In this document: one piece after another, positions 1 through 64,000 of the stretch
Layout of the letters: each line of letters opens with the position of its first letter
How positions within the stretch are numbered: the stretch's first letter is position 1
IMG/VR virus record: IMGVR_UViG_3300033068_001142
Coordinates: 48,262-112,261 of that record
From: a virus
Lineage: Duplodnaviria; Heunggongvirae; Uroviricota; Caudoviricetes
Strand: one strand, 5' to 3'
DNA: 64,000 nt
Translations under genes and position numbers: made by a program
Notes under the pieces: generated by a model
Databases searched by the model: none
Told to the model about the DNA's origin: nothing
The model's input: only the letters and a program-made list of their open reading frames with translations

Positions 1-1851
1 ATCAATTTCTTCTAAGGAGGCGTTAGGAGGAATAGATATCATGGTTGCCCAATCATAACCAATATCAGAAACTGCTTGGTTTTGAGTTACTTGACCTTCC
101 ACAAAAGGTTGTTCCATTATAGGTACTATCATATTATTAACCCACTCTATGTAAGGGGCTTCATCTGTAATTTCAATATATATTGAGTCATAGATTGTAG
201 AGATGATTTTAATATGGTCTTGCAACTTCCATTCGTCTATATGATGATGTAACTCATTGATTGTAAGTAACGTTAGAATAGACCAGAACTGAGAGCAGCT
301 GTTAGTGATTGTTCTAATGTCTTTTGAGGGGTTTGAGGACTTAATATAACAACCCAAACCTATATGAAGCTTTTTATCAGCGATGACAGTAGGCATAACA
401 TAAGACTCTCTAAACCTAGTTACAGAAGGGTATAGTTCATTATGATATCGATTAAATATGGTCTCAGCTTCTTCTAACGTACATTTGATTGAAGAAGCTA
501 CTTTGGCAGGATATGCCCCATACTGAAGTCCAAACGATGGGCCTTTACCTTTCTGTCTAATGGCTTTTAGTTCAGGAGTTTCTTCAAGTTTAGATGCATA
601 TAACTTAGCATCTGTTGATAGGTCTCCTGTAAGTTCAATATACTTGCTGATCTCCTCTCTAAAGTAGTATAAGCTATTAACACAATGCCCGTCTAGGTCG
701 TCTTCATATAACTTAATTAAAGTTTGCTCTTTTGCTAGATTTGCGATCACTCTGTTCTCTAAGGCAGAATAATCTATAGCTAGTATTATCTTACCTTCGG
801 GAGCTTTGAAGCATTTTTTTATTGGTTTTGCAAATTTAGACCCAGTAGAAGGCATATTAAGAAGATTGGGACCAGAACTGGTAAGTCTAAAGGTTTTTGT
901 TCCAAATAATTTTAAATTACCGTAAAGTCTGTCGTTTATAGTATATAGGTAAAAGGCATTAATAAAATTATTTTTGATAATAGACCCTGTTGAATAGTCA
1001 ATTAAGGACTGAAATAAGGAGAGTTCATCATCGGATTTAGCTAAATCTTTGAGAGCTTCTATGTTGTCTCTGTCCCAACTGTACTTGTTTTTGGGTTCAA
1101 TTGGTTCAGGTTTTCCATATTTTATATGAGCGTTTAATGCTCGTTCGTACTTTATGTAGGCATCGGTTAGCTTTTCAGACTCGTACCCAAGCAGGTCTGT
1201 TAGTAGTTCGTGCTTTTGGTCAGGACTTGCTGGATTGAATTGAGGGTACTCAATTGAAGTTAGGTTGTTTATGTTGTCGTAAAATTTACGATTATGTATT
1301 TCAGCTTTGTGTGCTGCATACAGGTTCATGGCTTGAATTGCAAATGTGTTAGTAGGGCTGATGTTACCATTTAGCAGGAGAGAGAGTGCTAAGTGGTCTT
1401 GTGACGGCTTTTTGATTTCTTTTGCAGGCCATTTTGGTATTCCAGTTGGTAGTAACTCGTCTGGGGGTTTGATGTCTTTGTCTTTGATGTAGTGGTGCAT
1501 GAAGTAAGAGCGATGGTCAGGGTTTTTACAGTCGAACGGTTTGAGGAAGTGTTCTGGTGGTTTAATTTTTGCTTGTTGTTCATGCAAGTACGTCTTGGTT
1601 AAATGGTTGTAACGAATTGCTAGGTAGTCTTTAACTATCGGATTTGCAGCTAGGTCAGAGGCTACTTTAGCTAATGTTGTGTCTAGGTTTGCTTCTAGTT
1701 CTTGCACTTTTTGCATGTCAATTGGAAGACCGTTGTGCATTATGCGAACGGTATCTTTGATTAAGTGCTTAGCTACGGTTTCATAGAAGTAGCCGTCAGG
1801 AGGACTGACGGTGCTAGGTTCTGGTGCTGGTAAAAGTTGCCAAGGTCTCAT
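1..1851 (-). CDS. DNA polymerase family A (Pol I-like) polymerase domain; partial, C-terminus lies beyond position 1
   Basis: Absent from the ORF track because it runs off the window. Manual minus-strand translation from ATG at 1851 (ATGA overlap with the upstream stop) is open to position 1. It contains LAIDYSALENRVIANL (motif A), RQKGKGPSFGLQYGAYP (motif B, RxxxKxxxFGxxYG) and IYDSIYIEI (motif C). There is no N-terminal 3'-5' exonuclease domain. Confidence 0.8.
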   Translation of the reverse strand, partial: MRPWQLLPAPEPSTVSPPDGYFYETVAKHLIKDTVRIMHNGLPIDMQKVQELEANLDTTLAKVASDLAANPIVKDYLAIRYNHLTKTYLHEQQAKIKPPEHFLKPFDCKNPDHRSYFMHHYIKDKDIKPPDELLPTGIPKWPAKEIKKPSQDHLALSLLLNGNISPTNTFAIQAMNLYAAHKAEIHNRKFYDNINNLTSIEYPQFNPASPDQKHELLTDLLGYESEKLTDAYIKYERALNAHIKYGKPEPIEPKNKYSWDRDNIEALKDLAKSDDELSLFQSLIDYSTGSIIKNNFINAFYLYTINDRLYGNLKLFGTKTFRLTSSGPNLLNMPSTGSKFAKPIKKCFKAPEGKIILAIDYSALENRVIANLAKEQTLIKLYEDDLDGHCVNSLYYFREEISKYIELTGDLSTDAKLYASKLEETPELKAIRQKGKGPSFGLQYGAYPAKVASSIKCTLEEAETIFNRYHNELYPSVTRFRESYVMPTVIADKKLHIGLGCYIKSSNPSKDIRTITNSCSQFWSILTLLTINELHHHIDEWKLQDHIKIISTIYDSIYIEITDEAPYIEWVNNMIVPIMEQPFVEGQVTQNQAVSDIGYDWATMISIPPNASLEEID

Positions 1852-2054
1852 GGCAGTTTCTTTGGTTTTAAGATGTGGTATTCGTTTAAAAGAGAAAGTG
1901 ATATGGCATGAGTTGGTCTTGACTTTAACCATTCATAGCGGTTAGAAATGTCATTAATAGCTTTGTGGAAGAAGACTTGTTTATTAGGGAGTAACTCGAA
2001 AAGAAGAGTAATACCAGTACGATCTTTTACCTCTCGATGATAGTAGAATTTCAT
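1848..2054 (-). CDS. Small protein of the LLKP-tail family (ends ...HILKPKKLP)
   Basis: 68-aa ORF whose stop overlaps the polymerase ATG. The C-terminal ILKPKK motif is shared with at least 14 other small ORFs in this window. Confidence 0.5.
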   Translation of the reverse strand: MKFYYHREVKDRTGITLLFELLPNKQVFFHKAINDISNRYEWLKSRPTHAISLSLLNEYHILKPKKLP

Positions 2055-2057
2055 TAG

Positions 2058-3146
2058 TTACTCCTTTGGGTTGCCATTGTGGTCGCAGTCTCTTAGCCCT
2101 ATTCCTACTGGTTTTAGTGGGATGCCTTTTTTAGATAAGACTTCGTACTCAATTTTGTAAAACTTGTCTCTGTAATGAGTCTCAAAGTTAGCTAAGATTG
2201 CTTTACGTTCTGAGTCTGTACCTTTTGGTTTGACTTTGAACTCTTGTTGGTCAGGTGTAATGCAAGTGAATACTGGGTGACCGTTTTTGTCGATGGAGTA
2301 GGATGTGATTTCGTATTCAGCGTCGTTAGTTTTTTTGTACTTAAGTACTTCTGATGAACGGTGGTTGAATAGGTATTTGGCGTCTAGGTTGTAAATTACA
2401 GTACCTTCGTAGGATCTTGCCATACAACGGTTGTAGTGGCTTTCAATGTCAGCCTCTGTATCACAAATTACTCCAGTTAGGAAGCAGACTTTGTAATATT
2501 CGTAGGTTGAGAAGATGGAAGACAGTTTCTTGTTACGTTCTTGGTAGGTATCAGCTAAGAACGGTGCTTCGAATATGCAGAACATTAGTTGGTTTGACAG
2601 TTCTTTTGGTTTTTTAACTGCAGAGATGATGTCTTCTAGTGGTGTGTTAGGTATGTAAAGTTCTCCGTTTAAGCAAGTTGTGTTCAGCTTTTTCATTAAG
2701 CTTTTGATCCCATCTTCCAAGTGCGGGATTTGGGGAAATGCGTCTCCACCTCTTGAGGTTAGTGTTAGTGTGTCGTCTTTTAGCCAGTAAGTACCATTTA
2801 CTCCATTAAGCTTTGGAGTGGAGATGCAAGGAAATTTTACTAAGTGTTTATTTTCTTGGTAGGGTTTTACTTTTTGAGGTAGTAAGGTTTCGGTGTCACA
2901 TTCGATTGAGAGGCTGTAACCAGATTTAAGTTTGGCATTCCACTTTGATTGGGCTTCAAGTTCTGCTTGTTGAGCTGGTGTGGTTTCATTGGCTTTGCCA
3001 ATGTTTTTACCGTAGCAAGTTGTATGGTAGGACTGTAGCTTTCCGTTTAGCTGTCCTTGAGTTACTATTATTATGTTGTCAGTTACTGTTACAGAGTATT
3101 GTTGGATTGCTCCTGTTTTAGTTTTTTTGTATAGGGTTGGTGTCAT
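2058..3146 (-). CDS. ATP-dependent nucleic-acid ligase (DNA-ligase-like nucleotidyltransferase)
   Basis: Covalent nucleotidyltransferase motifs: I KLNGVNG (KxDG with N at the D position), III LNGELYIP, IV EGTVIYN, V LKYKK. The likely start is the ATG at 3146, preceded by AGGAG. The track ORF extends to 3200 on upstream in-frame codons that overlap the exonuclease stop. Confidence 0.7.
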   Translation of the reverse strand: MTPTLYKKTKTGAIQQYSVTVTDNIIIVTQGQLNGKLQSYHTTCYGKNIGKANETTPAQQAELEAQSKWNAKLKSGYSLSIECDTETLLPQKVKPYQENKHLVKFPCISTPKLNGVNGTYWLKDDTLTLTSRGGDAFPQIPHLEDGIKSLMKKLNTTCLNGELYIPNTPLEDIISAVKKPKELSNQLMFCIFEAPFLADTYQERNKKLSSIFSTYEYYKVCFLTGVICDTEADIESHYNRCMARSYEGTVIYNLDAKYLFNHRSSEVLKYKKTNDAEYEITSYSIDKNGHPVFTCITPDQQEFKVKPKGTDSERKAILANFETHYRDKFYKIEYEVLSKKGIPLKPVGIGLRDCDHNGNPKE

Positions 3147-3148
3147 GG

Positions 3149-3430
3149 TTACTCCTGTATGTAGTTTTGTAGCTCGTTCCATAAGGCGAAGGTTGCACAT
3201 GCGTCAATCGCTGCGTAGTGTAGGACGTGCTCTTCGTACATTTGAGATTGGTTGAAGTCGTCAGCAGAAACTGCCCAAGCTCCGTACTTGTAGCCCATTA
3301 GGTGTTTAAGACCTACTAGTGATTTTTGGTTATCTACATCGTTTAGTATGGTTTTAGCTAAGATCTGAGAATCTTCGAAGTCTTTTGGGAACTTTTGAGT
3401 ATGGTAGTAGACATGTTTTAGGTCGAAACT
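3149..3430 (-). CDS. DnaQ-like 3'-5' exonuclease, exon 2
   Basis: Manual translation gives SFDLKHVYYHTQKF...VLHYAAIDACATFALWNELQNYIQE*. This continues the Exo II motif (HNA|SFD) across the splice and contains Exo III (H-x-A-x-x-D-A). It has no ATG, so it is not in the ORF track. Confidence 0.75.
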   Translation of the reverse strand, partial: SFDLKHVYYHTQKFPKDFEDSQILAKTILNDVDNQKSLVGLKHLMGYKYGAWAVSADDFNQSQMYEEHVLHYAAIDACATFALWNELQNYIQE

Positions 3431-4495
3431 CGTTTATATTCAACAGAAGTCGTTAATTTCTGCCGGTTCTCAGTAAGTATTTACATGAACTCCTGCATGT
3501 TTCCATGCAGACTAGACTATATCAACATCTCAAAAAGAGATGGAACCTGTTTCCTTCCACTTGGAAGTACGAGCATTTCAGCTCTAGTCGTTGGACATTT
3601 ACAGCATAATTGCTGATTTAGTAACAGATTGCCCTCGTCTTTACGTTAGGGGTTTCCTGTTTTAAGGTTCTTTAGACATGAAATCGCTTTCATGAATGCC
3701 TATACTTGATAAAAATTTAACAGTTGTTTTATTAGTTGGAAATACTATTTCAGAATCGGATAGTAAGTTATTATTAGAATGTGGCCAATTCATTAATTTT
3801 ACAAAAGAGTCGTAAGCCTTTGCTGCTTCTATTGCTGATTTAAATGATCCTATTCCGTAATGTTTATGCTCGTAATTTATATGAGCTACCCATAGTGTAT
3901 CATGTATTTTAATTATACCTTTATAACCGGTAGTATTAGTTTTTTTGATTGTACGTTGATTTACTATTTGTATAGAATAATTAACCCATCTACAGTTAGA
4001 TGGTTCATAGTTACCGTCGTTATCTTTACGGTCTATAGTAAGTCCCTCTTGATACCCGTTAGAGATAGCCCAATCATAAAAAGCGTCAAATGAGTTTATC
4101 CATTCTTCACACATAGTGATATTTTTACTAAGGTATGATACTGATCTAGAATCTGTACATTTTAACTTAGTTTTAGTATCTGCCCAAATTCTATAAAGTT
4201 TATGGTTTCTGTTTGGTTTTTTATTTGATGTTCCGTTACATCCTTTACAAAATAATTGATTTTGTGATTTAGTTGTAACTACTGCATCAAAGTGGGATAA
4301 ACAGTTTGTACATTCGAATGTTGCCATTCTTACTTTTTTGTAATAATTTTCCGTTGGTTTTTTCATTCCAAGATCTTTTATGACTTTCATTTTGAAAGTG
4401 TATTCTGTTAAAGGTTTTAGTGCTGCCATAATAATGCTCCTTATATGTTTTAATAAGTATAGCATAATTATGCCAAAATGTCAAGTATTTAGTTA
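3431..4495 (-). ncRNA. Group I intron (IA, T4-like core) interrupting the exonuclease gene; carries an HNH endonuclease ORF
   Basis: Exon 1 ends GCU, followed by an in-frame UAA. The 3' part carries Q-like AAAUCAGCAAUU, R GUCCAACGACUAGAG, S UGAUAUAGUCUAGUCUG and AAUUAACGACU 17 nt before the terminal G. Splicing restores the Exo II motif ...VWHNA|SFDLKH. Confidence 0.75.
3662..4465 (-). CDS. Intron-encoded HNH homing endonuclease
   Basis: 267 aa with an HNH_3-type motif ...DRKDNDGNYEPSNCRWVN... It lies entirely inside intron 1 on the same strand. Confidence 0.75.
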   Translation of the reverse strand: MLYLLKHIRSIIMAALKPLTEYTFKMKVIKDLGMKKPTENYYKKVRMATFECTNCLSHFDAVVTTKSQNQLFCKGCNGTSNKKPNRNHKLYRIWADTKTKLKCTDSRSVSYLSKNITMCEEWINSFDAFYDWAISNGYQEGLTIDRKDNDGNYEPSNCRWVNYSIQIVNQRTIKKTNTTGYKGIIKIHDTLWVAHINYEHKHYGIGSFKSAIEAAKAYDSFVKLMNWPHSNNNLLSDSEIVFPTNKTTVKFLSSIGIHESDFMSKEP

Positions 4496-4882
4496 AGCGT
4501 TGTGCCAGACTTGTTTTATTGGTGTTGTAACTAGCCAGTTTAAGGTGATGTCTCGCATACGTGTGTCTGTGAAAATGATTACGTATGCAGTTGTTTCTGA
4601 TGTTGCTATGGAGCAGTGTGTCATCCTAACGAGTGATGGATGTGAAATACCAGAAGATAGAATGGCTTGGTTTGTTTTATGGTAAGCTAATGAGTTGGGT
4701 GGTAGAGCTGCAAGTTTTAGTTTTAGTCGTTCTTTTTCCTCGTCAGTGTACTTGGATGCAGTTTCAAAGTCACAAGCGATTATTGGGTAGGTTTTTGCAA
4801 TGTCTTGTAGCGTTTGAAGGAGTAGTAATTGGTTAGTTATTACAGTGTAAGTTACTGTTGTTGAGGTAGTCAATGTTTCCAA
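4496..4882 (-). CDS. DnaQ-like 3'-5' exonuclease, exon 1
   Basis: Exo I motif IIACDFETAS. The exon ends ...IKQVWHNA, the first half of the Exo II H-N-A-x-F-D motif, and is immediately followed by a stop inside the intron. The start is an apparent TTG with an AAGGA RBS. Confidence 0.75.
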
Positions 4883-5108
4883 GTTCTGTCCTTAATTGTA
4901 TTTTTGGTTCAACGTAGCGGTATTCTAGTTGTACAGCGTTTAGTAATACTTTGTGAGCTCTTGTACAAGCGACATAGTAAAGATTTAGTTCAGTTTGTTC
5001 TTCCTTTGTTAGTTGGTCGTATGTGATGTTTTTAGAAGCCATAGAGATTTGTACCATTTTTACGGCATTGTTTAAGTCATCAGCAATGTAAACCTCGTCA
5101 TACTCAAG
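4833..5108 (-). CDS. SF1 (UvrD/Dda-like) DNA helicase, exon 2
   Basis: It begins LEYDEVYIADD... immediately after motif V and contains YVACTRAHKVL, the SF1 motif VI. The junction ...TAHSTKG|LEYDEVYI matches the UvrD pattern TLHSAKGLEF. Confidence 0.75.
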   Translation of the reverse strand, partial: LEYDEVYIADDLNNAVKMVQISMASKNITYDQLTKEEQTELNLYYVACTRAHKVLLNAVQLEYRYVEPKIQLRTELGNIDYLNNSNLHCNN

Positions 5109-5389
5109 CATTATGTTCCGTATAAGGCGTTAATTTATACGTGCAGCATTACCTGCAACTATACATTACTGTATAGATCAGACTATATCTTCATCCCAGT
5201 AGGATGCTCCCCGTTTCCACCCACTTGGGTGTACGTGCAAAAGCACTAGTCGTTGAACGTTCCTCGTTATGAGGCTTCGCTGCTGATTGTCCTAGGAGTA
5301 GGATGTCCCAGCAATTAGAGGAGTTTTGATACACATTACTGTGTAAAAGGGCCTATGTAGTTTTATTATGAGTCACTCAACTTAAATTA
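5109..5389 (-). ncRNA. ORF-less group I intron (281 nt) in the helicase gene
   Basis: Exon 1 ends GGU, followed by UAA. Core elements read on the minus strand: P UAAUUGCUGGGACA, Q CAAUCAGCAGCG, R GUUCAACGACUAGUG, S GAAGAUAUAGUCUGA, and AAUUAACGCCU 16 nt before the terminal G. Confidence 0.8.
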
Positions 5390-6625
5390 ACCCTTAGTTG
5401 AGTGAGCTGTTCCTAAATGGAAAGAGCTTGTTAGTCTTTCGTGTTTTTTTGCTTCTTCGTAACAACTAAGTACTCCAGTAACTCTGTATTTTAGAATTAG
5501 ACTGATTGCTGTTGATACTTGCTGGTCTTCTTTATAGAGGTCTTTTAAGTAGTTTAAGTGGTTTCTGTACTTTAAAATTAGTTCTCTATCTTCGTAGTAG
5601 TCGTTGATGTCTTGTTGAATGCTTTTGAATTCAACTGGCATGAAGCCTTTGTTTTTAGAAAGACAAAGTGCTTTCGGTAATGAGAAGATATCATCAGCTG
5701 AACGAGTTAAGGTGTACGGGACTTTTAGTTCGTTTAGTTCCATCATTTTAGAGATTAGTGTTGTGTTTGTTCTTGCAATGAAGGCTTGGGTTTTTGGTTT
5801 GTCTGGTGACTGTTCAGTTCCGTTGAATACCATTTTAGGATCTATGTAAGTTTTACAGTAGCTGTTGACTCTTTCTGCAATTTGAGGTGAAACTCTAAAT
5901 GACTTTGACATTGGGAATTCTACACCAGTTGATTTCATTACGTTGAAGCAGTTAATGGTGTGGTTAAAGCTGTAAATGTTTTGACGAGAATCTCCGACTA
6001 AGAGTTTCTTGGCAGAAGGGATTAGTTTAAAGATTTCTAGTGTTACTGGGTTGATGTCACCAGCTTCGTCAAGAGCAATGAAGTCAAATGGTTGGTAAGA
6101 GATGTGGTCGGTAGCTAAGAGTATATGGAAGTATTTTAGGTAAAATTCGTGAGTACATTCGATGTCACCACTTTCCATTTGATGGATATAGGATTCTAGT
6201 AGTAATAGTTCTTTTTCTGTTATGGGTACTTTTTCTTCTTTGCAGAAGTCTGAGAAATGTAAGTGTTTAGATAGAAAGTACTCTTTTAAGTAGTCTACGA
6301 GTTCACAACGTCTTTCGTATGGAATGTCTTGGTTGATGTTACGGTAATTGAATTTGCCGAGTGTTAAGTGGTTTTTTACTACCGTTGGTCTGTAAGCTAA
6401 TGAATGTACGGTACAGCAAGTTACTGTTTTGGGGAACTTGGATGCAGCTTCGGTTGCAATGCTTTTATTATAAGCTAAGTAAAGAGCGTTAGTAGGGTTA
6501 AGTGCTTTTGCTATTGATACTAAGAGCGCTGTTTTTCCTGCCCCTGCTACGGCATTTACTTTTACGTAGCCATCATTAGATTTTACATGATTTAGTATTT
6601 GGTGTTGTTCGTCTGTTAATTTCAA
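5390..6625 (-). CDS. SF1 (UvrD/Dda-like) DNA helicase, exon 1
   Basis: Walker A AVAGAGKTALL, motif Ia TVHS, motif II ALDEAGD, motif III LLVGDSRQ, motif V TAHSTKG at the extreme end of the ORF. Confidence 0.75.
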
Positions 6626-6760
6626 TAAAAATCCTTAGTGAAGATATTAAAGGTATTAATACCTTTGTAAAGATTTATAGTAGCTAGGAGAGAGATTAGC
6701 TACTATAAAGTTGAAGGGGAGTTAAAAATACGGACTTATACCTGAAGGATGCCGTGAGTG

Positions 6761-7492
6761 TTACTTTCTAAATAAGCTGCCTGCAGGTTTTACTTGTGAC
6801 GCTGGAGCTGTTGATTTAGTAGCTGTAGCATCGTTTGATTTAGCCTTTTTCCAAGCTTCTACATCTTCAGCTGTTAAGTCGTCTAAGTAACGAACAGCAT
6901 CTGCGTAACTTGCTTTGTCTTTTTCAAGTTGAACACCAACTTCAGAGTTGTTAACGATTTCTCTAACAGATGCACCGTCTTCTGCTCTATAAAATGCTAC
7001 TGGTACCATTGATTTTCTGATTTCTTTAGTTGTAGCGTTGATTGAGTATTCTTCTTGTAATCTGATTTTGATTGGTAAGTCTGTGAATTGAGTTATGATG
7101 TTGAACTCTTTTGCTTTTGCTTCTTTACCAACTTTGAATGTTTCTTGTTCTACTTCTAATTCGTCATTGTCACCTAAACCTGCAATAACTCCTAATGAGT
7201 TGATTAATTGCATACCAATTTTTAATGGTTCGTTTTTTGTTGATGTGATGTATGGTCCGTAGATTGTTTGAGCATTACCGTTATACTCGATGTTAAAGTT
7301 AACAGATTGAGCTCCGTTTTTAGATACTTCTACCGAAGCGAATTTGATGATTACGTCATAGATACCAGACTTGCTGATGTATGATGAACCTCCGCTTGAT
7401 TGAATAGCGTCTGAGTTAGTTGAGATTTTAAATAATTTCATTGTGGTCCTTTTTGAGTTGAGATGTATGCAAAATATTGCATAAGAGAGCAC
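6761..7492 (-). CDS. Hypothetical protein (possible ssDNA-binding or annealing accessory protein by position)
   Basis: 243-aa ORF between the helicase and a RecA-like ATPase. No motif was recognised. The real start is probably the internal MKLFKIS. Confidence 0.3.
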   Translation of the reverse strand: MLSYAIFCIHLNSKRTTMKLFKISTNSDAIQSSGGSSYISKSGIYDVIIKFASVEVSKNGAQSVNFNIEYNGNAQTIYGPYITSTKNEPLKIGMQLINSLGVIAGLGDNDELEVEQETFKVGKEAKAKEFNIITQFTDLPIKIRLQEEYSINATTKEIRKSMVPVAFYRAEDGASVREIVNNSEVGVQLEKDKASYADAVRYLDDLTAEDVEAWKKAKSNDATATKSTAPASQVKPAGSLFRK

Positions 7493-7519
7493 TAGGAGAG
7501 GTAGTGCTCTATATGAATA

Positions 7520-8194
7520 TTAAAGAAGGAATTCTTCGAATTCTACAGCTTTTGCTGATAATTGGTCTAAGTGATCTTGAAGAGAGTAGTCTTCAATGTT
7601 TACCGAATCAGGCACGTCTGCTAACGTTGTTCTTGATGGATACTTTAATCCTTTTAAGTGGACTACTAGTTTACTAGATTTAACCTCGATAAAGGCAGCA
7701 TCGTTAACAACAGAAGTCCATGAGCCCGCTTTTGCAAATGCTCCAGTAGCTGGAATAATGTGTCTTGCAGTAGCTTCGTCATATAAAGTGTGGGCAACAA
7801 TAACTACATTGATACCTGCTGGTATAAGCTGTTGTTCAATGAATTGATTGAATGCCATTGTTTCTTGATTGTTTTTGGTGTGGACGTCAAAACCTTTGTA
7901 TTTATCCGAGTTGTACTTTTGCATAGCAGAGTACATTTGAGTAACTGTGTCAAATACAACTGTTTCTGGGTAGTGTCCAAATTTGTCGTGGTATGCTTGA
8001 AGCTTACCTGTAAATTGTTCTAATAGTTTGTCCATACCTTCGTACTCTTTTATGTTAACATGAGGTACTTTAAAACCGTATTCTTTTTGGTCTAAGTTAA
8101 AAATTAGGGGGTTCCTTAGTGCTGAAGTTAGGGTTGATTTTCCTGACTTTTCAAAAGCACATAATAGAAATTTAACTCCTGATTTTGCTGACAT
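7520..8194 (-). CDS. RecA-fold P-loop ATPase (Sak4-like)
   Basis: Walker A FEKSGKST near the N-terminus and a Walker B-like VVFDTV. Size and context resemble phage Sak4-type ATPases. Confidence 0.5.
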   Translation of the reverse strand: MSAKSGVKFLLCAFEKSGKSTLTSALRNPLIFNLDQKEYGFKVPHVNIKEYEGMDKLLEQFTGKLQAYHDKFGHYPETVVFDTVTQMYSAMQKYNSDKYKGFDVHTKNNQETMAFNQFIEQQLIPAGINVVIVAHTLYDEATARHIIPATGAFAKAGSWTSVVNDAAFIEVKSSKLVVHLKGLKYPSRTTLADVPDSVNIEDYSLQDHLDQLSAKAVEFEEFLL

Positions 8195-8255
8195 TATGAC
8201 TCCTTATGGTGATATTTGATTAAGACTATTGAAGGGAAAGGCGTTATACAAGTCT

Positions 8256-8537
8256 TCAGTTTAACGCCCTGGGTTTTAGGAGTTTAATGTTTGGTAATTG
8301 GGTTATTGTAAATCTTTTTCCAATAAGGAAATGGTTCCAAAATCCTTGTATGTGTTCAGCGTAATTATCCGGGGATTTAATTATGTATCCTTGTATTTCA
8401 TCACGATCAGGACGTGCAGGTTCACTGTGTGTAGGATCATATAAAAACGTGTAGTTGTCTAGTCTTAGTTGAAGACCTTGTTTAGCTAAGGTTAAGAATT
8501 CGTCTTTAGTAAAAGTTTTTCTTTGGTTTAGTTGCAT
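8256..8537 (-). CDS. LLKP-tail family small protein (N-domain: KDEFLTLAKQGL type)
   Basis: 93 aa, ends ...QLPNIKLLKPRALN. The N-terminus is paralogous to 8528..8815, 8806..9093 and 26582..26878. Confidence 0.5.
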   Translation of the reverse strand: MQLNQRKTFTKDEFLTLAKQGLQLRLDNYTFLYDPTHSEPARPDRDEIQGYIIKSPDNYAEHIQGFWNHFLIGKRFTITQLPNIKLLKPRALN

Positions 8538-8815
8538 TTACGTGTCCTTAAAAGTTTAAGTTTTGGTAGGGTTACAATAGTAAAGGTGTTAACACTGTCA
8601 AAGAAGTACCAACAAGAGTTAATTGGTACTTCAAGTTCAATGTCTAATAGTTGTATTGTTTGTAAGTATCCTTGGATTGATCCAGTCCTGCTGAAGTTTT
8701 TGTCAGAGTTTTGCTTGTAGTAGTACTTAGAACCTGTTCGTGAGACTACTAGTCCAGCTTTTGCTAGTAGTAGGAACTTTTGTTTTGATAGTGTAATTAC
8801 GTCTCCTACTTGCAT
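8528..8815 (-). CDS. LLKP-tail family small protein
   Basis: 95 aa, MQVGDVITLSKQKFLLLAKAGL..., ends ...LPKLKLLRTRKCN. Confidence 0.5.
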   Translation of the reverse strand: MQVGDVITLSKQKFLLLAKAGLVVSRTGSKYYYKQNSDKNFSRTGSIQGYLQTIQLLDIELEVPINSCWYFFDSVNTFTIVTLPKLKLLRTRKCN

Positions 8816-9093
8816 GTTTTTGCCTTTAGTAGGAAGATGTTTGCAGGTCTTACTACTACAAGTGTTTCGCTAGTAAGAATGCTCCAAAGCCCGTAAATGT
8901 GTTCTACTGGTTTTAGGTCAGATTCTCCGTAGCAGTAGTTCTGTACACCGCCGTAACTAGATTCTGCTTGGATGTGAAACGGTGCGTAGAAAAAGTAAGT
9001 ATCTTGGTCTTTAACTTTTACTGCTAGGCCTTGTTTGGCTAGTCTAATAAATTGCTCTTTTGTTAGTTTAAGCTCGGTTCCGACTGGGTACAT
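8806..9093 (-). CDS. LLKP-tail family small protein
   Basis: 95 aa, ...LKLTKEQFIRLAKQGL..., ends ...ANIFLLKAKTCK. Confidence 0.5.
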   Translation of the reverse strand: MYPVGTELKLTKEQFIRLAKQGLAVKVKDQDTYFFYAPFHIQAESSYGGVQNYCYGESDLKPVEHIYGLWSILTSETLVVVRPANIFLLKAKTCK

Positions 9094-9461
9094 TGCTTGC
9101 TCCTTAGTGGTTTTAAGTAAAGTGGTGTAACTACTATGTAGGTGTTGATATCGTCTAAGACTCTTAGGTCGTAGTTAGATAAGGCAGAAGTTTTGTCACT
9201 ATATGACCAAGAGTACTTCATACGTAGTCCTGGGATTGGTCCTGGGTACTTGTATTTAATAGCTTTTGGATTAAATGAGTATTGAATTGAATTTAACTGT
9301 AGTTTAGCACCTGCTTTTAGGTATTTTAGCATTAGTTCAAAGTTACAAGTTACTGTTGAATTTTGTTTATGTATTGACATGTCTAGCCTTTTGAAGTTGT
9401 GGTCTTTTAAGTTGTTTAACAATGAATGTGTTCTTTGGTCTAAGGAAGTAGTCCCAAACAC
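9063..9461 (-). CDS. LLKP-tail family small protein (divergent)
   Basis: 132 aa, ends ...TPLYLKPLRSKQCTQSEPSLN. It is part of a tandem array with overlapping start and stop codons. Confidence 0.4.
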   Translation of the reverse strand: MFGTTSLDQRTHSLLNNLKDHNFKRLDMSIHKQNSTVTCNFELMLKYLKAGAKLQLNSIQYSFNPKAIKYKYPGPIPGLRMKYSWSYSDKTSALSNYDLRVLDDINTYIVVTPLYLKPLRSKQCTQSEPSLN

Positions 9462-9684
9462 CGCTCATCACTTCAACTCTAGGTATATGTCTGTTAGTAT
9501 TGATGCTTACAATTACTTTATCTATATTGAAACCCTCTGCGTCTAAGTACGAGAATTTATCCTTGTAGTAGAATATAAGAGCACTAGAGTCAGGAATCAT
9601 TAGTATTAGTCCTTTTGGTGCTAAGGTTCTGAATACTTCTTCTGTAAGCTTTTGTACTGGGTATTGTTTTTCTACAGTGAACAT
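9367..9684 (-). CDS. LLKP-tail family small protein (divergent)
   Basis: 105 aa, ...LTEEVFRTLAPKGL..., ends ...IVKQLKRPQLQKARHVNT. Confidence 0.4.
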   Translation of the reverse strand: MFTVEKQYPVQKLTEEVFRTLAPKGLILMIPDSSALIFYYKDKFSYLDAEGFNIDKVIVSINTNRHIPRVEVMSGVWDYFLRPKNTFIVKQLKRPQLQKARHVNT

Positions 9685-9685
9685 G

Positions 9686-10564
9686 TTAGCTCCTTATGAA
9701 TGGATTTGATGCTTTTGGTGGTTGGAATAATCTGAAGTCTTGAGCTAGTAGGTAGCGAAGTTCGGGATGCTCTTTCCAAGTTTTTACTGAATGAGCAATT
9801 AACATTAGTTGGCCTTCAATCTTGTTGTAGTCTTCTTTAGTGAAGGGCTCTTTGAATTCAAAGTGTCTACATGGTAGAGTTTTTGTCGGTCTTGTTACGT
9901 ACTGTAGTTCAATTTGTGAAATTGAGTAGCCTAAGTTTTCTAGTAAGTAGGCGTAGCAGTGGGCTTGTAGTCGGTATTGGTATGAAATGCCAGCAGGTTT
10001 AGTAGAGGCAGTTTTGTAATCTCTAACAGAGTAAGTTCCGTTTCCCATTGGGACTATAGCGTCACATGTACCAGCTAGGTAGATGTTTGGTAGTAACTTG
10101 TGGTAGGCAAAATGTTCAGTAAGAGCTGGTTTTACTTTACCGTTAATGCAACCTGCTATCATTGTATTAGCCATGTCTTTCCATAAAGACTCGATTTCTG
10201 ATCGTTCATCTAGTGTTTGTTTGTCTAGGTAATCAGAAACGTCCTTAAGTGGGTCTTCAGGTTTGATGCCTTTTGAGGCTAGTTCACAGAAGTGGTGTAC
10301 GATGGTACCAAGTACTGTTGAGTCACTTCCGGTAAAGCCAGGCTCATCCATGAAGTTTTCTCCCCACCATTGACGAGTAGATGTAAAGAAGTTAGCCATT
10401 GAAGATGGTGAGATACGGAAGTAGTCAGGTGAACCGTTTATCTCAGTTAGAATTTGTGAGCCGTCATTGTATGAGCCTATCATGCTAGTGCCGTCACAAG
10501 TATGAATATGATTAAGTAGTGTGTTAAGTGATGTGCCATTTGGTCTGCTCCTAGTGCCCACCAA
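9686..10564 (-). CDS. PD-(D/E)XK family nuclease (RecB/Cas4-like exonuclease)
   Basis: ...GTCDAIVPMGNGTYSVRDYKTAS..., the D...D-Y-K catalytic signature of RecB-type nuclease domains. Confidence 0.55.
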   Translation of the reverse strand: MVGTRSRPNGTSLNTLLNHIHTCDGTSMIGSYNDGSQILTEINGSPDYFRISPSSMANFFTSTRQWWGENFMDEPGFTGSDSTVLGTIVHHFCELASKGIKPEDPLKDVSDYLDKQTLDERSEIESLWKDMANTMIAGCINGKVKPALTEHFAYHKLLPNIYLAGTCDAIVPMGNGTYSVRDYKTASTKPAGISYQYRLQAHCYAYLLENLGYSISQIELQYVTRPTKTLPCRHFEFKEPFTKEDYNKIEGQLMLIAHSVKTWKEHPELRYLLAQDFRLFQPPKASNPFIRS

Positions 10565-10881
10565 AAATAAGGTTGAGATGGGTTGAATTTACCTCCTAAG
10601 TTAGGTGAGGCTTTAATACGGTCTACTATGAAGTGAATAGTAAAGTCAAGTAGCGCTAAAAGTGGTGTAAGTATTACAGCTAGTGTGGGTTGACCTAGTA
10701 GAATAAAATACCAAAGAACTATTATAGCTGTTATACAAGCATGAATAGTGGCATGGGCTGCTAGTGGCTTAATCCAGCCAGTAGCTTTCATTTTACCTAG
10801 CATGTATGGAGTTTGAAGTGGGTAGTCAGCTAAAAAGTGTTTTAACTGAAATAGGGTTAGTAATATGAAAATTTCTGTCAT
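10480..10881 (-). CDS. Integral membrane protein
   Basis: 133 aa with about four hydrophobic helices. The 5' end overlaps the upstream ORF, so the real start is probably an internal Met. Confidence 0.4.
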   Translation of the reverse strand: MTEIFILLTLFQLKHFLADYPLQTPYMLGKMKATGWIKPLAAHATIHACITAIIVLWYFILLGQPTLAVILTPLLALLDFTIHFIVDRIKASPNLGGKFNPSQPYFWWALGADQMAHHLTHYLIIFILVTALA

Positions 10882-10974
10882 AGTAGTCCTTTCGATTTTA
10901 GCCAGTGGTAAGTGTACTGGAGTATAAAAATTAGTTGTTGCATTGCTGTTCCTTATATGTGGATACTAGGTAGT

Positions 10975-11313
10975 TCATTTTAATTCCTCTAGCAGTGATT
11001 GGTTGAATTTAACGGCTTTAGTTATGTCGTTTATTCTTGTGTTGTCTCTGTTTAAGTAATCTACTGTTAAGAGACGTTCTAGTAAGCTTTTAGCTGCTGT
11101 AATTTTGTAGTTAATTGCTTGCTCGTACTTCATGTCTTTTAGTGTTTGTAGTGATGTGTCATCAAAACCGTAGTAGTATACGTGCGGTTTAAGTGCTTCT
11201 TTAGTTGAAATCATAGGTTGTCCTTTAGTTGATATACATACTAGAATAGACAAACTCTTTGGTAAGGAAGACGAGTCTATTCGATATGTACATGTTGTTT
11301 GTAGGATTTTCAC
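10975..11313 (-). CDS. Hypothetical protein
   Basis: 112-aa ORF with the coding strand consistent with its neighbours. Confidence 0.35.
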   Translation of the reverse strand: MKILQTTCTYRIDSSSLPKSLSILVCISTKGQPMISTKEALKPHVYYYGFDDTSLQTLKDMKYEQAINYKITAAKSLLERLLTVDYLNRDNTRINDITKAVKFNQSLLEELK

Positions 11314-11440
11314 CTACTGTTAGCTGACTTAGTTTAACTACGGCTATCTGATGGTTTTACGGCTTTGTTCTTCCAGCCAAAGTCTTGTAGTCCTAAGGTT
11401 TAACGTCAATAGGAGTTCCTCTAGGATTGACGTGCTTTAG

Positions 11441-11632
11441 TTAAGCTTCTGGTGAGGGTTCTTCAAGGGGTTTTTGTTTTTTACGTAGTTCCTTGAGGGC
11501 TGCTTCTAAGAAAGGTTTGTAGGCTTTGTCATTTCTTGAGTTTGCACATTTGTACTGGTGAGCTAGTTCTTCTACTGTTAGGTTAGGGAAGTTTTTGATA
11601 GCTTCTTTTATTTGTTCAGGTGTATGTGTCAT
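11441..11632 (-). CDS. Hypothetical small protein
   Basis: 63 aa. Its start overlaps the stop of 11629..12120 (ATGA). Confidence 0.35.
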   Translation of the reverse strand: MTHTPEQIKEAIKNFPNLTVEELAHQYKCANSRNDKAYKPFLEAALKELRKKQKPLEEPSPEA

Positions 11633-12120
11633 GAGTAGTCCTTTACGATTGTGTCGAATACTTTCTTGTTTGGGTGATAACGTGGGTGTGCATCGATTTC
11701 GGAGGTAAAGCTTGTTTGATAGTTGTATTTAGCATCTTCACCAATACCGAAATACTTGATACATTCAATGGCCTTACCAACTCCAGCTGAGCGAGAAACT
11801 CCAGCTCGACATTGAACTAAGAAACGAGAAGTTAAGTTGCCTAAGATGAACTGTTGGAGTTGCTTGCCTTGCTCGTCGGTGATTGGTAAGTAGTTGCCGA
11901 TTTGTTCCTCGATATCCCAGAATTTAAGTTTGATACAAGATTTAAACCTACCAGCGTCAAGGTCTGATATAGCCTCGTCTTGGTAATGCTCGAATAAAGG
12001 CTCAGAGATGCTGATTAAAACTAAGTTAGATGGATCGAATGTTGGGTCAGATAAGAGCTGTCGCATTTCATGACGGCCAATAATAGCTTCGATTGTGGAA
12101 GTAGAGACAGAGTTTACCAT
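11629..12120 (-). CDS. Cys-based (CX5R) protein/polynucleotide phosphatase
   Basis: VQCRAGVSRSAG matches the HCxxGxxR(S/T) P-loop of protein-tyrosine/dual-specificity phosphatases. At 163 aa it is the size of a minimal DSP fold. Confidence 0.55.
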   Translation of the reverse strand: MVNSVSTSTIEAIIGRHEMRQLLSDPTFDPSNLVLISISEPLFEHYQDEAISDLDAGRFKSCIKLKFWDIEEQIGNYLPITDEQGKQLQQFILGNLTSRFLVQCRAGVSRSAGVGKAIECIKYFGIGEDAKYNYQTSFTSEIDAHPRYHPNKKVFDTIVKDYS

Positions 12121-13883
12121 CTTAGTACCTGATTGAGTACTGTGATTTGTAAACGGTCTTGTGGCATGCTGTATAACCAGTAATCGTTGATACGGTTGAT
12201 TAAGTCGATTACTTCTTGTTTTTCCATTTTTAGATCGAAGTAGGCGTATTTAGCTGCCCAAATTAGTTTACGTGAGCCTTCGCCGTCAGCTGCGTTGAAT
12301 GCTGGTGCAAATGTTACTGATTCATTAGCTATTAGTGATTTACGTTGAGCGTCTGAAAGAGTTTTGGCAACAGTTGAGGGTGCGTTTTCAGATGCTTCGT
12401 GGGCTTTCATTAAGTAGTCACGAACAGAAATTGGCGTTGCGTCTGTAACTGAAAGAACAGTACGAGTTGAGTCTTTTTCCCAGTACGAGAAGAAGATTTG
12501 TGATTGCGGTAAATGGTCAACTGTTAGTGATAAGTCTTCAGCAATTGATGTGTAGAAGTTTCTCCAAACAATTGAGTCAACGTCAACTACTGAGTCTAGT
12601 TCTAGTAGTACTCTGAATTTGTATTCGTTGTGTTGGTCAGAACCAAGTGCAATGTGGTGATTGATGTCTGACAGTAGGAGGTGAGCTTCGCTAGCCGTAA
12701 TTAGAGATGAGTCTATGTCTAATACTAGCCATTTTGCACCACTAATGATGTTGGCTTTTCCACGTACTCCGTCCTTGAATTGGAATGGTGAGTATGCAAA
12801 GTTGCCTTGTAGCAGTTGAGCTAAGTCAGCAAATGTTGCAGGTTCACATTCAAATCCATAGGTTGCTGAAGCTGCTACTGACGATTTTAAGTCACGTATT
12901 GTGTCGTAACTAGCGTTTTGTTTAATAGCTTCTAGTAGTTTGTCGTTGTTGATTGGTTTAACTGATACTAAGAGAGAGTCTGTTCGTTGGATACGCTTGT
13001 AGTGGATGTAGACTCCGTCTTCAGAAACAGTGTAGATTCCAAGTTTGTCATAGACAGCAGCTGGTGCTATTAGTTCTTTTAAGCGGGTTTTAGCGTTGGC
13101 TGTTGAAGCTATGAAACCTTTTTTCTTTAAGTTGTGAATGTCAATTGAGGTTTCACCAGTAATGGCATCAACTGAAGATTGCATGTAGTCAGCAAATCGT
13201 TCGTATGGAAGTTTATTTAGTTCCAGTTCGAAAAGTTCCATGTCATGTGATAGAGACTCACAGAATCTAATAGCTTCAATGTAGTGGTCAAGTGTGATTG
13301 AGTCAGCACAGTAGATTAATGCTAGAGCACCTGCTAGTTTGAGGGCTTTCCATTGAAGATGTTTACGAACCAATGCTGAAACAGATGAGGGAGCTAGTGA
13401 TGTTGTTGCTAGTTCTTTGTTGTAACGTTTGTAGACTTTGAATGCGTCGACTACGGCTTTGTCAATTGGTAAAAGTTCACCGGCTTTTGTTAGCTGGTAT
13501 TGAGTGATTTGCTTCATTTCACTAGAGATTGATTCTTGTAGTGAAATAGCGTGGTAGTCAGCACCGTTGTCTGAAGCTAAGAAGGCTTCGATGGAGTCGA
13601 ATTCAGGTTCGCTAAGTGATTCAGGTATGTAGCAAAAGAATGAACGTCTAGCTAGTTTTGACATGAAGGCTAGTTGGAATTTCTTTTTAACAGTCTCGTC
13701 ATACAGGATGTAAGCTGGTGAGCCTACGAAGAATGCTGATACTGGTTGACCTTTGATTTCAGAAGAACGAGAATCTACTCCTTTGGTGTACTTAACCTCT
13801 TTTTCACCGACGTCGTAAACTTCAGCTAAGGTTTTGATGTTTTCAAGAATGTCACCGTTAGTTGCAAGTTCGTCTCCAAGTTC
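12114..13883 (-). CDS. Putative DNA replication protein (primase/primase-polymerase-like), exon 2
   Basis: About 590 aa continuing from exon 1. It contains ...GAKWLVLDIDSS... (a D-x-D motif of AEP/TOPRIM type) and a C-terminal helical region. The exact 3' splice site is inferred from the conserved AAUUAACGACU + 16 nt + G spacing and the reading frame (...LLYAG|ELGDEL...). Confidence 0.45.
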   Translation of the reverse strand, partial: ELGDELATNGDILENIKTLAEVYDVGEKEVKYTKGVDSRSSEIKGQPVSAFFVGSPAYILYDETVKKKFQLAFMSKLARRSFFCYIPESLSEPEFDSIEAFLASDNGADYHAISLQESISSEMKQITQYQLTKAGELLPIDKAVVDAFKVYKRYNKELATTSLAPSSVSALVRKHLQWKALKLAGALALIYCADSITLDHYIEAIRFCESLSHDMELFELELNKLPYERFADYMQSSVDAITGETSIDIHNLKKKGFIASTANAKTRLKELIAPAAVYDKLGIYTVSEDGVYIHYKRIQRTDSLLVSVKPINNDKLLEAIKQNASYDTIRDLKSSVAASATYGFECEPATFADLAQLLQGNFAYSPFQFKDGVRGKANIISGAKWLVLDIDSSLITASEAHLLLSDINHHIALGSDQHNEYKFRVLLELDSVVDVDSIVWRNFYTSIAEDLSLTVDHLPQSQIFFSYWEKDSTRTVLSVTDATPISVRDYLMKAHEASENAPSTVAKTLSDAQRKSLIANESVTFAPAFNAADGEGSRKLIWAAKYAYFDLKMEKQEVIDLINRINDYWLYSMPQDRLQITVLNQVLRW

Positions 13884-15138
13884 CGTGATATTCACATGCA
13901 GTCGTTAATTGCATGCCGTGAGACACTGCTCACTGCTACATGTTTCCATGCAGACTAGACTATATCTTTACCCGTTTAAAGGTTATTTAAGTTACTATAT
14001 GGTACACTACTAAAAATTTTAACAAGGAATACCGATGGAAATATATAAAGACATAAAAAATTATGAAGGAATATATAAAGTATCGAATTACGGTAATGTA
14101 TATTCTTACTACACTGATAAGATACTGAAACCTATCAAATTTAAAACTAACGTAACTACTTATTTAAGAGTAGATTTAGTAAAAAATAAGAAAAAGTGTA
14201 AGCACTCAATACATAAGCTAGTAGCAGAAGCGTTTATAGAAAATATTGATAATAAACCATGCGTTAATCATATTGACAATGATGCTAGTAATAACCGTGT
14301 TGATAACCTTGAATGGTGTACACATAGTGAAAATTTACTACATGCCCAAAAACAAGGGAGGTTATATGAAGCTCAAAGTAAAGGTGGAATAACTACTACA
14401 AATAAACTAAAGAAATTAGCTGTAGAAGATGCTCACTTGATGGTAGATAAGGTTTATGGCACATGGAAAGTATTAGTTCATACAGGAACTAAAACGGTAT
14501 CAAAAATTCTTGAACGTCATACATTTAATTGTAAGTGTGTAAATTGTGGTAGTGAAAAAGAACTAACTAGGGATTACCTTAAAACTGAACCTAAACAATG
14601 TAGAAATTGTGATGCAATTAAGAAATCACATAACAGATATTTAGAAGCAGTTAAAGAATTAGTTAGTAGTAAATTAAATAATTGGACAATTTTAGAAATT
14701 ACTAAACCAACAACTACTATTAGAAGTAGTAAGTTACTAGTTAAGTGTGAATGCGGTCATAATGACGAAATTCCATATGGCAGCATTAGCAAAAAACAAT
14801 TTAAAAAATGTCCTAACTGTAAATTAGGGTAGCTCCTATTTCCCTCCACTTGGAGGTACGTCTTTCGACTAGTCGTTGAACCTTTAACCTGAAAATAGGT
14901 TACTTGGCTGCTGATTGCCCAATCTAATCAATTTTTAACATTCAAGCTCACTCTTACGAGTCACTTTGTAGTTTGATTAGCTCTAAGGGGTTTCCAGCAA
15001 TTAAAGAGCTTCATATTACACATTACTGTGTAAATGGGCTAGTAATATACATTGCTCTTAAATCTAGTAAATAATACTATATCATTTGTCTATTTTCATC
15101 TAATAGTATTTAGTAGATAGCACAAGAATATTACGTTA
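13884..15138 (-). ncRNA. Group I intron in the replication-protein gene, carrying an antisense HNH endonuclease ORF
   Basis: Exon 1 ends GGU, followed by UAA. Core elements: P UUAAUUGCUGGAAACCCC, Q GGCAAUCAGCAGCC, R GGUUCAACGACUAGUCGAAAG 5' of the ORF, S AAGAUAUAGUCUAGUCUG 3' of the ORF, and AAUUAACGACU near the 3' end. Confidence 0.7.
14035..14832 (+). CDS. HNH homing endonuclease (NUMOD4 + HNH_3 type) encoded antisense inside intron 3
   Basis: 265 aa: YKVSNYGNVYSY (NUMOD4-like), VNHIDNDASNNRVDNLEWCTHSEN (HNH), C-terminal CxxC pairs. It is the only plus-strand gene in the 0-44 kb block. Confidence 0.75.
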   Translation: MEIYKDIKNYEGIYKVSNYGNVYSYYTDKILKPIKFKTNVTTYLRVDLVKNKKKCKHSIHKLVAEAFIENIDNKPCVNHIDNDASNNRVDNLEWCTHSENLLHAQKQGRLYEAQSKGGITTTNKLKKLAVEDAHLMVDKVYGTWKVLVHTGTKTVSKILERHTFNCKCVNCGSEKELTRDYLKTEPKQCRNCDAIKKSHNRYLEAVKELVSSKLNNWTILEITKPTTTIRSSKLLVKCECGHNDEIPYGSISKKQFKKCPNCKLG

Positions 15139-15633
15139 ACCTGCGTATAGGAGCCCAGCACCTATAGGGTGTTCTGCGATGTCATTAATATGTTGGATTA
15201 GTCCTGGGCCAGTAGTTGGTGACATGAAGATTGGGGCTGGTTCTTTGTAGAATGGTTTTGGGTCTGTTTCTCCAGCTTCTTGCATTTTCTTACGAGCTTC
15301 TGCTTTAGCTAGGGTAGTGATTCGCTCTTTAATGTCATTGTAGCCTAGTGAGAAACATTTACGAGCTGCACGAACTGAGGAGTCTTTGTGGTCACCAGAG
15401 CCTGTTACTACGAATGAGATTGAGTTAATTGGTACTGGTGTACCATCCCAGTGGTTGATGTTTCTACGGAATTGTGAGGCAAATGTCATTAACTCAGAAA
15501 CAGCTATAGTTAGTTTCATTCGTTCTGGGACGGTTGCAAAAGGGATTGTGTCTGCGATTTTTGAGATGATTGGTGATTGCTCTTTTGAGAATGCACCTTT
15601 GTCTTCAAGGTATTGTTTAGTTAGTTCTAACAA
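15139..15633 (-). CDS. Putative DNA replication protein, exon 1
   Basis: 165-aa ORF ending ...GAGLLYAG immediately before the UAA that opens the intron, the same exon-U|UAA junction as the other three introns. Confidence 0.5.
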
Positions 15634-15905
15634 GGTTTACTCCTTAAGGTTTTAAGTAGTGGTTGGATTAGTTTATTAAAGTGCTCAGTTGACTTTGATG
15701 TCCTCTCAGTAATTGCTGAACTTGCAGAACATCTACGTCCATAGTTAAATGGGCATGTATGGCACTCTATGCCCATGCAGGAATAAGAGATTCTGCGTTT
15801 TGGCTTTCCGTCAACTACTAGTATGTCGATTATGTTTGGTATGTTTGAACGTTTATCAATAGTGGTAAAGTTTATGGTTATGTGGGCATTAAGTGCTTTT
15901 TTCAT
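15627..15905 (-). CDS. Cys-rich LLKP-tail family small protein
   Basis: 92 aa, CMGIECHTCPFNYGRRC cluster, ends ...LIQPLLKTLRSKPC. Confidence 0.45.
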   Translation of the reverse strand: MKKALNAHITINFTTIDKRSNIPNIIDILVVDGKPKRRISYSCMGIECHTCPFNYGRRCSASSAITERTSKSTEHFNKLIQPLLKTLRSKPC

Positions 15906-15906
15906 G

Positions 15907-16167
15907 TTAAGCCTTTGGTTTTAATAGTTTAAATGGTAATTTGTAAAGGTAGTCGTCGTAATCGTCACACTGCCAGCCTTTACCGTTGTTTCTTGGATCT
16001 AACGGACAGTACCTACAATCAGTGAATGTACATCTAGTACGGATTTCATTGTCATCAGTTTTAAATATTAATAAATGTTTTGCATGTCGTGGACTAATAT
16101 CAGGTATTGGTGAACTGAAAAATTCGATAGTGAACCCTTTTAATGTTATTTGTTTAAATTTGCTCAT
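15907..16167 (-). CDS. Cys-rich LLKP-tail family small protein
   Basis: 86 aa, CTFTDCRYCP...WQCDD, ends ...KLPFKLLKPKA. Confidence 0.45.
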   Translation of the reverse strand: MSKFKQITLKGFTIEFFSSPIPDISPRHAKHLLIFKTDDNEIRTRCTFTDCRYCPLDPRNNGKGWQCDDYDDYLYKLPFKLLKPKA

Positions 16168-16418
16168 TGTGGCTTCCTTGGTTTTTGTAGTACGTATAAA
16201 GGTTTGAATGCATTAATGATTAAAGAATCACAAGGCTCTTCGCTACTTCCAAATGGACATTCTGAACAATCTAGTCCTTCACAGTTGAACATACAGTTGT
16301 TATTTTGTAAGTCTATATAAACAGCTAGTACAGGCAAGTCTGTGTAGTCTTCTAGTACGTCTGCGTCTTTAAGAAGTATTACATTTATGGTTTTGTAGGT
16401 AAACTGTTTGAATATCAT
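16164..16418 (-). CDS. Cys-rich LLKP-tail family small protein
   Basis: 84 aa, CMFNCEGLDCSECP...PCDS, ends ...KPLYVLQKPRKPQ. Confidence 0.45.
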   Translation of the reverse strand: MIFKQFTYKTINVILLKDADVLEDYTDLPVLAVYIDLQNNNCMFNCEGLDCSECPFGSSEEPCDSLIINAFKPLYVLQKPRKPQ

Positions 16419-16684
16419 AGTAGTTCTAAAATTTGTGGTTTTATGGCTTGGTATGCTTTTGGTGTTAGCTTTAGTAGAACTGCAAATTGACGGTCTGTTA
16501 GTGCTAGGAAGTACTGCCTGTGTTTAGATGTTAGTAATTGTTTTAATACTAATAGTCTTAGTTGTTGTTGTACTAGTAAACGATTAGTAATATCTAAGGT
16601 TGGGAATAAGGTGGGTATTTGAGACTTTGGTATTGAGTCTGCAAAAGATTGTACTAGTAATTTAGCTGTTTCATAGTCGTTCAT
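16415..16684 (-). CDS. Hypothetical protein
   Basis: 89-aa ORF, translationally coupled to its neighbours. Confidence 0.35.
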   Translation of the reverse strand: MNDYETAKLLVQSFADSIPKSQIPTLFPTLDITNRLLVQQQLRLLVLKQLLTSKHRQYFLALTDRQFAVLLKLTPKAYQAIKPQILELL

Positions 16685-16712
16685 TTTGAGTTCCTTGTAG
16701 TACTAGGGTTGG

Positions 16713-17027
16713 TTACCCTAGTAATGAGTTTGTTAATCTGTCGATTTGTGCTTTTACTTTAGCAGTTTTAGTTTCTAATGAAACTACTTTGTAGTTTGTG
16801 TGTGATGCTTGAGATAAGCTAACACCGTTGGCTTTTAATGTTTTGTTTAATTTGCTAACTGCAAAGCCTTTTTGTAATTGGAAGTTGTTGATTACTCTAG
16901 TTGCTGCGATTCTGTCTGCTGGTAGTTCAGTTGGAATAGAGATTCCTAATTTTTTACACAATACTGTATCAGTGATTGTAGTACCTAATTTTAATTCTGC
17001 GATAAATTTTTTATTTAATTTTTTCAT
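16713..17027 (-). CDS. Hypothetical protein
   Basis: 104-aa basic protein. Confidence 0.35.
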   Translation of the reverse strand: MKKLNKKFIAELKLGTTITDTVLCKKLGISIPTELPADRIAATRVINNFQLQKGFAVSKLNKTLKANGVSLSQASHTNYKVVSLETKTAKVKAQIDRLTNSLLG

Positions 17028-17051
17028 GTTGTTTCTCCTGTTGTAATATTT

Positions 17052-18011
17052 TTAAAAGTCGTCGTCAAATGCAGAGTTGTATCTGCCGTAGTAGTGTTTG
17101 AATCTATGTTTGATGCCTTGGAATTCATCAATGAATTCTTTGTCTAAATCAGATTGGTACAGTTTTGCTTTTATGTAAGTAATTGCTTTATGTACTTGAC
17201 CTTTTGAGTCTACTATGTCAATTGTAGTTTTGTCGTAGTGTACTGGGTAGCCTTCTAGCTGATCTAATCTTTTTAATGTTGTTGGTGGTACTTCGTAAAG
17301 TTCGCCTTTGATGTTGTGACCATCTTTGTGAAGTCCTAGTAAGTAAGGAAATGCCATGTCTTTTCCGATCATTGCATACTTTTCAACCGATGTTCCAGCG
17401 TCGATGAAATCAGCGTTGTACATGTAGTATAAGTTGTTAGAAAACCCTTCTTTTAGTGTACCGTAAACGAATACTAAGGTTGTTTCTTCTTTAACGTGGT
17501 AGTCGTTAGAGTACCAGTTTCCATTTGGATCGTCTATTCCAAGTTTTTTGTTGATTATGTCAACAGTTCCGTTGTTGTTTAAGAAGACTAGTCTGTTGAT
17601 TGTTTCACCAGCAATTATTTTTAATAGTGGTTCGATGTCAGATACTTTTTTGAATTTACAAGTTGAAATTGCTTGAGCTAATTGGTTAGTGTCTGATTCA
17701 ACCGATGTTGAGCATCTTAAGTTGCTGATAGTTCCGTTGTGGAACATTACACCAGTTGGTACTATGAATGGGTGTACGTTAGTTGTACAAGTTGATGTAC
17801 CTACTGTAGCGTTTCTTAAGTGAACTACCATTAGATGGTCTTCGATTGTTGCTAGTCTTGAAATGAAAGTATCAAAATCTAGTGTTTTAAATGTTTGAAT
17901 TCCGTTGTCGTACCAGCTAACTCCGTAGCCGTCTTTGTTTTTCTTTTGAGCTTCTTTGATGAAGTCGTAAGGTATTGTGTTACCTTTAGGTTTTACCATT
18001 ATCCAGCACAT
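17052..18011 (-). CDS. Fusion protein: N-terminal Ntn-hydrolase (class II glutamine amidotransferase-like) + C-terminal gamma-glutamyl cyclotransferase (GGCT/AIG2-like)
   Basis: It begins MCWIM (Cys2, the Ntn nucleophile position as in GATase-II MCGI). The C-terminal half has LVFVYGTLKEGFSNN and LDQLEGYPVHY, the YGSL and catalytic-Glu signatures of GGCT/AIG2. Confidence 0.6.
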   Translation of the reverse strand: MCWIMVKPKGNTIPYDFIKEAQKKNKDGYGVSWYDNGIQTFKTLDFDTFISRLATIEDHLMVVHLRNATVGTSTCTTNVHPFIVPTGVMFHNGTISNLRCSTSVESDTNQLAQAISTCKFKKVSDIEPLLKIIAGETINRLVFLNNNGTVDIINKKLGIDDPNGNWYSNDYHVKEETTLVFVYGTLKEGFSNNLYYMYNADFIDAGTSVEKYAMIGKDMAFPYLLGLHKDGHNIKGELYEVPPTTLKRLDQLEGYPVHYDKTTIDIVDSKGQVHKAITYIKAKLYQSDLDKEFIDEFQGIKHRFKHYYGRYNSAFDDDF

Positions 18012-18301
18012 GTCTCTCCTTTAGTGTTTGTTTTAGGTTTTAATAATTTAATTGGGTATAATTTTACCATTTCAGTGTTCCAGAAGAATTCTTCATCATC
18101 TAAGTTTATGTGAAATGTGTAAGGTCTTGGACCTCCATAACGGCCAGAAGTACGATCTAGCTTAGTTATTACAAATTCTTGTCCTTCATAGTCTAACATA
18201 TCAAAAGCAACACCTAGGTCGTCTCCATTAGGGTCAACGTAATACCTATCAACGTCTAATTGTCGTTTTACTTTGCCTCTCATTCCTATTTTTGGTATCA
18301 T
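17999..18301 (-). CDS. LLKP-tail family small protein (WNTxMV type), inside the ligase cluster
   Basis: 100 aa, ends ...FWNTEMVKLYPIKLLKPKTNTKGETCAG. The tail overlaps the RBS and ATG of 17052..18011. Confidence 0.5.
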   Translation of the reverse strand: MIPKIGMRGKVKRQLDVDRYYVDPNGDDLGVAFDMLDYEGQEFVITKLDRTSGRYGGPRPYTFHINLDDEEFFWNTEMVKLYPIKLLKPKTNTKGETCAG

Positions 18302-18600
18302 TTTGCAGTCCTTGGTTTAAGTATTGTTGTTGGGATTATGTCTACCATTGCCGTATTCCACCACCAAATGCTGTCATCATCGTTAAGAAATTTTATTTTA
18401 AATTCAGATGGATAGTATTTGTCAATTGCACATATCTCTCCGATTTTGTCCCTATATAATATCATGGCTGGGTTGCAATATAATCCTTTGTATTTCTTAC
18501 CAGCTTTTACGGTAGATTTTACTTTAACGTGCATACCAAGTTTAAGTATCATAGTAGTTCCTTTATGGCGTCTCCAACTAGTTGAGTTGTAGTACCGCAT
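18298..18600 (-). CDS. LLKP-tail family small protein (WNTxMV type), inside the ligase cluster
   Basis: 100 aa, ends ...WWNTAMVDIIPTTILKPRTAK. It is a paralogue of 17999..18301. Confidence 0.5.
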   Translation of the reverse strand: MRYYNSTSWRRHKGTTMILKLGMHVKVKSTVKAGKKYKGLYCNPAMILYRDKIGEICAIDKYYPSEFKIKFLNDDDSIWWWNTAMVDIIPTTILKPRTAK

Positions 18601-19274
18601 AGTCCAAAGGCAGTGTTTATTTCCAAGATGTAAAGGTTTTGGTCTTCATCTTCGATTATGTCTACGGCACCATAAGTTAGGTTTAACGCTGTTAAGGATT
18701 TAGTAGCTAAGTCTGGTAGAATTACTGGGAATTCAATGTCGTTTCTAGCGAATATGTAACCGTTAGCACAGTTCCAGATGTATGGTGATCTTTCACCTTC
18801 GAAGTCACGTTTTTTAAGTTTCTTTTTCATGTCTACAACACGGTTGTTGACTACAATTGCACGGTACTCATGTTTTTTCTCAATGAACTTAGTGTATAGT
18901 GGTGCGTTTGGTAGCTCAGATGGCTTACCAACTACGATACCTTCACCTGAGTGACCTGTTACTGTTGTACGAGCTAAGTAGGTTGTTTCTTCTTCAAGTT
19001 CGGTTTTGCTGAAATAGAAGTCTGGTGTAGGAAGCTCAGCTGCTTTTAGTTTTGTAAAGGTTGTGATTTTGTTAGCTGCATCTTTTACTGATTGAAGTGG
19101 GTTAAGGTAACGAGAGTTGTGGACTACGTTAACGTTACCCCAGTTTATGATAGTGTCTGTTGGTTTACCTCTAAATTTGCTGTGTCTGTGTTGGATACGT
19201 TTGATGTTTAGGTAATCAGCTAAGGCTTTTGCAGAGTTTGAAGGTTTGTAAGACTGAACTCTTAAACGTCTCAT
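18549..19274 (-). CDS. ATP-grasp family ligase (RimK/glutathione-synthetase-like)
   Basis: ...GEGIVVGKP..., ...YGAVDIIEDEDQNLYILEINTAFGL..., the C-terminal ATP-grasp signature. The 5' 50 nt of the track ORF overlap 18298..18600, so the real start is probably an internal Met. Confidence 0.6.
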   Translation of the reverse strand: MRRLRVQSYKPSNSAKALADYLNIKRIQHRHSKFRGKPTDTIINWGNVNVVHNSRYLNPLQSVKDAANKITTFTKLKAAELPTPDFYFSKTELEEETTYLARTTVTGHSGEGIVVGKPSELPNAPLYTKFIEKKHEYRAIVVNNRVVDMKKKLKKRDFEGERSPYIWNCANGYIFARNDIEFPVILPDLATKSLTALNLTYGAVDIIEDEDQNLYILEINTAFGLCGTTTQLVGDAIKELL

Positions 19275-20683
19275 CTATAAACCTTGATTTCTGCAATTTC
19301 TGAAGTGTTGATTGTGTAGTTTCCAGAACCTCCAGAAGATCTAACACCTCTAAAGTCTAAGCAAGTTGCACTTTTTTGGAAACTGAAGTGAGATGTGTCG
19401 CCTTGTACTGTAAACGAAAGTCCGTCTTTTAGTACTATTTGTAAAATGTTTGGTAAGTCTTTAACTGTTAGTTTAGAGAACGGTAAAGTTATCTCTTTTG
19501 GTTCTTTGTAGACTACTACGTTTTGGATGTCTTGTTTGAATTCAGTTACTGCTGTATTTAGCTGAGGGTAAGTTGTGATGTGTTTTGCAACGTACTTGAA
19601 GTAGTCTTTTAATGTAACTCTTTTAGCTGCTGGTCTTGTGTATTCAATTAATGAGTCTAAGAATTGGATATAAGTTTTTAAGCTGTTTAAGTCTGTTGTA
19701 GAGTTGAAGATTCTAACTTCGATTGTTGCTTCGTTACCTTCGTTGATTACATTGTATCTGTCCATTGAGATTGGTGCGTTATCTTTAGAGAACACTTTAC
19801 CAATTGGTCTGAATGGGCAATAGTTGTTTAATTTTCTTGTTGCTATGTGCTCTAACAAGTCTTGTGATGAGTATAGCAAGAAGTAGAACATTGCGTAGTG
19901 TTTTTTGTCTTTGAATGCCGTTCTACTGATGTGTACGTGACATCCGTTTGACTCAGACGTTTCAACTGATGTAGTTGCAACTGTGTTTAAGAATGACTTT
20001 TCAGCCATTAACTCTTCGAATGTGTGAGGGTGTGATACTACCTCAGCTCTAAATTGACCACCAGATATTGATGAGTCTGCTTTTAAGTAAACTTCACGTG
20101 AATGTTTTGCCATTACTTTTAGCGCTTCTTTTTTAGAGTTGAATCCGTATTCTAGTTCAATGCCGTAGAACTTTTTGTTAGGTGATTCACCTATAAATGA
20201 AGGAGTTGGTTTGTAACTGTGAGGGTTAACTTTCACTAAGTCTTCTTGACATGAGTCACATAAGTGGAATTCATTTGGAGTATCAATGCTAGCTCCACAG
20301 TTTACACATGAATGGTCGTTTAAGATCATTGTGTTAGTTGTAATGTTAAAGAACATGTTTGGAGTTGTTGTTTTAATGTTTTCAGACTGTAAGAATGGTT
20401 TAGTGTGGTTAAACTCGTAAACAGTGCTATTAATGTTTATACCTTTTATCCAAGATTCGTGGATTGGGTATTCTACGTTTTGGTGTTTAACAAAAATTTC
20501 AACACAGAATGCGTCTTCATTTTTCTTGAAAGTTGTTAATTCTAACTCTCTTGGTGCTGTATCTAAAGCTGAGTCATAAATAACGTAATCTTTACCTTTA
20601 AAGGTTTGTTCTGTTTCAAAGTCGTAAACTTCTTCTAATGTTTGATTAATTTTAGTTTTACTTTTTAATATTAGTTTTATCAT
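19271..20683 (-). CDS. Zn-ribbon + glutamine-synthetase-fold carboxylate-amine ligase (GCS2/YbdK-like amidoligase)
   Basis: N-terminal CVNCGASIDTPNEFHLCDSCQ. The C-terminal half has FYGIELEYGF (GxExE strand) and NGCHVHISR (G-x-H-V-H), as in YbdK/GCS2-type amidoligases. Confidence 0.5.
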   Translation of the reverse strand: MIKLILKSKTKINQTLEEVYDFETEQTFKGKDYVIYDSALDTAPRELELTTFKKNEDAFCVEIFVKHQNVEYPIHESWIKGININSTVYEFNHTKPFLQSENIKTTTPNMFFNITTNTMILNDHSCVNCGASIDTPNEFHLCDSCQEDLVKVNPHSYKPTPSFIGESPNKKFYGIELEYGFNSKKEALKVMAKHSREVYLKADSSISGGQFRAEVVSHPHTFEELMAEKSFLNTVATTSVETSESNGCHVHISRTAFKDKKHYAMFYFLLYSSQDLLEHIATRKLNNYCPFRPIGKVFSKDNAPISMDRYNVINEGNEATIEVRIFNSTTDLNSLKTYIQFLDSLIEYTRPAAKRVTLKDYFKYVAKHITTYPQLNTAVTEFKQDIQNVVVYKEPKEITLPFSKLTVKDLPNILQIVLKDGLSFTVQGDTSHFSFQKSATCLDFRGVRSSGGSGNYTINTSEIAEIKVYR

Positions 20684-20711
20684 AATTCTCTCTCCTATGA
20701 TGTTTTAAGTT

Positions 20712-20990
20712 TTAGTGTTTCCACAGCCTATCTGTAATTTGTTGAAAAGTAGTAGTTTCTAGTTTACCGTTTAAGAATACTGATTTTAATAAGCTATTGT
20801 TTTCTTCTTCCCAACTACAGTTATCCTTTAGTGTCAGTTTGTCATCTATTAATGTTACTTGTAATAAGCCTTGTGCAGATTTTTTAGTTCCATCATCTGT
20901 TATAGGGTCTTTTTGAATGTTAATAGGATTATCATTAATTATAGCAAATGTAGCTTTCATAGCAAATCCAAAAGTATCCCTAGTATTGTA
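20712..20990 (-). CDS. nadV: Nicotinamide phosphoribosyltransferase (NAMPT/NadV), exon 2
   Basis: ...YNTRDTFGFAMKATFAIINDNPINIQKDPITDDGTKKSAQGLLQV...LLKSVFLNGKL... aligns from memory with the C-terminus of NAMPT (…[28 protein letters not shown]…LLHTVFKNGKV…). The exact 3' splice site is ±a few codons. Confidence 0.65.
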   Translation of the reverse strand, partial: YNTRDTFGFAMKATFAIINDNPINIQKDPITDDGTKKSAQGLLQVTLIDDKLTLKDNCSWEEENNSLLKSVFLNGKLETTTFQQITDRLWKH

Positions 20991-22308
20991 CTGGTATGTA
21001 TATGCACATTGTTACTTAGGTATTTTTCCGTTAAGTACGTCCTCAATAAAAAGCTCTGTCGATTCTTTAGTTGAAGTTCTTAATTCTTTATAGTCTAAAA
21101 GAATGCTTTGTTCTAATAGGTATGCATTATAAAGTGTAGTTTCAAAAGTATCAATTATGCTAATGTCACATTTGAACTTAGACTTTAATGCATTTATGCG
21201 TTGTTTTAAATTTATAGTTATTCCAATTTTGAAGTATTGCCCTATTTGTAAATAATATAGGATAGCGGGTTTGTTTTTAAGATCATCACTTCTACTAAAT
21301 ATTGTCTCACAATACCCACCTGGTAGTTTGCCTTCTAGACATAGTGCATCTATTGTACATTTAGGACAACCTTGTCCAGCTATGTGTTTTTGGGCTGATT
21401 TTTTAAATTCTCCATGCACTTCACAGTAACAAGTAATGATTGACTTTTTGTTTATGTAATTACTACATTCGTAAGTATACTTACCGTTATATAAGTTTGT
21501 GGCATAATCAATAAATTCCTTAAACGTATGTGTTTTGATATTGGCTGATGATGCTATACCACATTTAGGACAACCTTTTGTCACATTTTTGCTTAATAGT
21601 GTATGCGGAGATGTTGAGTGTTCCCCATGTACTGGACATACTAAAGTTACTTTAGAATTTATACCAGTATAGTTATCTACTTTGAACTCAAAATTAGAAA
21701 ATTTATGTAAAAGTTTACTTTCTATTTCTTCCCATGTGTATTTTAATGGTTTAAATCCTGTCCGTCCTTTAGATTTTTGAGATCTCCTTAAAATTGCACA
21801 CTCCGGACATCCGTATATAGATGTTAAGTGTTTATCGGGGTTTTGTTCAAATTCACCATGGGTAGGACAAGTAATTATTGATTTTGTTTTAGCATTAGTG
21901 TATATAAACTTACTATAATCATACTTGCCATTATACTTTTTATTTGCTTTTTCTATAAATTTTTCTTTGTTTGTCATATTGTATCTCCTATCACTTATTG
22001 ATAAGTATACAATCTTTGTACTTAATAAATACTTAAGTAACAATGTGGACTATATCATCACCCTATAAAATAGGGGCTCACTGCTTCGACCCTGACAGGG
22101 GCCTACTCTCTTTCGAGATAGTCTCTGAACCTTCTCCTATACGGAGCTTGGCTGCGGATTGACCAATATTATAGATTTTTACTGTACTGTAGATAGTTAC
22201 TCTACACCCTATGCTATATTTCTATGTATAGTTAGTACTATAATATTAACGGAAGTTCCCGCAATTCAATGAGTTTTCGATATGGATTACTCCATAAAGG
22301 GGCCATTA
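20991..22308 (-). ncRNA. Group I intron in the NAMPT gene, carrying a Zn-ribbon/T5orf172 (GIY-YIG superfamily) endonuclease-like ORF
   Basis: Exon 1 ends UUU, followed by UAAUGG. Core elements: P CAUUGAAUUGCGGGAAC, Q GGUCAAUCCGCAGCC, R AGGUUCAGAGACUAUCUCGAAAG, S GAUGAUAUAGUCC, all 5' of the ORF. The NAMPT ORF stops in the middle of the conserved GSGG region. Confidence 0.7.
21012..22043 (-). CDS. Intron-encoded endonuclease-like protein: 3x Zn-ribbon repeats + C-terminal T5orf172 domain
   Basis: Three repeats of CPxHGE(F/H)x(13-16)GCPxC. The C-terminus ...ILYYLQIGQYFKIGITINLKQRINALKS matches the T5orf172/GIY-YIG-like motif. The probable true start is the internal ATG (MTNKEKF), preceded by AGGAGA. 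Confidence 0.6.
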   Translation of the reverse strand: MLLKYLLSTKIVYLSISDRRYNMTNKEKFIEKANKKYNGKYDYSKFIYTNAKTKSIITCPTHGEFEQNPDKHLTSIYGCPECAILRRSQKSKGRTGFKPLKYTWEEIESKLLHKFSNFEFKVDNYTGINSKVTLVCPVHGEHSTSPHTLLSKNVTKGCPKCGIASSANIKTHTFKEFIDYATNLYNGKYTYECSNYINKKSIITCYCEVHGEFKKSAQKHIAGQGCPKCTIDALCLEGKLPGGYCETIFSRSDDLKNKPAILYYLQIGQYFKIGITINLKQRINALKSKFKCDISIIDTFETTLYNAYLLEQSILLDYKELRTSTKESTELFIEDVLNGKIPK

Positions 22309-23727
22309 AAATGTTAACCCAATGCCTAATACTATGTTATCAGAAGCAAACTTTTTGTCTGCTAATTTTTTAAGGATAGTGTCTTGTCTTTCTAATGTGA
22401 TTGAGTCTCCGTAGATTAAGCCTACGTATGGTGATAAAGTTTTGTAACCTTTATCGTTTGTAGTGCCTCCAAATACGTCCCAAAGACACTTGATTGCCCC
22501 TTTAATTTGAGCTTCTGAAAGTAACTCAAAAGTATCCTCATTAATAACTTTGAAGCAGCCTTCTTTACAAGAGATGTAGAAGCTGCCCATATAAGTATGT
22601 TCTGCTGCTTCCTCTAATGTTAAAGTTGGAAACGATTGGTTTATTTTAACGCCGCAAATAACATCTACTGGATTACCTGAGTCAGGTCTAAAGACTACTT
22701 TAGCTAATCCTAGAGCATTTGGTTGACGAGATTCAATGATTGGTTTAAGTACTTTTATACCATATTCCATCATATACCAGAAGTCGAATGAGTCAGCAAC
22801 TATTGAGATAATTCCAGTTGGGTATAACTCTGTTATTAAGTACCAAATGTAAGCAATTTCTGCTAGTCTTTGAGTGTTTATGTGTGTACTGTCATATTGA
22901 AGCATGTCAATTGATAGGATTTTGTTAGCAGGAGTTACCCATTTACCAGTAATATCTAGTGATTGTTGAATGTTAGCAATGTTAGTACACATTACACTAT
23001 GTTCAGTTGCTGGAACAGATGTTCCTACTAATGACTTAGTGTAATCAGCAAAATAGTAGTCTTTTGCTCCTTGGATTGCTAAACAGGTGTCAGTTCCTAC
23101 AAAAGAGAATAGGTGTGATATTTGGTTTTTGTAGGCATCTTCCCTGTTTGATAGTCCTCTAGCAGAGAAATCATGTCCTTGAAATATTACAAATCCTTTG
23201 TCTGCACCAGTTAATTCTGCGTAGTGTTCAAAAGTTTTTCGGTATTCGTAAGCTATAGTAGCGTTTGTTGACATTTTCCATAACTCTGATGACATTACAG
23301 TTTCGATGTAGTTAACTAACCAACTAAATTTTGGGTGCGTATTTACTATAGTTAGTACTGGTATCTTAGCTGGAACTAGTGTGCCTTCTGGTAAAGATTT
23401 GATTTGTAATGGTAGGTATCCTAAGTCATGTAGTTCTTCTACGTGGTCAACTGGTATTGAATCTGGTCCAAGTGTTGAATCCATGAATAGTTTATACGAT
23501 TCTACTACTTCTTTTTTAGGTTTGTTAAAGAATCCTTCATTCCATTCTTTAATTAAGTAGTCCATGATGAAGGCTTGTAACCCTACCCATACAAGCTTAT
23601 CTGATGAGCCTTTATATCTTTTGAAAGATCTTGGTGTAAAGTTAGAGTAGACTAATGTAGTGTTTTGAGGGTACTGTCTTCTATGGTCAGCTTTATAGAA
23701 GTCTATAGCTAATAGTGGGTTAAGCAT
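22309..23727 (-). CDS. nadV: Nicotinamide phosphoribosyltransferase (NAMPT/NadV), exon 1
   Basis: MLNPLLAIDFYKADHRRQYP... is the characteristic NAMPT N-terminus. The ORF ends ...NIVLGIGLTF, truncated at the conserved GSGG block. Confidence 0.75.
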
Positions 23728-24109
23728 GTTGTTCCTTTTTGTAAGTTATTAGTTCTTTTAGTAACTGCATAGACTGCTCTAGTCCTGCTGAATCGTCTAG
23801 TAAGATGTTAAAGTGTGGTTTTCGTTTTTCTGGATTGATTGGAGATTCATTGTAATATGACCAAGTTAACGAAGCTTCTTCCCATTTTGTGGTTACTAGT
23901 GAAGGATTAGTGTTAGCTGTCCAAATACATAGGATGAATCCAACTTTTTGAGCTTCTTGTAGTAAGCTAACTATATCTGGGTAGAGGCTATAGTTGTTTG
24001 ATGAATCAACTAAGGTATAATCAAAATCTACTCCAATTACGATTTGGTGAGCTAATGAAGTAGATTTGAGTTTTTCAAGCCTAGTGCTGTTAAGTCTGTG
24101 TGGGTTCAT
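23720..24109 (-). CDS. Small HAD-like hydrolase/phosphatase
   Basis: IGVDFDYTL matches HAD motif I (DxDxT). Confidence 0.4.
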   Translation of the reverse strand: MNPHRLNSTRLEKLKSTSLAHQIVIGVDFDYTLVDSSNNYSLYPDIVSLLQEAQKVGFILCIWTANTNPSLVTTKWEEASLTWSYYNESPINPEKRKPHFNILLDDSAGLEQSMQLLKELITYKKEQHA

Positions 24110-24933
24110 AGTACTACCAATTCATTACAAGTATGGACTTGAGGTACTGAATTAGTAGTAATAAATTTGCTGATACCTGCTTCTTTCAGTTTGTTAAAGC
24201 CAGAGTTAAAGAAGCCATGAGTTACGTATAAGTGGATGTTACAAGAAGGTTCGATAGCTTTGATAGTTTTAGCAAGTTCCTCAAAAGTACGTCCATTTTG
24301 ACATATATCGTCTATGATTAAGACTGTTTTGTCTTTAAGTTGATCTGCTGTAGCAAAGACTTGAGTATCAAGAATTTTACCATTACTAACGTCTCTGATT
24401 TTGTCAGCTCTAATCATGGGTATATTGAATTGTTGAGAACAAGCAAATACTTTCTTGTTAGCACCGGCATCTGGAGAAACGAAGTAATCGTACTCTCTTA
24501 ACTTGATAGTATATTGTGCATCTAAAAGCAGTTGGTGAACTGGGACATTATAGCAGTTGTTTATCAATGCTGTCGATACATCACTGTGGTTATCGAAAGT
24601 TGTAACTTTAATGAAATTACAAGAGTTGATTAGGCTAGTGAATACTTTCAAACTAAATGATTCACCTTGGCTGCATCTACGGTCTTGGCGAGAATAAGCA
24701 CAGTATGGCATGACTAAGTTGATGCTAGAAGTGTTCCAATGGTGGTTGATAGCTTCAACTAAAAGTAGAAGTTCCATTACGTGATCTGAGCTAAGAATTG
24801 AGCCAGTGATAGTTACAGGGTAAACTCTAGCTGCATGTGGAGCTGTATCTAAAGTTACTTGAATCTCACCTGACGGGAATTGCATAACTGAGTATGAGCT
24901 TGATGATAGTTTAAAATTTGGTGTTAATTTCAT
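24106..24933 (-). CDS. prs: Ribose-phosphate pyrophosphokinase (PRPP synthetase)
   Basis: ...VMPYCAYSRQDRR (PYxxYxRQDR), VSPDAGANKKV, TVLIIDDICQNGRT (PRPP-binding loop). Confidence 0.65.
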   Translation of the reverse strand: MKLTPNFKLSSSSYSVMQFPSGEIQVTLDTAPHAARVYPVTITGSILSSDHVMELLLLVEAINHHWNTSSINLVMPYCAYSRQDRRCSQGESFSLKVFTSLINSCNFIKVTTFDNHSDVSTALINNCYNVPVHQLLLDAQYTIKLREYDYFVSPDAGANKKVFACSQQFNIPMIRADKIRDVSNGKILDTQVFATADQLKDKTVLIIDDICQNGRTFEELAKTIKAIEPSCNIHLYVTHGFFNSGFNKLKEAGISKFITTNSVPQVHTCNELVVL

Positions 24934-25247
24934 TAGTTTGTACCTTTTGGTTTTAAAAGTGTTTGATATAGTATGTCAAATGAGTACCTTGAGTTGTTTG
25001 CTCGATATGAACGTCTAACTGCGGTAAAGTCGTAGCCCATACCTACTTGTTTAATGTTTTTAATTGCAGCTGAAATTCCTTTAGCTTTTAATATTTCTGA
25101 TGTTACAGATGCTGACAGTATTATGTAAATTTTATTATTATGAATTGTAGCATACCAGTAGGGATTTCCCTCGTCTTTGAATTCTATTAGGGTGTTTTGT
25201 GGGATTAGGTTGTTTTCAAGTTTGTCAACAAAGTCAGTAAATGTCAT
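24933..25247 (-). CDS. Hypothetical protein
   Basis: 104-aa ORF, ATGA-coupled to the prs gene. Confidence 0.35.
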   Translation of the reverse strand: MTFTDFVDKLENNLIPQNTLIEFKDEGNPYWYATIHNNKIYIILSASVTSEILKAKGISAAIKNIKQVGMGYDFTAVRRSYRANNSRYSFDILYQTLLKPKGTN

Positions 25248-25248
25248 G

Positions 25249-25479
25249 TTAGTTCTCGCATTTTAGTAAGTATTTGTTATTGATAACTTTAAATGAAAGT
25301 TGTGATGTTAACGACTTGTAAACTCTTCCTTCTGATACTGTGTTTGGGTTCATTGACTCTGTGGCTACATGTTTTAGTAGTTCTCTTAGTGTTAAGCTAA
25401 GTTGGTTAAAGTTTTCGTTTGTTATTGGTACATGTTTTAATAAGTTATCGATTTTTCTAATTGTTACGAGTTTTCTCAT
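25249..25479 (-). CDS. Hypothetical protein
   Basis: 76-aa ORF. Confidence 0.3.
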   Translation of the reverse strand: MRKLVTIRKIDNLLKHVPITNENFNQLSLTLRELLKHVATESMNPNTVSEGRVYKSLTSQLSFKVINNKYLLKCEN

Positions 25480-25659
25480 TGTATTATTTCCTTTTCTTTG
25501 TATTTTACCATTGGTTGGTGGAATAGGTTATTAACTACAAGAAGATTTCCAAAAGGTTGGAAACCCTTACTTATGTAGACGTTAACACTTCTTTCAAGGC
25601 TACGTATATCTGTTCGTATCGCTACGTAGTAGTCAATGATTACTTTATCATTCATATTA

Positions 25660-26592
25660 TTACTCTAATATGTAGGATATACTAGTAAAACCTTCTTCCA
25701 GTACTGGTATTACAAAGGATTTTGACATTTGGTGTAGAAGTTCTGGTTGTACAGTTTTATCTTGTCTTGTTTTGTTGCATTCTAGCACTTTTGAGTATTG
25801 TGGTAAGAATACAATGGCTTTGAATTGGGCATGGTTGAAACGAGACATCATTGACCTTCTTGATTTTAGTGATAGCATTGTCATGTCAATTACTAGGTCG
25901 GATTGGGTTTTAGCTAGTTTAGTGATTAAGTGGTCAAAGTCTCTGTTAAAAAGTTTTAGTGTTGTAGGATTACTGTGGACTAAGGTGTAAGCTTCGTTGT
26001 AGCTAAGGTTTGGGTACTTGTCTGTTAGTAGGTTGTCCCTAGAAATAATGTCTGTGTTTAGGGTTTTAGCGTAAGTTGATTTTCTAGTACATGGGAGACC
26101 AACTAGTAGAGTTACTGTATGTGTTGGGTTTGATGTAGGTGTTGTGAACTTACGAGGTTCGTAGTCTTTACGTGGGTCTTTGTCAGTGATTCTTCCGTAA
26201 GAGTCTGCTTTTCTGAACATTGACAAGTATGGAACTGTTAGTTGAGCTATGTTTACTCCGTGTAGGGAGATTACTCTTAGTATGTCGATTTTTTCTTGTT
26301 CTGTTAAGTCGAAGATTGGAAGAATGTCTGTTGCTAACATTGTTGATACTCCTTCGTGTGATTTGAAAGAGGTCCTACCGTCAATAATTTCAGCTGTGTA
26401 ACACTTTCCAATGTCGTGTAGTAAGGCTGAAATTAGCAGTACTTTGTTGTTAGGATGAAGTGCTAAGACATGTGAGTAAACCATGCAAGTATGTGTCCAA
26501 ACTGAGCCTTCTAGGTGGTAAGAAGAGTCGTGGTAAGTTGATTGCATAAGTTTAACAAGTTCTGGGTAGTGGTGCATGAATTTAGTTATCAT
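25660..26592 (-). CDS. HD-domain phosphohydrolase fused to a P-loop kinase-like domain
   Basis: N-terminal H...LLHDIGK (HD motif). C-terminal VTLLVGLPCTRKSTYAK (Walker A). The architecture resembles nucleotide/polynucleotide kinase-phosphatase enzymes. It may function in the NAD-salvage block. Confidence 0.45.
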   Translation of the reverse strand: MITKFMHHYPELVKLMQSTYHDSSYHLEGSVWTHTCMVYSHVLALHPNNKVLLISALLHDIGKCYTAEIIDGRTSFKSHEGVSTMLATDILPIFDLTEQEKIDILRVISLHGVNIAQLTVPYLSMFRKADSYGRITDKDPRKDYEPRKFTTPTSNPTHTVTLLVGLPCTRKSTYAKTLNTDIISRDNLLTDKYPNLSYNEAYTLVHSNPTTLKLFNRDFDHLITKLAKTQSDLVIDMTMLSLKSRRSMMSRFNHAQFKAIVFLPQYSKVLECNKTRQDKTVQPELLHQMSKSFVIPVLEEGFTSISYILE

Positions 26593-26878
26593 TGGTTGCC
26601 TTTCTAGTTTTAAGTAACTTTCCAGTTTTTGGTAGTTCTATTACTGTAAATGTTCCTGGGAATCTATACCAAAAACCCATGATTGGGGCTTGTGGTTCTG
26701 ATGTTGAATAGCCATATACGTAACCTGGAATTTTCTTAGGGTTTGAGGTTTCTGCAAATCTTTCTATTGATTTAGGGGAGTAGAAAAAATACAGATGGTT
26801 AGAAGAAACTACTAGCCCTTGCTTAGCTTTTACTAAGAATTCTTCTTTAGTTAGTGTGATCACATCACCTACTTTCAT
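26582..26878 (-). CDS. LLKP-tail family small protein
   Basis: 98 aa, MKVGDVITLTKEEFLVKAKQGL..., ends ...ELPKTGKLLKTRKATNDN. Confidence 0.5.
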   Translation of the reverse strand: MKVGDVITLTKEEFLVKAKQGLVVSSNHLYFFYSPKSIERFAETSNPKKIPGYVYGYSTSEPQAPIMGFWYRFPGTFTVIELPKTGKLLKTRKATNDN

Positions 26879-26898
26879 GTTTGTCCTTTATATTAAGA

Positions 26899-26975
26899 TG
26901 GAGCGCATAGAGGAATTCGAATCCCCATAGTCAAGCTTCGCGGGCTTGGTCATTGTCCAGTTATGATATATGCGC
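26899..26975 (-). tRNA. tRNA (77 nt with encoded CCA); anticodon loop CCGCGAA, apparent anticodon GCG (Arg) with C at position 33
   Basis: Manual cloverleaf on the minus strand. Acceptor GCGCATA/TATGCGC (7 bp), U8, D stem TCAT/ATGA with GG in the loop, anticodon stem CAAGC/GCTTG, 5-nt variable loop, T stem GGGGA/TCCTC, T loop TTCGAAT, discriminator T, CCA. Confidence 0.6.
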
Positions 26976-27292
26976 AATCGTCCCTGTGAAGGGACTGTGG
27001 GAAGTCTTACCAAAGTAGCATAGTAGTACAATGTAAGGCAGTAACGAGCCTGTAAACTATTGGTCTATGGTTTTATCTAAGTTTGATGGTTGAGACTTAA
27101 GTGTTAAGCACTAGCAAGAGTACTAGTGAATTAAAGTTTGAACTTATAAGCTTTAAACTGTAAAAGTTAAGCTTTTTAGGATCTTGTATAATTTTAAAGT
27201 AAGATTCACCAATCTAATATTAGTAGCTGAAATTTACCGTTCAGCTGTCGGTGGAACTTTTAACTTGTTACACTTTAGTAAGACTGAGGAGG

Positions 27293-27892
27293 TTAGATTT
27301 CGATTTGAGTTAAAGCGTTGCTTTCACTAAGTGCGTAATCAACATTAGACATGAAGTCTAGTATTTCGTCTGATAGTTCTTGGATGATTGAATCTATAGC
27401 TAATGGGTCTTCTAGTCTTGGTTCGTTTCTGTCTAAGAAAGGTTTAACAATTGCATCTGTTTCATCGCTTTTTGTTTTAGAGTCTTTACCGAAGTTTGCT
27501 TCTAAAAGTTTGTCTAATCTTTCTTGTGTTTTTTCGTTAAGTTTTGAGATTTCATATTTAACTGATTGTTGTTGTGATTTTAATTTTTGTAATAAGGTTT
27601 GTTTGTATGCAATTGTTTGTTTAGTTTCAATTGCTTCTATTACTAGCATTTCTTTTTTACCAATTGTTACTTTTGTAGTAGCATTTGATTTCATAATAGC
27701 TGCTTTTAGTAAGGCTCTACGTTCGATTAAGTCAGTAACTGATTGTAAAGACTCTTTTGGTGTAAACGTTGATACAGCTAGTTTTTTGTTAACTGAGTAA
27801 GTTATGTAGTTATTTTCGTTAATTGTTTTTTCAATTCTTTTGTCTAATAGCTTTAGTTCAGCTAATGCTCTTGTGATTGTAAGTTTTTCCAT
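27293..27892 (-). CDS. Hypothetical protein (coiled-coil rich)
   Basis: 199-aa ORF. Confidence 0.35.
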   Translation of the reverse strand: MEKLTITRALAELKLLDKRIEKTINENNYITYSVNKKLAVSTFTPKESLQSVTDLIERRALLKAAIMKSNATTKVTIGKKEMLVIEAIETKQTIAYKQTLLQKLKSQQQSVKYEISKLNEKTQERLDKLLEANFGKDSKTKSDETDAIVKPFLDRNEPRLEDPLAIDSIIQELSDEILDFMSNVDYALSESNALTQIEI

Positions 27893-27901
27893 TGTTAGTC
27901 C

Positions 27902-28465
27902 TTAGATTGAGCAGTTACTTAATTGCTCTATAATTTTTTTAGCTTGACTCTCTTTATCTCTAATAGCTAGCTCTTGTCTTAGTATTTCTCTTTGTTTTTC
28001 TAAATACTGAGGTAAAGTAGACACCAATTCTTGAAATTGTTTTTGTGTGATATTACTAAGTCCTTGAATGGATACCGTAGTTTCTGAACAAGAATTAATC
28101 AGTTTATGGTAGTATTCGTGAGCGTTGTTTAAAAACAGGGTTTTACCTGATAAAGTAATCATCCTGTTTGAGTTACCTCTGTGTTCTTTAACTTCTTTTC
28201 TTAATGTAAACAAAAGTTTTAAAGTTTTTAGATGTTTAGTGATAAATTTTACTGCATAGTCGTAAATGATTGGGTAATCGTCTTTTTTAAGTGTTGTAGT
28301 ACCTGTGTACATAACTTTACATAATGTTTGACCACATGGACCAGTTAGGTAAACAGTTTTACTTACATGGCTTATAGCTAAGTCTGGTAATTGTTTAGAA
28401 GCAAAAAACTCACTTAATGCAAGTTGTAATGTTAATGGGGAAGTAATTTCTGATACTTTTTTCAT
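27902..28465 (-). CDS. Hypothetical protein
   Basis: 187-aa ORF. Confidence 0.35.
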   Translation of the reverse strand: MKKVSEITSPLTLQLALSEFFASKQLPDLAISHVSKTVYLTGPCGQTLCKVMYTGTTTLKKDDYPIIYDYAVKFITKHLKTLKLLFTLRKEVKEHRGNSNRMITLSGKTLFLNNAHEYYHKLINSCSETTVSIQGLSNITQKQFQELVSTLPQYLEKQREILRQELAIRDKESQAKKIIEQLSNCSI

Positions 28466-28630
28466 TATTAGTCCTTTTGTGGTGGTGTAACTGAGATGTA
28501 GCTAATTGGAACTAGTCTGTATTTGTTTCCAGATTTTTCTTCAGCTAAGGTAATTACTCCTCTTTTGTTAAAAGAAGTTTCTTGTGTTGTTTTACCTGTT
28601 CTTACCCAGATTTCTTTTTTAGTTGCTGGT

Positions 28631-28855
28631 TTAGTTTTGTTCATGAGGCTCTCCTAATATTGTAGATAAATTTTTTTGAATTTCAATACCTTTTGATATG
28701 TCAGCTGTTAATTCAGCAACTTTGTCTTCTAACTCTAATTTTTCTTCAGTTTTTTCTTTTGTGAATTGTTTTAATTCTTCAAGAGTGTCTCTGAATGTTT
28801 TAGTGATGTCTGCTAATGATTTTTTAGCTGTTTGTTTTAGTGTAAATGATAACAT
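28631..28855 (-). CDS. Hypothetical small coiled-coil protein
   Basis: 74-aa ORF. Confidence 0.3.
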   Translation of the reverse strand: MLSFTLKQTAKKSLADITKTFRDTLEELKQFTKEKTEEKLELEDKVAELTADISKGIEIQKNLSTILGEPHEQN

Positions 28856-28874
28856 TTTGTTCCTTTGTATGAGT

Positions 28875-29342
28875 TTAGATTTCTACTTGTTTATTGTTTA
28901 GTATTTCACATACTTTTTCCGCTACGTGTTTTGGCATATAGACTACACCTAAAGCCCTCCAGTCTGAATTAGAGCTGATTGTATAAGTTTCACTAGGGTA
29001 GTCATAAAAAATCATAAACTTATTACTATGCCTATGTGTAAAATCTATTTTGGTTTTGTAGTTAGGGTCTATTTGTTCAGCTAATGCACCAATGCACATA
29101 AGTTCTTTTTGTAATTGGAAGTCTGCATCAGCATTTGATTCAAGTTGTCTGTATCTGAAATTTTCTAAATTAGAAGGGTCTGCTCCTGAAGTTTTATGAG
29201 CTACCCAGTTAGTACCGATGAAAGATGTTTCCGTATCAGTATATCTAAATTTAAACTTATCTACCTTTGATAATTCTGCTTTTAGTCCAGCTAGTTCTGA
29301 TTCTAGTGCTTGGATTCTTTGGTTAATTTTGTCGTGATTCAT
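28875..29342 (-). CDS. Hypothetical protein
   Basis: 155-aa ORF with an N-terminal coiled coil. Confidence 0.35.
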   Translation of the reverse strand: MNHDKINQRIQALESELAGLKAELSKVDKFKFRYTDTETSFIGTNWVAHKTSGADPSNLENFRYRQLESNADADFQLQKELMCIGALAEQIDPNYKTKIDFTHRHSNKFMIFYDYPSETYTISSNSDWRALGVVYMPKHVAEKVCEILNNKQVEI

Positions 29343-29396
29343 TTTTAATCCTTAGTATTGATTCTTGTAGGTAAGATGGTAGTGTTATTTCTATTT

Positions 29397-29783
29397 CTAC
29401 CAATCTATGTTTATTTTATACTCACCAGCTTCTAGTAGGCCTTTTTCGTGTAAATCGTTTATAATCATTGATACGTCTGGGTAGAAGTTCCTACACCACC
29501 ATAAATCTGTTGATAGTTGGTTTCTGTCTGGTAGCAATTTACTTGGGTCTCTTTCAAGCCAAGCTTTAAAACTAACACCCATATCATCATGGTTTACGAT
29601 TTCTGGTAATGTGTTATTTTTATAGTCGTTTGGGTGAGGTTCCGGTACTTTTATATTTACTAACTGTCTTTCTTTACATCCATCTTGTTGTTGAAATTGG
29701 TAGGGCTTGTTATAAGTTTTTCCTACTAATTTATCGAAGTCTTCTACTTCTATAATTTTAACTTCTCGATATGCTATACTCAT
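29397..29783 (-). CDS. Hypothetical protein
   Basis: 128-aa ORF. Confidence 0.35.
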   Translation of the reverse strand: MSIAYREVKIIEVEDFDKLVGKTYNKPYQFQQQDGCKERQLVNIKVPEPHPNDYKNNTLPEIVNHDDMGVSFKAWLERDPSKLLPDRNQLSTDLWWCRNFYPDVSMIINDLHEKGLLEAGEYKINIDW

Positions 29784-29846
29784 TTGATTAAGCCTTTGAT
29801 TGAGTTAAGCCAAGAAGTTTGGCGTTGTTGTTTTGTTGTTGTCATA

Positions 29847-30506
29847 TTAATCCTTTAAATGTGATGGTAGTTCGCCAAAGAAAGGTTCGCAATACTTATA
29901 GTAAGCACCTAGTGCTTTTGAACCATTCGGGTAAGTAGCAAAATATTTGCCATCAGAAAACTCTTGAAGTTGCGAAAGTACTGGAATACGGTCTTTTTGC
30001 ATAAACCAACACCATTCACCTGGTTTAGGCTGCCATTTAATTGCTTTTTCTACTGAGATGCTATTACTATACTTATCATAGTAGTAATCAGATTCTACTC
30101 TATGTACTTTAATAGTAAAGTTACCTTGTCTAATCCAATCACTAACTTTAAATTTTGGTTCTTCTGGTTTGATTCTATAGTTGTTAGGATGGGCTCTGTC
30201 AGATAAAATTCCGATCGATAAATCTATATCTTTCCAAGTGTTTGGAAAATCTTTTTTATTCAAGCCATAGTTTCCAAAGTTATACTGAACAGTCTTACCT
30301 TCAGAGAGAGCTTTTCTGAATTCAACATACTCATCGTTGATAATATAAGCTATGTTCTCATTATCCCAAAGAGCATTTTTATCTATTGGTTGCCAATCGA
30401 CAGCGTATCCGTTTAGCTTATTCTTAATCGGACAAGCTAGTACTTCCTTATCATTTAACCAATGGTCAAATTCTGTTTTGTACTTAAGTATTAATTCTTT
30501 GTTCAT
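29847..30506 (-). CDS. Hypothetical protein
   Basis: 219-aa Trp/Tyr-rich ORF. Confidence 0.35.
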   Translation of the reverse strand: MNKELILKYKTEFDHWLNDKEVLACPIKNKLNGYAVDWQPIDKNALWDNENIAYIINDEYVEFRKALSEGKTVQYNFGNYGLNKKDFPNTWKDIDLSIGILSDRAHPNNYRIKPEEPKFKVSDWIRQGNFTIKVHRVESDYYYDKYSNSISVEKAIKWQPKPGEWCWFMQKDRIPVLSQLQEFSDGKYFATYPNGSKALGAYYKYCEPFFGELPSHLKD

Positions 30507-30542
30507 TTTACTCCTTTAAATTAAGATAAGTAAGGGAATCCC

Positions 30543-31184
30543 TTACTTTGCTGTACCAACATTGATGATTGGTTGAGCTGTTGTTTTAGCTATTTCAATT
30601 CTTGCTTGTCTTTCAGAAGCAATTGTTGTGTTTAATGTAGAAATTTGTTCGTTTAAGAATTCAATTTTTGCATCTTTAGCATCTAACTCTGCTTTCATTT
30701 TTGCAGTTTCTGCTGAGTTTGTTAATTCAAGCTTAGTAACTGCCATTGAATGTTCTTTTGTTAACTCAGTTCTAGCACTTGTTACTGCTTTTGATACTAT
30801 TGAATCAATTGATTGCTCAACTTCTTTTAACTTTGCTTCTAAGTTTGGAACTACGTCTGCTGCAACTACTATTGCACCTCTTGATTTTGCTAACTCGTTT
30901 AACGTTTTTTCTTCGTTTTCTTTTAACCTAAGTTTCAAGTCTACGCTTGCAGCTCTTTCTTTTTCTGCTATTGTAGTGTCGATTTCTTTCTTTTTATGGT
31001 CTAATTTTATATCTAAATTGACTAACTCGTTTGTTTTGATGTTTACTTGCTCTGTTAAACTTTCAACTTGCTCAGAGTAAATAGCTAATGTTTCTGCTAC
31101 TTTACTTAGTGAAAGGACAGCAGTTGTAATTGCTTTTGCTGATTTTTGTGATACATCTAAAATTATTGCTTTTTCTTGTGACAT
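30543..31184 (-). CDS. Hypothetical coiled-coil protein
   Basis: 213 aa, Ala/Glu/Lys-rich heptads. Confidence 0.35.
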   Translation of the reverse strand: MSQEKAIILDVSQKSAKAITTAVLSLSKVAETLAIYSEQVESLTEQVNIKTNELVNLDIKLDHKKKEIDTTIAEKERAASVDLKLRLKENEEKTLNELAKSRGAIVVAADVVPNLEAKLKEVEQSIDSIVSKAVTSARTELTKEHSMAVTKLELTNSAETAKMKAELDAKDAKIEFLNEQISTLNTTIASERQARIEIAKTTAQPIINVGTAK

Positions 31185-31247
31185 TGATTCTCCTGATGAT
31201 TGTAATTAAAATACTACTGTTAGTACTTTATGATACAATCAAGAAGA

Positions 31248-31559
31248 CTAGTTGTCTTCTTGAGGTAATCTTTCAACTATTATTAAGGCAATTCCATAAA
31301 GTGCTGCTGTAATAAAATGACTGCTAAGTATAAATACGAATAGTAATGTTATTTTTAGCAGTTTGTTAAGTAATGATTGTGGTTTTCTTGGTTTTAGCAG
31401 TGATGCGTTTCCAGTAATGTATAGTATTGTGAATGCTACTATGAAAATTACTGAAATAGCAGAGTAAAAGTAAACTAACCCCATTGATACGAATGGTATG
31501 TTAGCTATTACTAGTATTGATACTATTAGTAGTACTAGTGGTGGTAAGTATGTTTTCAT
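31248..31559 (-). CDS. Small integral membrane protein (possible partner of the SPFH protein)
   Basis: 103 aa with three hydrophobic helices. It is ATGA-coupled to the SPFH gene and contains an internal LLKPRKPQ. Confidence 0.4.
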   Translation of the reverse strand: MKTYLPPLVLLIVSILVIANIPFVSMGLVYFYSAISVIFIVAFTILYITGNASLLKPRKPQSLLNKLLKITLLFVFILSSHFITAALYGIALIIVERLPQEDN

Positions 31560-32419
31560 TTAGCATCCTTTCTGATGTCCATTAATACGTTAGTTCCTTG
31601 TCCAATTCCTGTTGTTAAGTAACTTCCGTTCCAGTTTTGAGCTTTAGTTAGTTCGATTATAAGTGGGTTTCCTTGTAATGCTCTTCCTTTAGCTTCGATT
31701 GATTTAGCTTCTGCTTGACCTTTTAAGCTAATTGCTTCGGCTTCTGCTGTTGCTTTTAGTTTGATTGATTGAGCTTCTGCATCTGCTGTGTTAACTGCTC
31801 TTTGTGCTTCTAGTTTTTGTTTCTCAAGTTTGAATACCTCAGCGTCTGCTAAGTTCTTTTCAGTTTGTTTAGTTTCGATTGACTTTAAGTAGTTAGCTGG
31901 TAACTCAATGTTTTCTATGTTAATTGCAGAGATTTCAATTGGTAAATCTCCGATAGATTGAATTAAGGCGTCTTTTACTTTTAGTGTTACTAAGTCTCTT
32001 TTAGAGATTGTGTCTTCTGCTTTGAATTTAGCTACTGACTCTTTTACAATTGCTCTAAATCTTGGATCTATTACTCTTTGCTCAAATTGGTCTAATGAGC
32101 CGTAGTCTTTGAATAAGTTTAGTACATCTGATTTCTTAGCTGTCCAGTTCATAGATGCTACTACCTGTACTGGCATTTGTTCTGAAGTTGCAGCTTGCAT
32201 TTCTTCAGAATTTTTTCTTGTTCTAACTTCAATTGTTGTAGTAGTATCTACTAGAGGGATTTTGAAGTTTAGGCCTGGTTCTGTTGTGTAAGTTGCTTTA
32301 CTGAATCTCTTTACTACATCCACATGTCCTTCAGGCGTTATAAAAGCGCCTAAATAAACTAATACTATTCCTGAGAATACGGATATAAATCCCATTCCTA
32401 CTTTTGTTTCTATTTTCAT
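31556..32419 (-). CDS. SPFH/band-7 domain protein (HflK/C-stomatin/prohibitin-like)
   Basis: N-terminal TM helix followed by ...VVKRFSKATYTTEPGLNFKIPLVDTTTTIEVRTRKNSEE...MPVQVVASMNW..., then a long Ala/Glu coiled coil, as in SPFH proteins. Confidence 0.55.
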   Translation of the reverse strand: MKIETKVGMGFISVFSGIVLVYLGAFITPEGHVDVVKRFSKATYTTEPGLNFKIPLVDTTTTIEVRTRKNSEEMQAATSEQMPVQVVASMNWTAKKSDVLNLFKDYGSLDQFEQRVIDPRFRAIVKESVAKFKAEDTISKRDLVTLKVKDALIQSIGDLPIEISAINIENIELPANYLKSIETKQTEKNLADAEVFKLEKQKLEAQRAVNTADAEAQSIKLKATAEAEAISLKGQAEAKSIEAKGRALQGNPLIIELTKAQNWNGSYLTTGIGQGTNVLMDIRKDAK

Positions 32420-32522
32420 AATTCCTCCATTATTTTTGTTAAGTTATCTAATACATCTAAGCTATAGCATTCAAAGCATCCACCAAATTTTAACAAAGGG
32501 GTGGTTGCAATCATTGATTTTT

Positions 32523-33104
32523 TTACGTAATTTTCCATATTTCTCCTTTTGGTTTGATTATAGTTATGTCTTTTTTAAAATAAGTAGCAATTGCTTCTAA
32601 TCCTTTTAATATGTAGTTTCTCTCATTATCTGGTACGTATAGTTTAAAGCTGTCGAAATATGCTGCTCCTCGAAACAATACTTTTATGTTTACGTCGTTA
32701 TCCTTAATTTGAAAATTAATACGTTGACTTAAGTATTGGTTATATTTTTTTAATCGGTTGAGGTTAGATATATAAATAGATTTAACTAAAGTATGTTCTG
32801 ATGAGGCTTTAGTTTGTGGTACAACATGGTGGTTTATTGGGAAATGATTGCCAATATTATCAGTATAGATTAGTATTCCGCCAGACCCTGGTAATTTTGT
32901 TGATGGGTCTGTTAAATTAAATGCTTTACGCAGTGCTTGATTAGCTAATCTTAGTTTATGTTTTTGATTTTCAATGTCCTCTAGTTGGTACACTTTTAGT
33001 AATGGGTTTTTAATGTTTTCATTAGCTATTAATGTATTGTAAAGCTTGTGTTGTTCTTTTATTAAACGGGTAGCTTTTAGTTTAGCTAGGTATTGAGTTA
33101 TCAT
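32523..33104 (-). CDS. Hypothetical protein
   Basis: 193-aa ORF. Confidence 0.35.
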   Translation of the reverse strand: MITQYLAKLKATRLIKEQHKLYNTLIANENIKNPLLKVYQLEDIENQKHKLRLANQALRKAFNLTDPSTKLPGSGGILIYTDNIGNHFPINHHVVPQTKASSEHTLVKSIYISNLNRLKKYNQYLSQRINFQIKDNDVNIKVLFRGAAYFDSFKLYVPDNERNYILKGLEAIATYFKKDITIIKPKGEIWKIT

Positions 33105-33702
33105 TGCTAGTCTCGAAGAATTCTAGGTTATCGTTTAGTATGTCTTTTAGCTGATGAGTACATTTTAGTAAATCATCAGTTGGTACTGATAATCTCTTTG
33201 TTGCTGTTGATACTTGTTGTACTACAGTGGATAGTTCAGAAGAGATGTTATCTAACTTACCTTTTTCTGAATATATCTCGGTAATGATTGGATGTAAATG
33301 ACGGCAAGTTTTTTCTGTAGCAGTAAGTACGTCATGATGTAATTTTTGTACTGAGTCGTAGTCGTTTTGAACTTTAGTTTGAATTAAAGCTATCTCATTT
33401 TTTAAGTCCTGTATCAATGGGTTTAACTTATTGGTAAAATCTTGACGAACTTTATTAAATTCGTTATAGAAAGTAGAATTTAAGTGTCGTTCTTGTGCTT
33501 CTTTGACTATACTATCTACTAATGTGTTTTTATGATTTTGGTATTTGTTTAAGCTTTCAGTTAAAGCTGATATAAGTTTTACTGTAGCTTCTGACTCTGT
33601 ACCGTTTTTCCATACTACTGCATCTGATTTTAAGTATAAAATGTTATCTAAAGGTATTACAAAACCTTCTGTTGTCGTATAAGTAGATAGGTTTGGCGTC
33701 AT
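33082..33702 (-). CDS. Hypothetical protein
   Basis: 206-aa ORF. Confidence 0.35.
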   Translation of the reverse strand: MTPNLSTYTTTEGFVIPLDNILYLKSDAVVWKNGTESEATVKLISALTESLNKYQNHKNTLVDSIVKEAQERHLNSTFYNEFNKVRQDFTNKLNPLIQDLKNEIALIQTKVQNDYDSVQKLHHDVLTATEKTCRHLHPIITEIYSEKGKLDNISSELSTVVQQVSTATKRLSVPTDDLLKCTHQLKDILNDNLEFFETSNDNSIPS

Positions 33703-33989
33703 TTTAATGCTCCTAATCCTGATGGGTTTAATTGAAATACGTTGTTATTATCTTTGTAGAGTAGTATACCATTTGGTAATTCTATTATACATGTATTATG
33801 CTTAATGTGCATAACCTTTGGAGGAATAGCTAGTTCTAGATCTGCTATAGGAATCCATCCAACTTTTTCGAGATAAGCCAGCGTTTTAGTGTGATCTATT
33901 TCTAATACATGAGAAGAGGTGTTAAGTTTTTTACAGTGTACGTAATTACCTTCTTTGATTGAATGAGGGTTGTCGTTATCTCTGTCCAT
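33699..33989 (-). CDS. Hypothetical protein
   Basis: 96-aa ORF. Confidence 0.3.
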   Translation of the reverse strand: MDRDNDNPHSIKEGNYVHCKKLNTSSHVLEIDHTKTLAYLEKVGWIPIADLELAIPPKVMHIKHNTCIIELPNGILLYKDNNNVFQLNPSGLGALK

Positions 33990-33991
33990 TG

Positions 33992-34999
33992 TTATTTCTC
34001 GCTATATTGTGATATTAAGGTGTTAGATGCTTCTTCACGTTTTTTATTCATTGTTAAATGAAGTTGTGTGATTTGATTGTAAGAATCTATGATTTTGGTT
34101 TGAGTCTTTTTAGCTAACTCTTGTATCTTTTCTTGGTGTTTGATGTCTGCTTGTGCTGATGCTTCAAGTTGTTTAACGTCGATTCCTGTATTAGCTAAGA
34201 GTTCCATTGATGAATAGATTGTTTGATGAATTGAGTCTTTAATTTTAATACTAACTTCAGATGTTAGCTCTGTGATGTCGTTAGTCATGTCAATTAAATC
34301 TTGTAGGTTTTGTTGTGCTACTTTGTCACCCATTTCTCCAAGTAAGTCTGATTCGATTGTTGGAATGATGTTTTGTACTTTTTGAACAGCTAAGGTAGCT
34401 GTCATAATGTACGGTTCAATTCTTGAATGAATTTTTGAGTAAAGCTTTTCAATTGAAATTTGAGTAGCTGATGCTAATTGTTGTGCATCTAATGTTTCTC
34501 TTGCTGATAGGTTTGGTTGTTTTAAGAAGTCTAGTACTTTAGTGTTGATTATTTCTAAAGTCATTACTCTTTCTACAGCTCTTTCTCTAATTGTAGTTAG
34601 TTCTTCGATGATATTAATTACTTCTGCTCTTTTAGTTTGGATAGATGTAATTACGCTATTCACTACTTCTGTAATTGATTTTTGTTTGATAGCTTCTATT
34701 CTTAATTCTTCTGATTTAACTCCAAGCCATTTTGATAGTTTTGAGCCACCTGGGATAGCTGATAAAGCTTTTGATGTAATTGAGCTAGCTGTTGATTGCT
34801 CTTTTCCTTTTGATGCTAATTCAGCTATTTGTGCAGCTGCAGTTGCTATTTGGTCTTTTACATCGTCTAAACCTTTTAAGGTAAAGTTGTTTGTTAGCTT
34901 TGATGTGTCTATTTTGTCTTCAGCTTTAGTTTGTTTAAATAGGTTTTCTAGCTCTGATAGAGAGATTTTTGAATTAGTTTCTGTAGTTTCGATCATCAT
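33992..34999 (-). CDS. Hypothetical coiled-coil protein
   Basis: 335 aa, largely helical and repetitive. Confidence 0.35.
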   Translation of the reverse strand: MMIETTETNSKISLSELENLFKQTKAEDKIDTSKLTNNFTLKGLDDVKDQIATAAAQIAELASKGKEQSTASSITSKALSAIPGGSKLSKWLGVKSEELRIEAIKQKSITEVVNSVITSIQTKRAEVINIIEELTTIRERAVERVMTLEIINTKVLDFLKQPNLSARETLDAQQLASATQISIEKLYSKIHSRIEPYIMTATLAVQKVQNIIPTIESDLLGEMGDKVAQQNLQDLIDMTNDITELTSEVSIKIKDSIHQTIYSSMELLANTGIDVKQLEASAQADIKHQEKIQELAKKTQTKIIDSYNQITQLHLTMNKKREEASNTLISQYSEK

Positions 35000-35155
35000 T
35001 TGTTGTATCCTTGTTTAGTGTGGAATATTACGTTAGCTATTGCTTCTTTTGACATTGTTTCTTGTTCTAGTAGTTCTAGTACTATTTGAATGTTTTTTCT
35101 TGCAGCTTCTTGAATTTCTTTTGGTTGTTTTAGTAGCATTTTGTTAATGGTTGCA

Positions 35156-35341
35156 TTAAAAGTAGCGATTTCCATTTAGTTCTCCTGAAGGCATGTTGAT
35201 ATAGTAAATAATAATAGGATGAGTATCTCTAGTAGTTGGAGATTTTCCATTCTGTGTCCTTGTGATTAAGTTTGAAGTGGCAATGTAAATGCTAATGAAG
35301 ATTGATAAAGTAACTAGGATAGCTAAGTAAATTAGTTTCAT
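35156..35341 (-). CDS. Small membrane protein
   Basis: 61 aa with a single TM helix, ATGA-coupled to 35338..35925. Confidence 0.3.
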   Translation of the reverse strand: MKLIYLAILVTLSIFISIYIATSNLITRTQNGKSPTTRDTHPIIIYYINMPSGELNGNRYF

Positions 35342-35925
35342 TCTTGCAACCTTTTTAGTATTAAGTGTTTTAGTTTGATTGTGTAAGGTACTAGGTAGTT
35401 GTACTTTTGTTTTTCAATACCTTTGTACTTTTTGATTGCTTGTTTTTGGGTTTGTGTTTCTTTGTAGTAGTTGTAAATTTCAATACAAGCTGCTACTGAG
35501 TTAATTTCAATACCTTTTTCTAATAAGTAAGTTTCCCAAAATTCTGGTACTACTCCACAAATACCTTCAGCTTGAGAGTTGTGGTCAATGTTGTAGTTCC
35601 AAGAAGATTCTGTCCAAGCTAATGCAAGGCCTAAGGCTACTTCTTCGGTGGAATAGTCCTTTAGAGTTTCTTTAATGCCTGAAAGTTTTTGATAAAAGAG
35701 CATTTCGTTGTAAGTGTCTTCTAACAGGAATTCCATTTTGTTTAGTTGTAATGTGGTTTGTTTTTGTTCTTCAATAGCTTGTAGAGCTATGTGTTGAGTT
35801 TGCAAAGTTACATAAGTTAAACGATTAAGTTGTTTAGTGTGTTGATATGAGTCGTAAAAATACATAGCAAGCACTATTAGTAGGGTGTAAATTGAGCCTA
35901 CTGCTATGATGTCACTTCGTTTCAT
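35338..35925 (-). CDS. Putative lytic transglycosylase (SLT-like) with an N-terminal membrane anchor
   Basis: N-terminal TM helix. ...ALAWTESSWNYNIDHNSQAEGICGVVPEF... resembles the SLT E-S...G-LMQ core. Confidence 0.4.
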   Translation of the reverse strand: MKRSDIIAVGSIYTLLIVLAMYFYDSYQHTKQLNRLTYVTLQTQHIALQAIEEQKQTTLQLNKMEFLLEDTYNEMLFYQKLSGIKETLKDYSTEEVALGLALAWTESSWNYNIDHNSQAEGICGVVPEFWETYLLEKGIEINSVAACIEIYNYYKETQTQKQAIKKYKGIEKQKYNYLVPYTIKLKHLILKRLQE

Positions 35926-36112
35926 CTGTATCTTCTTGGTCTATTGTTACATCAGGGGTAGTTGCTATTTTGTGGATAGTGATGATGTAGTTTGTGTTTG
36001 GTTGTAATTGTTTTGATGGATCAATTAGAGTTAGTCCTCCACCTTGGGCTACGATTTGGTTTGCTTGGTCTGTGAATGTTTTGCAAGCAAATTCAGTTAT
36101 TTTTACTATCAT
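35912..36112 (-). CDS. Hypothetical small protein
   Basis: 66-aa ORF. Confidence 0.3.
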   Translation of the reverse strand: MIVKITEFACKTFTDQANQIVAQGGGLTLIDPSKQLQPNTNYIITIHKIATTPDVTIDQEDTDETK

Positions 36113-36122
36113 GTTTATTCCT

Positions 36123-36779
36123 TTAAGTTAAGTTGGTGTGTGTTTCAGGAATTCCACCTGAATAGGCTTCTTTAGCTTTTAGAAAGTTTACTACTGTTTG
36201 CTTAAACTCTTGTCCTTTGTAGATAGTATCACATAAGTCAATTACTGATGTTAGTGTTTCAATTGAGAATTCGTTTAATGCTCTGTTGAATACTTCTACT
36301 GTTGTAGAAATTTCACCTTTATCAGCTGCAACAGTTTGTGAAATAAAAGCTTGATTGATGTCTGCATAGAAATGTTCCCATTTAATGTTACCGGCTTCAG
36401 TTGTTTCAATGTTAAATTCTTTTCCTACTTTTCTTTCATTGATTAAGAAGACTGAGCTAATTGCATGAGTTTTTACGAAGTTATGCATTTTGTTAGTTAC
36501 TGTTTGGTATGGTTCAGGTAATCCTTGCACATTCCATATTGTGTCAATTTCATTGTCTATTACACTAACAACTGCTCCAAGGTTTTTAATAAAAGAGTAA
36601 CAAGTATTACATTCGTGCTCTTTTCTCATTCTGAAAATTTGATTATGTTCAGATGGGTAAGCATCTTGATAAGTTTGCCATAGAGCTTCTTTTGATACGT
36701 TTAATTTTAGTAAAACACCTGTTGCTGATAATGTTAAAAATTTGCTGTTAACAGCGTCTGCGAATTGTTTGAATGCCAT
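36123..36779 (-). CDS. Hypothetical protein
   Basis: 218-aa ORF. Confidence 0.35.
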   Translation of the reverse strand: MAFKQFADAVNSKFLTLSATGVLLKLNVSKEALWQTYQDAYPSEHNQIFRMRKEHECNTCYSFIKNLGAVVSVIDNEIDTIWNVQGLPEPYQTVTNKMHNFVKTHAISSVFLINERKVGKEFNIETTEAGNIKWEHFYADINQAFISQTVAADKGEISTTVEVFNRALNEFSIETLTSVIDLCDTIYKGQEFKQTVVNFLKAKEAYSGGIPETHTNLT

Positions 36780-37036
36780 TTTGGATTATCCTTATGATAG
36801 TTTGTTTGATTTTCTTAAGTAGTCAACTACTTCGTTTGATACTTGTAGAATTTTTTGAGTTTGTATATTTATTATTTTTATAAAATCTTGTGCATGATTA
36901 AATTCAAGAATTTCATACATTGTATAAATCCTTTTTGTATTTTGGTTTTCTTGGTGGGTACTTCTTTTTTGAAGGGATAGAAGATTCTCCCATGTTGATT
37001 TCTTTTCTATATGATTTTTCTATAGCTTTGTCTCTT

Positions 37037-37345
37037 TTAGTTTTTCCCATTTGAGTATTCCTTTGTTTTAAGTAATTTATATGTAATTTTAACTGGTCGG
37101 AAGGTTGAATAATTTGCTAGTGCATAATAACGCTCATAATAATCTATACTACTAAATGCAAGATGTGCATATTTATAGCCAACTATTGTTCTGTAAAGTA
37201 CAAAAGGGAATCCGTGATGACTTCCCCAATTACTAATGTCTTTTTTAACTAACTGGTTTAGTCGGTTTAACTGATGTTGAGAGCTTATTACTACTACTGA
37301 GTCAAATTCTAAAGTTGCCCATTGTTGCGGTGTGATTGTCTTCAT
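37037..37345 (-). CDS. LLKP-tail family small protein
   Basis: 102 aa, ends ...VKITYKLLKTKEYSNGKN. Confidence 0.45.
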   Translation of the reverse strand: MKTITPQQWATLEFDSVVVISSQHQLNRLNQLVKKDISNWGSHHGFPFVLYRTIVGYKYAHLAFSSIDYYERYYALANYSTFRPVKITYKLLKTKEYSNGKN

Positions 37346-37614
37346 TCTTGTTTCCTTGGTTTTAGTAATTTAGTATGAAATATGTCTTCATAGGCTACTT
37401 TAGTGCAGTTACCTATGTCCTGTTCTTCCCAGAAGTACATGAACAATATTGAACCACCCGCGTCATACAAGTAAGTTTTAGAAAGTCTGTGAGGTGGTAT
37501 AAATGTAGCATTAGACTCAACTCCTTCTGTATAGAGTACTACTTTTTTGTATTCTTCCACTGTCCAAGGCTTGCCACTTCGCTTGTAGAAAGCTAAGTTA
37601 CGTACTTTCTTCAT
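37342..37614 (-). CDS. LLKP-tail family small protein
   Basis: 90 aa, ends ...DIFHTKLLKPRKQE. Confidence 0.45.
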   Translation of the reverse strand: MKKVRNLAFYKRSGKPWTVEEYKKVVLYTEGVESNATFIPPHRLSKTYLYDAGGSILFMYFWEEQDIGNCTKVAYEDIFHTKLLKPRKQE

Positions 37615-37892
37615 TTTAACTCCTTTGGTTTTAGTGTTGTAGTTACTAGTGTGTATAAAGGTAAATGGTCATACAGAGCCATGTAGTATTTTATATTAGA
37701 ATAAATAATGGACTTTAAAATTGTGTCAAGGTATAGTACGTTTTCTGTCTTTACAAGGAGAATGGAATCTCCTGTGGCTAGTTTATATCCAATACGGTCA
37801 AGAGTTTTAACGGTATGTGGTGCCGCTAATACACAAACTAATGAGCTGTTAGTTTCTTTTAATTGAGCTAGTGTTAATGGTAATAATTCCAT
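37611..37892 (-). CDS. LLKP-tail family small protein
   Basis: 93 aa, ends ...LYTLVTTTLKPKELK. Confidence 0.45.
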   Translation of the reverse strand: MELLPLTLAQLKETNSSLVCVLAAPHTVKTLDRIGYKLATGDSILLVKTENVLYLDTILKSIIYSNIKYYMALYDHLPLYTLVTTTLKPKELK

Positions 37893-38334
37893 TTTTTGTT
37901 TCCTTTTTATTAGTGAATATTATGTTACGAGTATCCCAAGATAAGTAGTCTGTAATGGTGTTTGGGTAGCCATAAGTATCGTGAAAAGCTTTGTGGCAAA
38001 TGTTGCATAGAGTTCGTAAGTCTTCAATTGGTTCATTTGGAATTAGGTTGTAACCTGCATCATGATGTACATGTAAATTTCTTGTAGATCCACAACTAGT
38101 ACAAGCATGGTTGTCTCTAGCTAGTACGAGTCTTCGTTTTTGGTGCCAAGTATCGCTTTTAAGGTATTCTAGCTTTTTGTTAATGAAGAGCTTTCTTAAG
38201 TATGTTTGGTTTTCTTCAGTTGTTACATTGTCTGGTATATAAGAAGGTTTAGGTTGCTCTTTTTCTTCTTTGTAAGGGTTAAAAATAAAAAGATAGAGTA
38301 AGCCAAGTATGGTAACAATTGTTATTAGTTCCAT
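37849..38334 (-). CDS. Membrane-anchored HNH nuclease-like protein
   Basis: N-terminal TM helix (ITIVTILGLLYLFIF). C-terminal CTSCGSTRNLHVHHD...NLIPNEPIEDLRTLCNICHKAFH (HNH with two Cys pairs). It is a paralogue of 38991..39425. Confidence 0.55.
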   Translation of the reverse strand: MELITIVTILGLLYLFIFNPYKEEKEQPKPSYIPDNVTTEENQTYLRKLFINKKLEYLKSDTWHQKRRLVLARDNHACTSCGSTRNLHVHHDAGYNLIPNEPIEDLRTLCNICHKAFHDTYGYPNTITDYLSWDTRNIIFTNKKETKNGIITINTSSIKRN

Positions 38335-38623
38335 GGCTACTCTTCTTTTTTAAGTAATGCTGTTAAAGTATTTTGTTTTACAGTCCTTGAATAATCTGAC
38401 ACTAGTTGAATAACCTGTCCTCTTGGTTTGCAAGCTATGTGTTTTGGTTTAGGTATAGTTCTACCTAATTGCTCAAGTTGTGCTTTTGTAACTTTAATAT
38501 GCATTTTGTTTCCTTTATCTTTTTAGTTAGTTTTACCTTTTAAACTGTTGGTTTTGGTATGTTAAGAATTGTCATTCTTGTTATTTTTTAAAATTTTAAA
38601 TGTATGTTTTAGTCTTGGATTTT

Positions 38624-38658
38624 AGAAAAAAAAAAAATAAGTAAGGCCTATGCCTTAC
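38624..38658 (-). terminator. Rho-independent terminator (minus strand)
   Basis: A perfect 7-bp hairpin GTAAGGC-CTAT-GCCTTAC (38641-38658), followed on the minus strand by a 13-nt U run (A13 at 38626-38638). It overlaps the stop codon of 38648..38935. Confidence 0.6.
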
Positions 38659-38935
38659 CTAATATTTTAATTTGTCTAATCCTTTTTAATGTTTCTGAAT
38701 AACCTAATTCAGCAGGTTTGTAGTACTCTACAATATCAGCTTCAAACTGAATAACTAACCTATTTCTATTATTTCTAACATTACGGTCTAGTAATCGATG
38801 GAGATTAGCGTTGATCTCTACGTGACAGTGAGTTCTTTCGAATTCTGCTGTCTCGCCTTGTACATTAGTAAGAAGTACTAATTCCTTACTTCCTACTCTT
38901 CGTAAATTTAGTCCTATTATTGCTGTGAATTTCAT
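38648..38935 (-). CDS. Hypothetical protein
   Basis: 95-aa Arg/Asn-rich ORF ending at the terminator. Confidence 0.35.
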   Translation of the reverse strand: MKFTAIIGLNLRRVGSKELVLLTNVQGETAEFERTHCHVEINANLHRLLDRNVRNNRNRLVIQFEADIVEYYKPAELGYSETLKRIRQIKILGKA

Positions 38936-38990
38936 TTTTTTCCTTTAATTAAGATAGTACTATAGAGCTTACCAATGTAAACTCTAACTA

Positions 38991-39425
38991 CTATATTGGG
39001 TAGTTTGTATTATAGTCATATCCATGTTTATCATGGATAGCTTGGTGACAATTACGACATAAGCTAACTAAGTCAGATAATTGTTCATTGCCAAAGTTTT
39101 GGTATGTGATGTGGTGAACTTCTAGTGGAATTCCATTGGTGTTACATGACTGGCATGTGTAGTCATCACGATTAAGAATCTTGGATTTTAGGGTTTTCCA
39201 TTCAGGTGATTTAAGGTATTGCTGTTTCCATGGTTTGTAGTGGTTAAGGTTTATCTTATCAGGTTGAATGTCTTGCTCAACTGAGGTTTGAGATTGGTTG
39301 TGTTTACGGGTTTCAGAGTCTTTACTGGCATATAGTATTACAAGCAGGAGTACCCAAACTAATGGGAAGAATAGTCCCGCTATGAATATACTAATTAGCA
39401 GTAGGTGTTGTAGTATCTTGACCAT
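38991..39425 (-). CDS. Membrane-anchored HNH nuclease-like protein
   Basis: N-terminal TM helix (LLLISIFIAGLFFPLVWVLLLVIL). C-terminal CQSCNTNGIPLEVHHITYQNFGNEQLSDLVSLCRNCHQAIH. Confidence 0.55.
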   Translation of the reverse strand: MVKILQHLLLISIFIAGLFFPLVWVLLLVILYASKDSETRKHNQSQTSVEQDIQPDKINLNHYKPWKQQYLKSPEWKTLKSKILNRDDYTCQSCNTNGIPLEVHHITYQNFGNEQLSDLVSLCRNCHQAIHDKHGYDYNTNYPI

Positions 39426-39669
39426 CTTTAGTCTTTGGCTGTTCAGTTGTAGAGTTATACGCTTTGCTTAAGGTATCAGGTATGTCTGAGATAGCTGATG
39501 CTATATCTCCTATTTCATCTGCTGCGTAGCCTAAAGCTTTACCTGTAATTTCTGCGGTTTCTCTAATTAACCATCCTAACATATTTGTCCTTTGTGATAA
39601 TATAGTAGAGCAGTTGAGTATCGTGTACTGTAGGAGTAACTGCTCTATAATAGTATCAAACATACACAC
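39391..39669 (-). CDS. Hypothetical protein
   Basis: 92-aa ORF. Confidence 0.3.
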   Translation of the reverse strand: MCMFDTIIEQLLLQYTILNCSTILSQRTNMLGWLIRETAEITGKALGYAADEIGDIASAISDIPDTLSKAYNSTTEQPKTKDGQDTTTPTAN

Positions 39670-39691
39670 TGAAGTGTATGTTTATGTTTAT

Positions 39692-40018
39692 TTAGATTAA
39701 AACTTGTAAAGAGTTCAGCATTTCTGCTTCACTTGCTACATCGGGAAAGCTATTACGATATTCTAAATCTAATCGTTGTTGCGCATCAAGTTTACTGAAT
39801 GCAACAAGATCTTCAACATACCATCTTTGCCCTTTAAGGAATTGCTTCCAGTCATCGTGTCCCTCTTTCTCAGCTTTAAGTTCTGCTAAGAATTTAACCA
39901 TTGCATCTATATCCTCCTCAGACATATCAGAAGTTATCTCTAACTCCTTAATCTTAATGGATTTAGCTACTGCTCTTCTATAAGCCATTGCTAAGGCTTG
40001 TTCGTTTTTGTCTGTCAT
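39692..40018 (-). CDS. Hypothetical acidic protein
   Basis: 108-aa ORF. Confidence 0.35.
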   Translation of the reverse strand: MTDKNEQALAMAYRRAVAKSIKIKELEITSDMSEEDIDAMVKFLAELKAEKEGHDDWKQFLKGQRWYVEDLVAFSKLDAQQRLDLEYRNSFPDVASEAEMLNSLQVLI

Positions 40019-40204
40019 GTCTCTCCTTGTAAGTGAATTCTTTCACAGAACATCAGCTTGTCTGATGTAAATGATGGGTGACGACCTAGGTCGACAATAT
40101 CCGTGAGATGATATTGATAATTTAAATTGAGAATTGTGATTCAGAATACGTCGTGCGTATCTAAATACACAGTCAGAGACTCCTAAGAGTCCCTTGCTGT
40201 ATAC

Positions 40205-40675
40205 TTAATTATGTGTCTCAGCTGCTAATAAGGCACGCTGCTCACCTACAAGTTGAGTCCATTCAGTTTGAAGTAACTCTCCATCAGATCTAAAAGGTAG
40301 AACCATATATGGGTTTAATCTATAGATACCTCTAGCTACTTTTAATAGCATTTGTTCTTTAACCATAGCACTAAGGACAGTATTTACTTTAGACTTAGCA
40401 CACCCTAAGGACTGGGCTAAATTTGTTGCAGAAATTACACACTCGATTCGAGCATAAGTAAACTGTCTTTTAATTTCCAATAATATGGTATAGTCTAGCT
40501 TTGAATTTATGATATTAGCTACTGCCTCCTCATAACTTTTATAGTACATAGCAAATCCTCCTTTTATTCGTTTACGTTCTTTTTCAGCCCTAAACACCAC
40601 TTCCTCTAAAGAGCCTGAAGCTTCGTTTAAGACTTTTTTTGTTATACTTTCACTGGTCTTATAGTATTCCATCAA
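40205..40675 (-). CDS. Winged-helix DNA-binding protein (putative transcriptional regulator)
   Basis: ...VISATNLAQSLGCAKSKVNTVLSAMVKEQMLLKVARGIYRL... is a helix-turn-helix plus wing pattern. It lies immediately downstream of the RNAP gene. Confidence 0.45.
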   Translation of the reverse strand: MMEYYKTSESITKKVLNEASGSLEEVVFRAEKERKRIKGGFAMYYKSYEEAVANIINSKLDYTILLEIKRQFTYARIECVISATNLAQSLGCAKSKVNTVLSAMVKEQMLLKVARGIYRLNPYMVLPFRSDGELLQTEWTQLVGEQRALLAAETHN

Positions 40676-40816
40676 TATCCTTTCATGTAGTTAGTCCTCT
40701 GACACAGGACTAAGTGTATTTTAGCAAAGGACTACTTAAATACGTCTTAAGTCCGATAATATCGGGTCTCCTTAAGGTTTTCTAACTTTCGTCTATATAT
40801 AATATATATGTATAAT

Positions 40817-40861
40817 ATTACTCCCTAACTTTAAGGGAGTATTAGTAAAATTACTCCCTAA
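40817..40861. promoter_or_regulatory. Repeat cluster: two direct ATTACTCCCTAA copies flanking an inverted TAAGGGAGTA copy; candidate operator/promoter upstream of the winged-helix gene
   Basis: 40817-40828 and 40850-40861 are identical 12-mers. 40834-40843 is the inverted core. They are preceded by an alternating AT tract (40790-40816). Not found elsewhere in the window. Confidence 0.4.
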
Positions 40862-40947
40862 ATACAATGGTATGAAAACTGCCTCTAAGTCCCATGAAAT
40901 CGGAACTTTCCCTATTCTTAAGAATATATAGAGATACTTAACTCTGA

Positions 40948-43080
40948 TTAAGGAGCTAAGTAGTAGTGAGAGTTGATGATCATATCTTTGCTAGCATCTC
41001 CATACGTTAAAGTTGGTAGCTGTGGAGCTAAACCACTATAGTTAGTTACGATATCGTTCATTGCTGCTTCATAACCTTTGAAATCGTATTCAGCTAATAG
41101 GGCTTGTCTGTATGCTTGTCTAACTGTAGTCATTGTTCCAGGTACTAGGAAGTTATCATGTTTCCATAGACCTCTACCGTTAGTTGCTCTGATTACGTCT
41201 CTTAGTGCTGTTGCATCAATTGAGTGAGTGATGTTAGCATATAGACCTCTGTTCTTAACAGAACCTCCTACTTTCAGTTTATCTTTAGATGACCCTCCAC
41301 CGTAAACTAGTTCACCTTTAGCTGATTTAAGCAAAGGCATGTCTTTGTGTAATAGTAGTTGTCCCCAACCTTGTTGGTTTCTCTCAGCTATGAATTTAAC
41401 TGTTAGTGGAACTGTTTCCACATATGCTATAGATTGAGCGTTGAATCCGTCTCTTGTTTTCCATAGTAGTGATGTGTTGCTGTTAGTTGCAATTGCTACT
41501 CCCCAATCCGCTATTCTTTCAATGTTAAGAACTGATTTACCATAAGCTTTAACAATGAATTCCTCTGCCTCTCTAACTGAGCATCCTAATACAGATGCTA
41601 GTGTGTTCATTGATGAACCGTGTAGAAGTGGTTGATGAGTGTCTTTAGCTGTGTCTCTTGAAGCTAATCCTAACAGTTGTTGTAGATTACCGTGTGAGTC
41701 TAGCTGTTCAGGTGCTCCACCTACATTAGCTGGAATCATCATCTCTTTAGAGTGGAATCCAATACCTCCGTGTTGTAATCCACCGTTAGTTGCATCTTCC
41801 GATAATAGGAAGTGAGTCTCTGTACCGTTGTAGTAAGAATCGATAGCATCTGCAAGTCTAGTGTTGTATAGCCATTCACCTAACTCGTCTACACTAGGAG
41901 TTTCTGATAGCGGTTTTCTCAGTTGTTCCATGTAGTAGTCTTTGTTAGCATTGAATTTGTCAATTGCTTCATGGTGAGGCATTCTGCCATCTATTATTAC
42001 CGCAGCTGAATATAAATATTCATTGATATCTGTAATTGTATAAGCTTCTGCAGCTTCAAATAGGCAAGTTTCGAATTGTTTACCATGAGGATTAAATCCC
42101 ATCTCTGTTAAGTGGTAGTACATTCTTGTTCGGTAATCTAACCACATAGGTAAGTAGAATCCATCAAGTGATTCCATTCTAGAGTATTTTCCTAGTGCTT
42201 CATATACTAGTTCGTCTGCTTGGATTTTATCCATAGCAACTCTGCCAGCTAGTACGTCTAAGTACCAAGGTGATACTTTGATATATGTCTCTAGAATGTC
42301 TAGAGGTATAGATACTAGTCTTAGTTTGAATGATGAAGCTAATCTTAGTAAGTCTTTCTCTACTTTGTTTAGCTTTCTAGCTTTACCTCCAGCTTGAATT
42401 TTGTATTCTTTTTGGATAACTGTTCCTGGTTTCATTGAAATTCCAGATACTATGTATGGGTTTGACTTAGCTGCTTTACCGAATGATAGAAGTTGTTGTA
42501 ACTTCCATTCTGATTTACCTGAGTCTTCATCTACAACATATGTTAGCTTTTCTACCATGTCGATGTATTTAAGGTCTATCATTGTTGAAATGATTTGAGC
42601 TGCCATATAGATTCTAACTAAGTTTAGATCGAACTGTTTGTTAGTTGGAAATGTTGGCATGTCTAGTCTGTCTGATAGTTTACCCACTATTACTGCATAG
42701 TAATCTCTCTCAGCTGATAAGCTGTTTAGTGTGTGAAGTAGTTTGTCTGGGTTGTAAGCTCTTAGTGCTTCTAATGCTAGCTTTAAGTTAGGGTCAATGT
42801 TTGGTTTGCTAATCCAGTTGTTAACTTGTTTACCTACTGTGAAATATGATCCAATTTCAGCAATATCTTGAGCATCTAAGAATGCTTCCCTAACTGGTTG
42901 TTCGAATAGTTGTGCAACTGATTCTTCAGTTACAGGTTTGATTCTTTTGTACTCTTTGATTGATACTGATATATCTTTAGCTGGATAGTTGTGTCCTGAT
43001 TTAGTTGTTTTAGCTGGTACTGTGATGTTTAATTGTCTTTTCATTTGGTATCTCCTACAGATATTAGTGGTTGAATCCAC
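40948..43080 (-). CDS. Single-subunit (T7-like) DNA-dependent RNA polymerase, short form (710 aa)
   Basis: LLSEDATNGGLQHGG (motif A; T7 has FDGSCSGIQH), RDTAKDTHQPLLHGSSMNTLAS (motif B, RxxxKxxxxxLxYGS pattern), WKHDNFLVPG (motif C; T7 has IHDSFG). Confidence 0.8.
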   Translation of the reverse strand: MDSTTNICRRYQMKRQLNITVPAKTTKSGHNYPAKDISVSIKEYKRIKPVTEESVAQLFEQPVREAFLDAQDIAEIGSYFTVGKQVNNWISKPNIDPNLKLALEALRAYNPDKLLHTLNSLSAERDYYAVIVGKLSDRLDMPTFPTNKQFDLNLVRIYMAAQIISTMIDLKYIDMVEKLTYVVDEDSGKSEWKLQQLLSFGKAAKSNPYIVSGISMKPGTVIQKEYKIQAGGKARKLNKVEKDLLRLASSFKLRLVSIPLDILETYIKVSPWYLDVLAGRVAMDKIQADELVYEALGKYSRMESLDGFYLPMWLDYRTRMYYHLTEMGFNPHGKQFETCLFEAAEAYTITDINEYLYSAAVIIDGRMPHHEAIDKFNANKDYYMEQLRKPLSETPSVDELGEWLYNTRLADAIDSYYNGTETHFLLSEDATNGGLQHGGIGFHSKEMMIPANVGGAPEQLDSHGNLQQLLGLASRDTAKDTHQPLLHGSSMNTLASVLGCSVREAEEFIVKAYGKSVLNIERIADWGVAIATNSNTSLLWKTRDGFNAQSIAYVETVPLTVKFIAERNQQGWGQLLLHKDMPLLKSAKGELVYGGGSSKDKLKVGGSVKNRGLYANITHSIDATALRDVIRATNGRGLWKHDNFLVPGTMTTVRQAYRQALLAEYDFKGYEAAMNDIVTNYSGLAPQLPTLTYGDASKDMIINSHYYLAP

Positions 43081-43510
43081 GATGTTGATGCTCCTACGCC
43101 ACCTTAGTTTAAAGACGTTTCGGTCTAGAGACTGTTAAGGTCTTTCCTTCGAGCTTGCTTGTCCAATTATTGCAGGTGACATCACCTGTGTGATGAGTGA
43201 TTGCAATGTGTATTAGACATCGTACTCCTTAAGTTTAATTTGAGCTACCGAAGTAGTACTCAATAAGAGAGTCGAATGACTCCCCTATGAACACTATTTA
43301 CAACATACGAAAGATACTTTACGTTTCTCGTCATATACTACGGCTTCACATTTGTTATTGCTAACTAGTCGGAAACCTCCTATTAGTCTTCCTCTACTAA
43401 GCAGTTTAATCCATTCGTGTCTTTTTACTTTAATCTTTACCATTTTGTTTTCCTTTAATTTAATTTGAGTTAGTACTCAGTACAGCCCTCCGAAGAGAGC
43501 TGAGTGAATA

Positions 43511-43903
43511 CTAGTAACCTTTAGCTTTAAGGTCTGCTAAGGCTTTATCTAATGCTTCATTAGCGTCTGATAAGTATGTAGCTGATGATGCTTTACGACC
43601 TAATGTAACCCCTGCTTGCTTCACTGTACCACCGTTAGATTTGATAACCTGATCTACTGAAGTACGTGCAGATTTGATTGATTCAGAGTGTTCTGCTTCA
43701 ACTGTTTTAGCTGCGAGTTGTCCTGCTTTAAATGTAGCTGTTAAGATGTCTTTAGCAAATGTAGCTGTGGCAACTATACCTATTGCTGAAGTATCTCTGA
43801 TAACTGAGGCTTGTAAGTCTCTGTTTTCTTTTGATAGTTGTTTGAAGTAGGCAATGATTGCAACTAAAACTAAAACTGTGATGATTATTGATAAAATTGA
43901 CAT
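43511..43903 (-). CDS. Small membrane-anchored protein
   Basis: 130 aa with an N-terminal TM helix (ILSIIITVLVLVAIIAYF) and an Ala/Lys-rich helical remainder. Confidence 0.4.
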   Translation of the reverse strand: MSILSIIITVLVLVAIIAYFKQLSKENRDLQASVIRDTSAIGIVATATFAKDILTATFKAGQLAAKTVEAEHSESIKSARTSVDQVIKSNGGTVKQAGVTLGRKASSATYLSDANEALDKALADLKAKGY

Positions 43904-44003
43904 GTATATCCTTTAAATTAAGATTGGGTATCTAAACTGGCTGGGTTTAGGTTGCCTACACATTAGCCACCATATAGGCTGTGTAAGCGCAAGAGTTAGA
44001 GGT

Positions 44004-44576
44004 TTACTTAGCTCTGTACTTTTTAAGTACTACGCCTTTCCATGGGTGCGATCTAAGTCTATATAACGGTGCAAATAGTATAAATTTAATAGGAGACATA
44101 ATCTCTTTTGCATACCTCATAGTTTGTACGTATGCGTATCTCCTAGCATCCTTTTCTACATGCTGTCTGATATATCCTCTATAGTCATCCTCAGGTTTGA
44201 TATATCCTTTAAAACAGTTACGGTTTCTTTGCTCTTGTTGATAATGTCTATCTTCGTGGAATAGTGTATCTACAAGGTCTATGCCTTTAATCTTGACGTT
44301 AACAATAATTCTGCCTGCTCGATAATACCCTGCACATCTATCACCTATCCAGGAAGCTGGGTACTCGGTAACATTGCTGCAATGTAGCTTTGTTGTTACT
44401 TTGTTCTTTAGGTTTTCTCGTGCTATTTCTTTTTGTTGAAGCTTTGCGGCTATTTTACTTTCTATATAAGATGCAACACCTAATCTTTTTAAAACAACGT
44501 ATATTATCCATGATGGTAGTAACATTATACTAATAACTTTACCGATAATTCTTTTAGTACTTCTTTTCATTTTCAA
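44004..44576 (-). CDS. Putative membrane-anchored Zn-metallopeptidase-like protein (HExxH)
   Basis: N-terminal TM helix and an LFHEDRHYQQE (HExxH) motif. It is the first gene of the minus-strand block. Confidence 0.4.
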   Translation of the reverse strand: MKMKRSTKRIIGKVISIMLLPSWIIYVVLKRLGVASYIESKIAAKLQQKEIARENLKNKVTTKLHCSNVTEYPASWIGDRCAGYYRAGRIIVNVKIKGIDLVDTLFHEDRHYQQEQRNRNCFKGYIKPEDDYRGYIRQHVEKDARRYAYVQTMRYAKEIMSPIKFILFAPLYRLRSHPWKGVVLKKYRAK

Positions 44577-44826
44577 TCCTTTATTTAATGTTAGTAGCTA
44601 CCGTGTGTTCCGCTGAGGTGACTGGTAGCGTCAATAGTTTAGAGTCGTTGCGGACTAGAAATAAGGTAGCTTCATTGAAGACTACCGGGGGGTAGATGGT
44701 TCAAGTTGGTTCTCCATCCCCTATACTGCCCCGCTACTAAATATAACAAAACCAATACAATTCTTAAGCTAGTATTAAGGGTACTAGTAGTATACTAGTA
44801 GTATAATATTATAAGGAGTGTAGTAC

Positions 44827-44979
44827 ATGAGTGTAGAAGTAACTACCGTAAAAGTAAGAAAGACTACCGTAGAGTTGTTAAAAGCGATAGCTGATAAACG
44901 AGGTAGAAGAGAGTCATTAGAGCAGGTAATACTAGAGTTAGTAGAGAAGTATGTAGGTAAGGTGCAAGATGCTAATTAA
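44827..44979 (+). CDS. Ribbon-helix-helix (Arc/CopG-like) DNA-binding protein
   Basis: Below the ORF-track cutoff (50 aa): MSVEVTTVKVRKTTVELLKAIADKRGRRESLEQVILELVEKYVGKVQDAN, a beta-strand followed by two helices. It is the first plus-strand gene after the divergent region, preceded by AAGGAG. Confidence 0.5.
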   Translation: MSVEVTTVKVRKTTVELLKAIADKRGRRESLEQVILELVEKYVGKVQDAN

Positions 44980-45199
44980 GAAAGTGATTGTGACTTGTAG
45001 TGAGTGTGGTACAGTTAATGATAGTGATGCTAAGTTCTGTAAGGAATGTGGGTGTGGTAATTCGGAGAAAGAGACAACTAGGTTAGCTGATCTTAGGGCT
45101 TTACCAAGAACTTGGAGATGTACTAGGTGTAAGAATGAAGTAGGTGCTCCAGGGTTGTGTGTTTACTGTAGAGAGAATAGTCGTGCCTACATTGTTTAA
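44969..45199 (+). CDS. Zn-ribbon protein
   Basis: 76 aa with CSECG...CKECGCG...CTRC...CVYC (four Cys pairs). Its start overlaps the RHH gene stop. Confidence 0.45.
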   Translation: MLIKKVIVTCSECGTVNDSDAKFCKECGCGNSEKETTRLADLRALPRTWRCTRCKNEVGAPGLCVYCRENSRAYIV

Positions 45200-45545
45200 G
45201 ATTAGTAGGAAAGAGGTAGAGACCGGGAAAGGTATTGTGTACTTGTTAGTGGTTAGGTTAGAGGATGGTACTGAAGCTTACAAGATTGGGATTACTACTA
45301 GAGATATTAGTGATAGAGTGGAAGAAATACTTACTAGTATATGGAAGAAGTTGAGGTACTATCCTTACTGTAAACCTAAGAGGTATAGGAGTACCGAGAA
45401 CTATTTTGAGAAAGAACAAGCAATACATAAAGAACTTGAAGAGTTTAGATGGGATGGATTAGCTAAGACATCAGGTGGAAATGAGTGGTTTAGTGGTGTT
45501 AGTCTTGAGCATGTGGTTGAAGTGTATGAAAGAATTGTATGTTAG
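45144..45545 (+). CDS. T5orf172 (GIY-YIG superfamily) domain protein
   Basis: ...GKGIVYLLVVRLEDGTEAYKIGITTRDISDRVEEI... is a T5orf172-type motif. The true start is probably internal. Confidence 0.5.
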   Translation: MLQGCVFTVERIVVPTLFKISRKEVETGKGIVYLLVVRLEDGTEAYKIGITTRDISDRVEEILTSIWKKLRYYPYCKPKRYRSTENYFEKEQAIHKELEEFRWDGLAKTSGGNEWFSGVSLEHVVEVYERIVC

Positions 45546-45587
45546 ATTGCTTAGCTGATAGTGAATGTTTGTTGGAGGAGTTAGAGT

Positions 45588-46448
45588 TTGAGTACTGTTT
45601 ACCGAAATGGGCTTGGACTAGTAGGGAATGGAATAGGTATAGCTTTAAAAAGTTGGAATATTTGGTTAGTATTAAAGAGTATAAGGAGTATAGAATGTTA
45701 TGTAATAAGTATAAAGATGAGGATGGGATTAATGAGTAGTGTAATTACTGTTGAACAGTTGAAGAATAGTATTCCTAGTAGGAAAGGAAGTATAACGGAA
45801 GAGTTGGTTAATGTTATTAATGAAGCTAATACAGAACCAGAGTTTCAAGGGGTTAGCTTATTTGAGACATTAGTTACATATGAGAATTTAATGATTAAGA
45901 ATAAAGCTGGGATTAGGGAGTTTGTGGATGCTTCTAGGTTTTGTGCTTACTTAGTTAGTATGGAGGATAACTATACAGAGGCGTTTAAGAAGACGTTTAG
46001 TTATAGGGATTTTGTTAAGAATAGAATGAATGCTACTTCTGGTACGAAAGAGTACAATGAGTTGACAAATGCAGCAAGTAGGTATCGAAGGGAGAATAAA
46101 TTAGTTGTTGATATGTTGACGTATAGTCAAGTACCAATTAGGATGTTTTTCCTAGGTGCTAGGTTTGAGGCTGTAAACGTGCTGATAAAAGAAATGAAGA
46201 CAGCTCAATATTCGAGAGATAGAATTGCAGCTGCTAAGGAAGTGCTGTTAGCTTTAAAAGAGCCGGAGAATGTTAAGATAGAGTTGGATATTGGAGTTAA
46301 AGAAAATAGCGCAGTTCAAAATCTAAATGCACAGTTAGCCGAATTTGCTAGTAATAGCTTAAAGCATTTAGAAGCTGGGACTACTGACTTAGCTAAGTTA
46401 GGAAGTATGAAAGCTAAAGATGATGTGATTGATGCGGAGGTAGAGTAA
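45588..46448 (+). CDS. Hypothetical protein, possible terminase small subunit by position
   Basis: It ends with an ATGA overlap onto the large terminase start. The likely real start is ATG 45732 (MSSVITVEQLK...). No diagnostic motif was seen. Confidence 0.3.
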   Translation: MSTVYRNGLGLVGNGIGIALKSWNIWLVLKSIRSIECYVISIKMRMGLMSSVITVEQLKNSIPSRKGSITEELVNVINEANTEPEFQGVSLFETLVTYENLMIKNKAGIREFVDASRFCAYLVSMEDNYTEAFKKTFSYRDFVKNRMNATSGTKEYNELTNAASRYRRENKLVVDMLTYSQVPIRMFFLGARFEAVNVLIKEMKTAQYSRDRIAAAKEVLLALKEPENVKIELDIGVKENSAVQNLNAQLAEFASNSLKHLEAGTTDLAKLGSMKAKDDVIDAEVE

Positions 46449-48022
46449 TGAGTAGTGCGTATATTCCAAGTCATGAGGCGTTAAAGTTTATAGCATTTGT
46501 TAGGGCTACAGGAAATGAGGAGTTTAGTTCTCCTGAAGTACACTATAAAATGGCGGATAGGTTGTTTAGTAGTAATCCACTGGATAAGAACGTGCTGATT
46601 GAGTGTACTAGGGGAGCTGGAAAATCTACGGTTGCCGAGTATGCTGTTATCTATGCAGCAGTGTTGGGAGAGTGGCCTGGGTTTGGTAAATGTCCGTTTA
46701 TAGTGTTTTTGGGTGCTAGTGCTGAAGGGAATGTTAGACAGTTTATGAAAAATGTTGCTAGTAAGGTTTCTAATTCAGAATTGCTTTCTTCATTAGTTGA
46801 GGTTAGAAGGCAGACTGATAAAGAGTTAGAACTGGTTAATAAAGATGGTGTAGAAATGTTTATCGCTGGTAAAGGGATGAATGTAAACTGGAGGGGTGCT
46901 AGAAGTCCTAATGGAGATAGGCCAAGTTTGTTGTTAGCGGATGACGTTTTACATAATGACTCTGCGACTTCTGAGGCTATTAGGAATACTATCGATACTA
47001 ATTGGTTTGCTAGTGCGTTACCTGCTTTAGCCCCTAGGCATAAAATTATATACATTGGTACTCCAATAAGTGAGGATGATTTGTTGCATAAGTTGAAGAA
47101 TAGTGGCGCCTATTCAGTGGTTAAGTTTCCACTATGTACTAAGTATCCGTGTAGAAGGGACGAGTATGATAGTATTTGGCCTGATAGGTTTACATATGAG
47201 TATACGGAGAGCATGTTTAAGCAGTTTGAGTCGTCAGGAAAAACTCAGTTGTTTTACCAAGAGTACTTGTTGGAAGTGGTTGACTTAGCTACCCTATTAG
47301 TTGATGAGGACGATATCAAGTGGTATGATCCTAGTATAGTGTTGAAAAATAAGGGATGGTATAACTTTTACATTAGTACAGACTTTGCTACTAGTACTAA
47401 GAAGAGTGCGGACTATAGTACGATTGGTGTATGGGCAATTAGTCATAATAACGATTGGCTGTTAGTTGATGGGCAATGTAAGAGGCAGACAATGCAGGAA
47501 AATATTGAGGACTTGTTTGGGTATGTTAGAAAGTGGAAACCGTTAAGTGTTGGTATTGAAAGTAGTGGACAGCAGGGAGGGTTCCTTAGCATTATAGAGG
47601 AAATGAAAGTTCAAAGAAATGTATGGTTTCAGTTTGCTAAGAAGCCTGGTAGTAAAGAGGTTGGTATTAGGCCTATCAAGGATAAGGTTCATAGGTTTGT
47701 TACAGGAGTACAACCAAAGTTTAAACAGAATAAAATCTGGCTACCTAAGCCTGAGTTACTGAAGAGCAGTAATCCTAGGTTACTTGAATTGGTTGAAGAG
47801 TTAGTGGCTGAGTTGAGTAAGTTTACGTTAGCTGGTGGTGTTAGTTCACTTAAGCATGATGACTGTATTGACTTGTTGAATCAGTTAAGTGAGATGGAGA
47901 TCTATACACCTAGTGAAGATATTATACAGGAGAAGTCAATAGTTACGGAAGGTGGGTTGATATGGACTGGTATTTGGGAAGAGGATGATAGTGATGAGTA
48001 TGGAGGAAGTACCATTTTTTAA
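46448..48022 (+). CDS. Terminase large subunit
   Basis: Walker A ECTRGAGKST, Walker B-like PSLLLADDVLH, a C-terminal nuclease-like acidic region, 524 aa. Confidence 0.7.
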   Translation: MSSAYIPSHEALKFIAFVRATGNEEFSSPEVHYKMADRLFSSNPLDKNVLIECTRGAGKSTVAEYAVIYAAVLGEWPGFGKCPFIVFLGASAEGNVRQFMKNVASKVSNSELLSSLVEVRRQTDKELELVNKDGVEMFIAGKGMNVNWRGARSPNGDRPSLLLADDVLHNDSATSEAIRNTIDTNWFASALPALAPRHKIIYIGTPISEDDLLHKLKNSGAYSVVKFPLCTKYPCRRDEYDSIWPDRFTYEYTESMFKQFESSGKTQLFYQEYLLEVVDLATLLVDEDDIKWYDPSIVLKNKGWYNFYISTDFATSTKKSADYSTIGVWAISHNNDWLLVDGQCKRQTMQENIEDLFGYVRKWKPLSVGIESSGQQGGFLSIIEEMKVQRNVWFQFAKKPGSKEVGIRPIKDKVHRFVTGVQPKFKQNKIWLPKPELLKSSNPRLLELVEELVAELSKFTLAGGVSSLKHDDCIDLLNQLSEMEIYTPSEDIIQEKSIVTEGGLIWTGIWEEDDSDEYGGSTIF

Positions 48023-48078
48023 GGTAGTGTAAAGGTGATTTACGCTACCATATCGAGTTTATATTATAGGAGAGAAGA

Positions 48079-48690
48079 ATGACTGGAAGACAAATAATAG
48101 ATTTAGCTAAGACTAGTCAGTTAGAACAGCTAGGTAAAAAGAATGATGATGCTGCTATCCTAGGTTACCTAAATTTAGGAATGGTAGAGTTGTACAAAAG
48201 GTTTCCTCTTAAAGTTGAAGAGTATTTGATTGAGTTAGTTGATGGGCAAACTGTATATACGTTGCCAAGTGACTGTATGTATTTAACAGCAGCGTATGGA
48301 GAAGTTGAGGAAAATTCAGAAAGGTTTGTAGCTGTGCTACCGATTAATGAAGAAGATGACCCGTTAAGTATTAATACGATTAGTTGGAATAAGATTCAGA
48401 TACCAGTGTCAGTTAGTGGGGCTTACATAAGTTTGATTTATGTAGCTAATCCGACATGGATAGATTTAGCAGATATTGGTGAGGAAGTTGAATTACCCTT
48501 GCAGTTAGTTGAAGCTATGTTATGTTACATTGGGTATATGGCTACGGCGGCATTAGGTGCAGAAGAGCCAGAGAATAATATCCACTATCAACGATTTGAG
48601 GCAAGCTGTAAGAGGGCAGAAGTGTTAGGTGTTACAACTAGAAATGATGTAGCAATGACAGAAAGAGTTAAAACAAGAGGGTTTGTGTAA
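48079..48690 (+). CDS. Hypothetical virion-associated protein
   Basis: 203-aa ORF between the terminase and the tail fibres. Confidence 0.3.
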   Translation: MTGRQIIDLAKTSQLEQLGKKNDDAAILGYLNLGMVELYKRFPLKVEEYLIELVDGQTVYTLPSDCMYLTAAYGEVEENSERFVAVLPINEEDDPLSINTISWNKIQIPVSVSGAYISLIYVANPTWIDLADIGEEVELPLQLVEAMLCYIGYMATAALGAEEPENNIHYQRFEASCKRAEVLGVTTRNDVAMTERVKTRGFV

Positions 48691-50717
48691 TGAGAAGTAC
48701 GACGTTATTGAATGTGGGAGCTAGTGCTATTGAGAGAGAGATAGGCAGTAAGTACGATGTGGTTAAGGCTGTTAGCGAGAAGCTAGTGGAGATTGAGGCA
48801 GTAGCTGGGATTAATGTTGAAGAGTTGTTAGCTGAGTTGCAAGATGCTCAAGACTTTAGTGGCATTAGTGTTGTTACTGGTGAAGTAGCTGGATGGGACC
48901 CTGTTACTAAAGTTATTACTGTACCTACTGTTAAAGGTGATAAGGGAGATAAAGGTAACACTGGAGATGTAGGTGCAGTTGGGCCACAAGGTCCGATTGG
49001 TCCGAGAGGGTTAACTGGTCCAGCAGGTAGAGATGGAGTTGATGGGACTAATGGAGTTAATGGTGTAGATGGGATTGACGGTGTAGACGGAATTGATGGT
49101 AGAGATTTGACTATTGAGCAGATTACGTACGATGGTAGCAGTGGTAAGTTTACGTGGCATTTTAGTGATGGTACAACGTATGTAACTCCGGACTTAAGAG
49201 GAGAGAAAGGTGCTACTGGTAGTAAGGGTGATAAAGGTGATACAGGTACAAGCGTTCACCATTTAAAGGGGACTAGTACAACTAATGCCAATGGTGATTT
49301 TGGTGTAAGTCCATTTAAAGATACATATACACTATATGGGGATCCTAGTGAGACGATAGTGTTAGGATACTTTACAGTTGCTAATGGTGTTAGTGATGGT
49401 ATGAGTTCGTCCGTGTATGATGCTAATAGTAATGGTATTGTAGATAATAGTGAGAGGTTAGGAGGTGAGCTACCTAGTCATTACGTTAATGTTAGTAGTG
49501 CTCAAAGTATTAGCGGTGATAAAACGTTTGTAGATGATGTTGTGGTTCAAGGTAACTTTACTGTTAATGGGGCTATGGTTACGGTTAATGTTGAGACTGT
49601 TGAAGTTCAGGATAACTTAGTTGTGATTAATAGTGGTGAGGTTGGTCCTGGTGTTACAGCAGGTGAGGCTGGGATTATAGTTGATAGAGGAACAGCTACT
49701 GATTACAAGTTTGTGTTTGATGAAGCTAGTGATAGTTTTAAGGTTGGGGAAGCTGGAAGTTTACAAAAAGTAGCGACTAGAGAAGATGCTCCAATTAGTG
49801 GTGGAATAGCTGTTTGGGATGGTGCTGTATATAAGTTTGTAACTACTAAAGACCCTAGTGTTAATTCAGTTAGTGTTGGTGGACATTCAGTTAGTTGGAA
49901 TAACGATGAAAGCACGTTAGATGTTAGCTTAAATGGTGCTACACTACAAGTTGGACAAGAGCAGTTGATTAGAGTTAGAAATAGTAGTGGAGTTAGCATT
50001 ACTAATGGTATGGCTGTAATGGCTACTGGTACAATTGGTAATAGTGGTAGAATAACTGTTGCTAAAGCAAACTTGACTCAAGCTAATGCAAAGTATATAT
50101 TAGGTGTTGTTACTGAGACGATTGCTGCTGGTGCTGATGGGTTTTGTACTACCTTTGGTAAGGTTAGAGGGGTTCAAACAAATGGAGCTCAGTACGGAGA
50201 GACTTGGTTAGACGGTGATGTATTGTACGTGAAGGATAGTGGTAATGGTGCATTGACTAAGGTAGTTCCTACTGATAGTCAAGTTAAATTGCCCGTAGCT
50301 ATTGTGGTTAATTCACATGCGACTAATGGAACATTATTTGTTAGGGTTAACAGTATTGATGAAAATCATGCTAAGGTAGAACTAGCTGGTAAAGTAGATA
50401 AGAATATGCCTATTACTGGTCGTACTGCTACAAAGGTTACTTATGATGCTAAGGGATTAGTTACTAGTGGGACTACGTTGGTAGCTAGTGATATACCTAG
50501 TTTGGATGTAAGTAAAATAACTACCGGTGTACTGCCTGTTGTTAGAGGGGGTACTGGGACTAGTACTTCTACTGGATCAGGAGATGTAGTGTTGAGCGCT
50601 AGTCCTACATTTACAGGTACACCAATTGCACCTACTGCTAGTGTTGGTACTAGTACAACACAAATAGCGACTACAGAGTATGTAGTTGCTGAGATTAATA
50701 AGATTGAGGAGTGGTAA
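48690..50717 (+). CDS. Tail fibre protein with collagen-like Gly-X-Y repeats
   Basis: GDKGDKGNTGDVGAVGPQGPIGPRGLTGPAGRDGVDGTNGVNGVDGIDGVDGIDGRD, then GEKGATGSKGDKGDTG, then a long Gly/Thr/Val-rich beta region. Confidence 0.7.
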   Translation: MRSTTLLNVGASAIEREIGSKYDVVKAVSEKLVEIEAVAGINVEELLAELQDAQDFSGISVVTGEVAGWDPVTKVITVPTVKGDKGDKGNTGDVGAVGPQGPIGPRGLTGPAGRDGVDGTNGVNGVDGIDGVDGIDGRDLTIEQITYDGSSGKFTWHFSDGTTYVTPDLRGEKGATGSKGDKGDTGTSVHHLKGTSTTNANGDFGVSPFKDTYTLYGDPSETIVLGYFTVANGVSDGMSSSVYDANSNGIVDNSERLGGELPSHYVNVSSAQSISGDKTFVDDVVVQGNFTVNGAMVTVNVETVEVQDNLVVINSGEVGPGVTAGEAGIIVDRGTATDYKFVFDEASDSFKVGEAGSLQKVATREDAPISGGIAVWDGAVYKFVTTKDPSVNSVSVGGHSVSWNNDESTLDVSLNGATLQVGQEQLIRVRNSSGVSITNGMAVMATGTIGNSGRITVAKANLTQANAKYILGVVTETIAAGADGFCTTFGKVRGVQTNGAQYGETWLDGDVLYVKDSGNGALTKVVPTDSQVKLPVAIVVNSHATNGTLFVRVNSIDENHAKVELAGKVDKNMPITGRTATKVTYDAKGLVTSGTTLVASDIPSLDVSKITTGVLPVVRGGTGTSTSTGSGDVVLSASPTFTGTPIAPTASVGTSTTQIATTEYVVAEINKIEEW

Positions 50718-53554
50718 TGAGGATAAATCGTCACGACACAAACGGAACTAAACCCTTACTAGGTAAGGGTGAGTTAGGGTATGATGACTACGTTGCAGGT
50801 GGTGATGTAGGTAGAGTGTATGTTGGTACTGGGAGTGAGAATATAGCATTAGCAGAAAGACTTGAGTCTAATATGATGACAAAAGCTCAGTTTAATGCTT
50901 TAGCAGAAGAAAGAAAAACTAATAGAGCTGGGAGTGGTTTTGATGAGTGGGGTAAGCACACCAATAATAATGTAACTCTATTAAATGTAAATGAGGGTAT
51001 ATATACATTTAACGCTTCACCAAACACATTTGTTATGGGTAGAAAAAATGCAGATACTATGGGTACTTCCAAGACTACATATCCTGTAGTATGTGTTAAT
51101 GGTGTTTTGCAAAAGTTAGACACAATAGGCTTATTAAATACCTATGCTGTTAATACTATAACATTACCAACAGCACCAAACATATATCCATACGATACAG
51201 TTCTAACATCAGAACAAATAGCAAGTGGTGTAATAAAACACGCAGATGCTAGTAATAGTGGGTTGATTGTTAATGGTAAGTTTGATACTGATACGAGTGG
51301 ATGGACTTTATCTAATGGAATTTGGGATAATGGGTCACTCAGAGTAGGACCTGAAGGAATACCAAACTACACGGACATTAATGTAGTGGTAGGTAAAACA
51401 TACAGAATAGAATATGACTACTTTAATCAAACAGGAAATAGAGTAGTGCTAGGAATATCTTTTAATGGAGGTACTACGCTTACTTGGTATGATGATTATA
51501 GTAAGTCTGATGGAAAATATTATGCTACTGTCACAGCTACATCAGCTACTATGAGAATAGATTTTAGAGCAAGAGGAGGTAATTCGTATGCAAATATAGA
51601 CAACATAGCAGTATACCCAGCAGATGCAATATCTCGTTCAGATTTAGTATTCCTAGAATCTTGGCACGAAGATGTAAGTGAAAAGAACTTTGTATATCCA
51701 TTAGGAAATGTTCAATATTTAGGCGGAAATACAGATGGTTTGACTGGAATTGCTAATAGTAGCTTTAGTGGATTTGAAACATATTCGCTATTCGGAAATT
51801 TTCAAGCTTCAAGTGCATTAATAGGTAAAGGTTATGTATGGAGTTCATTAACAGAAGCACAAAAGAAAGCTTTTATAGCTAATCCTGAAAATAATTGTTA
51901 CTTAGATGGCGATAAAACTATTCAGGTTAGGTATAGAGTTAGAGTTGTACTAGGTGAAGATTCAAATTCTATGTCAAGAGCGACTGTTCAGGGTAAAGCA
52001 GTAATTCCATCAACAGTATTATTTACTGTTCCAACTACAACAGTTGATGCAGGATTATATTCAAATACATCAGTTACATACACTTATGCAGGAACAAGCA
52101 CAAGTGCTATTAGTATTGCTAATGTGTCAAGAAAAAATCAAGGAATTAGCCACCCTACTTATAACCCAAATGGTAGTAAGAAACTTAGTGATGGGAACTT
52201 TTGGTATAACACTAGTATACCAATAAACAGTACGATGGGCTGCTTTGATAGTTCAAAAATGCTAACAGCAAGTGGGTACATTGGAACAGTTAGTGGTAGA
52301 CCAGACGGATTATTCTATGACCAAGTACACGAAGGTGATATTACTGATTTAAGAAATAGTAGTAAGAAAGTAGAAGATTACAATAGATTAATTAGTAGAG
52401 AGTTTAATAAGTTAGTTGCAGGGACTACAAGGGGTAAAGAGGGTGAAAAAACAAGTATCTACTGTCCAACTACTATGACTGTTCAACTTGATACTTGGAT
52501 TACAATTACAAGTTTTGGAGCAACTAGTAGGCAAGTCTATTCAGGAGCATCTCAAGTTTCATCAAATGTGTTTTATCAAACAAAACAAGCTGGTGGTATA
52601 TATGATGCAATATTTGCTAGGAATACTATATCAGGAAATGTATATAAAATATTAGGTGTTAAATATTATCCGAATGGTACTTATATACATTTTGACCATT
52701 CACATGGCACGGTATTTACGGATACTACAAGTACCTATGACATTTTGCTGATTAGTAGTACAACAAGAACTAAGTCAAATACATTACTTCATTGCGACAT
52801 CATAGGTAATCCAACTAATTATCCAACAGCTTGGAAGCAAAATGGAGTATTTGGAACACCTTTGATAGTTGCAGAAGATGGGACAAGTTTATTACCAGAT
52901 GGTGTGAAAGATACATTCAAGCTAAGTAGAAAAGCAAATGCTACACCTTTATTATGTTTAAGAAGTACAGACAACGGAGCAACTTGGACGAGTTTTACTC
53001 CAACATTTAGCACAACAACAAATGAAATAACTTTGACAAATGAACCTGCTGGAAACTTAGTAATGGTTTATTACCAAACAAAAACAACTATGGCTGTTCC
53101 AGTTGTCAATAGTGAAGTGTTGGAGATTGGGGATGTGTTTGCATCAAATGCACACTCTAACCCGCTTTTGAATACCTTAATTAATAAGAATGGCATTGTA
53201 TCTGGTGTATACGCATCAGGATTTTTAGGGAAGCCAATAAGTTTTAATTTTATAGAGCAGAGCAAATTAAATCATAATGCACTTTATTATCCTACAAATA
53301 CTCCTATTACTCTAGGCGGTGGAACAGCAGGTGTTCCTACAGTTAAAATATTGCCTTACCTAACAAGAACAAATGGTAAAGCATTTCTAAATCTAGTATT
53401 CAAAGAAATGAAACATAATGGTACTTCTTGGGGAGATTCAAATAAATTTGAAATTGTAGATAATGTCTCAACTACTACAGATAACAATGCACAAACAGTA
53501 TTGATTGGGCAGAAAACTGTGGAACTAAATGTATTCATTGGAAATGATGAGTAA
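50711..53554 (+). CDS. Large tail fibre/receptor-binding protein (947 aa)
   Basis: Its N-terminus ...LLGKGELGYDDYVAGGDVGRVYVGTGSENIALA resembles the conserved N-terminal anchor motif of many phage fibres. The rest is a long Thr/Ser/Asn/Gly-rich beta region. Confidence 0.6.
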   Translation: MVMRINRHDTNGTKPLLGKGELGYDDYVAGGDVGRVYVGTGSENIALAERLESNMMTKAQFNALAEERKTNRAGSGFDEWGKHTNNNVTLLNVNEGIYTFNASPNTFVMGRKNADTMGTSKTTYPVVCVNGVLQKLDTIGLLNTYAVNTITLPTAPNIYPYDTVLTSEQIASGVIKHADASNSGLIVNGKFDTDTSGWTLSNGIWDNGSLRVGPEGIPNYTDINVVVGKTYRIEYDYFNQTGNRVVLGISFNGGTTLTWYDDYSKSDGKYYATVTATSATMRIDFRARGGNSYANIDNIAVYPADAISRSDLVFLESWHEDVSEKNFVYPLGNVQYLGGNTDGLTGIANSSFSGFETYSLFGNFQASSALIGKGYVWSSLTEAQKKAFIANPENNCYLDGDKTIQVRYRVRVVLGEDSNSMSRATVQGKAVIPSTVLFTVPTTTVDAGLYSNTSVTYTYAGTSTSAISIANVSRKNQGISHPTYNPNGSKKLSDGNFWYNTSIPINSTMGCFDSSKMLTASGYIGTVSGRPDGLFYDQVHEGDITDLRNSSKKVEDYNRLISREFNKLVAGTTRGKEGEKTSIYCPTTMTVQLDTWITITSFGATSRQVYSGASQVSSNVFYQTKQAGGIYDAIFARNTISGNVYKILGVKYYPNGTYIHFDHSHGTVFTDTTSTYDILLISSTTRTKSNTLLHCDIIGNPTNYPTAWKQNGVFGTPLIVAEDGTSLLPDGVKDTFKLSRKANATPLLCLRSTDNGATWTSFTPTFSTTTNEITLTNEPAGNLVMVYYQTKTTMAVPVVNSEVLEIGDVFASNAHSNPLLNTLINKNGIVSGVYASGFLGKPISFNFIEQSKLNHNALYYPTNTPITLGGGTAGVPTVKILPYLTRTNGKAFLNLVFKEMKHNGTSWGDSNKFEIVDNVSTTTDNNAQTVLIGQKTVELNVFIGNDE

Positions 53555-53607
53555 GATGGTTAAAAATTTGGTATAATATCAATAAAAGGAATTTAAAATG
53601 AAATTTA

Positions 53608-53844
53608 TTGATATTACTAATAATGTATATGGTAGTTGGGGAGGTAATGAAGGCTAATGATTTGTTAGCACTTCCTGCTCCAACCCCTGATGTAGCTATA
53701 TTCAAATCTCCTGAGGGAGAAGTTTCAGTAAATGGTGGAGATTTTTTTAAAGTAATATTTAATAAAGTGTCCTTTATTCAACCAAACTCAACGTATATCT
53801 TTGATAGAGATGTATTGATAGCTTGGGGAAAATTAATTAATTAA
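53608..53844 (+). CDS. Hypothetical small protein
   Basis: 78-aa ORF. Confidence 0.3.
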   Translation: MILLIMYMVVGEVMKANDLLALPAPTPDVAIFKSPEGEVSVNGGDFFKVIFNKVSFIQPNSTYIFDRDVLIAWGKLIN

Positions 53845-53855
53845 TAAGGATAAAT

Positions 53856-54197
53856 ATGTCAACATTAATACAAAAAATAGGAGATAGTATTACATGGAAA
53901 ATCTCTTATAAACAATCTGATGGGATAACCCCAGTAGATTTAACAGGATTCATTATTGATGTAGATGCTTATGAGAAAATTACTAAATCTATATTATTTA
54001 ATGTAGTCTCAAATGCACCTACACAAAATATGTACATAACAACAGATACTCTAAATATTGGGGAGTTCTCAGTAATTATAAAAGATACTACTACATTTAA
54101 AATAGGTAATTATGATGTAGATATTGAGTATATTGACCCAGATGGATTTCAAAAGTCTTCTAAATCTTTTGGGATGAAGGTAGTAGAAAGGCTATAA
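53856..54197 (+). CDS. Hypothetical protein
   Basis: 113-aa ORF, TAAATG-coupled to the next gene. Confidence 0.35.
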   Translation: MSTLIQKIGDSITWKISYKQSDGITPVDLTGFIIDVDAYEKITKSILFNVVSNAPTQNMYITTDTLNIGEFSVIIKDTTTFKIGNYDVDIEYIDPDGFQKSSKSFGMKVVERL

Positions 54198-54632
54198 ATG
54201 GACACTATAGTTAATATAGAAACTTCTAATATTGAAGTTATAAATAGTCCTGACATTATTAGTATTAATATAGAAACTTCTAATATTGAAGTTATAAATA
54301 GTCCTGACATTATTATTAATACACTACAACCAAACGAAACAATGATAACTATCTTAGACTCTAACCCTACTGAATTAACTTTTACAGATGTAGGAGTTCA
54401 AGGTATTAAAGGGGCTCAAGGTTTTGGTTTAAATTATCAATGGTCAGATACTAATTTAGGTATTAAGAGAGAGGATGAGACTGTATTTGTTTATCAAAAC
54501 TTAAAGGGAGCTACAGGAGACCCTTTGGAGTTTGAAGATTTAACAGAACAACAAAAACAAGAGTTAAGAGGGGATGTTGGGGATACTTCAACAAATTACA
54601 CAAATATATTTCTTAACTCTATATTATCATAA
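54198..54632 (+). CDS. Hypothetical protein with an internal tandem 18-aa repeat
   Basis: INIETSNIEVINSPDII occurs twice consecutively, and the underlying 54-nt DNA unit is duplicated almost exactly. Confidence 0.4.
   Translation: MDTIVNIETSNIEVINSPDIISINIETSNIEVINSPDIIINTLQPNETMITILDSNPTELTFTDVGVQGIKGAQGFGLNYQWSDTNLGIKREDETVFVYQNLKGATGDPLEFEDLTEQQKQELRGDVGDTSTNYTNIFLNSILS
54211..54318 (+). repeat. Near-perfect 54-bp tandem duplication (2 copies) inside a CDS
   Basis: 54211-54264 and 54265-54318 are 50/54 identical (TTAATATAGAAACTTCTAATATTGAAGTTATAAATAGTCCTGACATTATT + 4 nt). Confidence 0.85.
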
Positions 54633-54641
54633 GGATTTAAA

Positions 54642-56213
54642 ATGAGTATGGATTCTAATTTACAAAGTGCTTTTACAGCGGTTGGGAACGCTGTAAAAGG
54701 AAAGATTTCGAGTTCTGAAAAGGGACAACCTAATGGTGTTGCAACACTAGACGGAACTGGTAAGATACCATCAGGTCAGTTACCGAGTTATGTCGATGAT
54801 GTTGTAGAATACGATAATTTAGCTGAGTTTCCTGTTACTGGTACTGCGGGAGTATTATATATCGATTTAGACACAAATAAACAATACAGATGGGCTGGTT
54901 CATCATATCAACAAATTACATCAGGCGCAGTTGACTCTGTTGCTGGAAAAACAGGAGTTGTGTCTCTTGTTAAATCTGATGTTGGGTTAGGCTCTGTAGA
55001 CAATACTGCCGATTCGACTAAGAATGTTTTTAGTGCGACTAAATTTACGACAGCTAGGACGTTAACAATAGGTTCTACCGGAAAACCTTTTGACGGAACA
55101 ACGAATGTTTCTTGGTCTTTATCCGATATTGGTGCTCAAGCAGCTGGTAATTACCAACCTCTCGATTCAGATTTAACTGCAATCAGCTCACTCGTTGGGT
55201 CATCTGGATTTTTAAAGAAAACTGCCGCAGATACATGGACGCTCGATACGAATACATATGTTACTAGTTCAGGAGTTACAAGCGTTTCCGGAACAGCTCC
55301 AATATTGAGTTCTGGTGGCAGCACACCAACTATAAGTATGTCTGCAGCAACAACATCATCACCAGGTTATATGAGCGCACTGGATAAAACCAAATTAGAC
55401 GGAATAACAGCAGGAGCCAATATAAATGTTACGACTGATTTAAGCACAACATATAATGCTGGAACTGTTGTTATTGTGAGTTCTGATGGAACCGACGCCA
55501 CAATAAATGCAGCAACGACTTCATTAGCAGGAGTTTTATCTAGTGCAGATAAAACAAAATTAGATGGATTAAATAATTACTCATTACCTAACGGAAGTTC
55601 AAGTACACTTGGGGGTGTGAAATTATATAGTGATGTTGTCCAAACAATAGCAGCAAATAACGTTACAGCAACAACATCTAGAACTTATGGTGTTCAGATA
55701 AATTCTACTGGACAAGCTGTTGTGAATGTCCCTTGGATTGATACAAACACAACATATAGTGACGCCACAACATCCACGTCTGGTTTGATGTCGAATACAG
55801 ATAAAACTAAACTAGATGGTATTGCATCTGGCGCGACTTCGAATGTTGGAACTGTTACGAGTATATCGACGAGTGGTGCAATAACTGGGGGAACAATAAC
55901 TGATTCAGGTACTATTTCGCATAGTACAGCTGATGGATTTTTACATGTGCCCGCAACCGGTACAACTAATGCCGGTAAAGTGCTCACTGCAGGTTCGACC
56001 CCAGGTAGCCTAAGTTGGTCAACTATTGAAGCAAACTCTGTTACGAGTGTAGCAGGAAGAACTGGCGATGTCGTTTTAAATATATCTGATATTAGTAATC
56101 TTCAAAGCGTATTAGATGGTAAAGCAACCACAGCTACAGTGACTACGTTATCAAATAACATAGGCGCTACAAATACTGATTATCTTGCTGTTTTTAACGC
56201 AGCTTTATTATAA
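54642..56213 (+). CDS. Tail fibre protein with Phage_fiber_2-type repeats
   Basis: The N-terminal fibre motif EKGQPNGVATLDGTGKIPSGQLPSY. Three repeats of (S/T)xGxxSxxDKTKLDG(I/L). Confidence 0.7.
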   Translation: MSMDSNLQSAFTAVGNAVKGKISSSEKGQPNGVATLDGTGKIPSGQLPSYVDDVVEYDNLAEFPVTGTAGVLYIDLDTNKQYRWAGSSYQQITSGAVDSVAGKTGVVSLVKSDVGLGSVDNTADSTKNVFSATKFTTARTLTIGSTGKPFDGTTNVSWSLSDIGAQAAGNYQPLDSDLTAISSLVGSSGFLKKTAADTWTLDTNTYVTSSGVTSVSGTAPILSSGGSTPTISMSAATTSSPGYMSALDKTKLDGITAGANINVTTDLSTTYNAGTVVIVSSDGTDATINAATTSLAGVLSSADKTKLDGLNNYSLPNGSSSTLGGVKLYSDVVQTIAANNVTATTSRTYGVQINSTGQAVVNVPWIDTNTTYSDATTSTSGLMSNTDKTKLDGIASGATSNVGTVTSISTSGAITGGTITDSGTISHSTADGFLHVPATGTTNAGKVLTAGSTPGSLSWSTIEANSVTSVAGRTGDVVLNISDISNLQSVLDGKATTATVTTLSNNIGATNTDYLAVFNAALL

Positions 56214-56222
56214 AGGCGTATA

Positions 56223-57332
56223 ATGAGTTTAGCAACGGCAATAAGTGATGTAGTTACTGCAATCGGTCAAGCAATAAAAGGTAAACAAGACAAGTTAGTA
56301 TCAGGTACTAATATAAAAACTATAAACAGCACGAGTATATTAGGCTCTGGAGACATAACTATTTCTGGAGGAAGTCCTTCTGGAAATACAGGAAGTATTC
56401 AGTACAATAATGCAGGCTCTTTTAAAGGAGCTACAAACGTTAAAATAGATAACGGAGACATAGTTATATCGGAAAATTCTTCCCCTAGCGCACCTGTAAC
56501 AGGGAATGTTAAGATTTTTGCTAAATCTTATGGAAAAACGAGAATGTTACCTGCCTTTGTTGATCCATCTGGAATGGATGTTGCTGTTCAACCAGCTATG
56601 TGGAGACAAAAAATTGGATTCTGGAATGCATCTGGAGGAGTGGCCACTGTACCCGGAATATTTGGTTTCCCTGCTTTTACAGCTGTAGGTACAGCAACAG
56701 TCAGAGCTTTTGCTACCACAAATCTATTTACTAGAATGAGTAGGATAGGCTATGTTAGTGGAGCGACTAAAGGGGCACTAACGTCATTATACCATACAGT
56801 AGCACAATTCACGACCGGTACTGGTACTGGGTTAGGTGGATTTTATTTTGAAACAACCTTTGGATATAGTGACCCTGCCTCTGTTGCTACGGCAAGGAGT
56901 TTTATCGGAATGAGCAGTTTAGTATCTGCTCCTACAAACATTGAGCCAAACACAATGACTAACTGTATAGGTATAGCTCAATTATCAACAGATGGTACAC
57001 AACTATATATAGTATATGGGGGAAGTACAGCACAGACTGCAATAGCATTAGGGGCTGGGTTTCCTCCTTATAATGGAACAGTTGGTATTACTACGGGAGT
57101 GCCTTACAGATTCTCAATATGGAGTCCACCAAGCGTAAACGGTGAAGTGAATTGGCAAGTTGAGCGACTTGATACTGGTACTAAAACATCTGGTACACTC
57201 ACTGGTGTTGTAGGAACAGCTATTCCTGCTAGTACAACATTAATGGCTATTAGAGCTTGGCGGACTAATAATACTACTGCTGCTGCTGTTGGTATGGATG
57301 TAAGTCAATTTTATACAGAAACAGATTATTAA
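56223..57332 (+). CDS. Tail fibre/tail spike-like protein
   Basis: Its N-terminus MSLATAISDVVTAIGQAIKGKQDKL parallels the preceding fibre N-terminus. The rest is a Gly/Thr/Ala-rich beta protein. Confidence 0.5.
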   Translation: MSLATAISDVVTAIGQAIKGKQDKLVSGTNIKTINSTSILGSGDITISGGSPSGNTGSIQYNNAGSFKGATNVKIDNGDIVISENSSPSAPVTGNVKIFAKSYGKTRMLPAFVDPSGMDVAVQPAMWRQKIGFWNASGGVATVPGIFGFPAFTAVGTATVRAFATTNLFTRMSRIGYVSGATKGALTSLYHTVAQFTTGTGTGLGGFYFETTFGYSDPASVATARSFIGMSSLVSAPTNIEPNTMTNCIGIAQLSTDGTQLYIVYGGSTAQTAIALGAGFPPYNGTVGITTGVPYRFSIWSPPSVNGEVNWQVERLDTGTKTSGTLTGVVGTAIPASTTLMAIRAWRTNNTTAAAVGMDVSQFYTETDY

Positions 57333-57358
57333 ACTTACCAAAATATAAAGGAAGATGA

Positions 57359-57757
57359 ATGATGTACAAAACAGAAAATGAACTAAGAGAGGTTATCTCT
57401 CTTGGTAAACCAGAAGAAGTAATTGATATATTCCTTGAATCGTACTTACAAGGCTTAGAATATAACAAATGGAAAGAGGATAAAGACCTTGAAGCAACCG
57501 AAGAAGTAATAACAGGGCAAGATGAAGATGGTAATGATATCGTTGAAACTAGACTTGTAAATGTTTACGAGTTAGTTGATGTATCTGAGCAGATGGAGCA
57601 ATGGAAATTAGATAATTACCAAATACTTAGACAACCACTTTATCCAAATATGGCAGAGTATGTTGATGCATGGGTAAAGCAAGATGAAGATGAAATGGAA
57701 AATTATAGAAAGAAATGCTTAGAAGTTAAAGAAAAATATCCTAAGGAAATAATATGA
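57359..57757 (+). CDS. Hypothetical acidic protein
   Basis: 132 aa, Glu/Asp-rich. Confidence 0.35.
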   Translation: MMYKTENELREVISLGKPEEVIDIFLESYLQGLEYNKWKEDKDLEATEEVITGQDEDGNDIVETRLVNVYELVDVSEQMEQWKLDNYQILRQPLYPNMAEYVDAWVKQDEDEMENYRKKCLEVKEKYPKEII

Positions 57758-58137
57758 CTTTAGAAGAGTTTAACAAAGTTTATAGATATAAAAAAGATAT
57801 TGATAAATTTGGGTTTAATGAAGTTTGGGAAGTACCAAAAATTGAAGATGATGGATATGTATATGGAGATTGTGAGTCTTATTGTAGGTATCTTAAAAAG
57901 AATATTGAATGGTTCAAGGACTGGGAGTATTGGTATTGCAAGTTAAATGGTAATGGTCATTGTGTACTGATTAAAGATGGGATGATTATTGATTGTAATG
58001 TTAAAGATGTAATTAGTTTAGATACTTACTGTAAAATGTATACTGTTAGTGGGCTTAAAAAGTATAGTTTGTTTACTATAGGTGCAAAAGTAATGGTTAG
58101 TTGGGGGTACCTGTTATGGAAAAAATTATTAGGATAA
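57754..58137 (+). CDS. Hypothetical protein
   Basis: 127 aa, Trp/Tyr/Cys-rich. Confidence 0.3.
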   Translation: MTLEEFNKVYRYKKDIDKFGFNEVWEVPKIEDDGYVYGDCESYCRYLKKNIEWFKDWEYWYCKLNGNGHCVLIKDGMIIDCNVKDVISLDTYCKMYTVSGLKKYSLFTIGAKVMVSWGYLLWKKLLG

Positions 58138-58355
58138 TGAGTTCGATTGAGCATGATAAATTGTTACATAGTTTCTATGGGACTTTACTGTTTGCATTGA
58201 TGTTAATTGTAGTTCCTGTATGGAGTGCATTTGGAGTAGTTGTAGTTGTGGCTATAATGAAAGAAGTGCATGACCAATGGAAGTATAAGGGATTTGACTG
58301 GAAAGATATTGTGGCTACGATAATAGTTCCACTAGTATTTGTAATGGTGATTTAG
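58101..58355 (+). CDS. Small two-TM membrane protein (holin candidate)
   Basis: 84 aa with two hydrophobic helices and a charged C-terminus. It lies in the lysis-gene neighbourhood. Confidence 0.35.
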   Translation: MGVPVMEKIIRIMSSIEHDKLLHSFYGTLLFALMLIVVPVWSAFGVVVVVAIMKEVHDQWKYKGFDWKDIVATIIVPLVFVMVI

Positions 58356-58991
58356 GTGATTGATTGGTTGATAAGCAAAATGGGGTTAAAGTCATGTAAG
58401 ATTGATGAATACTTCTTAGTACTAGAAAATAGGATGGATAAGCTAGTTGAAAGATGTGGTAATATTGAGCGTAAGTTAGAGAGGGAGCTAAAAGACTTAA
58501 CATTAGAGTTAGAGTTTTATAAGATAATGTTACACACAGTAGCGAATACTGTTCCCGACATGATGTGGGCTAAAGATACTAATGGTAAGTACTTGTATGC
58601 TAATAAGGCTATAAGAGATGGGTTACTATTTGATAAAGATCCTAGAGGTAAGACAGATGTGGAAATGGCTCTAGCAGCTAAGAAAGTATTTGGGTCACAT
58701 AATCATACATTTGGTGAAAAGTGTGCTAATAGCGATGCAGTAGTTATTAATAAGTGGAATGCTGGAGATTACATTGAACAAGATGGTAGGTTTCTGGAGA
58801 GTGGTAAAGTTAAAGGTAAAATGAAATATTTAGAAGTATTTAAGGCGCCTTTAGTTGTAGATGGTAAACTAGTTGGTGTTGTTGGAACTGGAAGAGATAT
58901 GACTGAGTATGTTGAGGCATACAGAGAGCATAACTGTAATGGATGTGATAAGATGACAGATATATTTACAAAGTATGAGTTTGAGGAGTAA
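58356..58991 (+). CDS. Hypothetical protein
   Basis: 211 aa with an N-terminal coiled coil. Confidence 0.3.
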   Translation: MIDWLISKMGLKSCKIDEYFLVLENRMDKLVERCGNIERKLERELKDLTLELEFYKIMLHTVANTVPDMMWAKDTNGKYLYANKAIRDGLLFDKDPRGKTDVEMALAAKKVFGSHNHTFGEKCANSDAVVINKWNAGDYIEQDGRFLESGKVKGKMKYLEVFKAPLVVDGKLVGVVGTGRDMTEYVEAYREHNCNGCDKMTDIFTKYEFEE

Positions 58992-58993
58992 GA

Positions 58994-59263
58994 ATGGCTA
59001 CTGGGCATGAGTGGGATGGAGTTGAGAGAAGAAATGATCAAGACTGGTTACAATATAAAAGAAAGATAATATCAGATATTGAAGATACAAAAGATGATGT
59101 TGAGAAGATTAAAGAAGAAATAACTAGTATTAAAATGCTAATGACTGAAATGAAAATGGAACTTAAGAGTATCGTTGGTAAGAGTAGTGCAATAACAAGT
59201 ACAGTAGTAAGTGTTGTTGTAAGTGTTGTTGGCGGAGTAATGCTAAATTTTTTATCTAAGTAA
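58994..59263 (+). CDS. Small C-terminally membrane-anchored protein (holin/spanin candidate)
   Basis: 89 aa with a coiled coil followed by a C-terminal TM helix (ITSTVVSVVVSVVGGVML). Confidence 0.3.
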   Translation: MATGHEWDGVERRNDQDWLQYKRKIISDIEDTKDDVEKIKEEITSIKMLMTEMKMELKSIVGKSSAITSTVVSVVVSVVGGVMLNFLSK

Positions 59264-59272
59264 GGAGAAAGA

Positions 59273-59791
59273 ATGATACCAATATTAACTGGAATTGTTA
59301 GTATGTTAGCTGATAAGGGACTTAGTTTAATTAGTGGTGCTATTGACGGTGGTGCAGAGAAAGCTAAGGAATTTATTGAAGAAAAGACAGGAATCAAGTT
59401 AGATAAAGGCCTAACTGATGAGCAAGTTATGGAGTTAAAAAAGTTTGAAGCTGAGAATGAGTTAGAATTAAAGAGATTAGCTTTGTTAAATAAACAAGAA
59501 GATAATAGACATGAGGAAGCGTATGTAAATGCTCAAGTGTCTGAGTATGCTAATGCAAGAGATATGCAGAAGACTGCACTACAACAAGATGATGTATTTA
59601 GTAAAAGATTTGTTTACTACCTAGCGTCATTCTGGAGTGTAGTAGCTGTAATATATATATTCGCAATTACATTCATAAGTATACCTGAAGCTAGTGTTAG
59701 GTTTGCTGATACTACATTAGGATTTGTATTAGGTACAGTAATTGCTACAATAATTGGGTATTTCTTCGGAGCAAGTGTTAAAAAAGGATAA
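59273..59791 (+). CDS. Membrane protein (lysis-cassette neighbour)
   Basis: 172 aa with two C-terminal TM helices. Confidence 0.3.
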   Translation: MIPILTGIVSMLADKGLSLISGAIDGGAEKAKEFIEEKTGIKLDKGLTDEQVMELKKFEAENELELKRLALLNKQEDNRHEEAYVNAQVSEYANARDMQKTALQQDDVFSKRFVYYLASFWSVVAVIYIFAITFISIPEASVRFADTTLGFVLGTVIATIIGYFFGASVKKG

Positions 59792-59793
59792 AT

Positions 59794-60348
59794 ATGGCAA
59801 GTATAGAAGAAGCATGGGGTAAAGTAGTTAGTTTGGAGTTTAATTCTCCAGCTAATGCGTTACATTATAATGAAGGTGAGAAAGGGTATACGTTTATGGG
59901 TGTGTATCAATTTGCACATCCGTCGTGGGAAGGTTGGCGTAAAATACTGACTGTAGTCAGAAATAGTAAAACAATTAGTGAAGCAAGTAAATTATTGTAT
60001 AAAGATGAAGAACTAATTAAGTTAGTTAGAGATTTCTATAAAACTGAGTTTTGGGATAAGATGAAGTTAGACCAAGTAACTAGTCAAAAGATTGCTGAAG
60101 AGATGATGGTGTTTGGTGTAAATGCTGGAATTGGGTCTGCAGTCAAAGCTGCACAGAAAGTAGTTGGTGTAGTTTCTGATGGAGTTATTGGTAGTAGAAC
60201 AATTGCTGCATTGAATGCGTTTGATCCTAAAGTATTTAATGTTGAGTATGATAAAGCTGAAATTGCTCATTATGAAATGTTAGTATCAAAGAATCCTTCA
60301 TTTATTAAGTTTATTAATGGGTGGAGAAATCGAGCAGTGGCTGTTTAA
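59794..60348 (+). CDS. Putative endolysin with a C-terminal PG_binding_3-like domain
   Basis: C-terminal ...VSDGVIGSRTIAALNAF...W-x-x-R motif, as in PG_binding_3. The N-terminal domain is possibly GH108-like (E-x-GY...). No signal peptide. Confidence 0.45.
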   Translation: MASIEEAWGKVVSLEFNSPANALHYNEGEKGYTFMGVYQFAHPSWEGWRKILTVVRNSKTISEASKLLYKDEELIKLVRDFYKTEFWDKMKLDQVTSQKIAEEMMVFGVNAGIGSAVKAAQKVVGVVSDGVIGSRTIAALNAFDPKVFNVEYDKAEIAHYEMLVSKNPSFIKFINGWRNRAVAV

Positions 60349-60408
60349 GCTACTGTAAAGATAATGTATTGTATAATAGACGATATATAAAAACTAATAG
60401 GAACTGTA

Positions 60409-62544
60409 ATGGTAAAGAAAAGTGAGCTATTAAATAGACTTAAGGACGACCTTAGGGCAGCAGACCGTTTAAGGCAGGAGTGGTTTAATAAGATACATGA
60501 ATGGAGAAACGAGACTCAAGGGAAACCTTACGGGAATGAAGTAAAAGGAAAATCTAAAATAGTATCAGCCGATATTCGTAAACAATTAGAATGGATGCTG
60601 CCTACATTAGCTGATCCGTTTTTGAGTACACCAGATATTATTAAATGTAATCCAGTAACGTTTGAGGATGTTCTAGCAGCTAGACAAAATGAGTTGATAT
60701 TGAATACTCAGTTTTGTAGAAAGTTTCCAAGATATAATTTCTTGATGAAAGCATTAAAAGTATTAGCTACTGAAGGAACATTAGTTATTCAGACTGGTTG
60801 GGATTATGAAGATGAAGAAGTTGATACTATGGTAGAAACTGTTGGTATTCATCCTATAACTGGTGAAGATACTATTGTTATGAGTAAAGAGAAAGTAACT
60901 AGGATTAAAAAGAATCAACCTACTGCTGTTGTATGTAGAAATGAAGACATATATTTAGATCCTACTTGTATGGATAATATGGATAAATGTCAATTTGTTA
61001 TTCATAGATATGAGACAGATTTAAGTACATTAAAAGCTGATGGTAGATATAAAAATCTAGATAAAGTTGCTATGGAAGATGGTGGTAAGTATGATTATGG
61101 ATTTATTCAGCAAGATCATACATTCTTCAAGTTTAGTGATAAAGCTAGAAAGAAAATGCTGGTATATGAATACTGGGGTAATTATGATATTGATGAAGAT
61201 GGATTTGCTGAACCGATTGTGTGTGCTTGGATAGGTAACACGATTATTAGATTGCAGAGTAATCCGTATCCAGATAAAAAACCTCCGTTTATCGTTGTCC
61301 CATTTAATGCTGTTCCATTCCAAATGCATGGAGATAGTTTAGCTAGCATAATTGGAGATAATCAGAAAGTTAAGACTGCTATTATCAGAGGTATTATTGA
61401 TAATATGGCACAAAGTAATAATGCACAAGTTGGTATGAGAAAAGGTGCGTTAGATATGACTAATAGGAAGAAGTTCCTAGAGGGTAAGAACTTTGAATAT
61501 AATGGAACACCTAATGACTTCTGGCAAGGAAGTTATAATTCAATACCAAGTAGTGTGTTTGACATATTGACGGTTATGAATAATGAGATTGAGAGTCAGA
61601 CTGGGGTTAAGAGTTTTAGTGGTGGAATAACTGGTAGCTCATTAGGTAGTACAGCTACAGGAGCTAGAGGTGCATTAGATGCAACTGCAACTAGAAGGAT
61701 TAGTTTAGTTAGAAATATTGCAGAGAATTTGATTAAGCCCTTGATGAGAAAATGGATGGCTTATAATAGTGAGTTCCTAGAGGAAGAAGAAATTGTTAGG
61801 ATAACTAATGATGAGTTTGTTCCAATCAGAAGAGATGACTTGAATGGTAATATTGATATAGATATTAGTATTAGTACAGCTGATGATAATGCAGCTAAGT
61901 CACAAGAGTTGAGTTTCCTACTACAAACAATGGGACCAAATCAAGATTTTGAGATTAATAAGATGATAATGGCAGAGATCGCTAGATTAAGTAGAATGCC
62001 TGAATTAGAAAAACAAATTAAAGCACATCAACCTCAACCAGATCCAATGGAAGAGCAAGCTAGACAGTTAGAGATGGCTAAAATGCAGTTAGAATTAGAA
62101 CTAATGAAAGCTGAAATTGCTGATAAACAAGCTAGAGCTGGTGAAAATGTTATTGATGCTGAAGTTAAGAAAGCTAAAATGCAAGTTGAGATGGCGAAAG
62201 CTAGAAAACTTGGAAGTGAAGCTGATGGTTTAGATTTAGATTTCCTAGTTAAAAATGAGTCTGGAATAGGTAATGATACTAAAGACCAAGATAAGTATGC
62301 TCATGAGATGAATATGAAAATGATGGATAGACAACATAAATTAGAAGATGCCTCTATAAATAGAGAACATGATTTAAATAAGTTTATTATCGATAGACAG
62401 TTCAAAGATCAGGAAGCTGAGAAAAATAGAGAGCATGAGTTAATGAAGTTATCTGCTGAAAGAGTACATCAAGTTCAAGATGATGATGTTGCTAGAGAGC
62501 ATGAGTTAGAAAAATTGAATAGACAAAGAAGAGGAGATAAATAG
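60409..62544 (+). CDS. Portal protein (T7 gp8-like head-to-tail connector) with a C-terminal coiled-coil/REHEL-repeat extension
   Basis: The N-terminal LNRLKDD...LPTLADPF region, the mid DIDEDGFAEPIV and GDNQKVKTAIIRGIIDNMAQSN blocks parallel T7 gp8 (recalled). The C-terminal ~150 aa are Glu/Lys/Met-rich with 3 REH(E/D)L repeats. Confidence 0.7.
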   Translation: MVKKSELLNRLKDDLRAADRLRQEWFNKIHEWRNETQGKPYGNEVKGKSKIVSADIRKQLEWMLPTLADPFLSTPDIIKCNPVTFEDVLAARQNELILNTQFCRKFPRYNFLMKALKVLATEGTLVIQTGWDYEDEEVDTMVETVGIHPITGEDTIVMSKEKVTRIKKNQPTAVVCRNEDIYLDPTCMDNMDKCQFVIHRYETDLSTLKADGRYKNLDKVAMEDGGKYDYGFIQQDHTFFKFSDKARKKMLVYEYWGNYDIDEDGFAEPIVCAWIGNTIIRLQSNPYPDKKPPFIVVPFNAVPFQMHGDSLASIIGDNQKVKTAIIRGIIDNMAQSNNAQVGMRKGALDMTNRKKFLEGKNFEYNGTPNDFWQGSYNSIPSSVFDILTVMNNEIESQTGVKSFSGGITGSSLGSTATGARGALDATATRRISLVRNIAENLIKPLMRKWMAYNSEFLEEEEIVRITNDEFVPIRRDDLNGNIDIDISISTADDNAAKSQELSFLLQTMGPNQDFEINKMIMAEIARLSRMPELEKQIKAHQPQPDPMEEQARQLEMAKMQLELELMKAEIADKQARAGENVIDAEVKKAKMQVEMAKARKLGSEADGLDLDFLVKNESGIGNDTKDQDKYAHEMNMKMMDRQHKLEDASINREHDLNKFIIDRQFKDQEAEKNREHELMKLSAERVHQVQDDDVAREHELEKLNRQRRGDK

Positions 62545-62931
62545 ATGGATGTATTAAGTCAAGTTGCACAGAATAATGCTGCTAGAACTGAAGCAGCTAA
62601 GTATAATGCAGATAGGAATGCCGTAGCACACTGGAATGCAATTCAAGATGCTAGGAGAGCTGAGGCAGGTAGAGTACTAAATCAAGGTACTCCTACTCCT
62701 AATGGTTTGGCTGGATTAAGAGCTGAAGCGTATGCTGAAGGACTAAGTCCGGAAGATGCATATAGAATTTCACAGGTTAAAGTAGCACAAGATGCAAACT
62801 ACGATAGGGCTGTAGAGCAAATGAGAAATGCTCAAATAACTAATGGCAAGATTGATCCAGTATATTGGGAAGCAGCTCAGAAAGCTAGTGATTATGAACT
62901 TAGTGGATTAGCTGGAAGAGGGATTAAGTAA
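62545..62931 (+). CDS. Hypothetical protein (scaffold-position gene)
   Basis: 128-aa Ala/Gln-rich helical protein immediately after the portal, TAAATG-coupled. Confidence 0.3.
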   Translation: MDVLSQVAQNNAARTEAAKYNADRNAVAHWNAIQDARRAEAGRVLNQGTPTPNGLAGLRAEAYAEGLSPEDAYRISQVKVAQDANYDRAVEQMRNAQITNGKIDPVYWEAAQKASDYELSGLAGRGIK

Positions 62932-63206
62932 TGAATGAGGAAATAAGTCAAGGACTTGCTTCACATTCTACAAGAAATCAGCCAAGTATTGATGATGTAG
63001 TTCAAATGTTAAAGCAAGGCATGCAACCAGAGGAATTAGTTCAGTCAGGAATTCCTGTTGAGCTGGTTCAAGCAGCTGTTCAAATCTTAATGGAAGAAAT
63101 GGGACAAGCTGGTGGAATGCAACCACAAACACAGAGTGCACCTCCTCCTGAAGGATTAGCTGGAGCTAGAGTTCAGAGTGTGACTGATCCTAAGGTTGGT
63201 ATGTAA
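62931..63206 (+). CDS. Hypothetical Gln-rich small protein
   Basis: 91-aa ORF. Confidence 0.3.
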   Translation: MNEEISQGLASHSTRNQPSIDDVVQMLKQGMQPEELVQSGIPVELVQAAVQILMEEMGQAGGMQPQTQSAPPPEGLAGARVQSVTDPKVGM

Positions 63207-63321
63207 TGGAAGGATTAGCTGCAATGGGTGTGACTAATACATATGGGGATGGTAAAGATAATACTATTAAACATTCTTATGGTGGAACCATAAATAAATC
63301 TAAAAAGAAAAAGGATAAGTA

Positions 63322-63714
63322 ATGGCAGGATTAGCTAAAAGTGAAATGAAAGATTGTGGACCAGATATTGCTAAAGCGATAGGAATAATATTCATGAGTA
63401 GGACTTACGGGCATACTATGCACCTGAAGACTAAGAGTTATGCTCAACATAAAGCATTAGATGAGTTCTACACTGAGATAATAGATCTAGCTGATAGTTT
63501 AATTGAAGCTGCTCAAGGTCAGTATGGGGTACTAGATATTCCGTTTGTAAATATTAGTGGTAGTAGTACTGATCCAATTAGTGGATTACAAGGACACTTA
63601 AAGCAGTTAGATGCGGTGATGGCTAATTGTGATGAAGACTACTTGATGAGCTCGTATCAAGAAATTCAAAGCCTATATAGATCAACGTTGTATAAACTAA
63701 TTAATCTTTCATGA
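63322..63714 (+). CDS. Hypothetical protein
   Basis: 130-aa ORF. Confidence 0.3.
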   Translation: MAGLAKSEMKDCGPDIAKAIGIIFMSRTYGHTMHLKTKSYAQHKALDEFYTEIIDLADSLIEAAQGQYGVLDIPFVNISGSSTDPISGLQGHLKQLDAVMANCDEDYLMSSYQEIQSLYRSTLYKLINLS

Positions 63715-63844
63715 GGACTTAAAGATGGCATGTAAACCAAAGAAAAAATAATTAAGAATAGATTAAGGTAAAGTGTTATATAATGACATCAAGAATTAGT
63801 TGTTAAAAGCTAAATTCAATATCAATAACTTAGGAGGACTTGCA

Positions 63845-64000
63845 ATGTCAAGCAACCAAATAGCTGAAAATGAATTAACAGCAGAAATGTTAGAGGAGTA
63901 CAACTACTACGTTGGACAAAAACAAGCTTTAGAAAGATTAGAATCAAATCCTGATTTTAAGAAAGTAATCTTAGATGGGTACTTTAAAGATAAAGCGGTA
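63845..64000 (+). CDS. Partial CDS running off the window (possible scaffold/capsid-region gene)
   Basis: ATG at 63845 is preceded by TTAGGAGGA. It is open to the window end (MSSNQIAENELTAEMLEEYNYYVGQKQALERL...). Confidence 0.35.
   Translation, partial: MSSNQIAENELTAEMLEEYNYYVGQKQALERLESNPDFKKVILDGYFKDKAV

Follow-up and report, generated by a model that had tools for sequence, protein, structure and literature searches.

A gene for a stand-alone DEDDy exonuclease in an uncultured phage (IMG/VR record IMGVR_UViG_3300033068_001142) is very probably interrupted by a mobile, self-splicing, IA2-like group I intron that carries a homing-endonuclease gene. The insertion is 1,065 nt long and occupies positions 3431..4495, on the minus strand, of the window, which is the whole 64,000-nt stretch of DNA that was analyzed. 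The element is selfish and of a well-known kind, and finding it does not overturn current understanding; documented along with it are its empty target site and relatives whose endonuclease gene is a different one. An exonuclease motif joins the places where introns are known in the family A polymerase modules of phages. For studies of how ribozymes and endonuclease genes become associated, the locus and its relatives form a natural series, with the site empty or filled, with either of two endonuclease genes, each in its own loop, and with insertion at either of two points 4 nt apart.

The insertion site and the interrupted exonuclease

The end of exon 1 was set by comparison with an intron-less relative, Logan contig L001 (SRR12487023), which is 97.7% identical to the window over positions 5108..4496 and 95-96% identical to it over positions 3430..1. 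Positions 613|614 of L001 correspond to window positions 4496|3430 with no break between them, and the interval 3431..4495 is therefore a clean insertion, its boundaries fixed exactly and its target site empty in a phage that is nearly identical. On the minus strand, exon 1 ends ...CAA GTC TGG CAC AAC GCT at 4496 and the intron opens with TAA at 4495; the last letters of the intron are ...TATAAACG at 3431, and exon 2 opens AGT TTC GAC at 3430 (Table 1). The exon borders that a sequence-only reading of the window had placed at 4496 and 3430 are exact to the base. The last exon base (U, 4496) and the last intron base (G, 3431) are shared by all nine copies of the intron. No extended co-conversion tract was found at the junction between the window and L001, where just three differences lie within 18 nt. 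Synonymous changes hug the junction in the window and L001 (AGT versus AGC), in L004 and L002 (AGT versus TCT), and in L082 and L085 (CTT..T|TT versus CTC..T|TC).

Table 1. Features of the interrupted exonuclease gene, its intron and the neighboring intron, in window coordinates
Feature	Position	Strand	Remarks
Second group I intron	5109..5389	-	281 nt, without an ORF; Rfam 98 bits
Exon 1, exonuclease	4496..4882	-	TTG start, 129 codons; Exo I D38-F-E40; ends ...W-H-N-A
P1-loop closing stem, 5′ strand ACUUGA	4481..4486	-	overlaps the -35 hexamer
Predicted sigma-70-like promoter TTGACA-17 nt-TATACT	4456..4484	-	TG before the -10 hexamer; 5′ of the intron ORF
Shine-Dalgarno sequence AAGGAG	4437..4442	-	7 nt 5′ of the ORF ATG
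Intron ORF, 255 aa	3662..4429	-	CxxC...CxxC zinc-ribbon-like N-terminus; HNH-like beta-beta-alpha; AP2-type C-terminus
P1-loop closing stem, 3′ strand UCAAGU	3704..3709	-	pairs with 4481..4486
Proposed guide GGCAUU (P1 3′ strand)	3695..3700	-	directly 5′ of P2; invariant in 9/9 copies
P2 hairpin CAUGAAA-GCGA-UUUCAUG	3677..3694	-	compensatory changes in 5/7 pairs
Catalytic core	3493..3721	-	Rfam: P3, P4-P6, P7, P7.1, P7.2, P8, P9
P3	3665..3670 with 3543..3548	-	Rfam core and covariation analysis
P7	3585..3589 with 3515..3519	-	invariant
P7.1, P7.2	3581..3570, 3567..3552	-	two hairpins, both covarying
P9	3493..3510	-	Rfam core
P9.1	3487..3490 with 3466..3469	-	covaries
P9.2	3458..3464 with 3442..3448	-	covaries
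Exon 2, exonuclease	3149..3430	-	93 codons and stop; opens S-F-D (Exo II Asp132); Exo III Y201-x3-D205

Joining of the exons gives ...QVWHNA|SFDLKH..., and the intron separates the Asn of Exo II from its catalytic Asp (H127-N128-A129 | S130-F131-D132), just where the earlier reading had placed the split. The DFETAS and HYAAIDA sequences that it had assigned to Exo I and Exo III are present at residues 38-43 and 200-206 of the joined product, which is 222 aa long (129 + 93) rather than the 223 aa first given. Exon 2 has neither a start codon nor a ribosome-binding site of its own; the absence of an ATG had been remarked upon earlier. The joined protein matches PF01612 (DNA_pol_A_exo1) with an E value of 7.6e-9 and 36 bits (cut-off 23.6 bits), exon 1 alone has no score, and exon 2 alone reaches 3e-3 at best. 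Clear detection of PF01612 only after the exons are joined counts for a restored product. The joined protein also matches phrog_25155 (2.4e-47) and has 207 database homologues, many of them about 220 aa long and uninterrupted through the junction; an alignment of 26 homologues has no insertion or deletion there. The closest isolates with this exonuclease are Alteromonas AD45-type phages, in which the gene is uninterrupted and the protein 41% identical.

The exonuclease is of the DEDDy 3′-5′ type (Pol A/RNase D, PF01612). Residues D38, E40, D132, Y201 and D205 are invariant in the 26 aligned homologues, while position 200 is occupied by H, E, K, L or R, and the His of the window's protein creates an H-x4-D motif by happenstance. 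An AlphaFold model (pLDDT 91.6) found only DEDDy proteins among its top 50 Foldseek matches (NrnC/diDNase, Klenow exonuclease, WRN, RNase D and Rrp6), with no DnaQ or RNase T structure in that set, and PF00929 (RNase_T) did not match the joined protein even at E<=10. The variable H200, the lack of a PF00929 match and the DEDDy-only structural matches rule out the DEDDh/DnaQ class. The description of the enzyme as DnaQ-like thus stands in the broad sense of the DEDD superfamily but not in the sense of DEDDh, given that Y201 is invariant and H200 is not. Taken to the letter, the joined product fails to score as a DEDDh exonuclease, an outcome that the earlier reading had named as evidence against itself; the product scores with PF01612 instead.

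The ribozyme and its open reading frame

The group I core was recognized by Rfam model RF00028 over 3493..3721, with 78.0 bits against a gathering threshold of 50, an E value of 4e-18 and coverage of the full model (1-253), a match far beyond chance. At the gathering threshold, homologous cores in L004, L007, L009 and L011 went unreported by Rfam, and the group I call therefore rests on the copy in the window and on our own alignment, for which the introns of the relatives were aligned by hand-guided trimming. Covariation among the nine copies supports the fold: 98.9% of the alignment cells at paired positions are paired, and 37 of the 63 pairs have double changes. When the 3′ partners were slid as a control only 1-10 pairs had such changes, and none of 500 shuffles did as well. 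P7 is uninformative in this respect because it is invariant. A pairing of the guide AGGC with GUCU after P7, proposed by RNAalifold, was rejected as an artefact of a tool that cannot draw the P3/P7 pseudoknot. The presence of P7.1 and P7.2 between P7 and the 3′ strand of P3, a criterion for subgroup IA2 (PMC3428280), makes the intron look like a member of that subgroup.

The candidate guide sequence is GGCAUU, which could pair with the exon end AACGCU to form P1 as U-1.G, C-G, G-C, a C.A mismatch, A-U and A-U. Both strands are invariant, so that covariation cannot bear on this helix. The layout recurs in two relatives, L081 and L082, in which the guide adjoins P2 and lies just 40-60 nt from the 5′ splice site, and in the intron of the neighboring helicase gene, whose P1, as read by eye, is a perfect 6-bp helix. 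No perfectly complementary, conserved guide was found in the five introns searched, and no better guide in the intron of the window. A conserved UUUUGGCAUAAUU near the 5′ end was rejected as a guide; its pairing is poorer (GGCAC in L007), it falls within the promoter spacer, and L081 and L082, where the guide adjoins P2, lack it. The P1 loop is closed by a stem that covaries, with AAUCAGAUA/UAUCUGAUU in L009, AAUCAAAUA/UAUUUGAUU in L011 and UUAAUAAGA/UCUUAUUAA in L012, a pairing that was judged by eye and not by the count of the tool.

The ORF is located in the P1 loop, and its final ~15 codons overlap the guide sequence, P2 and the 5′ strand of P3. Its upstream region contains a predicted promoter that agrees with the consensus at 11 of 12 positions, is the best such site in the 2.8-kb region scanned, and is kept in L004, L007 and L084; it may function in expression of the ORF. 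A sigma-54 candidate, TGGCAT-N5-TGCT, was discarded by eye, its spacing being one base short.

The 255-aa product appears to be an atypical HNH-like protein with an AP2-type domain, and has an invariant Arg in place of the catalytic His. It matches phrog_374 ('HNH endonuclease') at 3.5e-39, and its nuclease module aligns by phmmer to that of I-HmuI (PDB 1u3e) with an E value of 2.8e-4. Arg134 (LTIDRKDNDGNYEPSNCRW) stands at the position of the catalytic His, equivalent to His75 in the D-H of I-HmuI, D133 is equivalent to D74, and the Asn positions of the ORF correspond to the Asn residues of TNLRW and VENQ. Across 28 diverse homologues R134, Y141 and N145 are invariant within a conserved block that reads D-R...N..Y.P.NC...Q..N.R, while D133 and N157 are kept in 90% or more of the sequences. 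The structure model places beta strands at 131-134 and 146-149 and a helix at 151-156. No significant nuclease match was returned by Foldseek for this model; I-HmuI was not recovered, and the comparison with PacI (just E 0.41) is no evidence. The Pfam HNH models did not match the 255-aa ORF, and a scan of NCBIfam returned nothing informative. The element had been called an HNH intron, of which the group I intron with an ORF of an endonuclease family is upheld and the implied canonical HNH domain is not, as Pfam HNH is silent and the catalytic His is an invariant Arg. Since Arg has taken the place of the general-base His, the protein is not expected to act as a nuclease by the textbook mechanism.

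The C-terminal part of the model consists of strands within 172-196 followed by a helix at 199-213. It resembles the AP2 structure 7et4 (sequence E 0.009; Foldseek E 1.8e-3, probability 1.0), and PF00847 (AP2) matches the ORF with an E value of 0.0044 and 17.7 bits, under its cut-off of 33.3 bits; a precomputed PF00847 match is carried by many of the homologues. The ORF has 587 homologues, with intact 255-aa versions at 55-98% identity in many contigs. The family is widespread in phages, with tblastn matches in 693 phage records, 65 of them from Vibrio phages and 226 from Staphylococcus phages. The ORF represents a member, testable for cleavage, of a large family of HNH-like proteins with Arg for His and a linked AP2 domain.

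Relatives, mobility and alternative explanations

The same intron and ORF occupy the same codon boundary in L004-6, L007/8, L009-11, L012 and L081. Per exon segment, the host exonuclease genes at this shared site are 32-83% identical; those of L009-11 encode an exonuclease fused to Pol A. The site behaves as one for homing into highly conserved DNA would, as had been suggested, since the same intron occupies it in genes that share only 35-80% protein identity. Pairs of phages with and without the intron are known at 95-98% identity (the window and L001; L082/84 and L085-87), and L004 and L002 form a further close pair. Other relatives of the intron have an unrelated, canonical HNH_3-HTH gene in P6 instead. 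L084 and L082 are 97-99% identical in their exons and shared intron segments, yet carry different endonuclease genes. In some relatives the intron lies 4 nt downstream, still within the Exo II codons; each of the two insertion sites ends in GCU, and each occurs with each of the two endonuclease genes. With positions 2000..7000 as the query, megablast turned up no relative among 50,697 phage records; its only hits were matches of ~50 nt between the intron core and Staphylococcus phage genomes.

We propose that the exonuclease gene is transcribed through the intron and that the RNA folds into P1-P9.2. With a guanosine cofactor, it would be cut after the U of ...AACGCU and ligated to AGUUUC, so that splicing in vivo would yield the junction CACAACGCT|AGTTTCGAC and restore H-N-A-S-F-D and the 222-aa enzyme. 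On unspliced RNA, translation would halt at the UAA formed by the first three intron bases, leaving a 129-aa fragment that lacks the Exo II Asp and the whole of Exo III. Production of the 255-aa protein probably relies on a promoter and a ribosome-binding site of its own. The last codons of the ORF double as the guide, P2 and half of P3, so that a given RNA molecule could be translated or could fold into the ribozyme, but not both at once. In a mixed infection the protein, as a putative nuclease, would nick or cut intron-less alleles near the WHNA|SFD codons, and repair from intron-bearing genomes would complete homing by copying in the intron plus a few bases of the adjoining exons.

An alternative that we consider improbable, but of some weight, is that the ribozyme is competent to splice while the ORF is no longer a nuclease and persists as a relic that binds DNA, as a regulator or as a helper of the maturase kind; the intron would then either not move or depend on another endonuclease acting in trans. 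The replacement of the catalytic His by Arg and the absence of a Pfam HNH_3 match are as this alternative expects, and activity could be supplied by the canonical HNH_3 gene in P6 of related introns. Further putative homing endonuclease genes lie near by in relatives, such as the DUF723/T5orf172-type ORF in L001. The Arg, however, is invariant within a strongly conserved block of 28 diverse homologues, which indicates selection on the site and not decay, and Asp133 and the helix Asn, at the positions of metal ligands, are retained. Moreover, at this one site in widely differing hosts the intron is accompanied by intact ORFs of 55-98% identity, and His-Me nucleases that lack the His are known, as in PacI, which uses a loop Tyr (PMC5714182); the loop Tyr141 is invariant here.

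It is very unlikely that there is no intron at all, and that the gene was fractured by a free-standing endonuclease cassette, leaving halves that are separate polypeptides or a dead gene. Although gene callers list the 129-aa and 49-aa ORFs apart and the cassette brings a promoter and a ribosome-binding site with it, this explanation is opposed by the strong covariation in the group I core, by the U and G at the boundaries, by an exon 2 with no start or ribosome-binding site and a frame that is restored exactly, and by purifying selection on both exons in every intron-bearing relative at 35-80% identity. A chimera or other assembly artefact of two phage variants is scarcely credible: the window comes from a possibly metagenomic assembly and L001 ends exactly at an intron boundary, but independent assemblies from different projects (Logan, JGI, ENA and GenBank WGS) show this arrangement in at least eight further contigs.

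The explanation preferred here, a mobile intron with its own homing-endonuclease gene, may be extended to a bolder one that we hold to be possible though doubtful, in which a single ribozyme lineage has had its core, endonuclease gene and insertion point move independently. The mix-and-match pattern of genes and sites would then imply that the site is chosen by RNA, through reverse splicing via the GGCA guide, and not by protein alone. It would also imply that the invariant-Arg nuclease uses non-canonical chemistry, for example with Tyr141 acting as the loop Tyr does in PacI.

Comparison with known introns and the gene neighborhood

In phage T4, the introns of td, nrdB and sunY have a core and an endonuclease gene that are separable modules, as here, with the ORF looped out of the ribozyme and provided with its own expression signals, and with a stop codon at the start of the intron. 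The enzymes of td and sunY belong to the GIY-YIG family, and the T4 host genes function in nucleotide metabolism.

IA2 introns with HNH nickases are known from phage DNA polymerase genes, in which at least three intron sites and a UAA at the intron start are on record (PMC3428280). The introns of SPO1/SP82 (I-HmuI, I-HmuII), the T7-like phages PhiI/W31 and the cyanophage Pf-WMP3 (I-PfoP3I) likewise reside in phage replication genes, are inserted in codons of catalytic motifs, and share P7.1, P7.2 and the initial UAA with the intron of the window, as well as an HNH-family ORF that occupies a peripheral loop and runs into the core. They differ in that their ORFs lie in P6a or P8 rather than in the P1 loop, and in that I-HmuI-type enzymes carry NUMOD/HTH modules whereas the protein described here has Arg for His and an AP2 fusion. 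The Pf-WMP3 intron interrupts the finger subdomain of the polymerase (PMC3428280), and that of the window interrupts Exo II of a separate exonuclease gene.

Atypical, AP2-associated HNH homing endonuclease genes have been described in ICP1 phage genomes as 'IPA-HNH' (Barth et al. 2023, PMC10448857), a work that also cites the HNH-AP2 family of Magnani et al. 2004. In architecture these proteins resemble the one described here, with an HNH-like N-terminal part so divergent that Pfam HNH_3 misses it and a C-terminal AP2 DNA-binding domain; the gene here is borne by an intron. The Staphylococcus Twort/K-like introns share a ~50-nt P3-P5 core that is 90% identical to window ~3615..3667, and several of these matches lie within a terminase large-subunit gene. 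Host gene, site and phage lineage all differ, and DNA similarity is nil beyond the ~50 nt.

The exonuclease gene is surrounded by genes for a UvrD-like helicase, an ATP-dependent ligase and a Pol A polymerase. The second group I intron splits motif V of the UvrD-like helicase (...TAHSTKG | LEYDEV...), and the joined helicase aligns without gaps to that of L002, which is 496 aa long and uninterrupted. The exonuclease and helicase of this phage group will be miscalled as fragments if the introns are left in place. Public gene calls annotate the 129-aa and 49-aa pieces of the exonuclease as separate ORFs.

The interrupted exonuclease gene

The intron in the exonuclease gene is a real feature of this phage genome. 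Exon 1 begins with TTG and ends ...CAA GTC TGG CAC AAC GCT, with TAA directly 3′ of it; the intron ends ...TATAAACG with its final G, and exon 2 opens AGT TTC GAC CTA... and remains in frame up to a stop codon at 3149-3151, with neither a start codon nor a ribosome-binding site of its own. Translation of unspliced RNA would be expected to stop at the UAA that opens the intron (UGA in some copies). The sequence-only reading had these coordinates exactly, as a reading of the minus strand confirms, and its product length of 223 aa becomes 222 aa (129 + 93). With the joined protein as query, 207 homologues were found, the top one of which (99% identity, 222 aa) is uninterrupted and encoded on the intron-less Logan contig L001 (SRR12487023), itself 97.7% identical to window 5108..4496 and 95.2% identical to window 3430..1. 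Positions 613 and 614 of L001 are neighbours at the junction; compared with this near-identical phage, the window therefore carries a clean insertion of 1,065 nt. The insertion falls inside the Exo II motif, as first proposed, and separates its Asn from the catalytic Asp; 26 homologues with identities as low as 43% show no indel across W-H-N-A/S-F-D.

Features of the intron, its host gene and their surroundings (window coordinates)
Feature	Position	Strand	Details
Exonuclease exon 1	4496..4882	-	TTG start
Exonuclease intron	3431..4495	-	1,065 nt
Exonuclease exon 2	3149..3430	-	
Rfam RF00028 match	3493..3721		full model, 78 bits, E 4e-18 (gathering score 50)
Intron ORF	3662..4429	-	255 aa
ORF end shared with core	3662..3709	-	
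Proposed guide	3695..3700		GGCAUU
P1-loop closing stem	4481..4486 with 3704..3709		ACUUGA/UCAAGU
Conserved sequence in putative promoter spacer	4467..4479	-	UUGGCAUAAUUAUGCU
End of exon 1	4496..4508	-	UGGCACAACGCU
Helicase intron (group I)	5109..5389	-	281 nt, no ORF, Rfam 98 bits
ATP-dependent ligase	2058..3146		
Pol A polymerase	from 1851		runs off the window
Tandem small ORFs	8256..9093	-	three, overlapping, 93-95 aa
Amidoligase-like ORF, NAMPT/NAPRTase-like ORF, tRNA-Arg(GCG), SU10-type portal protein	19271..23727, 26899..26975, 60409..62544	-, -, +	

The sequence-only reading was right in substance, and its labels for the two proteins need correction. The exonuclease is not of the DEDDh/DnaQ type but a predicted DEDDy enzyme, defined by D38, E40, D132, Y201 and D205, all invariant among homologues; H200 is variable, and the H-x4-D of the window copy arises by chance. 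Pfam returned PF01612 only, with no RNase_T match even at E <= 10, and the family profile matches an RNase D-type PDB chain. The structural model (pLDDT 91.6) matches NrnC/diDNase, Klenow exonuclease, WRN, RNase D, Rrp6 and apicoplast Pol, and no DnaQ or RNase T structure is among its top 50 matches. The gene for the exonuclease, a stand-alone proofreading domain, lies between those for a UvrD-like helicase and an ATP-dependent ligase, and the ligase is followed by Pol A polymerase. The relatives L009-L011 encode the homologous domain as a fusion with Pol A, and the intron interrupts it at the same codons. The closest cultured relatives of the exonuclease are those of Alteromonas AD45-type podophages (41% identity).

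Ribozyme core, proposed guide sequence and location of the ORF

On sequence evidence, the insertion is a group I intron, predicted to splice. The final exon base is U and the final intron base is G. Eight more copies were taken from independent assemblies (L004, L007, L009, L011, L012, L081, L082 and L084), and the nine were aligned after deletion of their ORF-bearing loops, from which RNAalifold returned P2, P3, P4, P5, P7.1, P7.2, P8, P9, P9.1 and P9.2. The tested structure (this fold minus one spurious helix, plus the P7 pseudoknot) has standard pairs in 98.9% of cells and both-sided changes at 37 of 63 pairs, against 1-10 pairs when the 3′ partners were slid by 1-3 columns; none of 500 shuffles reached the observed value. 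The P7.1 and P7.2 hairpins sit between P7 and the 3′ strand of P3, and two hairpins in this position are the criterion of subgroup IA2 (PMC3428280). At the Rfam gathering threshold the homologous cores in L004, L007, L009 and L011 are not reported, in contrast to the 78-bit window copy, and intron scans that depend on this cut-off will find too few members of the lineage. In the L009 copy the P9.1 hairpin is extended by ~89-120 nt (approximately L009 3954..4042).

The proposed guide, GGCAUU, is invariant and directly 5′ of P2 in all nine copies, and could pair with the exon end AACGCU as U.G, C-G, G-C, a C.A mismatch, A-U and A-U. Covariation cannot test this P1 because both strands are invariant; no better guide was found in the intron. 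In L081 and L082 the GGCAUU-P2 block lies merely 40-60 nt past the 5′ splice site, with a short hairpin between, and the helicase intron has, as read by eye, a like layout (AUAG-GCCCUU-P2) with a perfect 6-bp P1 to the exon end AAGGGU; this short range and layout favour GGCAUU as the putative guide. In the window, ~790 nt separate splice site and guide, and since this stretch is closed by a stem that covaries in L009, L011 and L012 (read by eye), the ORF is placed as an insertion in the P1 loop. Its last ~15 codons (...SIGIHESDFMSKEP) are also the closing stem, guide, P2, J2/3 and 5′ strand of P3, and compensatory P2 changes alter its C-terminal peptide in relatives (HESDFM, HEGDFV, HRSNPM). 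The ORF end thus doubles as ribozyme core, and translation and ribozyme folding would therefore compete on a single RNA. A conserved intron sequence in the spacer of the putative promoter resembles the end of exon 1, the two being similar and not complementary; this likeness may be a coincidence.

The intron-encoded protein

The start Met of the intron ORF is common to all homologues. AAGGAG lies upstream at 7-nt spacing, as does a putative promoter, TTGACA-17-TATACT, which agrees with the consensus at 11 of 12 positions and is the most promoter-like site in the region scanned. The HNH label first given to this protein stands in part. PHROGs searches returned 'HNH endonuclease' families (phrog_374 at 3.5e-39), and phmmer against PDB sequences aligned residues 123-177 to I-HmuI (1u3e, E 2.8e-4) and residues 162-215 to a plant AP2 domain (7et4, E 0.009). 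Pfam gave no HNH match and only a sub-threshold AP2 match. Where I-HmuI has D-H the ORF has D-R, so that it lacks the catalytic His, one of the defining features of the HNH family. Among 28 homologues (32-98% identity), R134, N137, Y141, P143, N145, C146 and Q154 are invariant, and D133, N157 and R159 are kept in at least 90%. The AlphaFold model (pLDDT 84.8) has a beta-beta-alpha unit at 131-156 and an AP2-like sheet and helix at 172-213; Foldseek recovered an AP2 domain (E 1.8e-3) and no nuclease at significance. AP2-linked, Pfam-invisible 'atypical HNH' homing endonuclease genes are known in phages (PMC10448857), and the Pfam, PHROGs, phmmer, conservation and model evidence together make the predicted nuclease fit this group. 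PacI, which lacks the catalytic His, uses a loop Tyr instead (PMC5714182), and by analogy a similar role for the invariant loop Tyr141 is an attractive idea.

Distribution, gene exchange and neighbouring introns

We infer that the intron homes. Intron-plus and intron-minus pairs at 95-98% identity are the window and L001, and L082 or L084 and L085-87; L004 and the intron-less L002 are also a close pair. The hosts in which the GCT/ site is filled have exonucleases that share 32-83% identity with that of the window, per exon segment. Synonymous differences crowd the junction (AGT in L004 versus TCT in L002, both Ser; AGT in the window versus AGC in L001; CTT TGC T/TT in L082 versus CTC TGC T/TC in L085) and would fit either short co-conversion or target-site polymorphism; a long co-conversion tract, sought at the junction between the window and L001, was not seen.

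That core and gene behave as modules is, in principle, an established property of phage introns. L081 (2400..3255) and L082 (1727..2598) have the core and guide of the window intron, with the P1 loop empty and a 169-aa canonical HNH_3 + HTH gene (VNHIDGD...NN...NLE; PF13392 at 2.8e-11) in the P6 loop. Exons and shared intron segments are 97-99% identical between L082 and L084, which differ solely in which gene occupies which loop. In both (L082 1726/2599; L084 192/1251) the intron follows AAC CTT TGC T and precedes TT GAC, 4 nt downstream of the window site (AAC GCT/AGT TTC GAC) with the Exo II Asp codon as reference, an insertion point confirmed by the intron-less L085-87. All four combinations of gene and site occur. 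GCU is the 5′ exon end at either site, and at the L082/L084 site the guide's A meets a U at -4, with which it forms a Watson-Crick pair; the shift could have arisen, for example, by reverse splicing into a site ending in GCU.

Mobile IA2 introns with HNH-family genes are classic in phage replication genes, with examples in SPO1/SP82, T7-like phages, Pf-WMP3 and Bastille-like phages (PMC3428280, PMC11878797). Compared with these, the window intron lies at the Exo II site of a separate exonuclease gene, carries its ORF in the P1 loop, has an Arg-type nuclease module, and comes with a natural variant series.

The helicase intron splits motif V (...GTAHSTKG / LEYDEVYI...), starts with UAA and ends with G, and with the exons joined, the 503-aa helicase aligns without gaps to the 496-aa helicase of L002, which is uninterrupted. 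Position 1 of L001, a 52.6-kb contig, corresponds to window 5108, exactly the first base of helicase exon 2, which suggests that its assembly broke at the intron boundary, possibly because both helicase alleles were mixed in the sample. Downstream of the exonuclease region of L007 is another group I intron (5338..5607, Rfam 61 bits), just upstream of a NUMOD4/HNH_3 ORF. The tandem small ORFs of the window have similar sequences (...F..LAK.GL...) and look like a small paralogous gene array, and the coding strand switches near 44.6 kb.

Follow-up and report, generated by a model that had tools for sequence, protein, structure and literature searches.

An apparently intact group I intron without an endonuclease gene inside motif V of a phage UvrD-like helicase gene

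The window, by which we mean the whole 64,000-nucleotide stretch of phage DNA that was analysed, very probably carries at 5389..5109 on the minus strand an intact IA2-type group I intron that lacks a homing-endonuclease gene and lies inside motif V of a UvrD-like SF1 helicase gene; its catalytic competence is what we infer from the sequence and predicted fold. The initial annotation had proposed a group I intron at 5109-5389, and these coordinates proved exact on the evidence of the Rfam RF00028 match (98.3 bits), an empty allele on the contig L002, a restored UvrD_C domain and helix covariation.

The helicase gene and the intron boundaries

The ORF list divides the helicase gene into a 412-aa frame at 6625..5387(-), whose C-terminus ...FHLGTAHSTKG is followed by TAA, and a 92-aa frame at 5111..4833(-) with the translation MLEYDEVYI...YVACTRAHKVL. 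For the purposes of annotation, these two ORFs (412 + 92 aa) are one 503-aa helicase gene, which is organised as follows.

5390..6625, minus strand: helicase exon 1, 412 codons, with a TTG start and the end ...TAHSTKG, its final base U at 5390
5389..5109, minus strand: group I intron of 281 nt without an endonuclease gene, the in-frame stop UAA first and omega-G (5109) last
4833..5108, minus strand: helicase exon 2, 91 codons plus stop, LEYDEVYI...YVACTRAHKVL, holding the remainder of motif V and motif VI

Every combination of exon-end U and intron-end G with an open frame was listed, and 5390/5108 was the sole U-to-G junction that gave the gapless TAHS[ST]KGLE[YF]D of the homologues. This sets U(-1) at 5390 and omega-G at 5109, directly before CUUGAG. 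The spliced product of 503 aa has its residue junction at 412/413, reads TAHSTKGLEYDEV, and matched the Pfam families UvrD-helicase, AAA_19 and UvrD_C, all above cutoff. The first two families were matched by exon 1, while the UvrD_C match (39 bits, cutoff 25.6, residues 122-467) crosses the exon junction and its cutoff was missed in Pfam by each exon alone. Since UvrD_C rises above its cutoff solely in the spliced form, removal of the intron restores a continuous domain. It was also noted that the spliced product is collinear over the junction with the uninterrupted helicase of Alteromonas phage AD45 (42.6% identity; motif V region TAHSSKGLEFDQV), with the database proteins P0001-P0003, and with the human FBH1 helicase (9xzj_F), whose alignment is unbroken there (LGTVHKAKGLEFDTV...NLLYVAVTRAKKRL). 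Judged by these alignments, the host gene is a UvrD-like SF1 helicase, motifs V and VI included. The insertion splits KG/LE within the conserved TxHxxKGLE[FY]D block; the break between TAHSTKG and LEYDEVYI had been read correctly in the initial annotation, but its placement after motif V gives way to one inside the motif, as the FBH1 and homologue alignments indicate.

The protein search recovered P0001, which has 99% identity to the spliced helicase and is encoded on the contig L002. The identity of this contig to the window is 92-98% across some 10 kb and 96-98% on both intron flanks, and it aligns to 6540..5391 and then to 5108..4496, so that precisely 5389..5109 (281 nt) is missing. Nucleotide identity was 96.4% between exon 1 and L002 7521-8670 and 98.5% between the exon 2 side and L002 8672-9284. 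The absence of exactly 281 nt from L002, which reads through as in the spliced product, fixes both splice sites, and no group I intron was found by Rfam anywhere in L002. The intron-less junction is AAG GGC/CTT GAA TAT GAC GAA, against AAG GGT/intron/CTT GAG TAT GAC GAG in the window. Within 60 nt of the junction the two alleles differ only at -1, +6 and +15, each time synonymously, and the next nearest differences are at -187 and +63; at -1 the intron-bearing allele has the U that P1 requires and L002 has C. Such a cluster may be read as the expected trace of a short co-conversion tract or of adaptation to P1.

Only one other contig, L128 from another SRA run, contained the exact intron. Over 4,952 nt its identity to the window is 100%, and as the two may share a source, it was not accepted as independent confirmation. 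A megablast search of the phage collection with the helicase region gave zero matches, and a search of the viral contigs with the single helicase protein gave zero related loci; the relatives were found through the protein database.

Ribozyme core and covariation

Comparison with the Rfam group I model RF00028 (gathering score 50 bits; consensus of 253 positions), a check that the initial annotation had suggested, returned a match across the full model (1-253) at 5398..5159(-), with 98.3 bits and E=3.5e-24. The P, Q, R and S elements that it had recognised were present, the consensus strands of P4, P7 and J8/7 being aligned almost letter for letter by Rfam. The helices downstream of P1 were assigned as follows.

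5330..5345, minus strand: P2 hairpin UACACA/UGUGUA with a GUAA tetraloop; 6/6 paired, and 6/6 pairs compensatory in alignment A1
5318-5323 with 5207-5212 (span 5207..5323), minus strand: P3; 5/6 pairs compensatory and 100% of cells paired
5257..5313, minus strand: P4-P5-P6/P6a domain with the P element UAAUUGCUGG and the Q element AAUCAGCAGC, from the Rfam alignment, RNAalifold and pair counts
5247..5251, minus strand: P7 5' strand GACUA of the guanosine-binding helix, R element GUUCAACGACUA, pairing with 5181-5185
5243-5246/5235-5238, minus strand: P7.1; all pairs compensatory, fully paired
5227-5231/5218-5222, minus strand: P7.2; all pairs compensatory, fully paired
5192..5206, minus strand: P8 hairpin CAUCCU/GGGAUG; paired, from alignment A1
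5181..5191, minus strand: J8/7 and P7 3' strand, S element AAGAUAUAGUC; exact Rfam consensus, invariant in the relatives
5159..5176, minus strand: P9 hairpin with a GUAA tetraloop; paired, from alignment A1
5153-5157/5142-5146, minus strand: P9.1; fully paired, from the minimum free energy (MFE) fold, beyond the Rfam model
5135-5141/5119-5125, minus strand: P9.2 with the loop AUUAACGCC; fully paired, from the MFE fold, beyond the Rfam model

P3 encloses P4-P6, the P7 5' strand, P7.1 and P7.2. All 15 helices of the window intron, P1-P9.2, are fully paired, and the MFE fold of the intron alone recovered most of them (z=-3.1). Covariation was assessed on alignment A1, which comprises the guide-to-P9 region of the window intron and 17 relatives from viral contigs (n=18). 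From this alignment RNAalifold predicted P2, P3, P4, P5, P6, P7.1, P7.2, P8 and P9 independently of Rfam, and the P7 pseudoknot was added to its structure before the pairing controls were run. Standard pairs filled 97.1% of the cells, compared with 32-46% when partners were slid by 1-3 columns, and 36/53 pairs were changed on both sides, compared with 10-18 after sliding; neither value was reached in any of 500 shuffles. The P7 5' strand was invariant in 18/18 relatives, and P7 is therefore uninformative for covariation. The joint presence of P7.1 and P7.2, which we take to be the signature of subgroup IA2 in the Michel-Westhof scheme, points to a probable IA2-type assignment for the helicase intron.

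In several diverged introns, a P9.2-type hairpin with the loop ..(A/C)UUAACG(A/C)C.. and the tail GAAUAU..ACG precedes omega-G. In the window it was encountered, always on the minus strand, in the helicase (5119-5141), primase (~13895-13925) and polymerase-exonuclease (~3440-3470) introns, and elsewhere in the contigs L133, L003 and L006. Where the stem differs between the window and L133, the changes are compensatory.

Endonuclease genes and the other introns of the window

No endonuclease ORF was found in the helicase intron. Its single internal ORF, of 47 aa with a GTG start (5334..5191), was rejected as a coding gene on account of having no Pfam family match and overlapping the P3-P8 catalytic core, and the description of the intron as ORF-less was borne out. 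To call it minimal, as had also been done, overstates the case, since 281 nt exceeds the 253 positions of the Rfam consensus and is a typical size. Natural group I ribozymes smaller than 281 nt exist.

A permissive RF00028 scan found three more matches in the window, at 3721..3493 (78 bits), 22326..22026 (70.9 bits) and 15058..14732 (43.4 bits), which upholds the earlier count of four group I introns; the helicase intron, at 98.3 bits, scored well above all of them. The three are located as follows.

3431-4495, minus strand: polymerase 3'-5' exonuclease intron of 1065 nt, core at 3721..3493
~13884-15138, minus strand: primase intron, between exons 15633..15136 and 13895..12114
22326..22026, minus strand: core of the NAMPT-gene intron, following the nicotinamide phosphoribosyltransferase ORF 23727..22306

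The polymerase-exonuclease intron is inserted 613 nt downstream of the helicase intron and is likewise exactly absent from L002 (9284/9285). Its P1 loop, upstream of the core, holds a 267-aa HNH ORF (4465..3662), which is preceded by a promoter-like TTGACA...TATACT and an AAGGAG ribosome-binding site. The 265-aa HNH ORF of the primase intron (14035-14832, plus strand) is antisense to both the intron and its host gene, and its position in the apparent P8 loop accounts for the recovery of this intron in two Rfam pieces, one of 43.4 bits and one, from the 3' end, of 25.2 bits at 13970..13938. To our knowledge, antisense endonuclease genes in phage introns are unusual. The NAMPT-gene intron core is followed by a 343-aa endonuclease-like ORF (22043..21012).

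The helicase intron had been placed alongside three ORF-bearing relatives. Each of the other three introns does carry an endonuclease-type ORF and belongs to the same class, but close relatedness was not found: the best local matches of the helicase intron to them reached 83% (47 nt) and 72% (85-86 nt), and global core identity was 50-62%. On these values, an origin of the helicase intron as an ORF-deleted copy of another window intron was rejected. Its core motif GGACAATCAGCAG...CAACGACTA was encountered in at least 120 viral contigs, and 356 records of the phage collection matched the intron by blastn; by this sequence comparison, it belongs to a class that is very common among phage introns. 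In the window as a whole, some 20 kb of replication and nucleotide-metabolism genes of an uncultured phage contain four group I introns. Rfam also matched a tRNA gene (RF00005, 49.4 bits) at 26902-26975 on the minus strand.

The guide sequence and a competing exon-L1 helix

The 5' splice site is framed by the following elements.

5390..5395, minus strand: P1 5' strand AAGGGU, the six bases that end the exon, U(-1) adjoining the splice site; pairs 6/6
5347..5352, minus strand: internal guide sequence G38CCCUU43, the P1 3' strand, giving a U(-1).G38 wobble
5353..5389, minus strand: P1 loop (L1) of 37 nt, from comparison of introns at the same site
5373..5405, minus strand: 10-bp perfect inverted repeat astride the 5' splice site, exon UCACUCAACU (5405..5396) with L1 AGUUGAGUGA (5382..5373)

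A GCCC guide lies just 5' of P2 in every intron found at the same site in related phages, which identifies G38CCCUU43 as the guide of the window intron. The Rfam assignment of P1 and P2 (intron nt 1-37, with P1 in nt 1-21) is one base out of register and was rejected, because it puts the U.G pair one base downstream, without an in-frame junction, and conflicts with L002. In relatives from other genes, exon ends and guides read from alignments covary as UCGU/GCGA (L119, L085, L094) and GCGU/GCGC (L022), and further pairs are GGGU/GCCC (L048) and GGGU/GCUC (L088). A P10 adjoining the guide has 2 bp only; UUUAAG (nt 4-9) would give 6 bp, but does not directly adjoin the guide.

The inverted repeat makes exon positions -16..-7 complementary to L1 nt 8-17, and a 10-bp complement was reached in 14 of 20,000 shuffles. 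The local MFE fold prefers this exon-L1 helix (-19.9 kcal/mol, against -15.0 kcal/mol with P1 enforced), which puts the splice site in a hairpin loop. It was not found in the other introns at the same site. The helix could be a competitor of P1 that is relieved by translation, or a historical scar.

This predicted local advantage over P1 is one reason to consider a group I relic that splices poorly, in which case the helicase would be a pseudogene or scarce and the phage would rely on another helicase. Such decay would also be in keeping with the weak P10 and with the lack of an endonuclease, without which there is no selection for mobility. Against it, all core helices are fully paired, the strands of J8/7, P7 and P4 agree with the consensus, both U(-1) and omega-G are present, and the Rfam score is well above those of the other window introns. 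Both exons are open, and the differences from L002 at -1, +6 and +15 are all synonymous. We consider a relic improbable, and continue with the intact intron as the preferred reading.

Introns at the same site in other helicase genes

Four other helicase lineages of uncultured phages, drawn from Logan, ENA, JGI and IMG/VR datasets, have introns at the same insertion point (KG/[LS]E). These introns are listed with that of the window in order of L1 length.

L006/L007: intron of 298 nt, L1 of 15 nt, no ORF in L1
Window: intron of 281 nt, L1 of 37 nt, no ORF in L1
L133/L140: intron of 348 nt, L1 of 42 nt, no ORF in L1
L004: partial, the contig ending within the intron, L1 of 47 nt, no ORF in L1
L003/L005: intron of 1188/1192 nt, L1 of 910 nt, 277-aa HNH endonuclease ORF in L1

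A scan of viral contigs for the junction pattern gave 12 matches, among which only L133 and L140 were genuine; the remaining 10 were chance protein C-termini of the form AHSxKG followed by a stop. The introns at this site share with that of the window the insertion point, the exon end AAGGGU, the intron start UAA, a GCCC guide followed by P2, and the P9.2 ..UUAACG.. loop, while the length of L1 varies and the long P5 extension of L006/L007, L133/L140, L004 and L003/L005 is absent from the window intron. Over 207 aligned columns, the window core shares 59-61% identity with the other motif V introns, compared with 67-72% for introns from family-B polymerase, ribonucleotide reductase and capsid-like genes. 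In a crude neighbour-joining tree without support values, the other same-site introns form their own clade (L133,(L006,(L003,L005))) and the window core groups elsewhere. Divergent cores at one site suggest either independent colonisation or long divergence.

The endonuclease ORF sits in L1 both in the L003/L005 introns and in the polymerase-exonuclease intron of the window. Within the same-site clade, the nesting of the endonuclease-bearing L003/L005 among ORF-less forms weakly favours a gain of the endonuclease gene in L1. The L1 sequences themselves were set aside as arbiters of ORF loss against gain, as the ORF-less loops of 15-47 nt are too short and their 3' ends are constrained by a possible P10. 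By eye, the 37-nt loop of the window is longer than the ~8-10 nt of the off-site L048 and L119; it is too short for recognisable ORF remnants, and the window intron may either have lost an ORF or be a ribozyme that never had one. A joint reading, in which the motif V site was colonised independently by at least two intron lineages, an HNH gene was captured into the P1 loop of the other lineage and the exon-L1 helix acts as a translation-gated switch, is speculative and in our estimation rather unlikely. If true, it would offer a natural series, complete with an empty allele, of ORF-less ribozymes and endonuclease genes assembling into mobile introns.

A second explanation, that two polypeptides (412 aa, and 92 aa from an AUG at 5111-5109) assemble without splicing and the RNA between them is a spacer, takes its appeal from the ATG exactly at the 3' end of the insert, by which the downstream ORF is formally MLEYDEV. 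The break would nevertheless fall within the contiguous motif V strand (KG/LE), no clear Shine-Dalgarno sequence precedes the ATG, the supposed spacer is a full-scoring ribozyme and the G of the ATG is its omega-G. The introns of the relatives at this site end in ...ACG, without an ATG. We regard separate polypeptides as very improbable, even more so than a relic. An assembly chimera, in which an intron from elsewhere was joined into the helicase gene, can practically be dismissed: although the assembly is of unknown quality and L128, the only identical contig, may not be independent, the insertion is base-exact and in frame with U(-1) and omega-G, its guide is complementary to this very exon end, and the identical codon boundary is occupied in four other lineages from different datasets. 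Splicing of a genuine intron from a single helicase gene is the reading that we retain below.

Other insertions were observed in homologous helicase genes. The homologue P0075 (818 aa) has a LAGLIDADG-domain intein at motif III (VGDA/C...VHN/CQN), and with the intein in that position, an intein at motif V was rejected. In L140, besides the motif V intron, the tblastn match to the helicase is broken by ~1.6 kb (6479-8076, residues 187-215) near the region of the P0075 intein. L002 has its own insertion of ~950 nt (6566-7520) at the helicase Walker A motif, holding an HNH/endonuclease-VII-like ORF that is broken by an in-frame TGA; downstream of it lies a second, divergent helicase N-terminus (MKLTSEQLAIVDYTCNQLGKEDAGYLRVNAVAGS), and P0001 has an out-of-frame called start. 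The helicase gene looks like a hot spot for mobile elements, which differ from phage to phage.

Proposed splicing and spread

In the proposed mechanism, which is the usual two-step route of group I introns, the pre-mRNA would fold into P1-P9.2, with a U(-1).G38 wobble where G38CCCUU43 pairs with the exon-end AAGGGU. P7 would bind an external guanosine that attacks after U5390, after which omega-G (5109) would occupy the P7 site and the freed 3'-OH of exon 1 would attack after omega-G. The resulting ligation would join ...AAG GGU to CUU GAG... and yield the 503-aa helicase. The UAA of intron nt 1-3 would halt ribosomes at the intron border. Under the speculative switch reading, a ribosome that reaches this UAA would also melt the exon-L1 helix and allow P1 to form. 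A stop codon at the start of an intron is common and is thought to protect ribozyme folding (review, PMC3984707).

As the helicase intron lacks its own endonuclease, we infer that it is incapable of autonomous homing. It could spread by general recombination between phages, by the action in trans of an endonuclease that cuts empty sites, such as an L003-type HNH enzyme, or by co-conversion with the HNH-bearing polymerase-exonuclease intron 613 nt downstream, which L002 lacks as well. Trans or collaborative homing is reviewed in PMC3984707, with a T4 demonstration (mobE/I-TevIII) in PMC2790892.

Comparison with known phage introns

The helicase intron is genuine, precisely bounded and apparently intact, and it is a known kind of phage intron that leaves the knowledge of group I introns unchanged. 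ORF-less examples of phage IA2 introns are the orf142 introns of Staphylococcus phage Twort and the ribozyme cores of T4 td, nrdB and nrdD. The window intron can be likened to these in its P3-P8 core with P, Q, R and S elements, its P7.1 and P7.2, the GNRA loops on P2 and P9, the conserved site in a DNA-metabolism gene and the in-frame stop at the intron start; these features are given as general in PMC3984707. By blastn, it matched introns of Twort-like Staphylococcus phages at 67-70%. Its own features, in contrast, are the site in helicase motif V, the 37-nt L1 and the 10-bp complement to the upstream exon.

Phage genes for replication and nucleotide metabolism are well known to contain group I introns, some with ORFs and some lacking them (PMC3984707), and helicase-gene introns are described in the Staphylococcus myoviruses Romulus, Remus, K and G1 (PMC5526547). 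The latter interrupt the same kind of host gene, but in a different phage group and a different helicase, and serve as a precedent at the level of the gene.

With regard to mobility, the window resembles the collaborative homing of T4-type phages and of the cyanophage psbA intron in having an endonuclease-free intron at a site that endonuclease-bearing elements target in relatives as well, and it has an HNH-bearing intron 613 nt away in the same genome. Unlike in those systems, the helicase intron has no free-standing endonuclease gene beside it, and the likeness in mobility is an analogy. One codon boundary nonetheless offers a series consisting of an empty site, ORF-less introns and an endonuclease-bearing intron, which could be of use in studying the persistence and spread of introns that lack an endonuclease.

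Follow-up and report, generated by a model that had tools for sequence, protein, structure and literature searches.

Group I introns and their homing-endonuclease genes form a standard two-part selfish element, and in the phage cases the two are described as running in the same direction. What, then, is to be made of a locus where the endonuclease gene appears to lie on the strand opposite to both the intron and the interrupted gene, and how would such a gene be expressed? The question is raised by a 64,000-nt stretch of DNA from a tailed phage (hereafter the window), in which an earlier note had described a minus-strand group I intron in a primase-like gene, with an antisense HNH endonuclease gene inside it. 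All the features described there were found in place, and their coordinates proved exact. We consider the region likely to be a composite mobile element that combines a minus-strand group I ribozyme with an antisense HNH gene under its own leader, the latter acting as an orientation-independent cassette.

The interrupted helicase-primase gene and its intron

Positions 15138 to 13884 of the minus strand are a group I intron, flanked by two ORFs that had been proposed to be exons of a single protein of roughly 755 aa:

13884..15138, minus strand: group I intron, 1,255 nt, IA-like (P7.1/P7.2), starting with UAA (an in-frame stop) and ending ...CACG (terminal G)
15139..15633, minus strand: exon 1 of the helicase-primase gene, aa 1-165, with a TTG start and ending ...GCA GGT
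12114..13883, minus strand: exon 2, aa 166-754 and the stop codon, starting GAA CTT GGA

The two ORFs join in frame into a product of 754 aa, and the proposal is upheld by both the homologues and an intron-less strain. The joined exons have more than 480 homologues, of which the best 120 are nearly all uninterrupted, with about 750 aa and 97-100% query coverage. The junction (LLYAG/ELGDEL, the slash marking the intron site) is crossed without a gap in 40 of 40 aligned homologues and falls mid-way in a motif conserved in the uninterrupted proteins; the start of exon 1 is aligned with their N-terminus, for instance that of P0003, a homologue 89% identical to the joined exons. The exact boundaries are fixed by an intron-less strain (L001, 96% identical), in which the sequence at window position 15140 continues straight into that after 13883 to form one continuous gene, with the junction sequence TACGCAGGAGAGCTGGGAGAC. 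The flanking ORFs are thus not independent genes in homologous phages, an outcome that the earlier note had left open.

The interrupted gene is predicted to encode a fusion of an MCM-like AAA+ helicase and an AEP primase of the phage N4 gp43 family. The profile of PHROG 2135 (N4 gp43-type 'DNA primase') matches residues 17-751 of P0003 with an E value of 1.7e-101, and the deposited phages best matching the host protein are all N4-like, while sequence searches with this protein gave no match in PDB or NCBIfam. The intron sits between codons G165 and E166, at the end of the beta-strand formed by residues 160-164, which is the position expected for the Walker B acidic residue. A near-identity DNA search of deposited phages gave no match, and the phage is known from metagenomes alone.

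The ends of the intron are those of a group I element. The last base of the 5' exon is a U (15139), which pairs with a G in P1, and the last base of the intron is a G (13884); U at -1 (...GGT) and the terminal G (...ACG) are found in 15 of 15 introns, and the first intron triplet is an in-frame stop in 14 of the 15. Between these ends, the ribozyme is distributed as follows:

15036..15041, minus strand: internal guide sequence UAGCCC, pairing with the exon/intron sequence AGGU/UA (15142-15137) as P1, with U.G at the splice site
15069..15110, minus strand: P1a hairpin in the P1 loop, its 21-nt loop GAUGAAAAUAGACAAAUGAUA (15100-15080) nearly invariant across the intron family
14826..15032, minus strand: 5' half of the ribozyme core, with P2, P3, P4, P5, P6, P6a, P7 (5' strand), P7.1, P7.2, P3' and P8 (5' strand)
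13894..13974, minus strand: 3' half of the core, with P8 (3' strand, 13974-13969), J8/7 and P7' (GAUAUAGUC, 13966-13958), P9, P9.1 and P9.2

Two minus-strand segments match the Rfam model RF00028, at 15058-14732 (43.4 bits, E 2.6e-9) and at 13970-13938 (25.2 bits, E 7e-4; J8/7-P7'-P9). Neither reaches the gathering score of 50 bits, the best single piece being the first, because the model cannot bridge an insertion of about 860 nt. The same model gives 98.3 and 78.0 bits for the two ORF-poor introns elsewhere in the window. The P, Q and R elements recognised in the earlier note correspond to P4 (14999-14994), P4' (14914-14909) and P7 (14874-14870), and its S element is J8/7-P7'.

That a minus-strand group I intron is present, as had been proposed, is borne out by these matches together with the covariation of the core helices. 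An explicit structure from P1 to P9.2, including the P7 pseudoknot, was scored on 11 related introns: 96.3% of the paired cells can pair, versus 30-40% when the partners are slid by 1-3 columns, and compensatory changes on both sides occur in 53 of the 77 pairs. None of 500 shuffles reaches the observed covariation, so that the ribozyme signal is far beyond chance; RNAalifold likewise reports compensatory changes in 51 of 73 pairs. All core helices from P3 to P8 were located, with P7 and most of P4 invariant across the 11 introns. All five pairs of P7.2 (14856-14852 / 14847-14843) covary, and P7.1 (GUCGAAAGAC) was recognised by eye only and left out of the pair scoring owing to alignment gaps; since a P7.1/P7.2 extension is typical of subgroup IA, we call the intron IA-like. 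In P1, the U.G pair is present in 11 of 11 introns and two G-C pairs in 10 to 11, while both pairs on the intron side differ among introns in a compensatory way. The window's own P1 is short, with three exon pairs, two intron pairs and an A.C mismatch at -4, and no convincing P10 pairing was found by inspection. In the P1a hairpin, which is missing from one family member (L002), all ten stem pairs covary.

These data leave practically no room for a free-standing endonuclease gene lying between independent genes of 165 and 589 aa. Gene callers do annotate three separate ORFs, and a GTG at 13895 can open the exon 2 ORF; this GTG, proposed as a start by the ORF finder, was rejected since it sits within helix P9.2. 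The junction moreover interrupts a motif intact in the homologues, a complete covarying group I core lies on both sides of the ORF, and the gene is continuous in the intron-less strain.

An endonuclease gene with its own leader

The insertion in P8 holds a gene that reads against the intron, preceded by its own candidate signals:

14035..14832, plus strand: homing-endonuclease gene, 265 aa, NUMOD4 and HNH_3 with a Cys-rich C-terminal half, antisense to the intron, in the P8 loop
14000..14008, plus strand: -10-like hexamer TACACT with a TGn extension, TGGTACACT, 26 nt before the ATG, a putative promoter of the endonuclease gene
14024..14028, plus strand: Shine-Dalgarno sequence AAGGA, 6 nt before the endonuclease ATG

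Both Pfam domains score above threshold (NUMOD4, 35.8 bits for a cutoff of 23.4; HNH_3, 34.3 bits for a cutoff of 24.8), and the gene indeed lies opposite to the intron strand, between the P/Q/R and S elements, as had been noticed earlier, with the P8 loop now identified as its location. Its stop codon TAG (14830-14832) overlaps the junction between the 5' strand of P8 and P3'. Among plus-strand ORFs of 100 aa or more in the first 44.6 kb of the window (1-44.6 kb), every other one is shadowed by a longer ORF on the minus strand. The protein matches I-HmuI (PDB 1U3E) with an E value of 4.5e-25, over its N-terminal 107 residues only.

Could this ORF be a silent or decaying relic of a chance inversion? 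Scanning found neither a consensus promoter nor a terminator: a sigma-70 consensus scan gave no site ahead of the ORF, with 9 sites in the region versus 6.4 +/- 2.3 expected, and a terminator scan gave no terminator-like site after it. The relic explanation is nonetheless very improbable given the state of the gene in its relatives, for which degeneration had been considered in the earlier note. The ORF is intact and full-length there; across 20 sequences of 36-97% identity, little or no variation is seen at residues H79, D81, N82, N91 and H103 or at four Cys pairs, and dN/dS values of 0.11-0.39, with dS up to saturation, indicate that the gene is under purifying selection. The lineage is also widespread across metagenomes, and both the Shine-Dalgarno sequence and the -10-like element are conserved.

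A TAnnnT motif 26-32 nt upstream of the ATG, together with a Shine-Dalgarno sequence, is found in 10 of 10 leaders, in both gene orientations. Relatives keep AAGGA, AGGAG or AAGGAGGA at the Shine-Dalgarno position, and three of them (L169, L170 and L172) have a perfect TATAAT, from which the hexamer of the window differs at two positions. The earlier note had argued that such a gene would need its own promoter, and this is supported, by inference, by neighbours that are all on the opposite strand and by the conservation of the hexamer and of the Shine-Dalgarno sequence in 10 introns. Since this leader is retained in both orientations, the endonuclease gene looks like a self-contained expression unit. 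Late timing of its expression is plausible as well, because similar TGGTATAAT-type elements lie upstream of plus-strand late-block genes in the window, including TTTGGTATAAT upstream of a late-block gene at 53566-53576; the pattern TGnTA[TC]A[AC]T is not enriched within the window (11 observed for 9.4 expected). A conserved TTAAGT box was at first read as a -35 element, a reading that was dropped because the box lies 10-22 nt from the -10-like hexamer, an unsuitable spacing. Its enrichment in the window is uninformative, being biased by antisense-strand codon usage, and the box may reflect pairing or coding constraints instead of a promoter.

Two orientations at one insertion site

The antisense layout is not peculiar to this phage. 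It was found in eight sequence-distinct introns on 13 contigs, the window included, from many metagenomes, while related introns carry the gene in the sense orientation:

antisense introns, same codon junction: the window, L002-4, L005/6, L007-9, L015, L169, L170 and L172
sense introns, related, same codon junction: L016, L093 and L171

In a neighbor-joining tree of the endonucleases (300 bootstrap replicates), the main antisense clade is supported at 92% and the pairing of an antisense member (L015) with a sense one (L171) at 74%, and monophyly of all antisense genes is recovered in 0 of 300 replicates; the tree thus indicates at least two orientation changes. A scan of JGI metagenomes added few further close relatives. 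One 1.5-kb contig (L089) carries the endonuclease gene downstream of the exon 2 start, which may represent a second insertion site.

The earlier description of antisense endonuclease genes as rare holds in part. We found no such gene reported in the literature for phage or bacterial introns, and the antisense form turned up in none of 50,697 deposited phage records; antisense genes are, however, documented in nuclear rDNA introns, and they are the majority within the present intron family (8 of 11 distinct introns).

This majority, together with the wide diversification of the main antisense clade (51-97% protein identity across many samples), could be taken to mean that the antisense orientation is selected rather than neutral. 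The endonuclease mRNA, which would form a perfect complement to about 800 nt of intron sequence, or convergent transcription would then act as an antisense regulator of the primase pre-mRNA, possibly through RNase III cleavage or by blocking ribozyme folding. Helicase-primase synthesis would thereby be shut down late, while middle transcription would silence the endonuclease early; interference of this kind has also been discussed for nuclear antisense endonuclease genes (PMC9548176). We regard such a function as unlikely: the site also retains sense versions whose leader is of the same type, which argues that orientation is dispensable for function, and the majority perhaps reflects one successful lineage, or sampling.

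How the orientation changed is a related matter. In two introns, the strands of the P8 stem are inverted repeats at the DNA level, of 24 nt with 96% complementarity in L015 and of 18 nt with 89% in L093, and long repeats flanking the gene at P8 were found only in these two. In the window, mini-construct folding of an extended P8 stem was no better than that of shuffles (z = 0.83). We tentatively entertain, as a possibility with the odds against it, that the P8 loop works as an invertible cassette, in which template switching or recombination involving the P8 repeats would flip the promoter and endonuclease module repeatedly without damage to the ribozyme, and the C-terminal codons that read into the P8 stem would be preserved. 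The antisense state would be favoured by its uncoupling from host-gene transcription and may add a late antisense control of helicase-primase splicing.

Proposed homing and comparison with known systems

The intron-less strain lacks the intron and the endonuclease gene together, as well as two other introns. Its exon differences from the window cluster at positions 0, +3, +6 and +30 to +87, with 9 differences in the first 90 nt of exon 2 versus a background of about 2.4%, while the last 160 nt of exon 1 show no difference except at position 0, the final base at the junction. These nine junction-proximal differences could be ordinary polymorphism; they would also fit a one-sided tract of co-conversion.

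Splicing in vivo, promoter use and timing, cleavage specificity and homing are here inferred from sequence, and the cycle of the composite element would run as follows. Once the middle genes are transcribed, the ribozyme would excise itself, joining GGU to GAA and restoring codons G165 and E166. Owing to its own leader (-10-like hexamer, then Shine-Dalgarno sequence), the endonuclease gene would most likely be transcribed alone, by the host sigma-70 RNA polymerase like the plus-strand late genes, and the enzyme translated from an mRNA antisense to the intron. In mixed infections, it would attack primase alleles that lack the intron, nicking or cutting them close to the insertion site, and repair from an intron-carrying genome would copy the intron along with some flanking exon sequence. 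Being self-contained, the cassette would work in both orientations, between which it would have changed at least twice.

The target might instead be the P8 loop of the intron rather than the exon junction. The endonuclease gene would then be an independent invader of this loop, for which the intron would serve as a safe harbour, its mobility being independent of this enzyme. Whatever their orientation, related endonuclease genes are indeed always housed in the P8 loop of related introns, one of the introns (L169) has a second, unrelated endonuclease gene in its P5 region, and free-standing endonuclease genes show a high turnover in these genomes. Several observations make this improbable. No ORF-less form was found at the same site in a close relative among 59 short-P8 introns found in IMG/VR, the sole one near exon 2 (L197) belonging to a 23%-identical homologue. 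Intron and endonuclease gene are both present in the window and both absent from the intron-less strain, and the exon differences cluster at the junction, as expected for cleavage in the exons. Finally, homing into a loop by homologous repair keeps the orientation, which leaves the two orientations unexplained.

The closest known analogues of the composite element are nuclear. Antisense His-Cys genes are known in the rDNA group I introns Dir.S956-2 (I-DirII, Didymium iridis) and Dsq.L2066 (I-DsqI, D. squamulosum), and within the L2066 family the gene at the shared site may be sense or antisense (PMC3073962; PMC9548176). As in the phage intron, the gene is opposite to the ribozyme and to the host gene, an internal promoter of its own has been proposed, both orientations occur at one insertion site, and the question of antisense interference arises. 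These introns, however, are of group IE and lie in rRNA genes, with His-Cys box enzymes in P9 whose genes are read by Pol II, give polyadenylated transcripts and contain spliceosomal introns, whereas the intron described here is IA-like, lies in a protein-coding phage gene and carries an HNH gene in P8 with bacterial signals (-10-like hexamer and Shine-Dalgarno sequence). We therefore class it as an analogue of the I-DirII/I-DsqI type and not as a member.

Among phage introns, that of the SPO1 DNA-polymerase gene is also a group I intron in a replication gene, and the N-terminal DNA-binding region and HNH core of the endonuclease are homologous to those of I-HmuI; unlike the gene of the window, that of I-HmuI is in the sense orientation, the host gene is another one, and the C-terminal half differs, being Cys-rich here. 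As a nicking enzyme, I-HmuI leads to one-sided co-conversion, and by analogy the one-sided exon tract of the window relative to the intron-less strain would fit co-conversion of this style.

The phage of the window shares its family, the Schitoviridae, with JA-1, VCO139 and pVa5. In JA-1 and VCO139, N4-like phages of Vibrio cholerae which also share the host gene family, the gp43 (primase) homologue is split and accompanied by an HNH gene, for which the authors suggested that an intron may be the carrier (PMC3670811); a td intron is known in the N4-like Vibrio phage pVa5 (PMC5746245). The HNH gene of VCO139 is 43% identical over 197 residues; group I core motifs flank it on both sides, and the 'DNA primase' follows directly downstream. 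In contrast to the window, the endonuclease gene of JA-1 and VCO139 is of about 200 aa and in the sense orientation.

The td, nrdB and sunY introns of T4 (I-TevI, -II and -III) resemble the present one in being of IA type, in interrupting phage genes of nucleotide metabolism or replication, and in having a stop codon soon after the 5' splice site. Their endonuclease genes possess intron-borne regulatory elements and have a late expression that is uncoupled from the host gene (PMC2988022). All these genes are sense, however, and the uncoupling relies on RNA structure and late promoters, not on strand.

The locus bears directly on genome annotation. The intron escapes Rfam at the gathering threshold and gene callers return three unrelated genes, so that the essential helicase-primase of these N4-like marine phages is systematically mis-annotated, as a 165-aa and an approximately 590-aa 'hypothetical protein'. 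More broadly, one intron family that carries related endonuclease genes both ways at one site is a natural experiment, and the occurrence of both orientations there points to an endonuclease module that is equipped with its own expression signals and independent of the host-gene transcript. It also provides a tractable bacterial system for a question still open in slime-mould rDNA, namely how an endonuclease gene in antisense can be expressed while its host RNA is left undisturbed.

The host gene and its intron

The elements considered here lie within the helicase-primase gene of the window, a member of the phage N4 gp43 family, as follows:
15139..15633, minus strand: ORF, exon 1 of the host gene
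14035..14832, plus strand: ORF, homing endonuclease gene
12114..13883, minus strand: ORF, exon 2 of the host gene

An earlier note, made from the sequence alone, had proposed that both minus-strand ORFs belong, as exons, to a single protein of about 755 aa, and this holds true: joined at 15139|13883, they are in frame and encode 754 aa. More than 480 homologues of the joined protein were recovered from a set of 5.8 billion proteins; the best 120 of these are nearly all uninterrupted, 744-786 aa long, and span 97-100% of the joined query, and none of the 40 sequences in an alignment of the best homologues has a gap at the junction (...LLYAG|ELGDEL...). Two matches reach 99-100% identity over 95% of the joined query. 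One of them comes from L001, a 90.8-kb contig of an intron-less sister strain that is ~96% identical to the window across aligning stretches (22 kb of L001 compared), and from which exactly 1,255 nt are missing between the exons. The continuous gene of L001 proves exon continuity and, together with the canonical group I rules (exon-final U, intron-final G), fixes the intron boundaries, with U at 15139 as the last base of the 5' exon and G at 13884 as that of the intron. At the junction, L001 reads GGA GAG CTG versus GGT|GAA CTT in the spliced window, i.e., three synonymous differences, all junction-adjacent. More generally, the exon differences between L001 and the window cluster: nine fall in exon 2 within 90 nt of its start (background ~2.4%), and the terminal 160 nt of exon 1 have none except at position 0, the final base at the junction. 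On these small numbers, the pattern looks like a one-sided co-conversion tract.

At its gathering threshold, Rfam found two other group I introns of the window and not this one (13884..15138). With permissive filters, the intron was matched as two pieces of 43.4 bits (15058-14732) and 25.2 bits (13970-13938), between which the plus-strand ORF sits. Homologous introns from relatives, with their ORFs removed, provided 11 distinct cores (alignment A2), in which RNAalifold predicted 73 pairs, 51 of them with compensatory double changes. When an explicit structure (P1, P1a, P2-P6a, the P7 pseudoknot, P7.2, P8, P9, P9.1, and P9.2) was scored, standard pairs were present in 96.3% of cells, versus 30-40% with partners slid by 1-3 columns, and 53 of the 77 pairs had changed on both sides; none of 500 shuffles reached the observed value of any pairing or covariation measure. 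These cores all share the U.G pair at the 5' splice site; P7 and most of P4 are likewise invariant, matching expectation for the catalytic core. The split Rfam matches and the pairing data agree with the group I intron that had been claimed on the minus strand, and 13884..15138 is, as judged from strong covariation, a group I ribozyme.

The 5' exon ends with GGT and the intron with ACG, followed by GAA, in all 15 introns examined. In 14 of these 15, the intron opens with an in-frame UAA or UGA stop codon (15136-15138 in the window), so that translation of exon 1 would end right at the 5' splice site, where the ribosomes would be freed. A 21-nt loop, GAUGAAAAUAnACAAAUGAUA (15080-15100, minus strand), hardly varies among 10 of 11 introns. 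It sits in the P1a hairpin (15069-15110), whose stem covaries at 10/10 pairs and which is entirely missing from one relative, L002; this loop may serve in a tertiary contact or bind a protein.

The host protein belongs to PHROG 2135 'DNA primase' (E 1.7e-101). Pfam gives weak DUF3987 and PriCT_1 matches for a minority of family members, and PDB sequence searches with the protein returned no matches. A P-loop, GSGxGKDS (residues 78-85), places a putative ATPase module at the N-terminus, while the invariant D554, D556, H574, and H575, along with the PriCT_1 matches, place a putative primase domain in the C-terminal half; we read the protein as a probable fusion of an MCM-like helicase with an AEP primase. 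The intron junction, G165|E166, falls at the end of strand 160-164, where E166 is invariant and the acidic residue of Walker B would be expected. Homing elements usually sit in highly conserved functional motifs, and this intron would lie in such a motif, within the helicase module and not the primase domain.

The plus-strand endonuclease gene and its leader

The ORF 14035..14832 exceeds the Pfam thresholds for both NUMOD4 and HNH_3, the domains that the earlier note had recognized in it. Over the N-terminal 107 residues, its product shows homology to I-HmuI of Bacillus phage SPO1 (PDB 1U3E, E 4.5e-25); the C-terminal half, which is Cys-rich, differs from that enzyme. Among 20 relatives (36-97% identity), the HNH residues H79, D81, N82, N91, and H103 are invariant and four Cys pairs vary little or not at all; pairwise dN/dS is 0.11-0.39. 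The stop codon (14830-14832) falls on the boundary between P3' and the P8 5' strand. By its sequence, the ORF looks like a working homing endonuclease gene, housed in the P8 loop.

No neighbouring gene is positioned to give a plus-strand transcript of this ORF. On the coding strand of the endonuclease gene, a TAnnnT hexamer is found 26-32 nt before the ATG and is kept whether the gene is sense or antisense to the intron; it is a perfect TATAAT in three relatives (L169, L170, and L172) and reads TGGTACACT at 14000-14008 in the window, where a Shine-Dalgarno AAGGA, also conserved in the leader, follows 3' of it at 14024-14028. Similar elements precede plus-strand late-block genes of the window (TTTGGTATAAT at 53566-53576 and GTATAAT near 44800), and the late genes of N4 are transcribed by the host sigma-70 polymerase. 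This likeness and the N4 analogy suggest that the antisense gene may be expressed late by the host polymerase. A consensus promoter scan gave no site in front of the endonuclease ORF, and -10-like motifs were not enriched within the window.

Mobile elements elsewhere in the window

The window has a G+C content of 35.6%, and its genes lie on the minus strand up to ~44.6 kb and on the plus strand beyond ~45.1 kb. Among deposited phages, N4-like podoviruses of Alteromonas, Vibrio, Enterobacter, and Pseudomonas give the best protein matches, and none is a close relative at the DNA level.

Two further group I introns, both missing from L001, were found. The second, ORF-less and 281 nt long (5109-5389, minus strand; Rfam 98.3 bits at 5159-5398), splits a UvrD-like helicase gene (exon ORF 5387-6625). 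The third (3429-4495, minus strand; Rfam 78 bits at 3493-3721) lies in a DNA polymerase A exonuclease domain gene and has a sense HNH endonuclease ORF (3662-4465, phrog_374) positioned 5' of the core; with the antisense ORF 14035..14832, one genome thus has both orientations of an intron endonuclease gene. An insertion at 21005-22316 also has no counterpart in L001, and its ORF 21012-22043 (minus strand) encodes a DUF723 and T5orf172/MUG113 protein, likely a free-standing homing endonuclease; similar DUF723 genes are present near the primase gene in two relatives, L004 and L005. L001 itself has a free-standing NUMOD4/HNH_3 gene at 1923-2480 (matching window ~24151-24258) that the window does not have. 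Mobile endonuclease elements are the main difference between the two strains.

Endonuclease gene orientation within the intron family

Group I introns with antisense endonuclease genes are already documented in nuclear rDNA, as for I-DirII of Didymium iridis (PMC3073962), and both sense and antisense genes are known at a single rDNA site, L2066, that of I-DsqI (PMC9548176). These cases differ from the present one in that they involve His-Cys enzymes, group IE introns, and Pol II-type expression. The words antisense, opposite, and orientation do not occur in a 2014 review of bacterial group I introns (PMC3984707). No phage or bacterial intron with an antisense endonuclease gene was found in the literature searched, and none of 50,697 deposited phage records holds a full-length relative of the window endonuclease, such absences not being proof.

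The cultured Vibrio cholerae phage VCO139 has a sense HNH gene immediately 5' of 'DNA primase'. The authors of that genome already suggested intron carriage for HNH genes splitting homologues of N4 gp24, DNA polymerase, and gp43 (PMC3670811). RefSeq lists gp57 (81 aa, hypothetical), gp56 (HNH endonuclease), and gp55 (DNA primase) separately (L232; NC_049350.1 30402-33614). Since group I core motifs flank gp56, gp57 and gp55 probably represent exons 1 and 2, with gp56 as a sense endonuclease gene of the intron between them.

Close relatives of the window endonuclease with readable context, from a dozen independent samples (L002-L009, L015, L169, L170, and L172), all show the gene opposite to exon ORFs of ~165-178 aa and 565-592 aa. 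Three other contigs (L016, L093, and L171) carry related genes in sense, in an intron at the identical codon junction, and more distant N4-like phages, VCO139 among them, have shorter sense relatives (~200 aa) between P7 and J8/7 of similar introns. In a neighbour-joining tree of the endonucleases (300 bootstraps), the main antisense clade is supported at 92%, but the antisense gene of L015 pairs with the sense gene of L171 at 74% and monophyly of all antisense genes receives 0%, so that orientation changed at least twice. The L169 intron (2836-4793, 1,958 nt) holds two endonuclease genes: the P5 region has one in sense (3960-4580; 206 aa, HNH/homing endonuclease), and P8 has an antisense one of 270 aa, each preceded by a -10-like/Shine-Dalgarno leader.

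In DNA, the P8 strands are inverted repeats that bracket the endonuclease cassette, and, speculatively, recombination between these repeats would flip the loop without harming the ribozyme. Repeats of 24 nt in L015 (2925-2948 / 3785-3808, 96% complementarity) and of 18 nt in L093 (1289-1306 / 2134-2151, 89%) form an extended P8 stem, a possible substrate for such inversion. P8 of the window has 5-6 pairs, and an extended stem in the window itself is unsupported. Instead of inversion, the cassette may have been inserted in either direction in independent events. The finding is that of an intron family whose endonuclease gene, equipped with a portable leader, occurs in both orientations.
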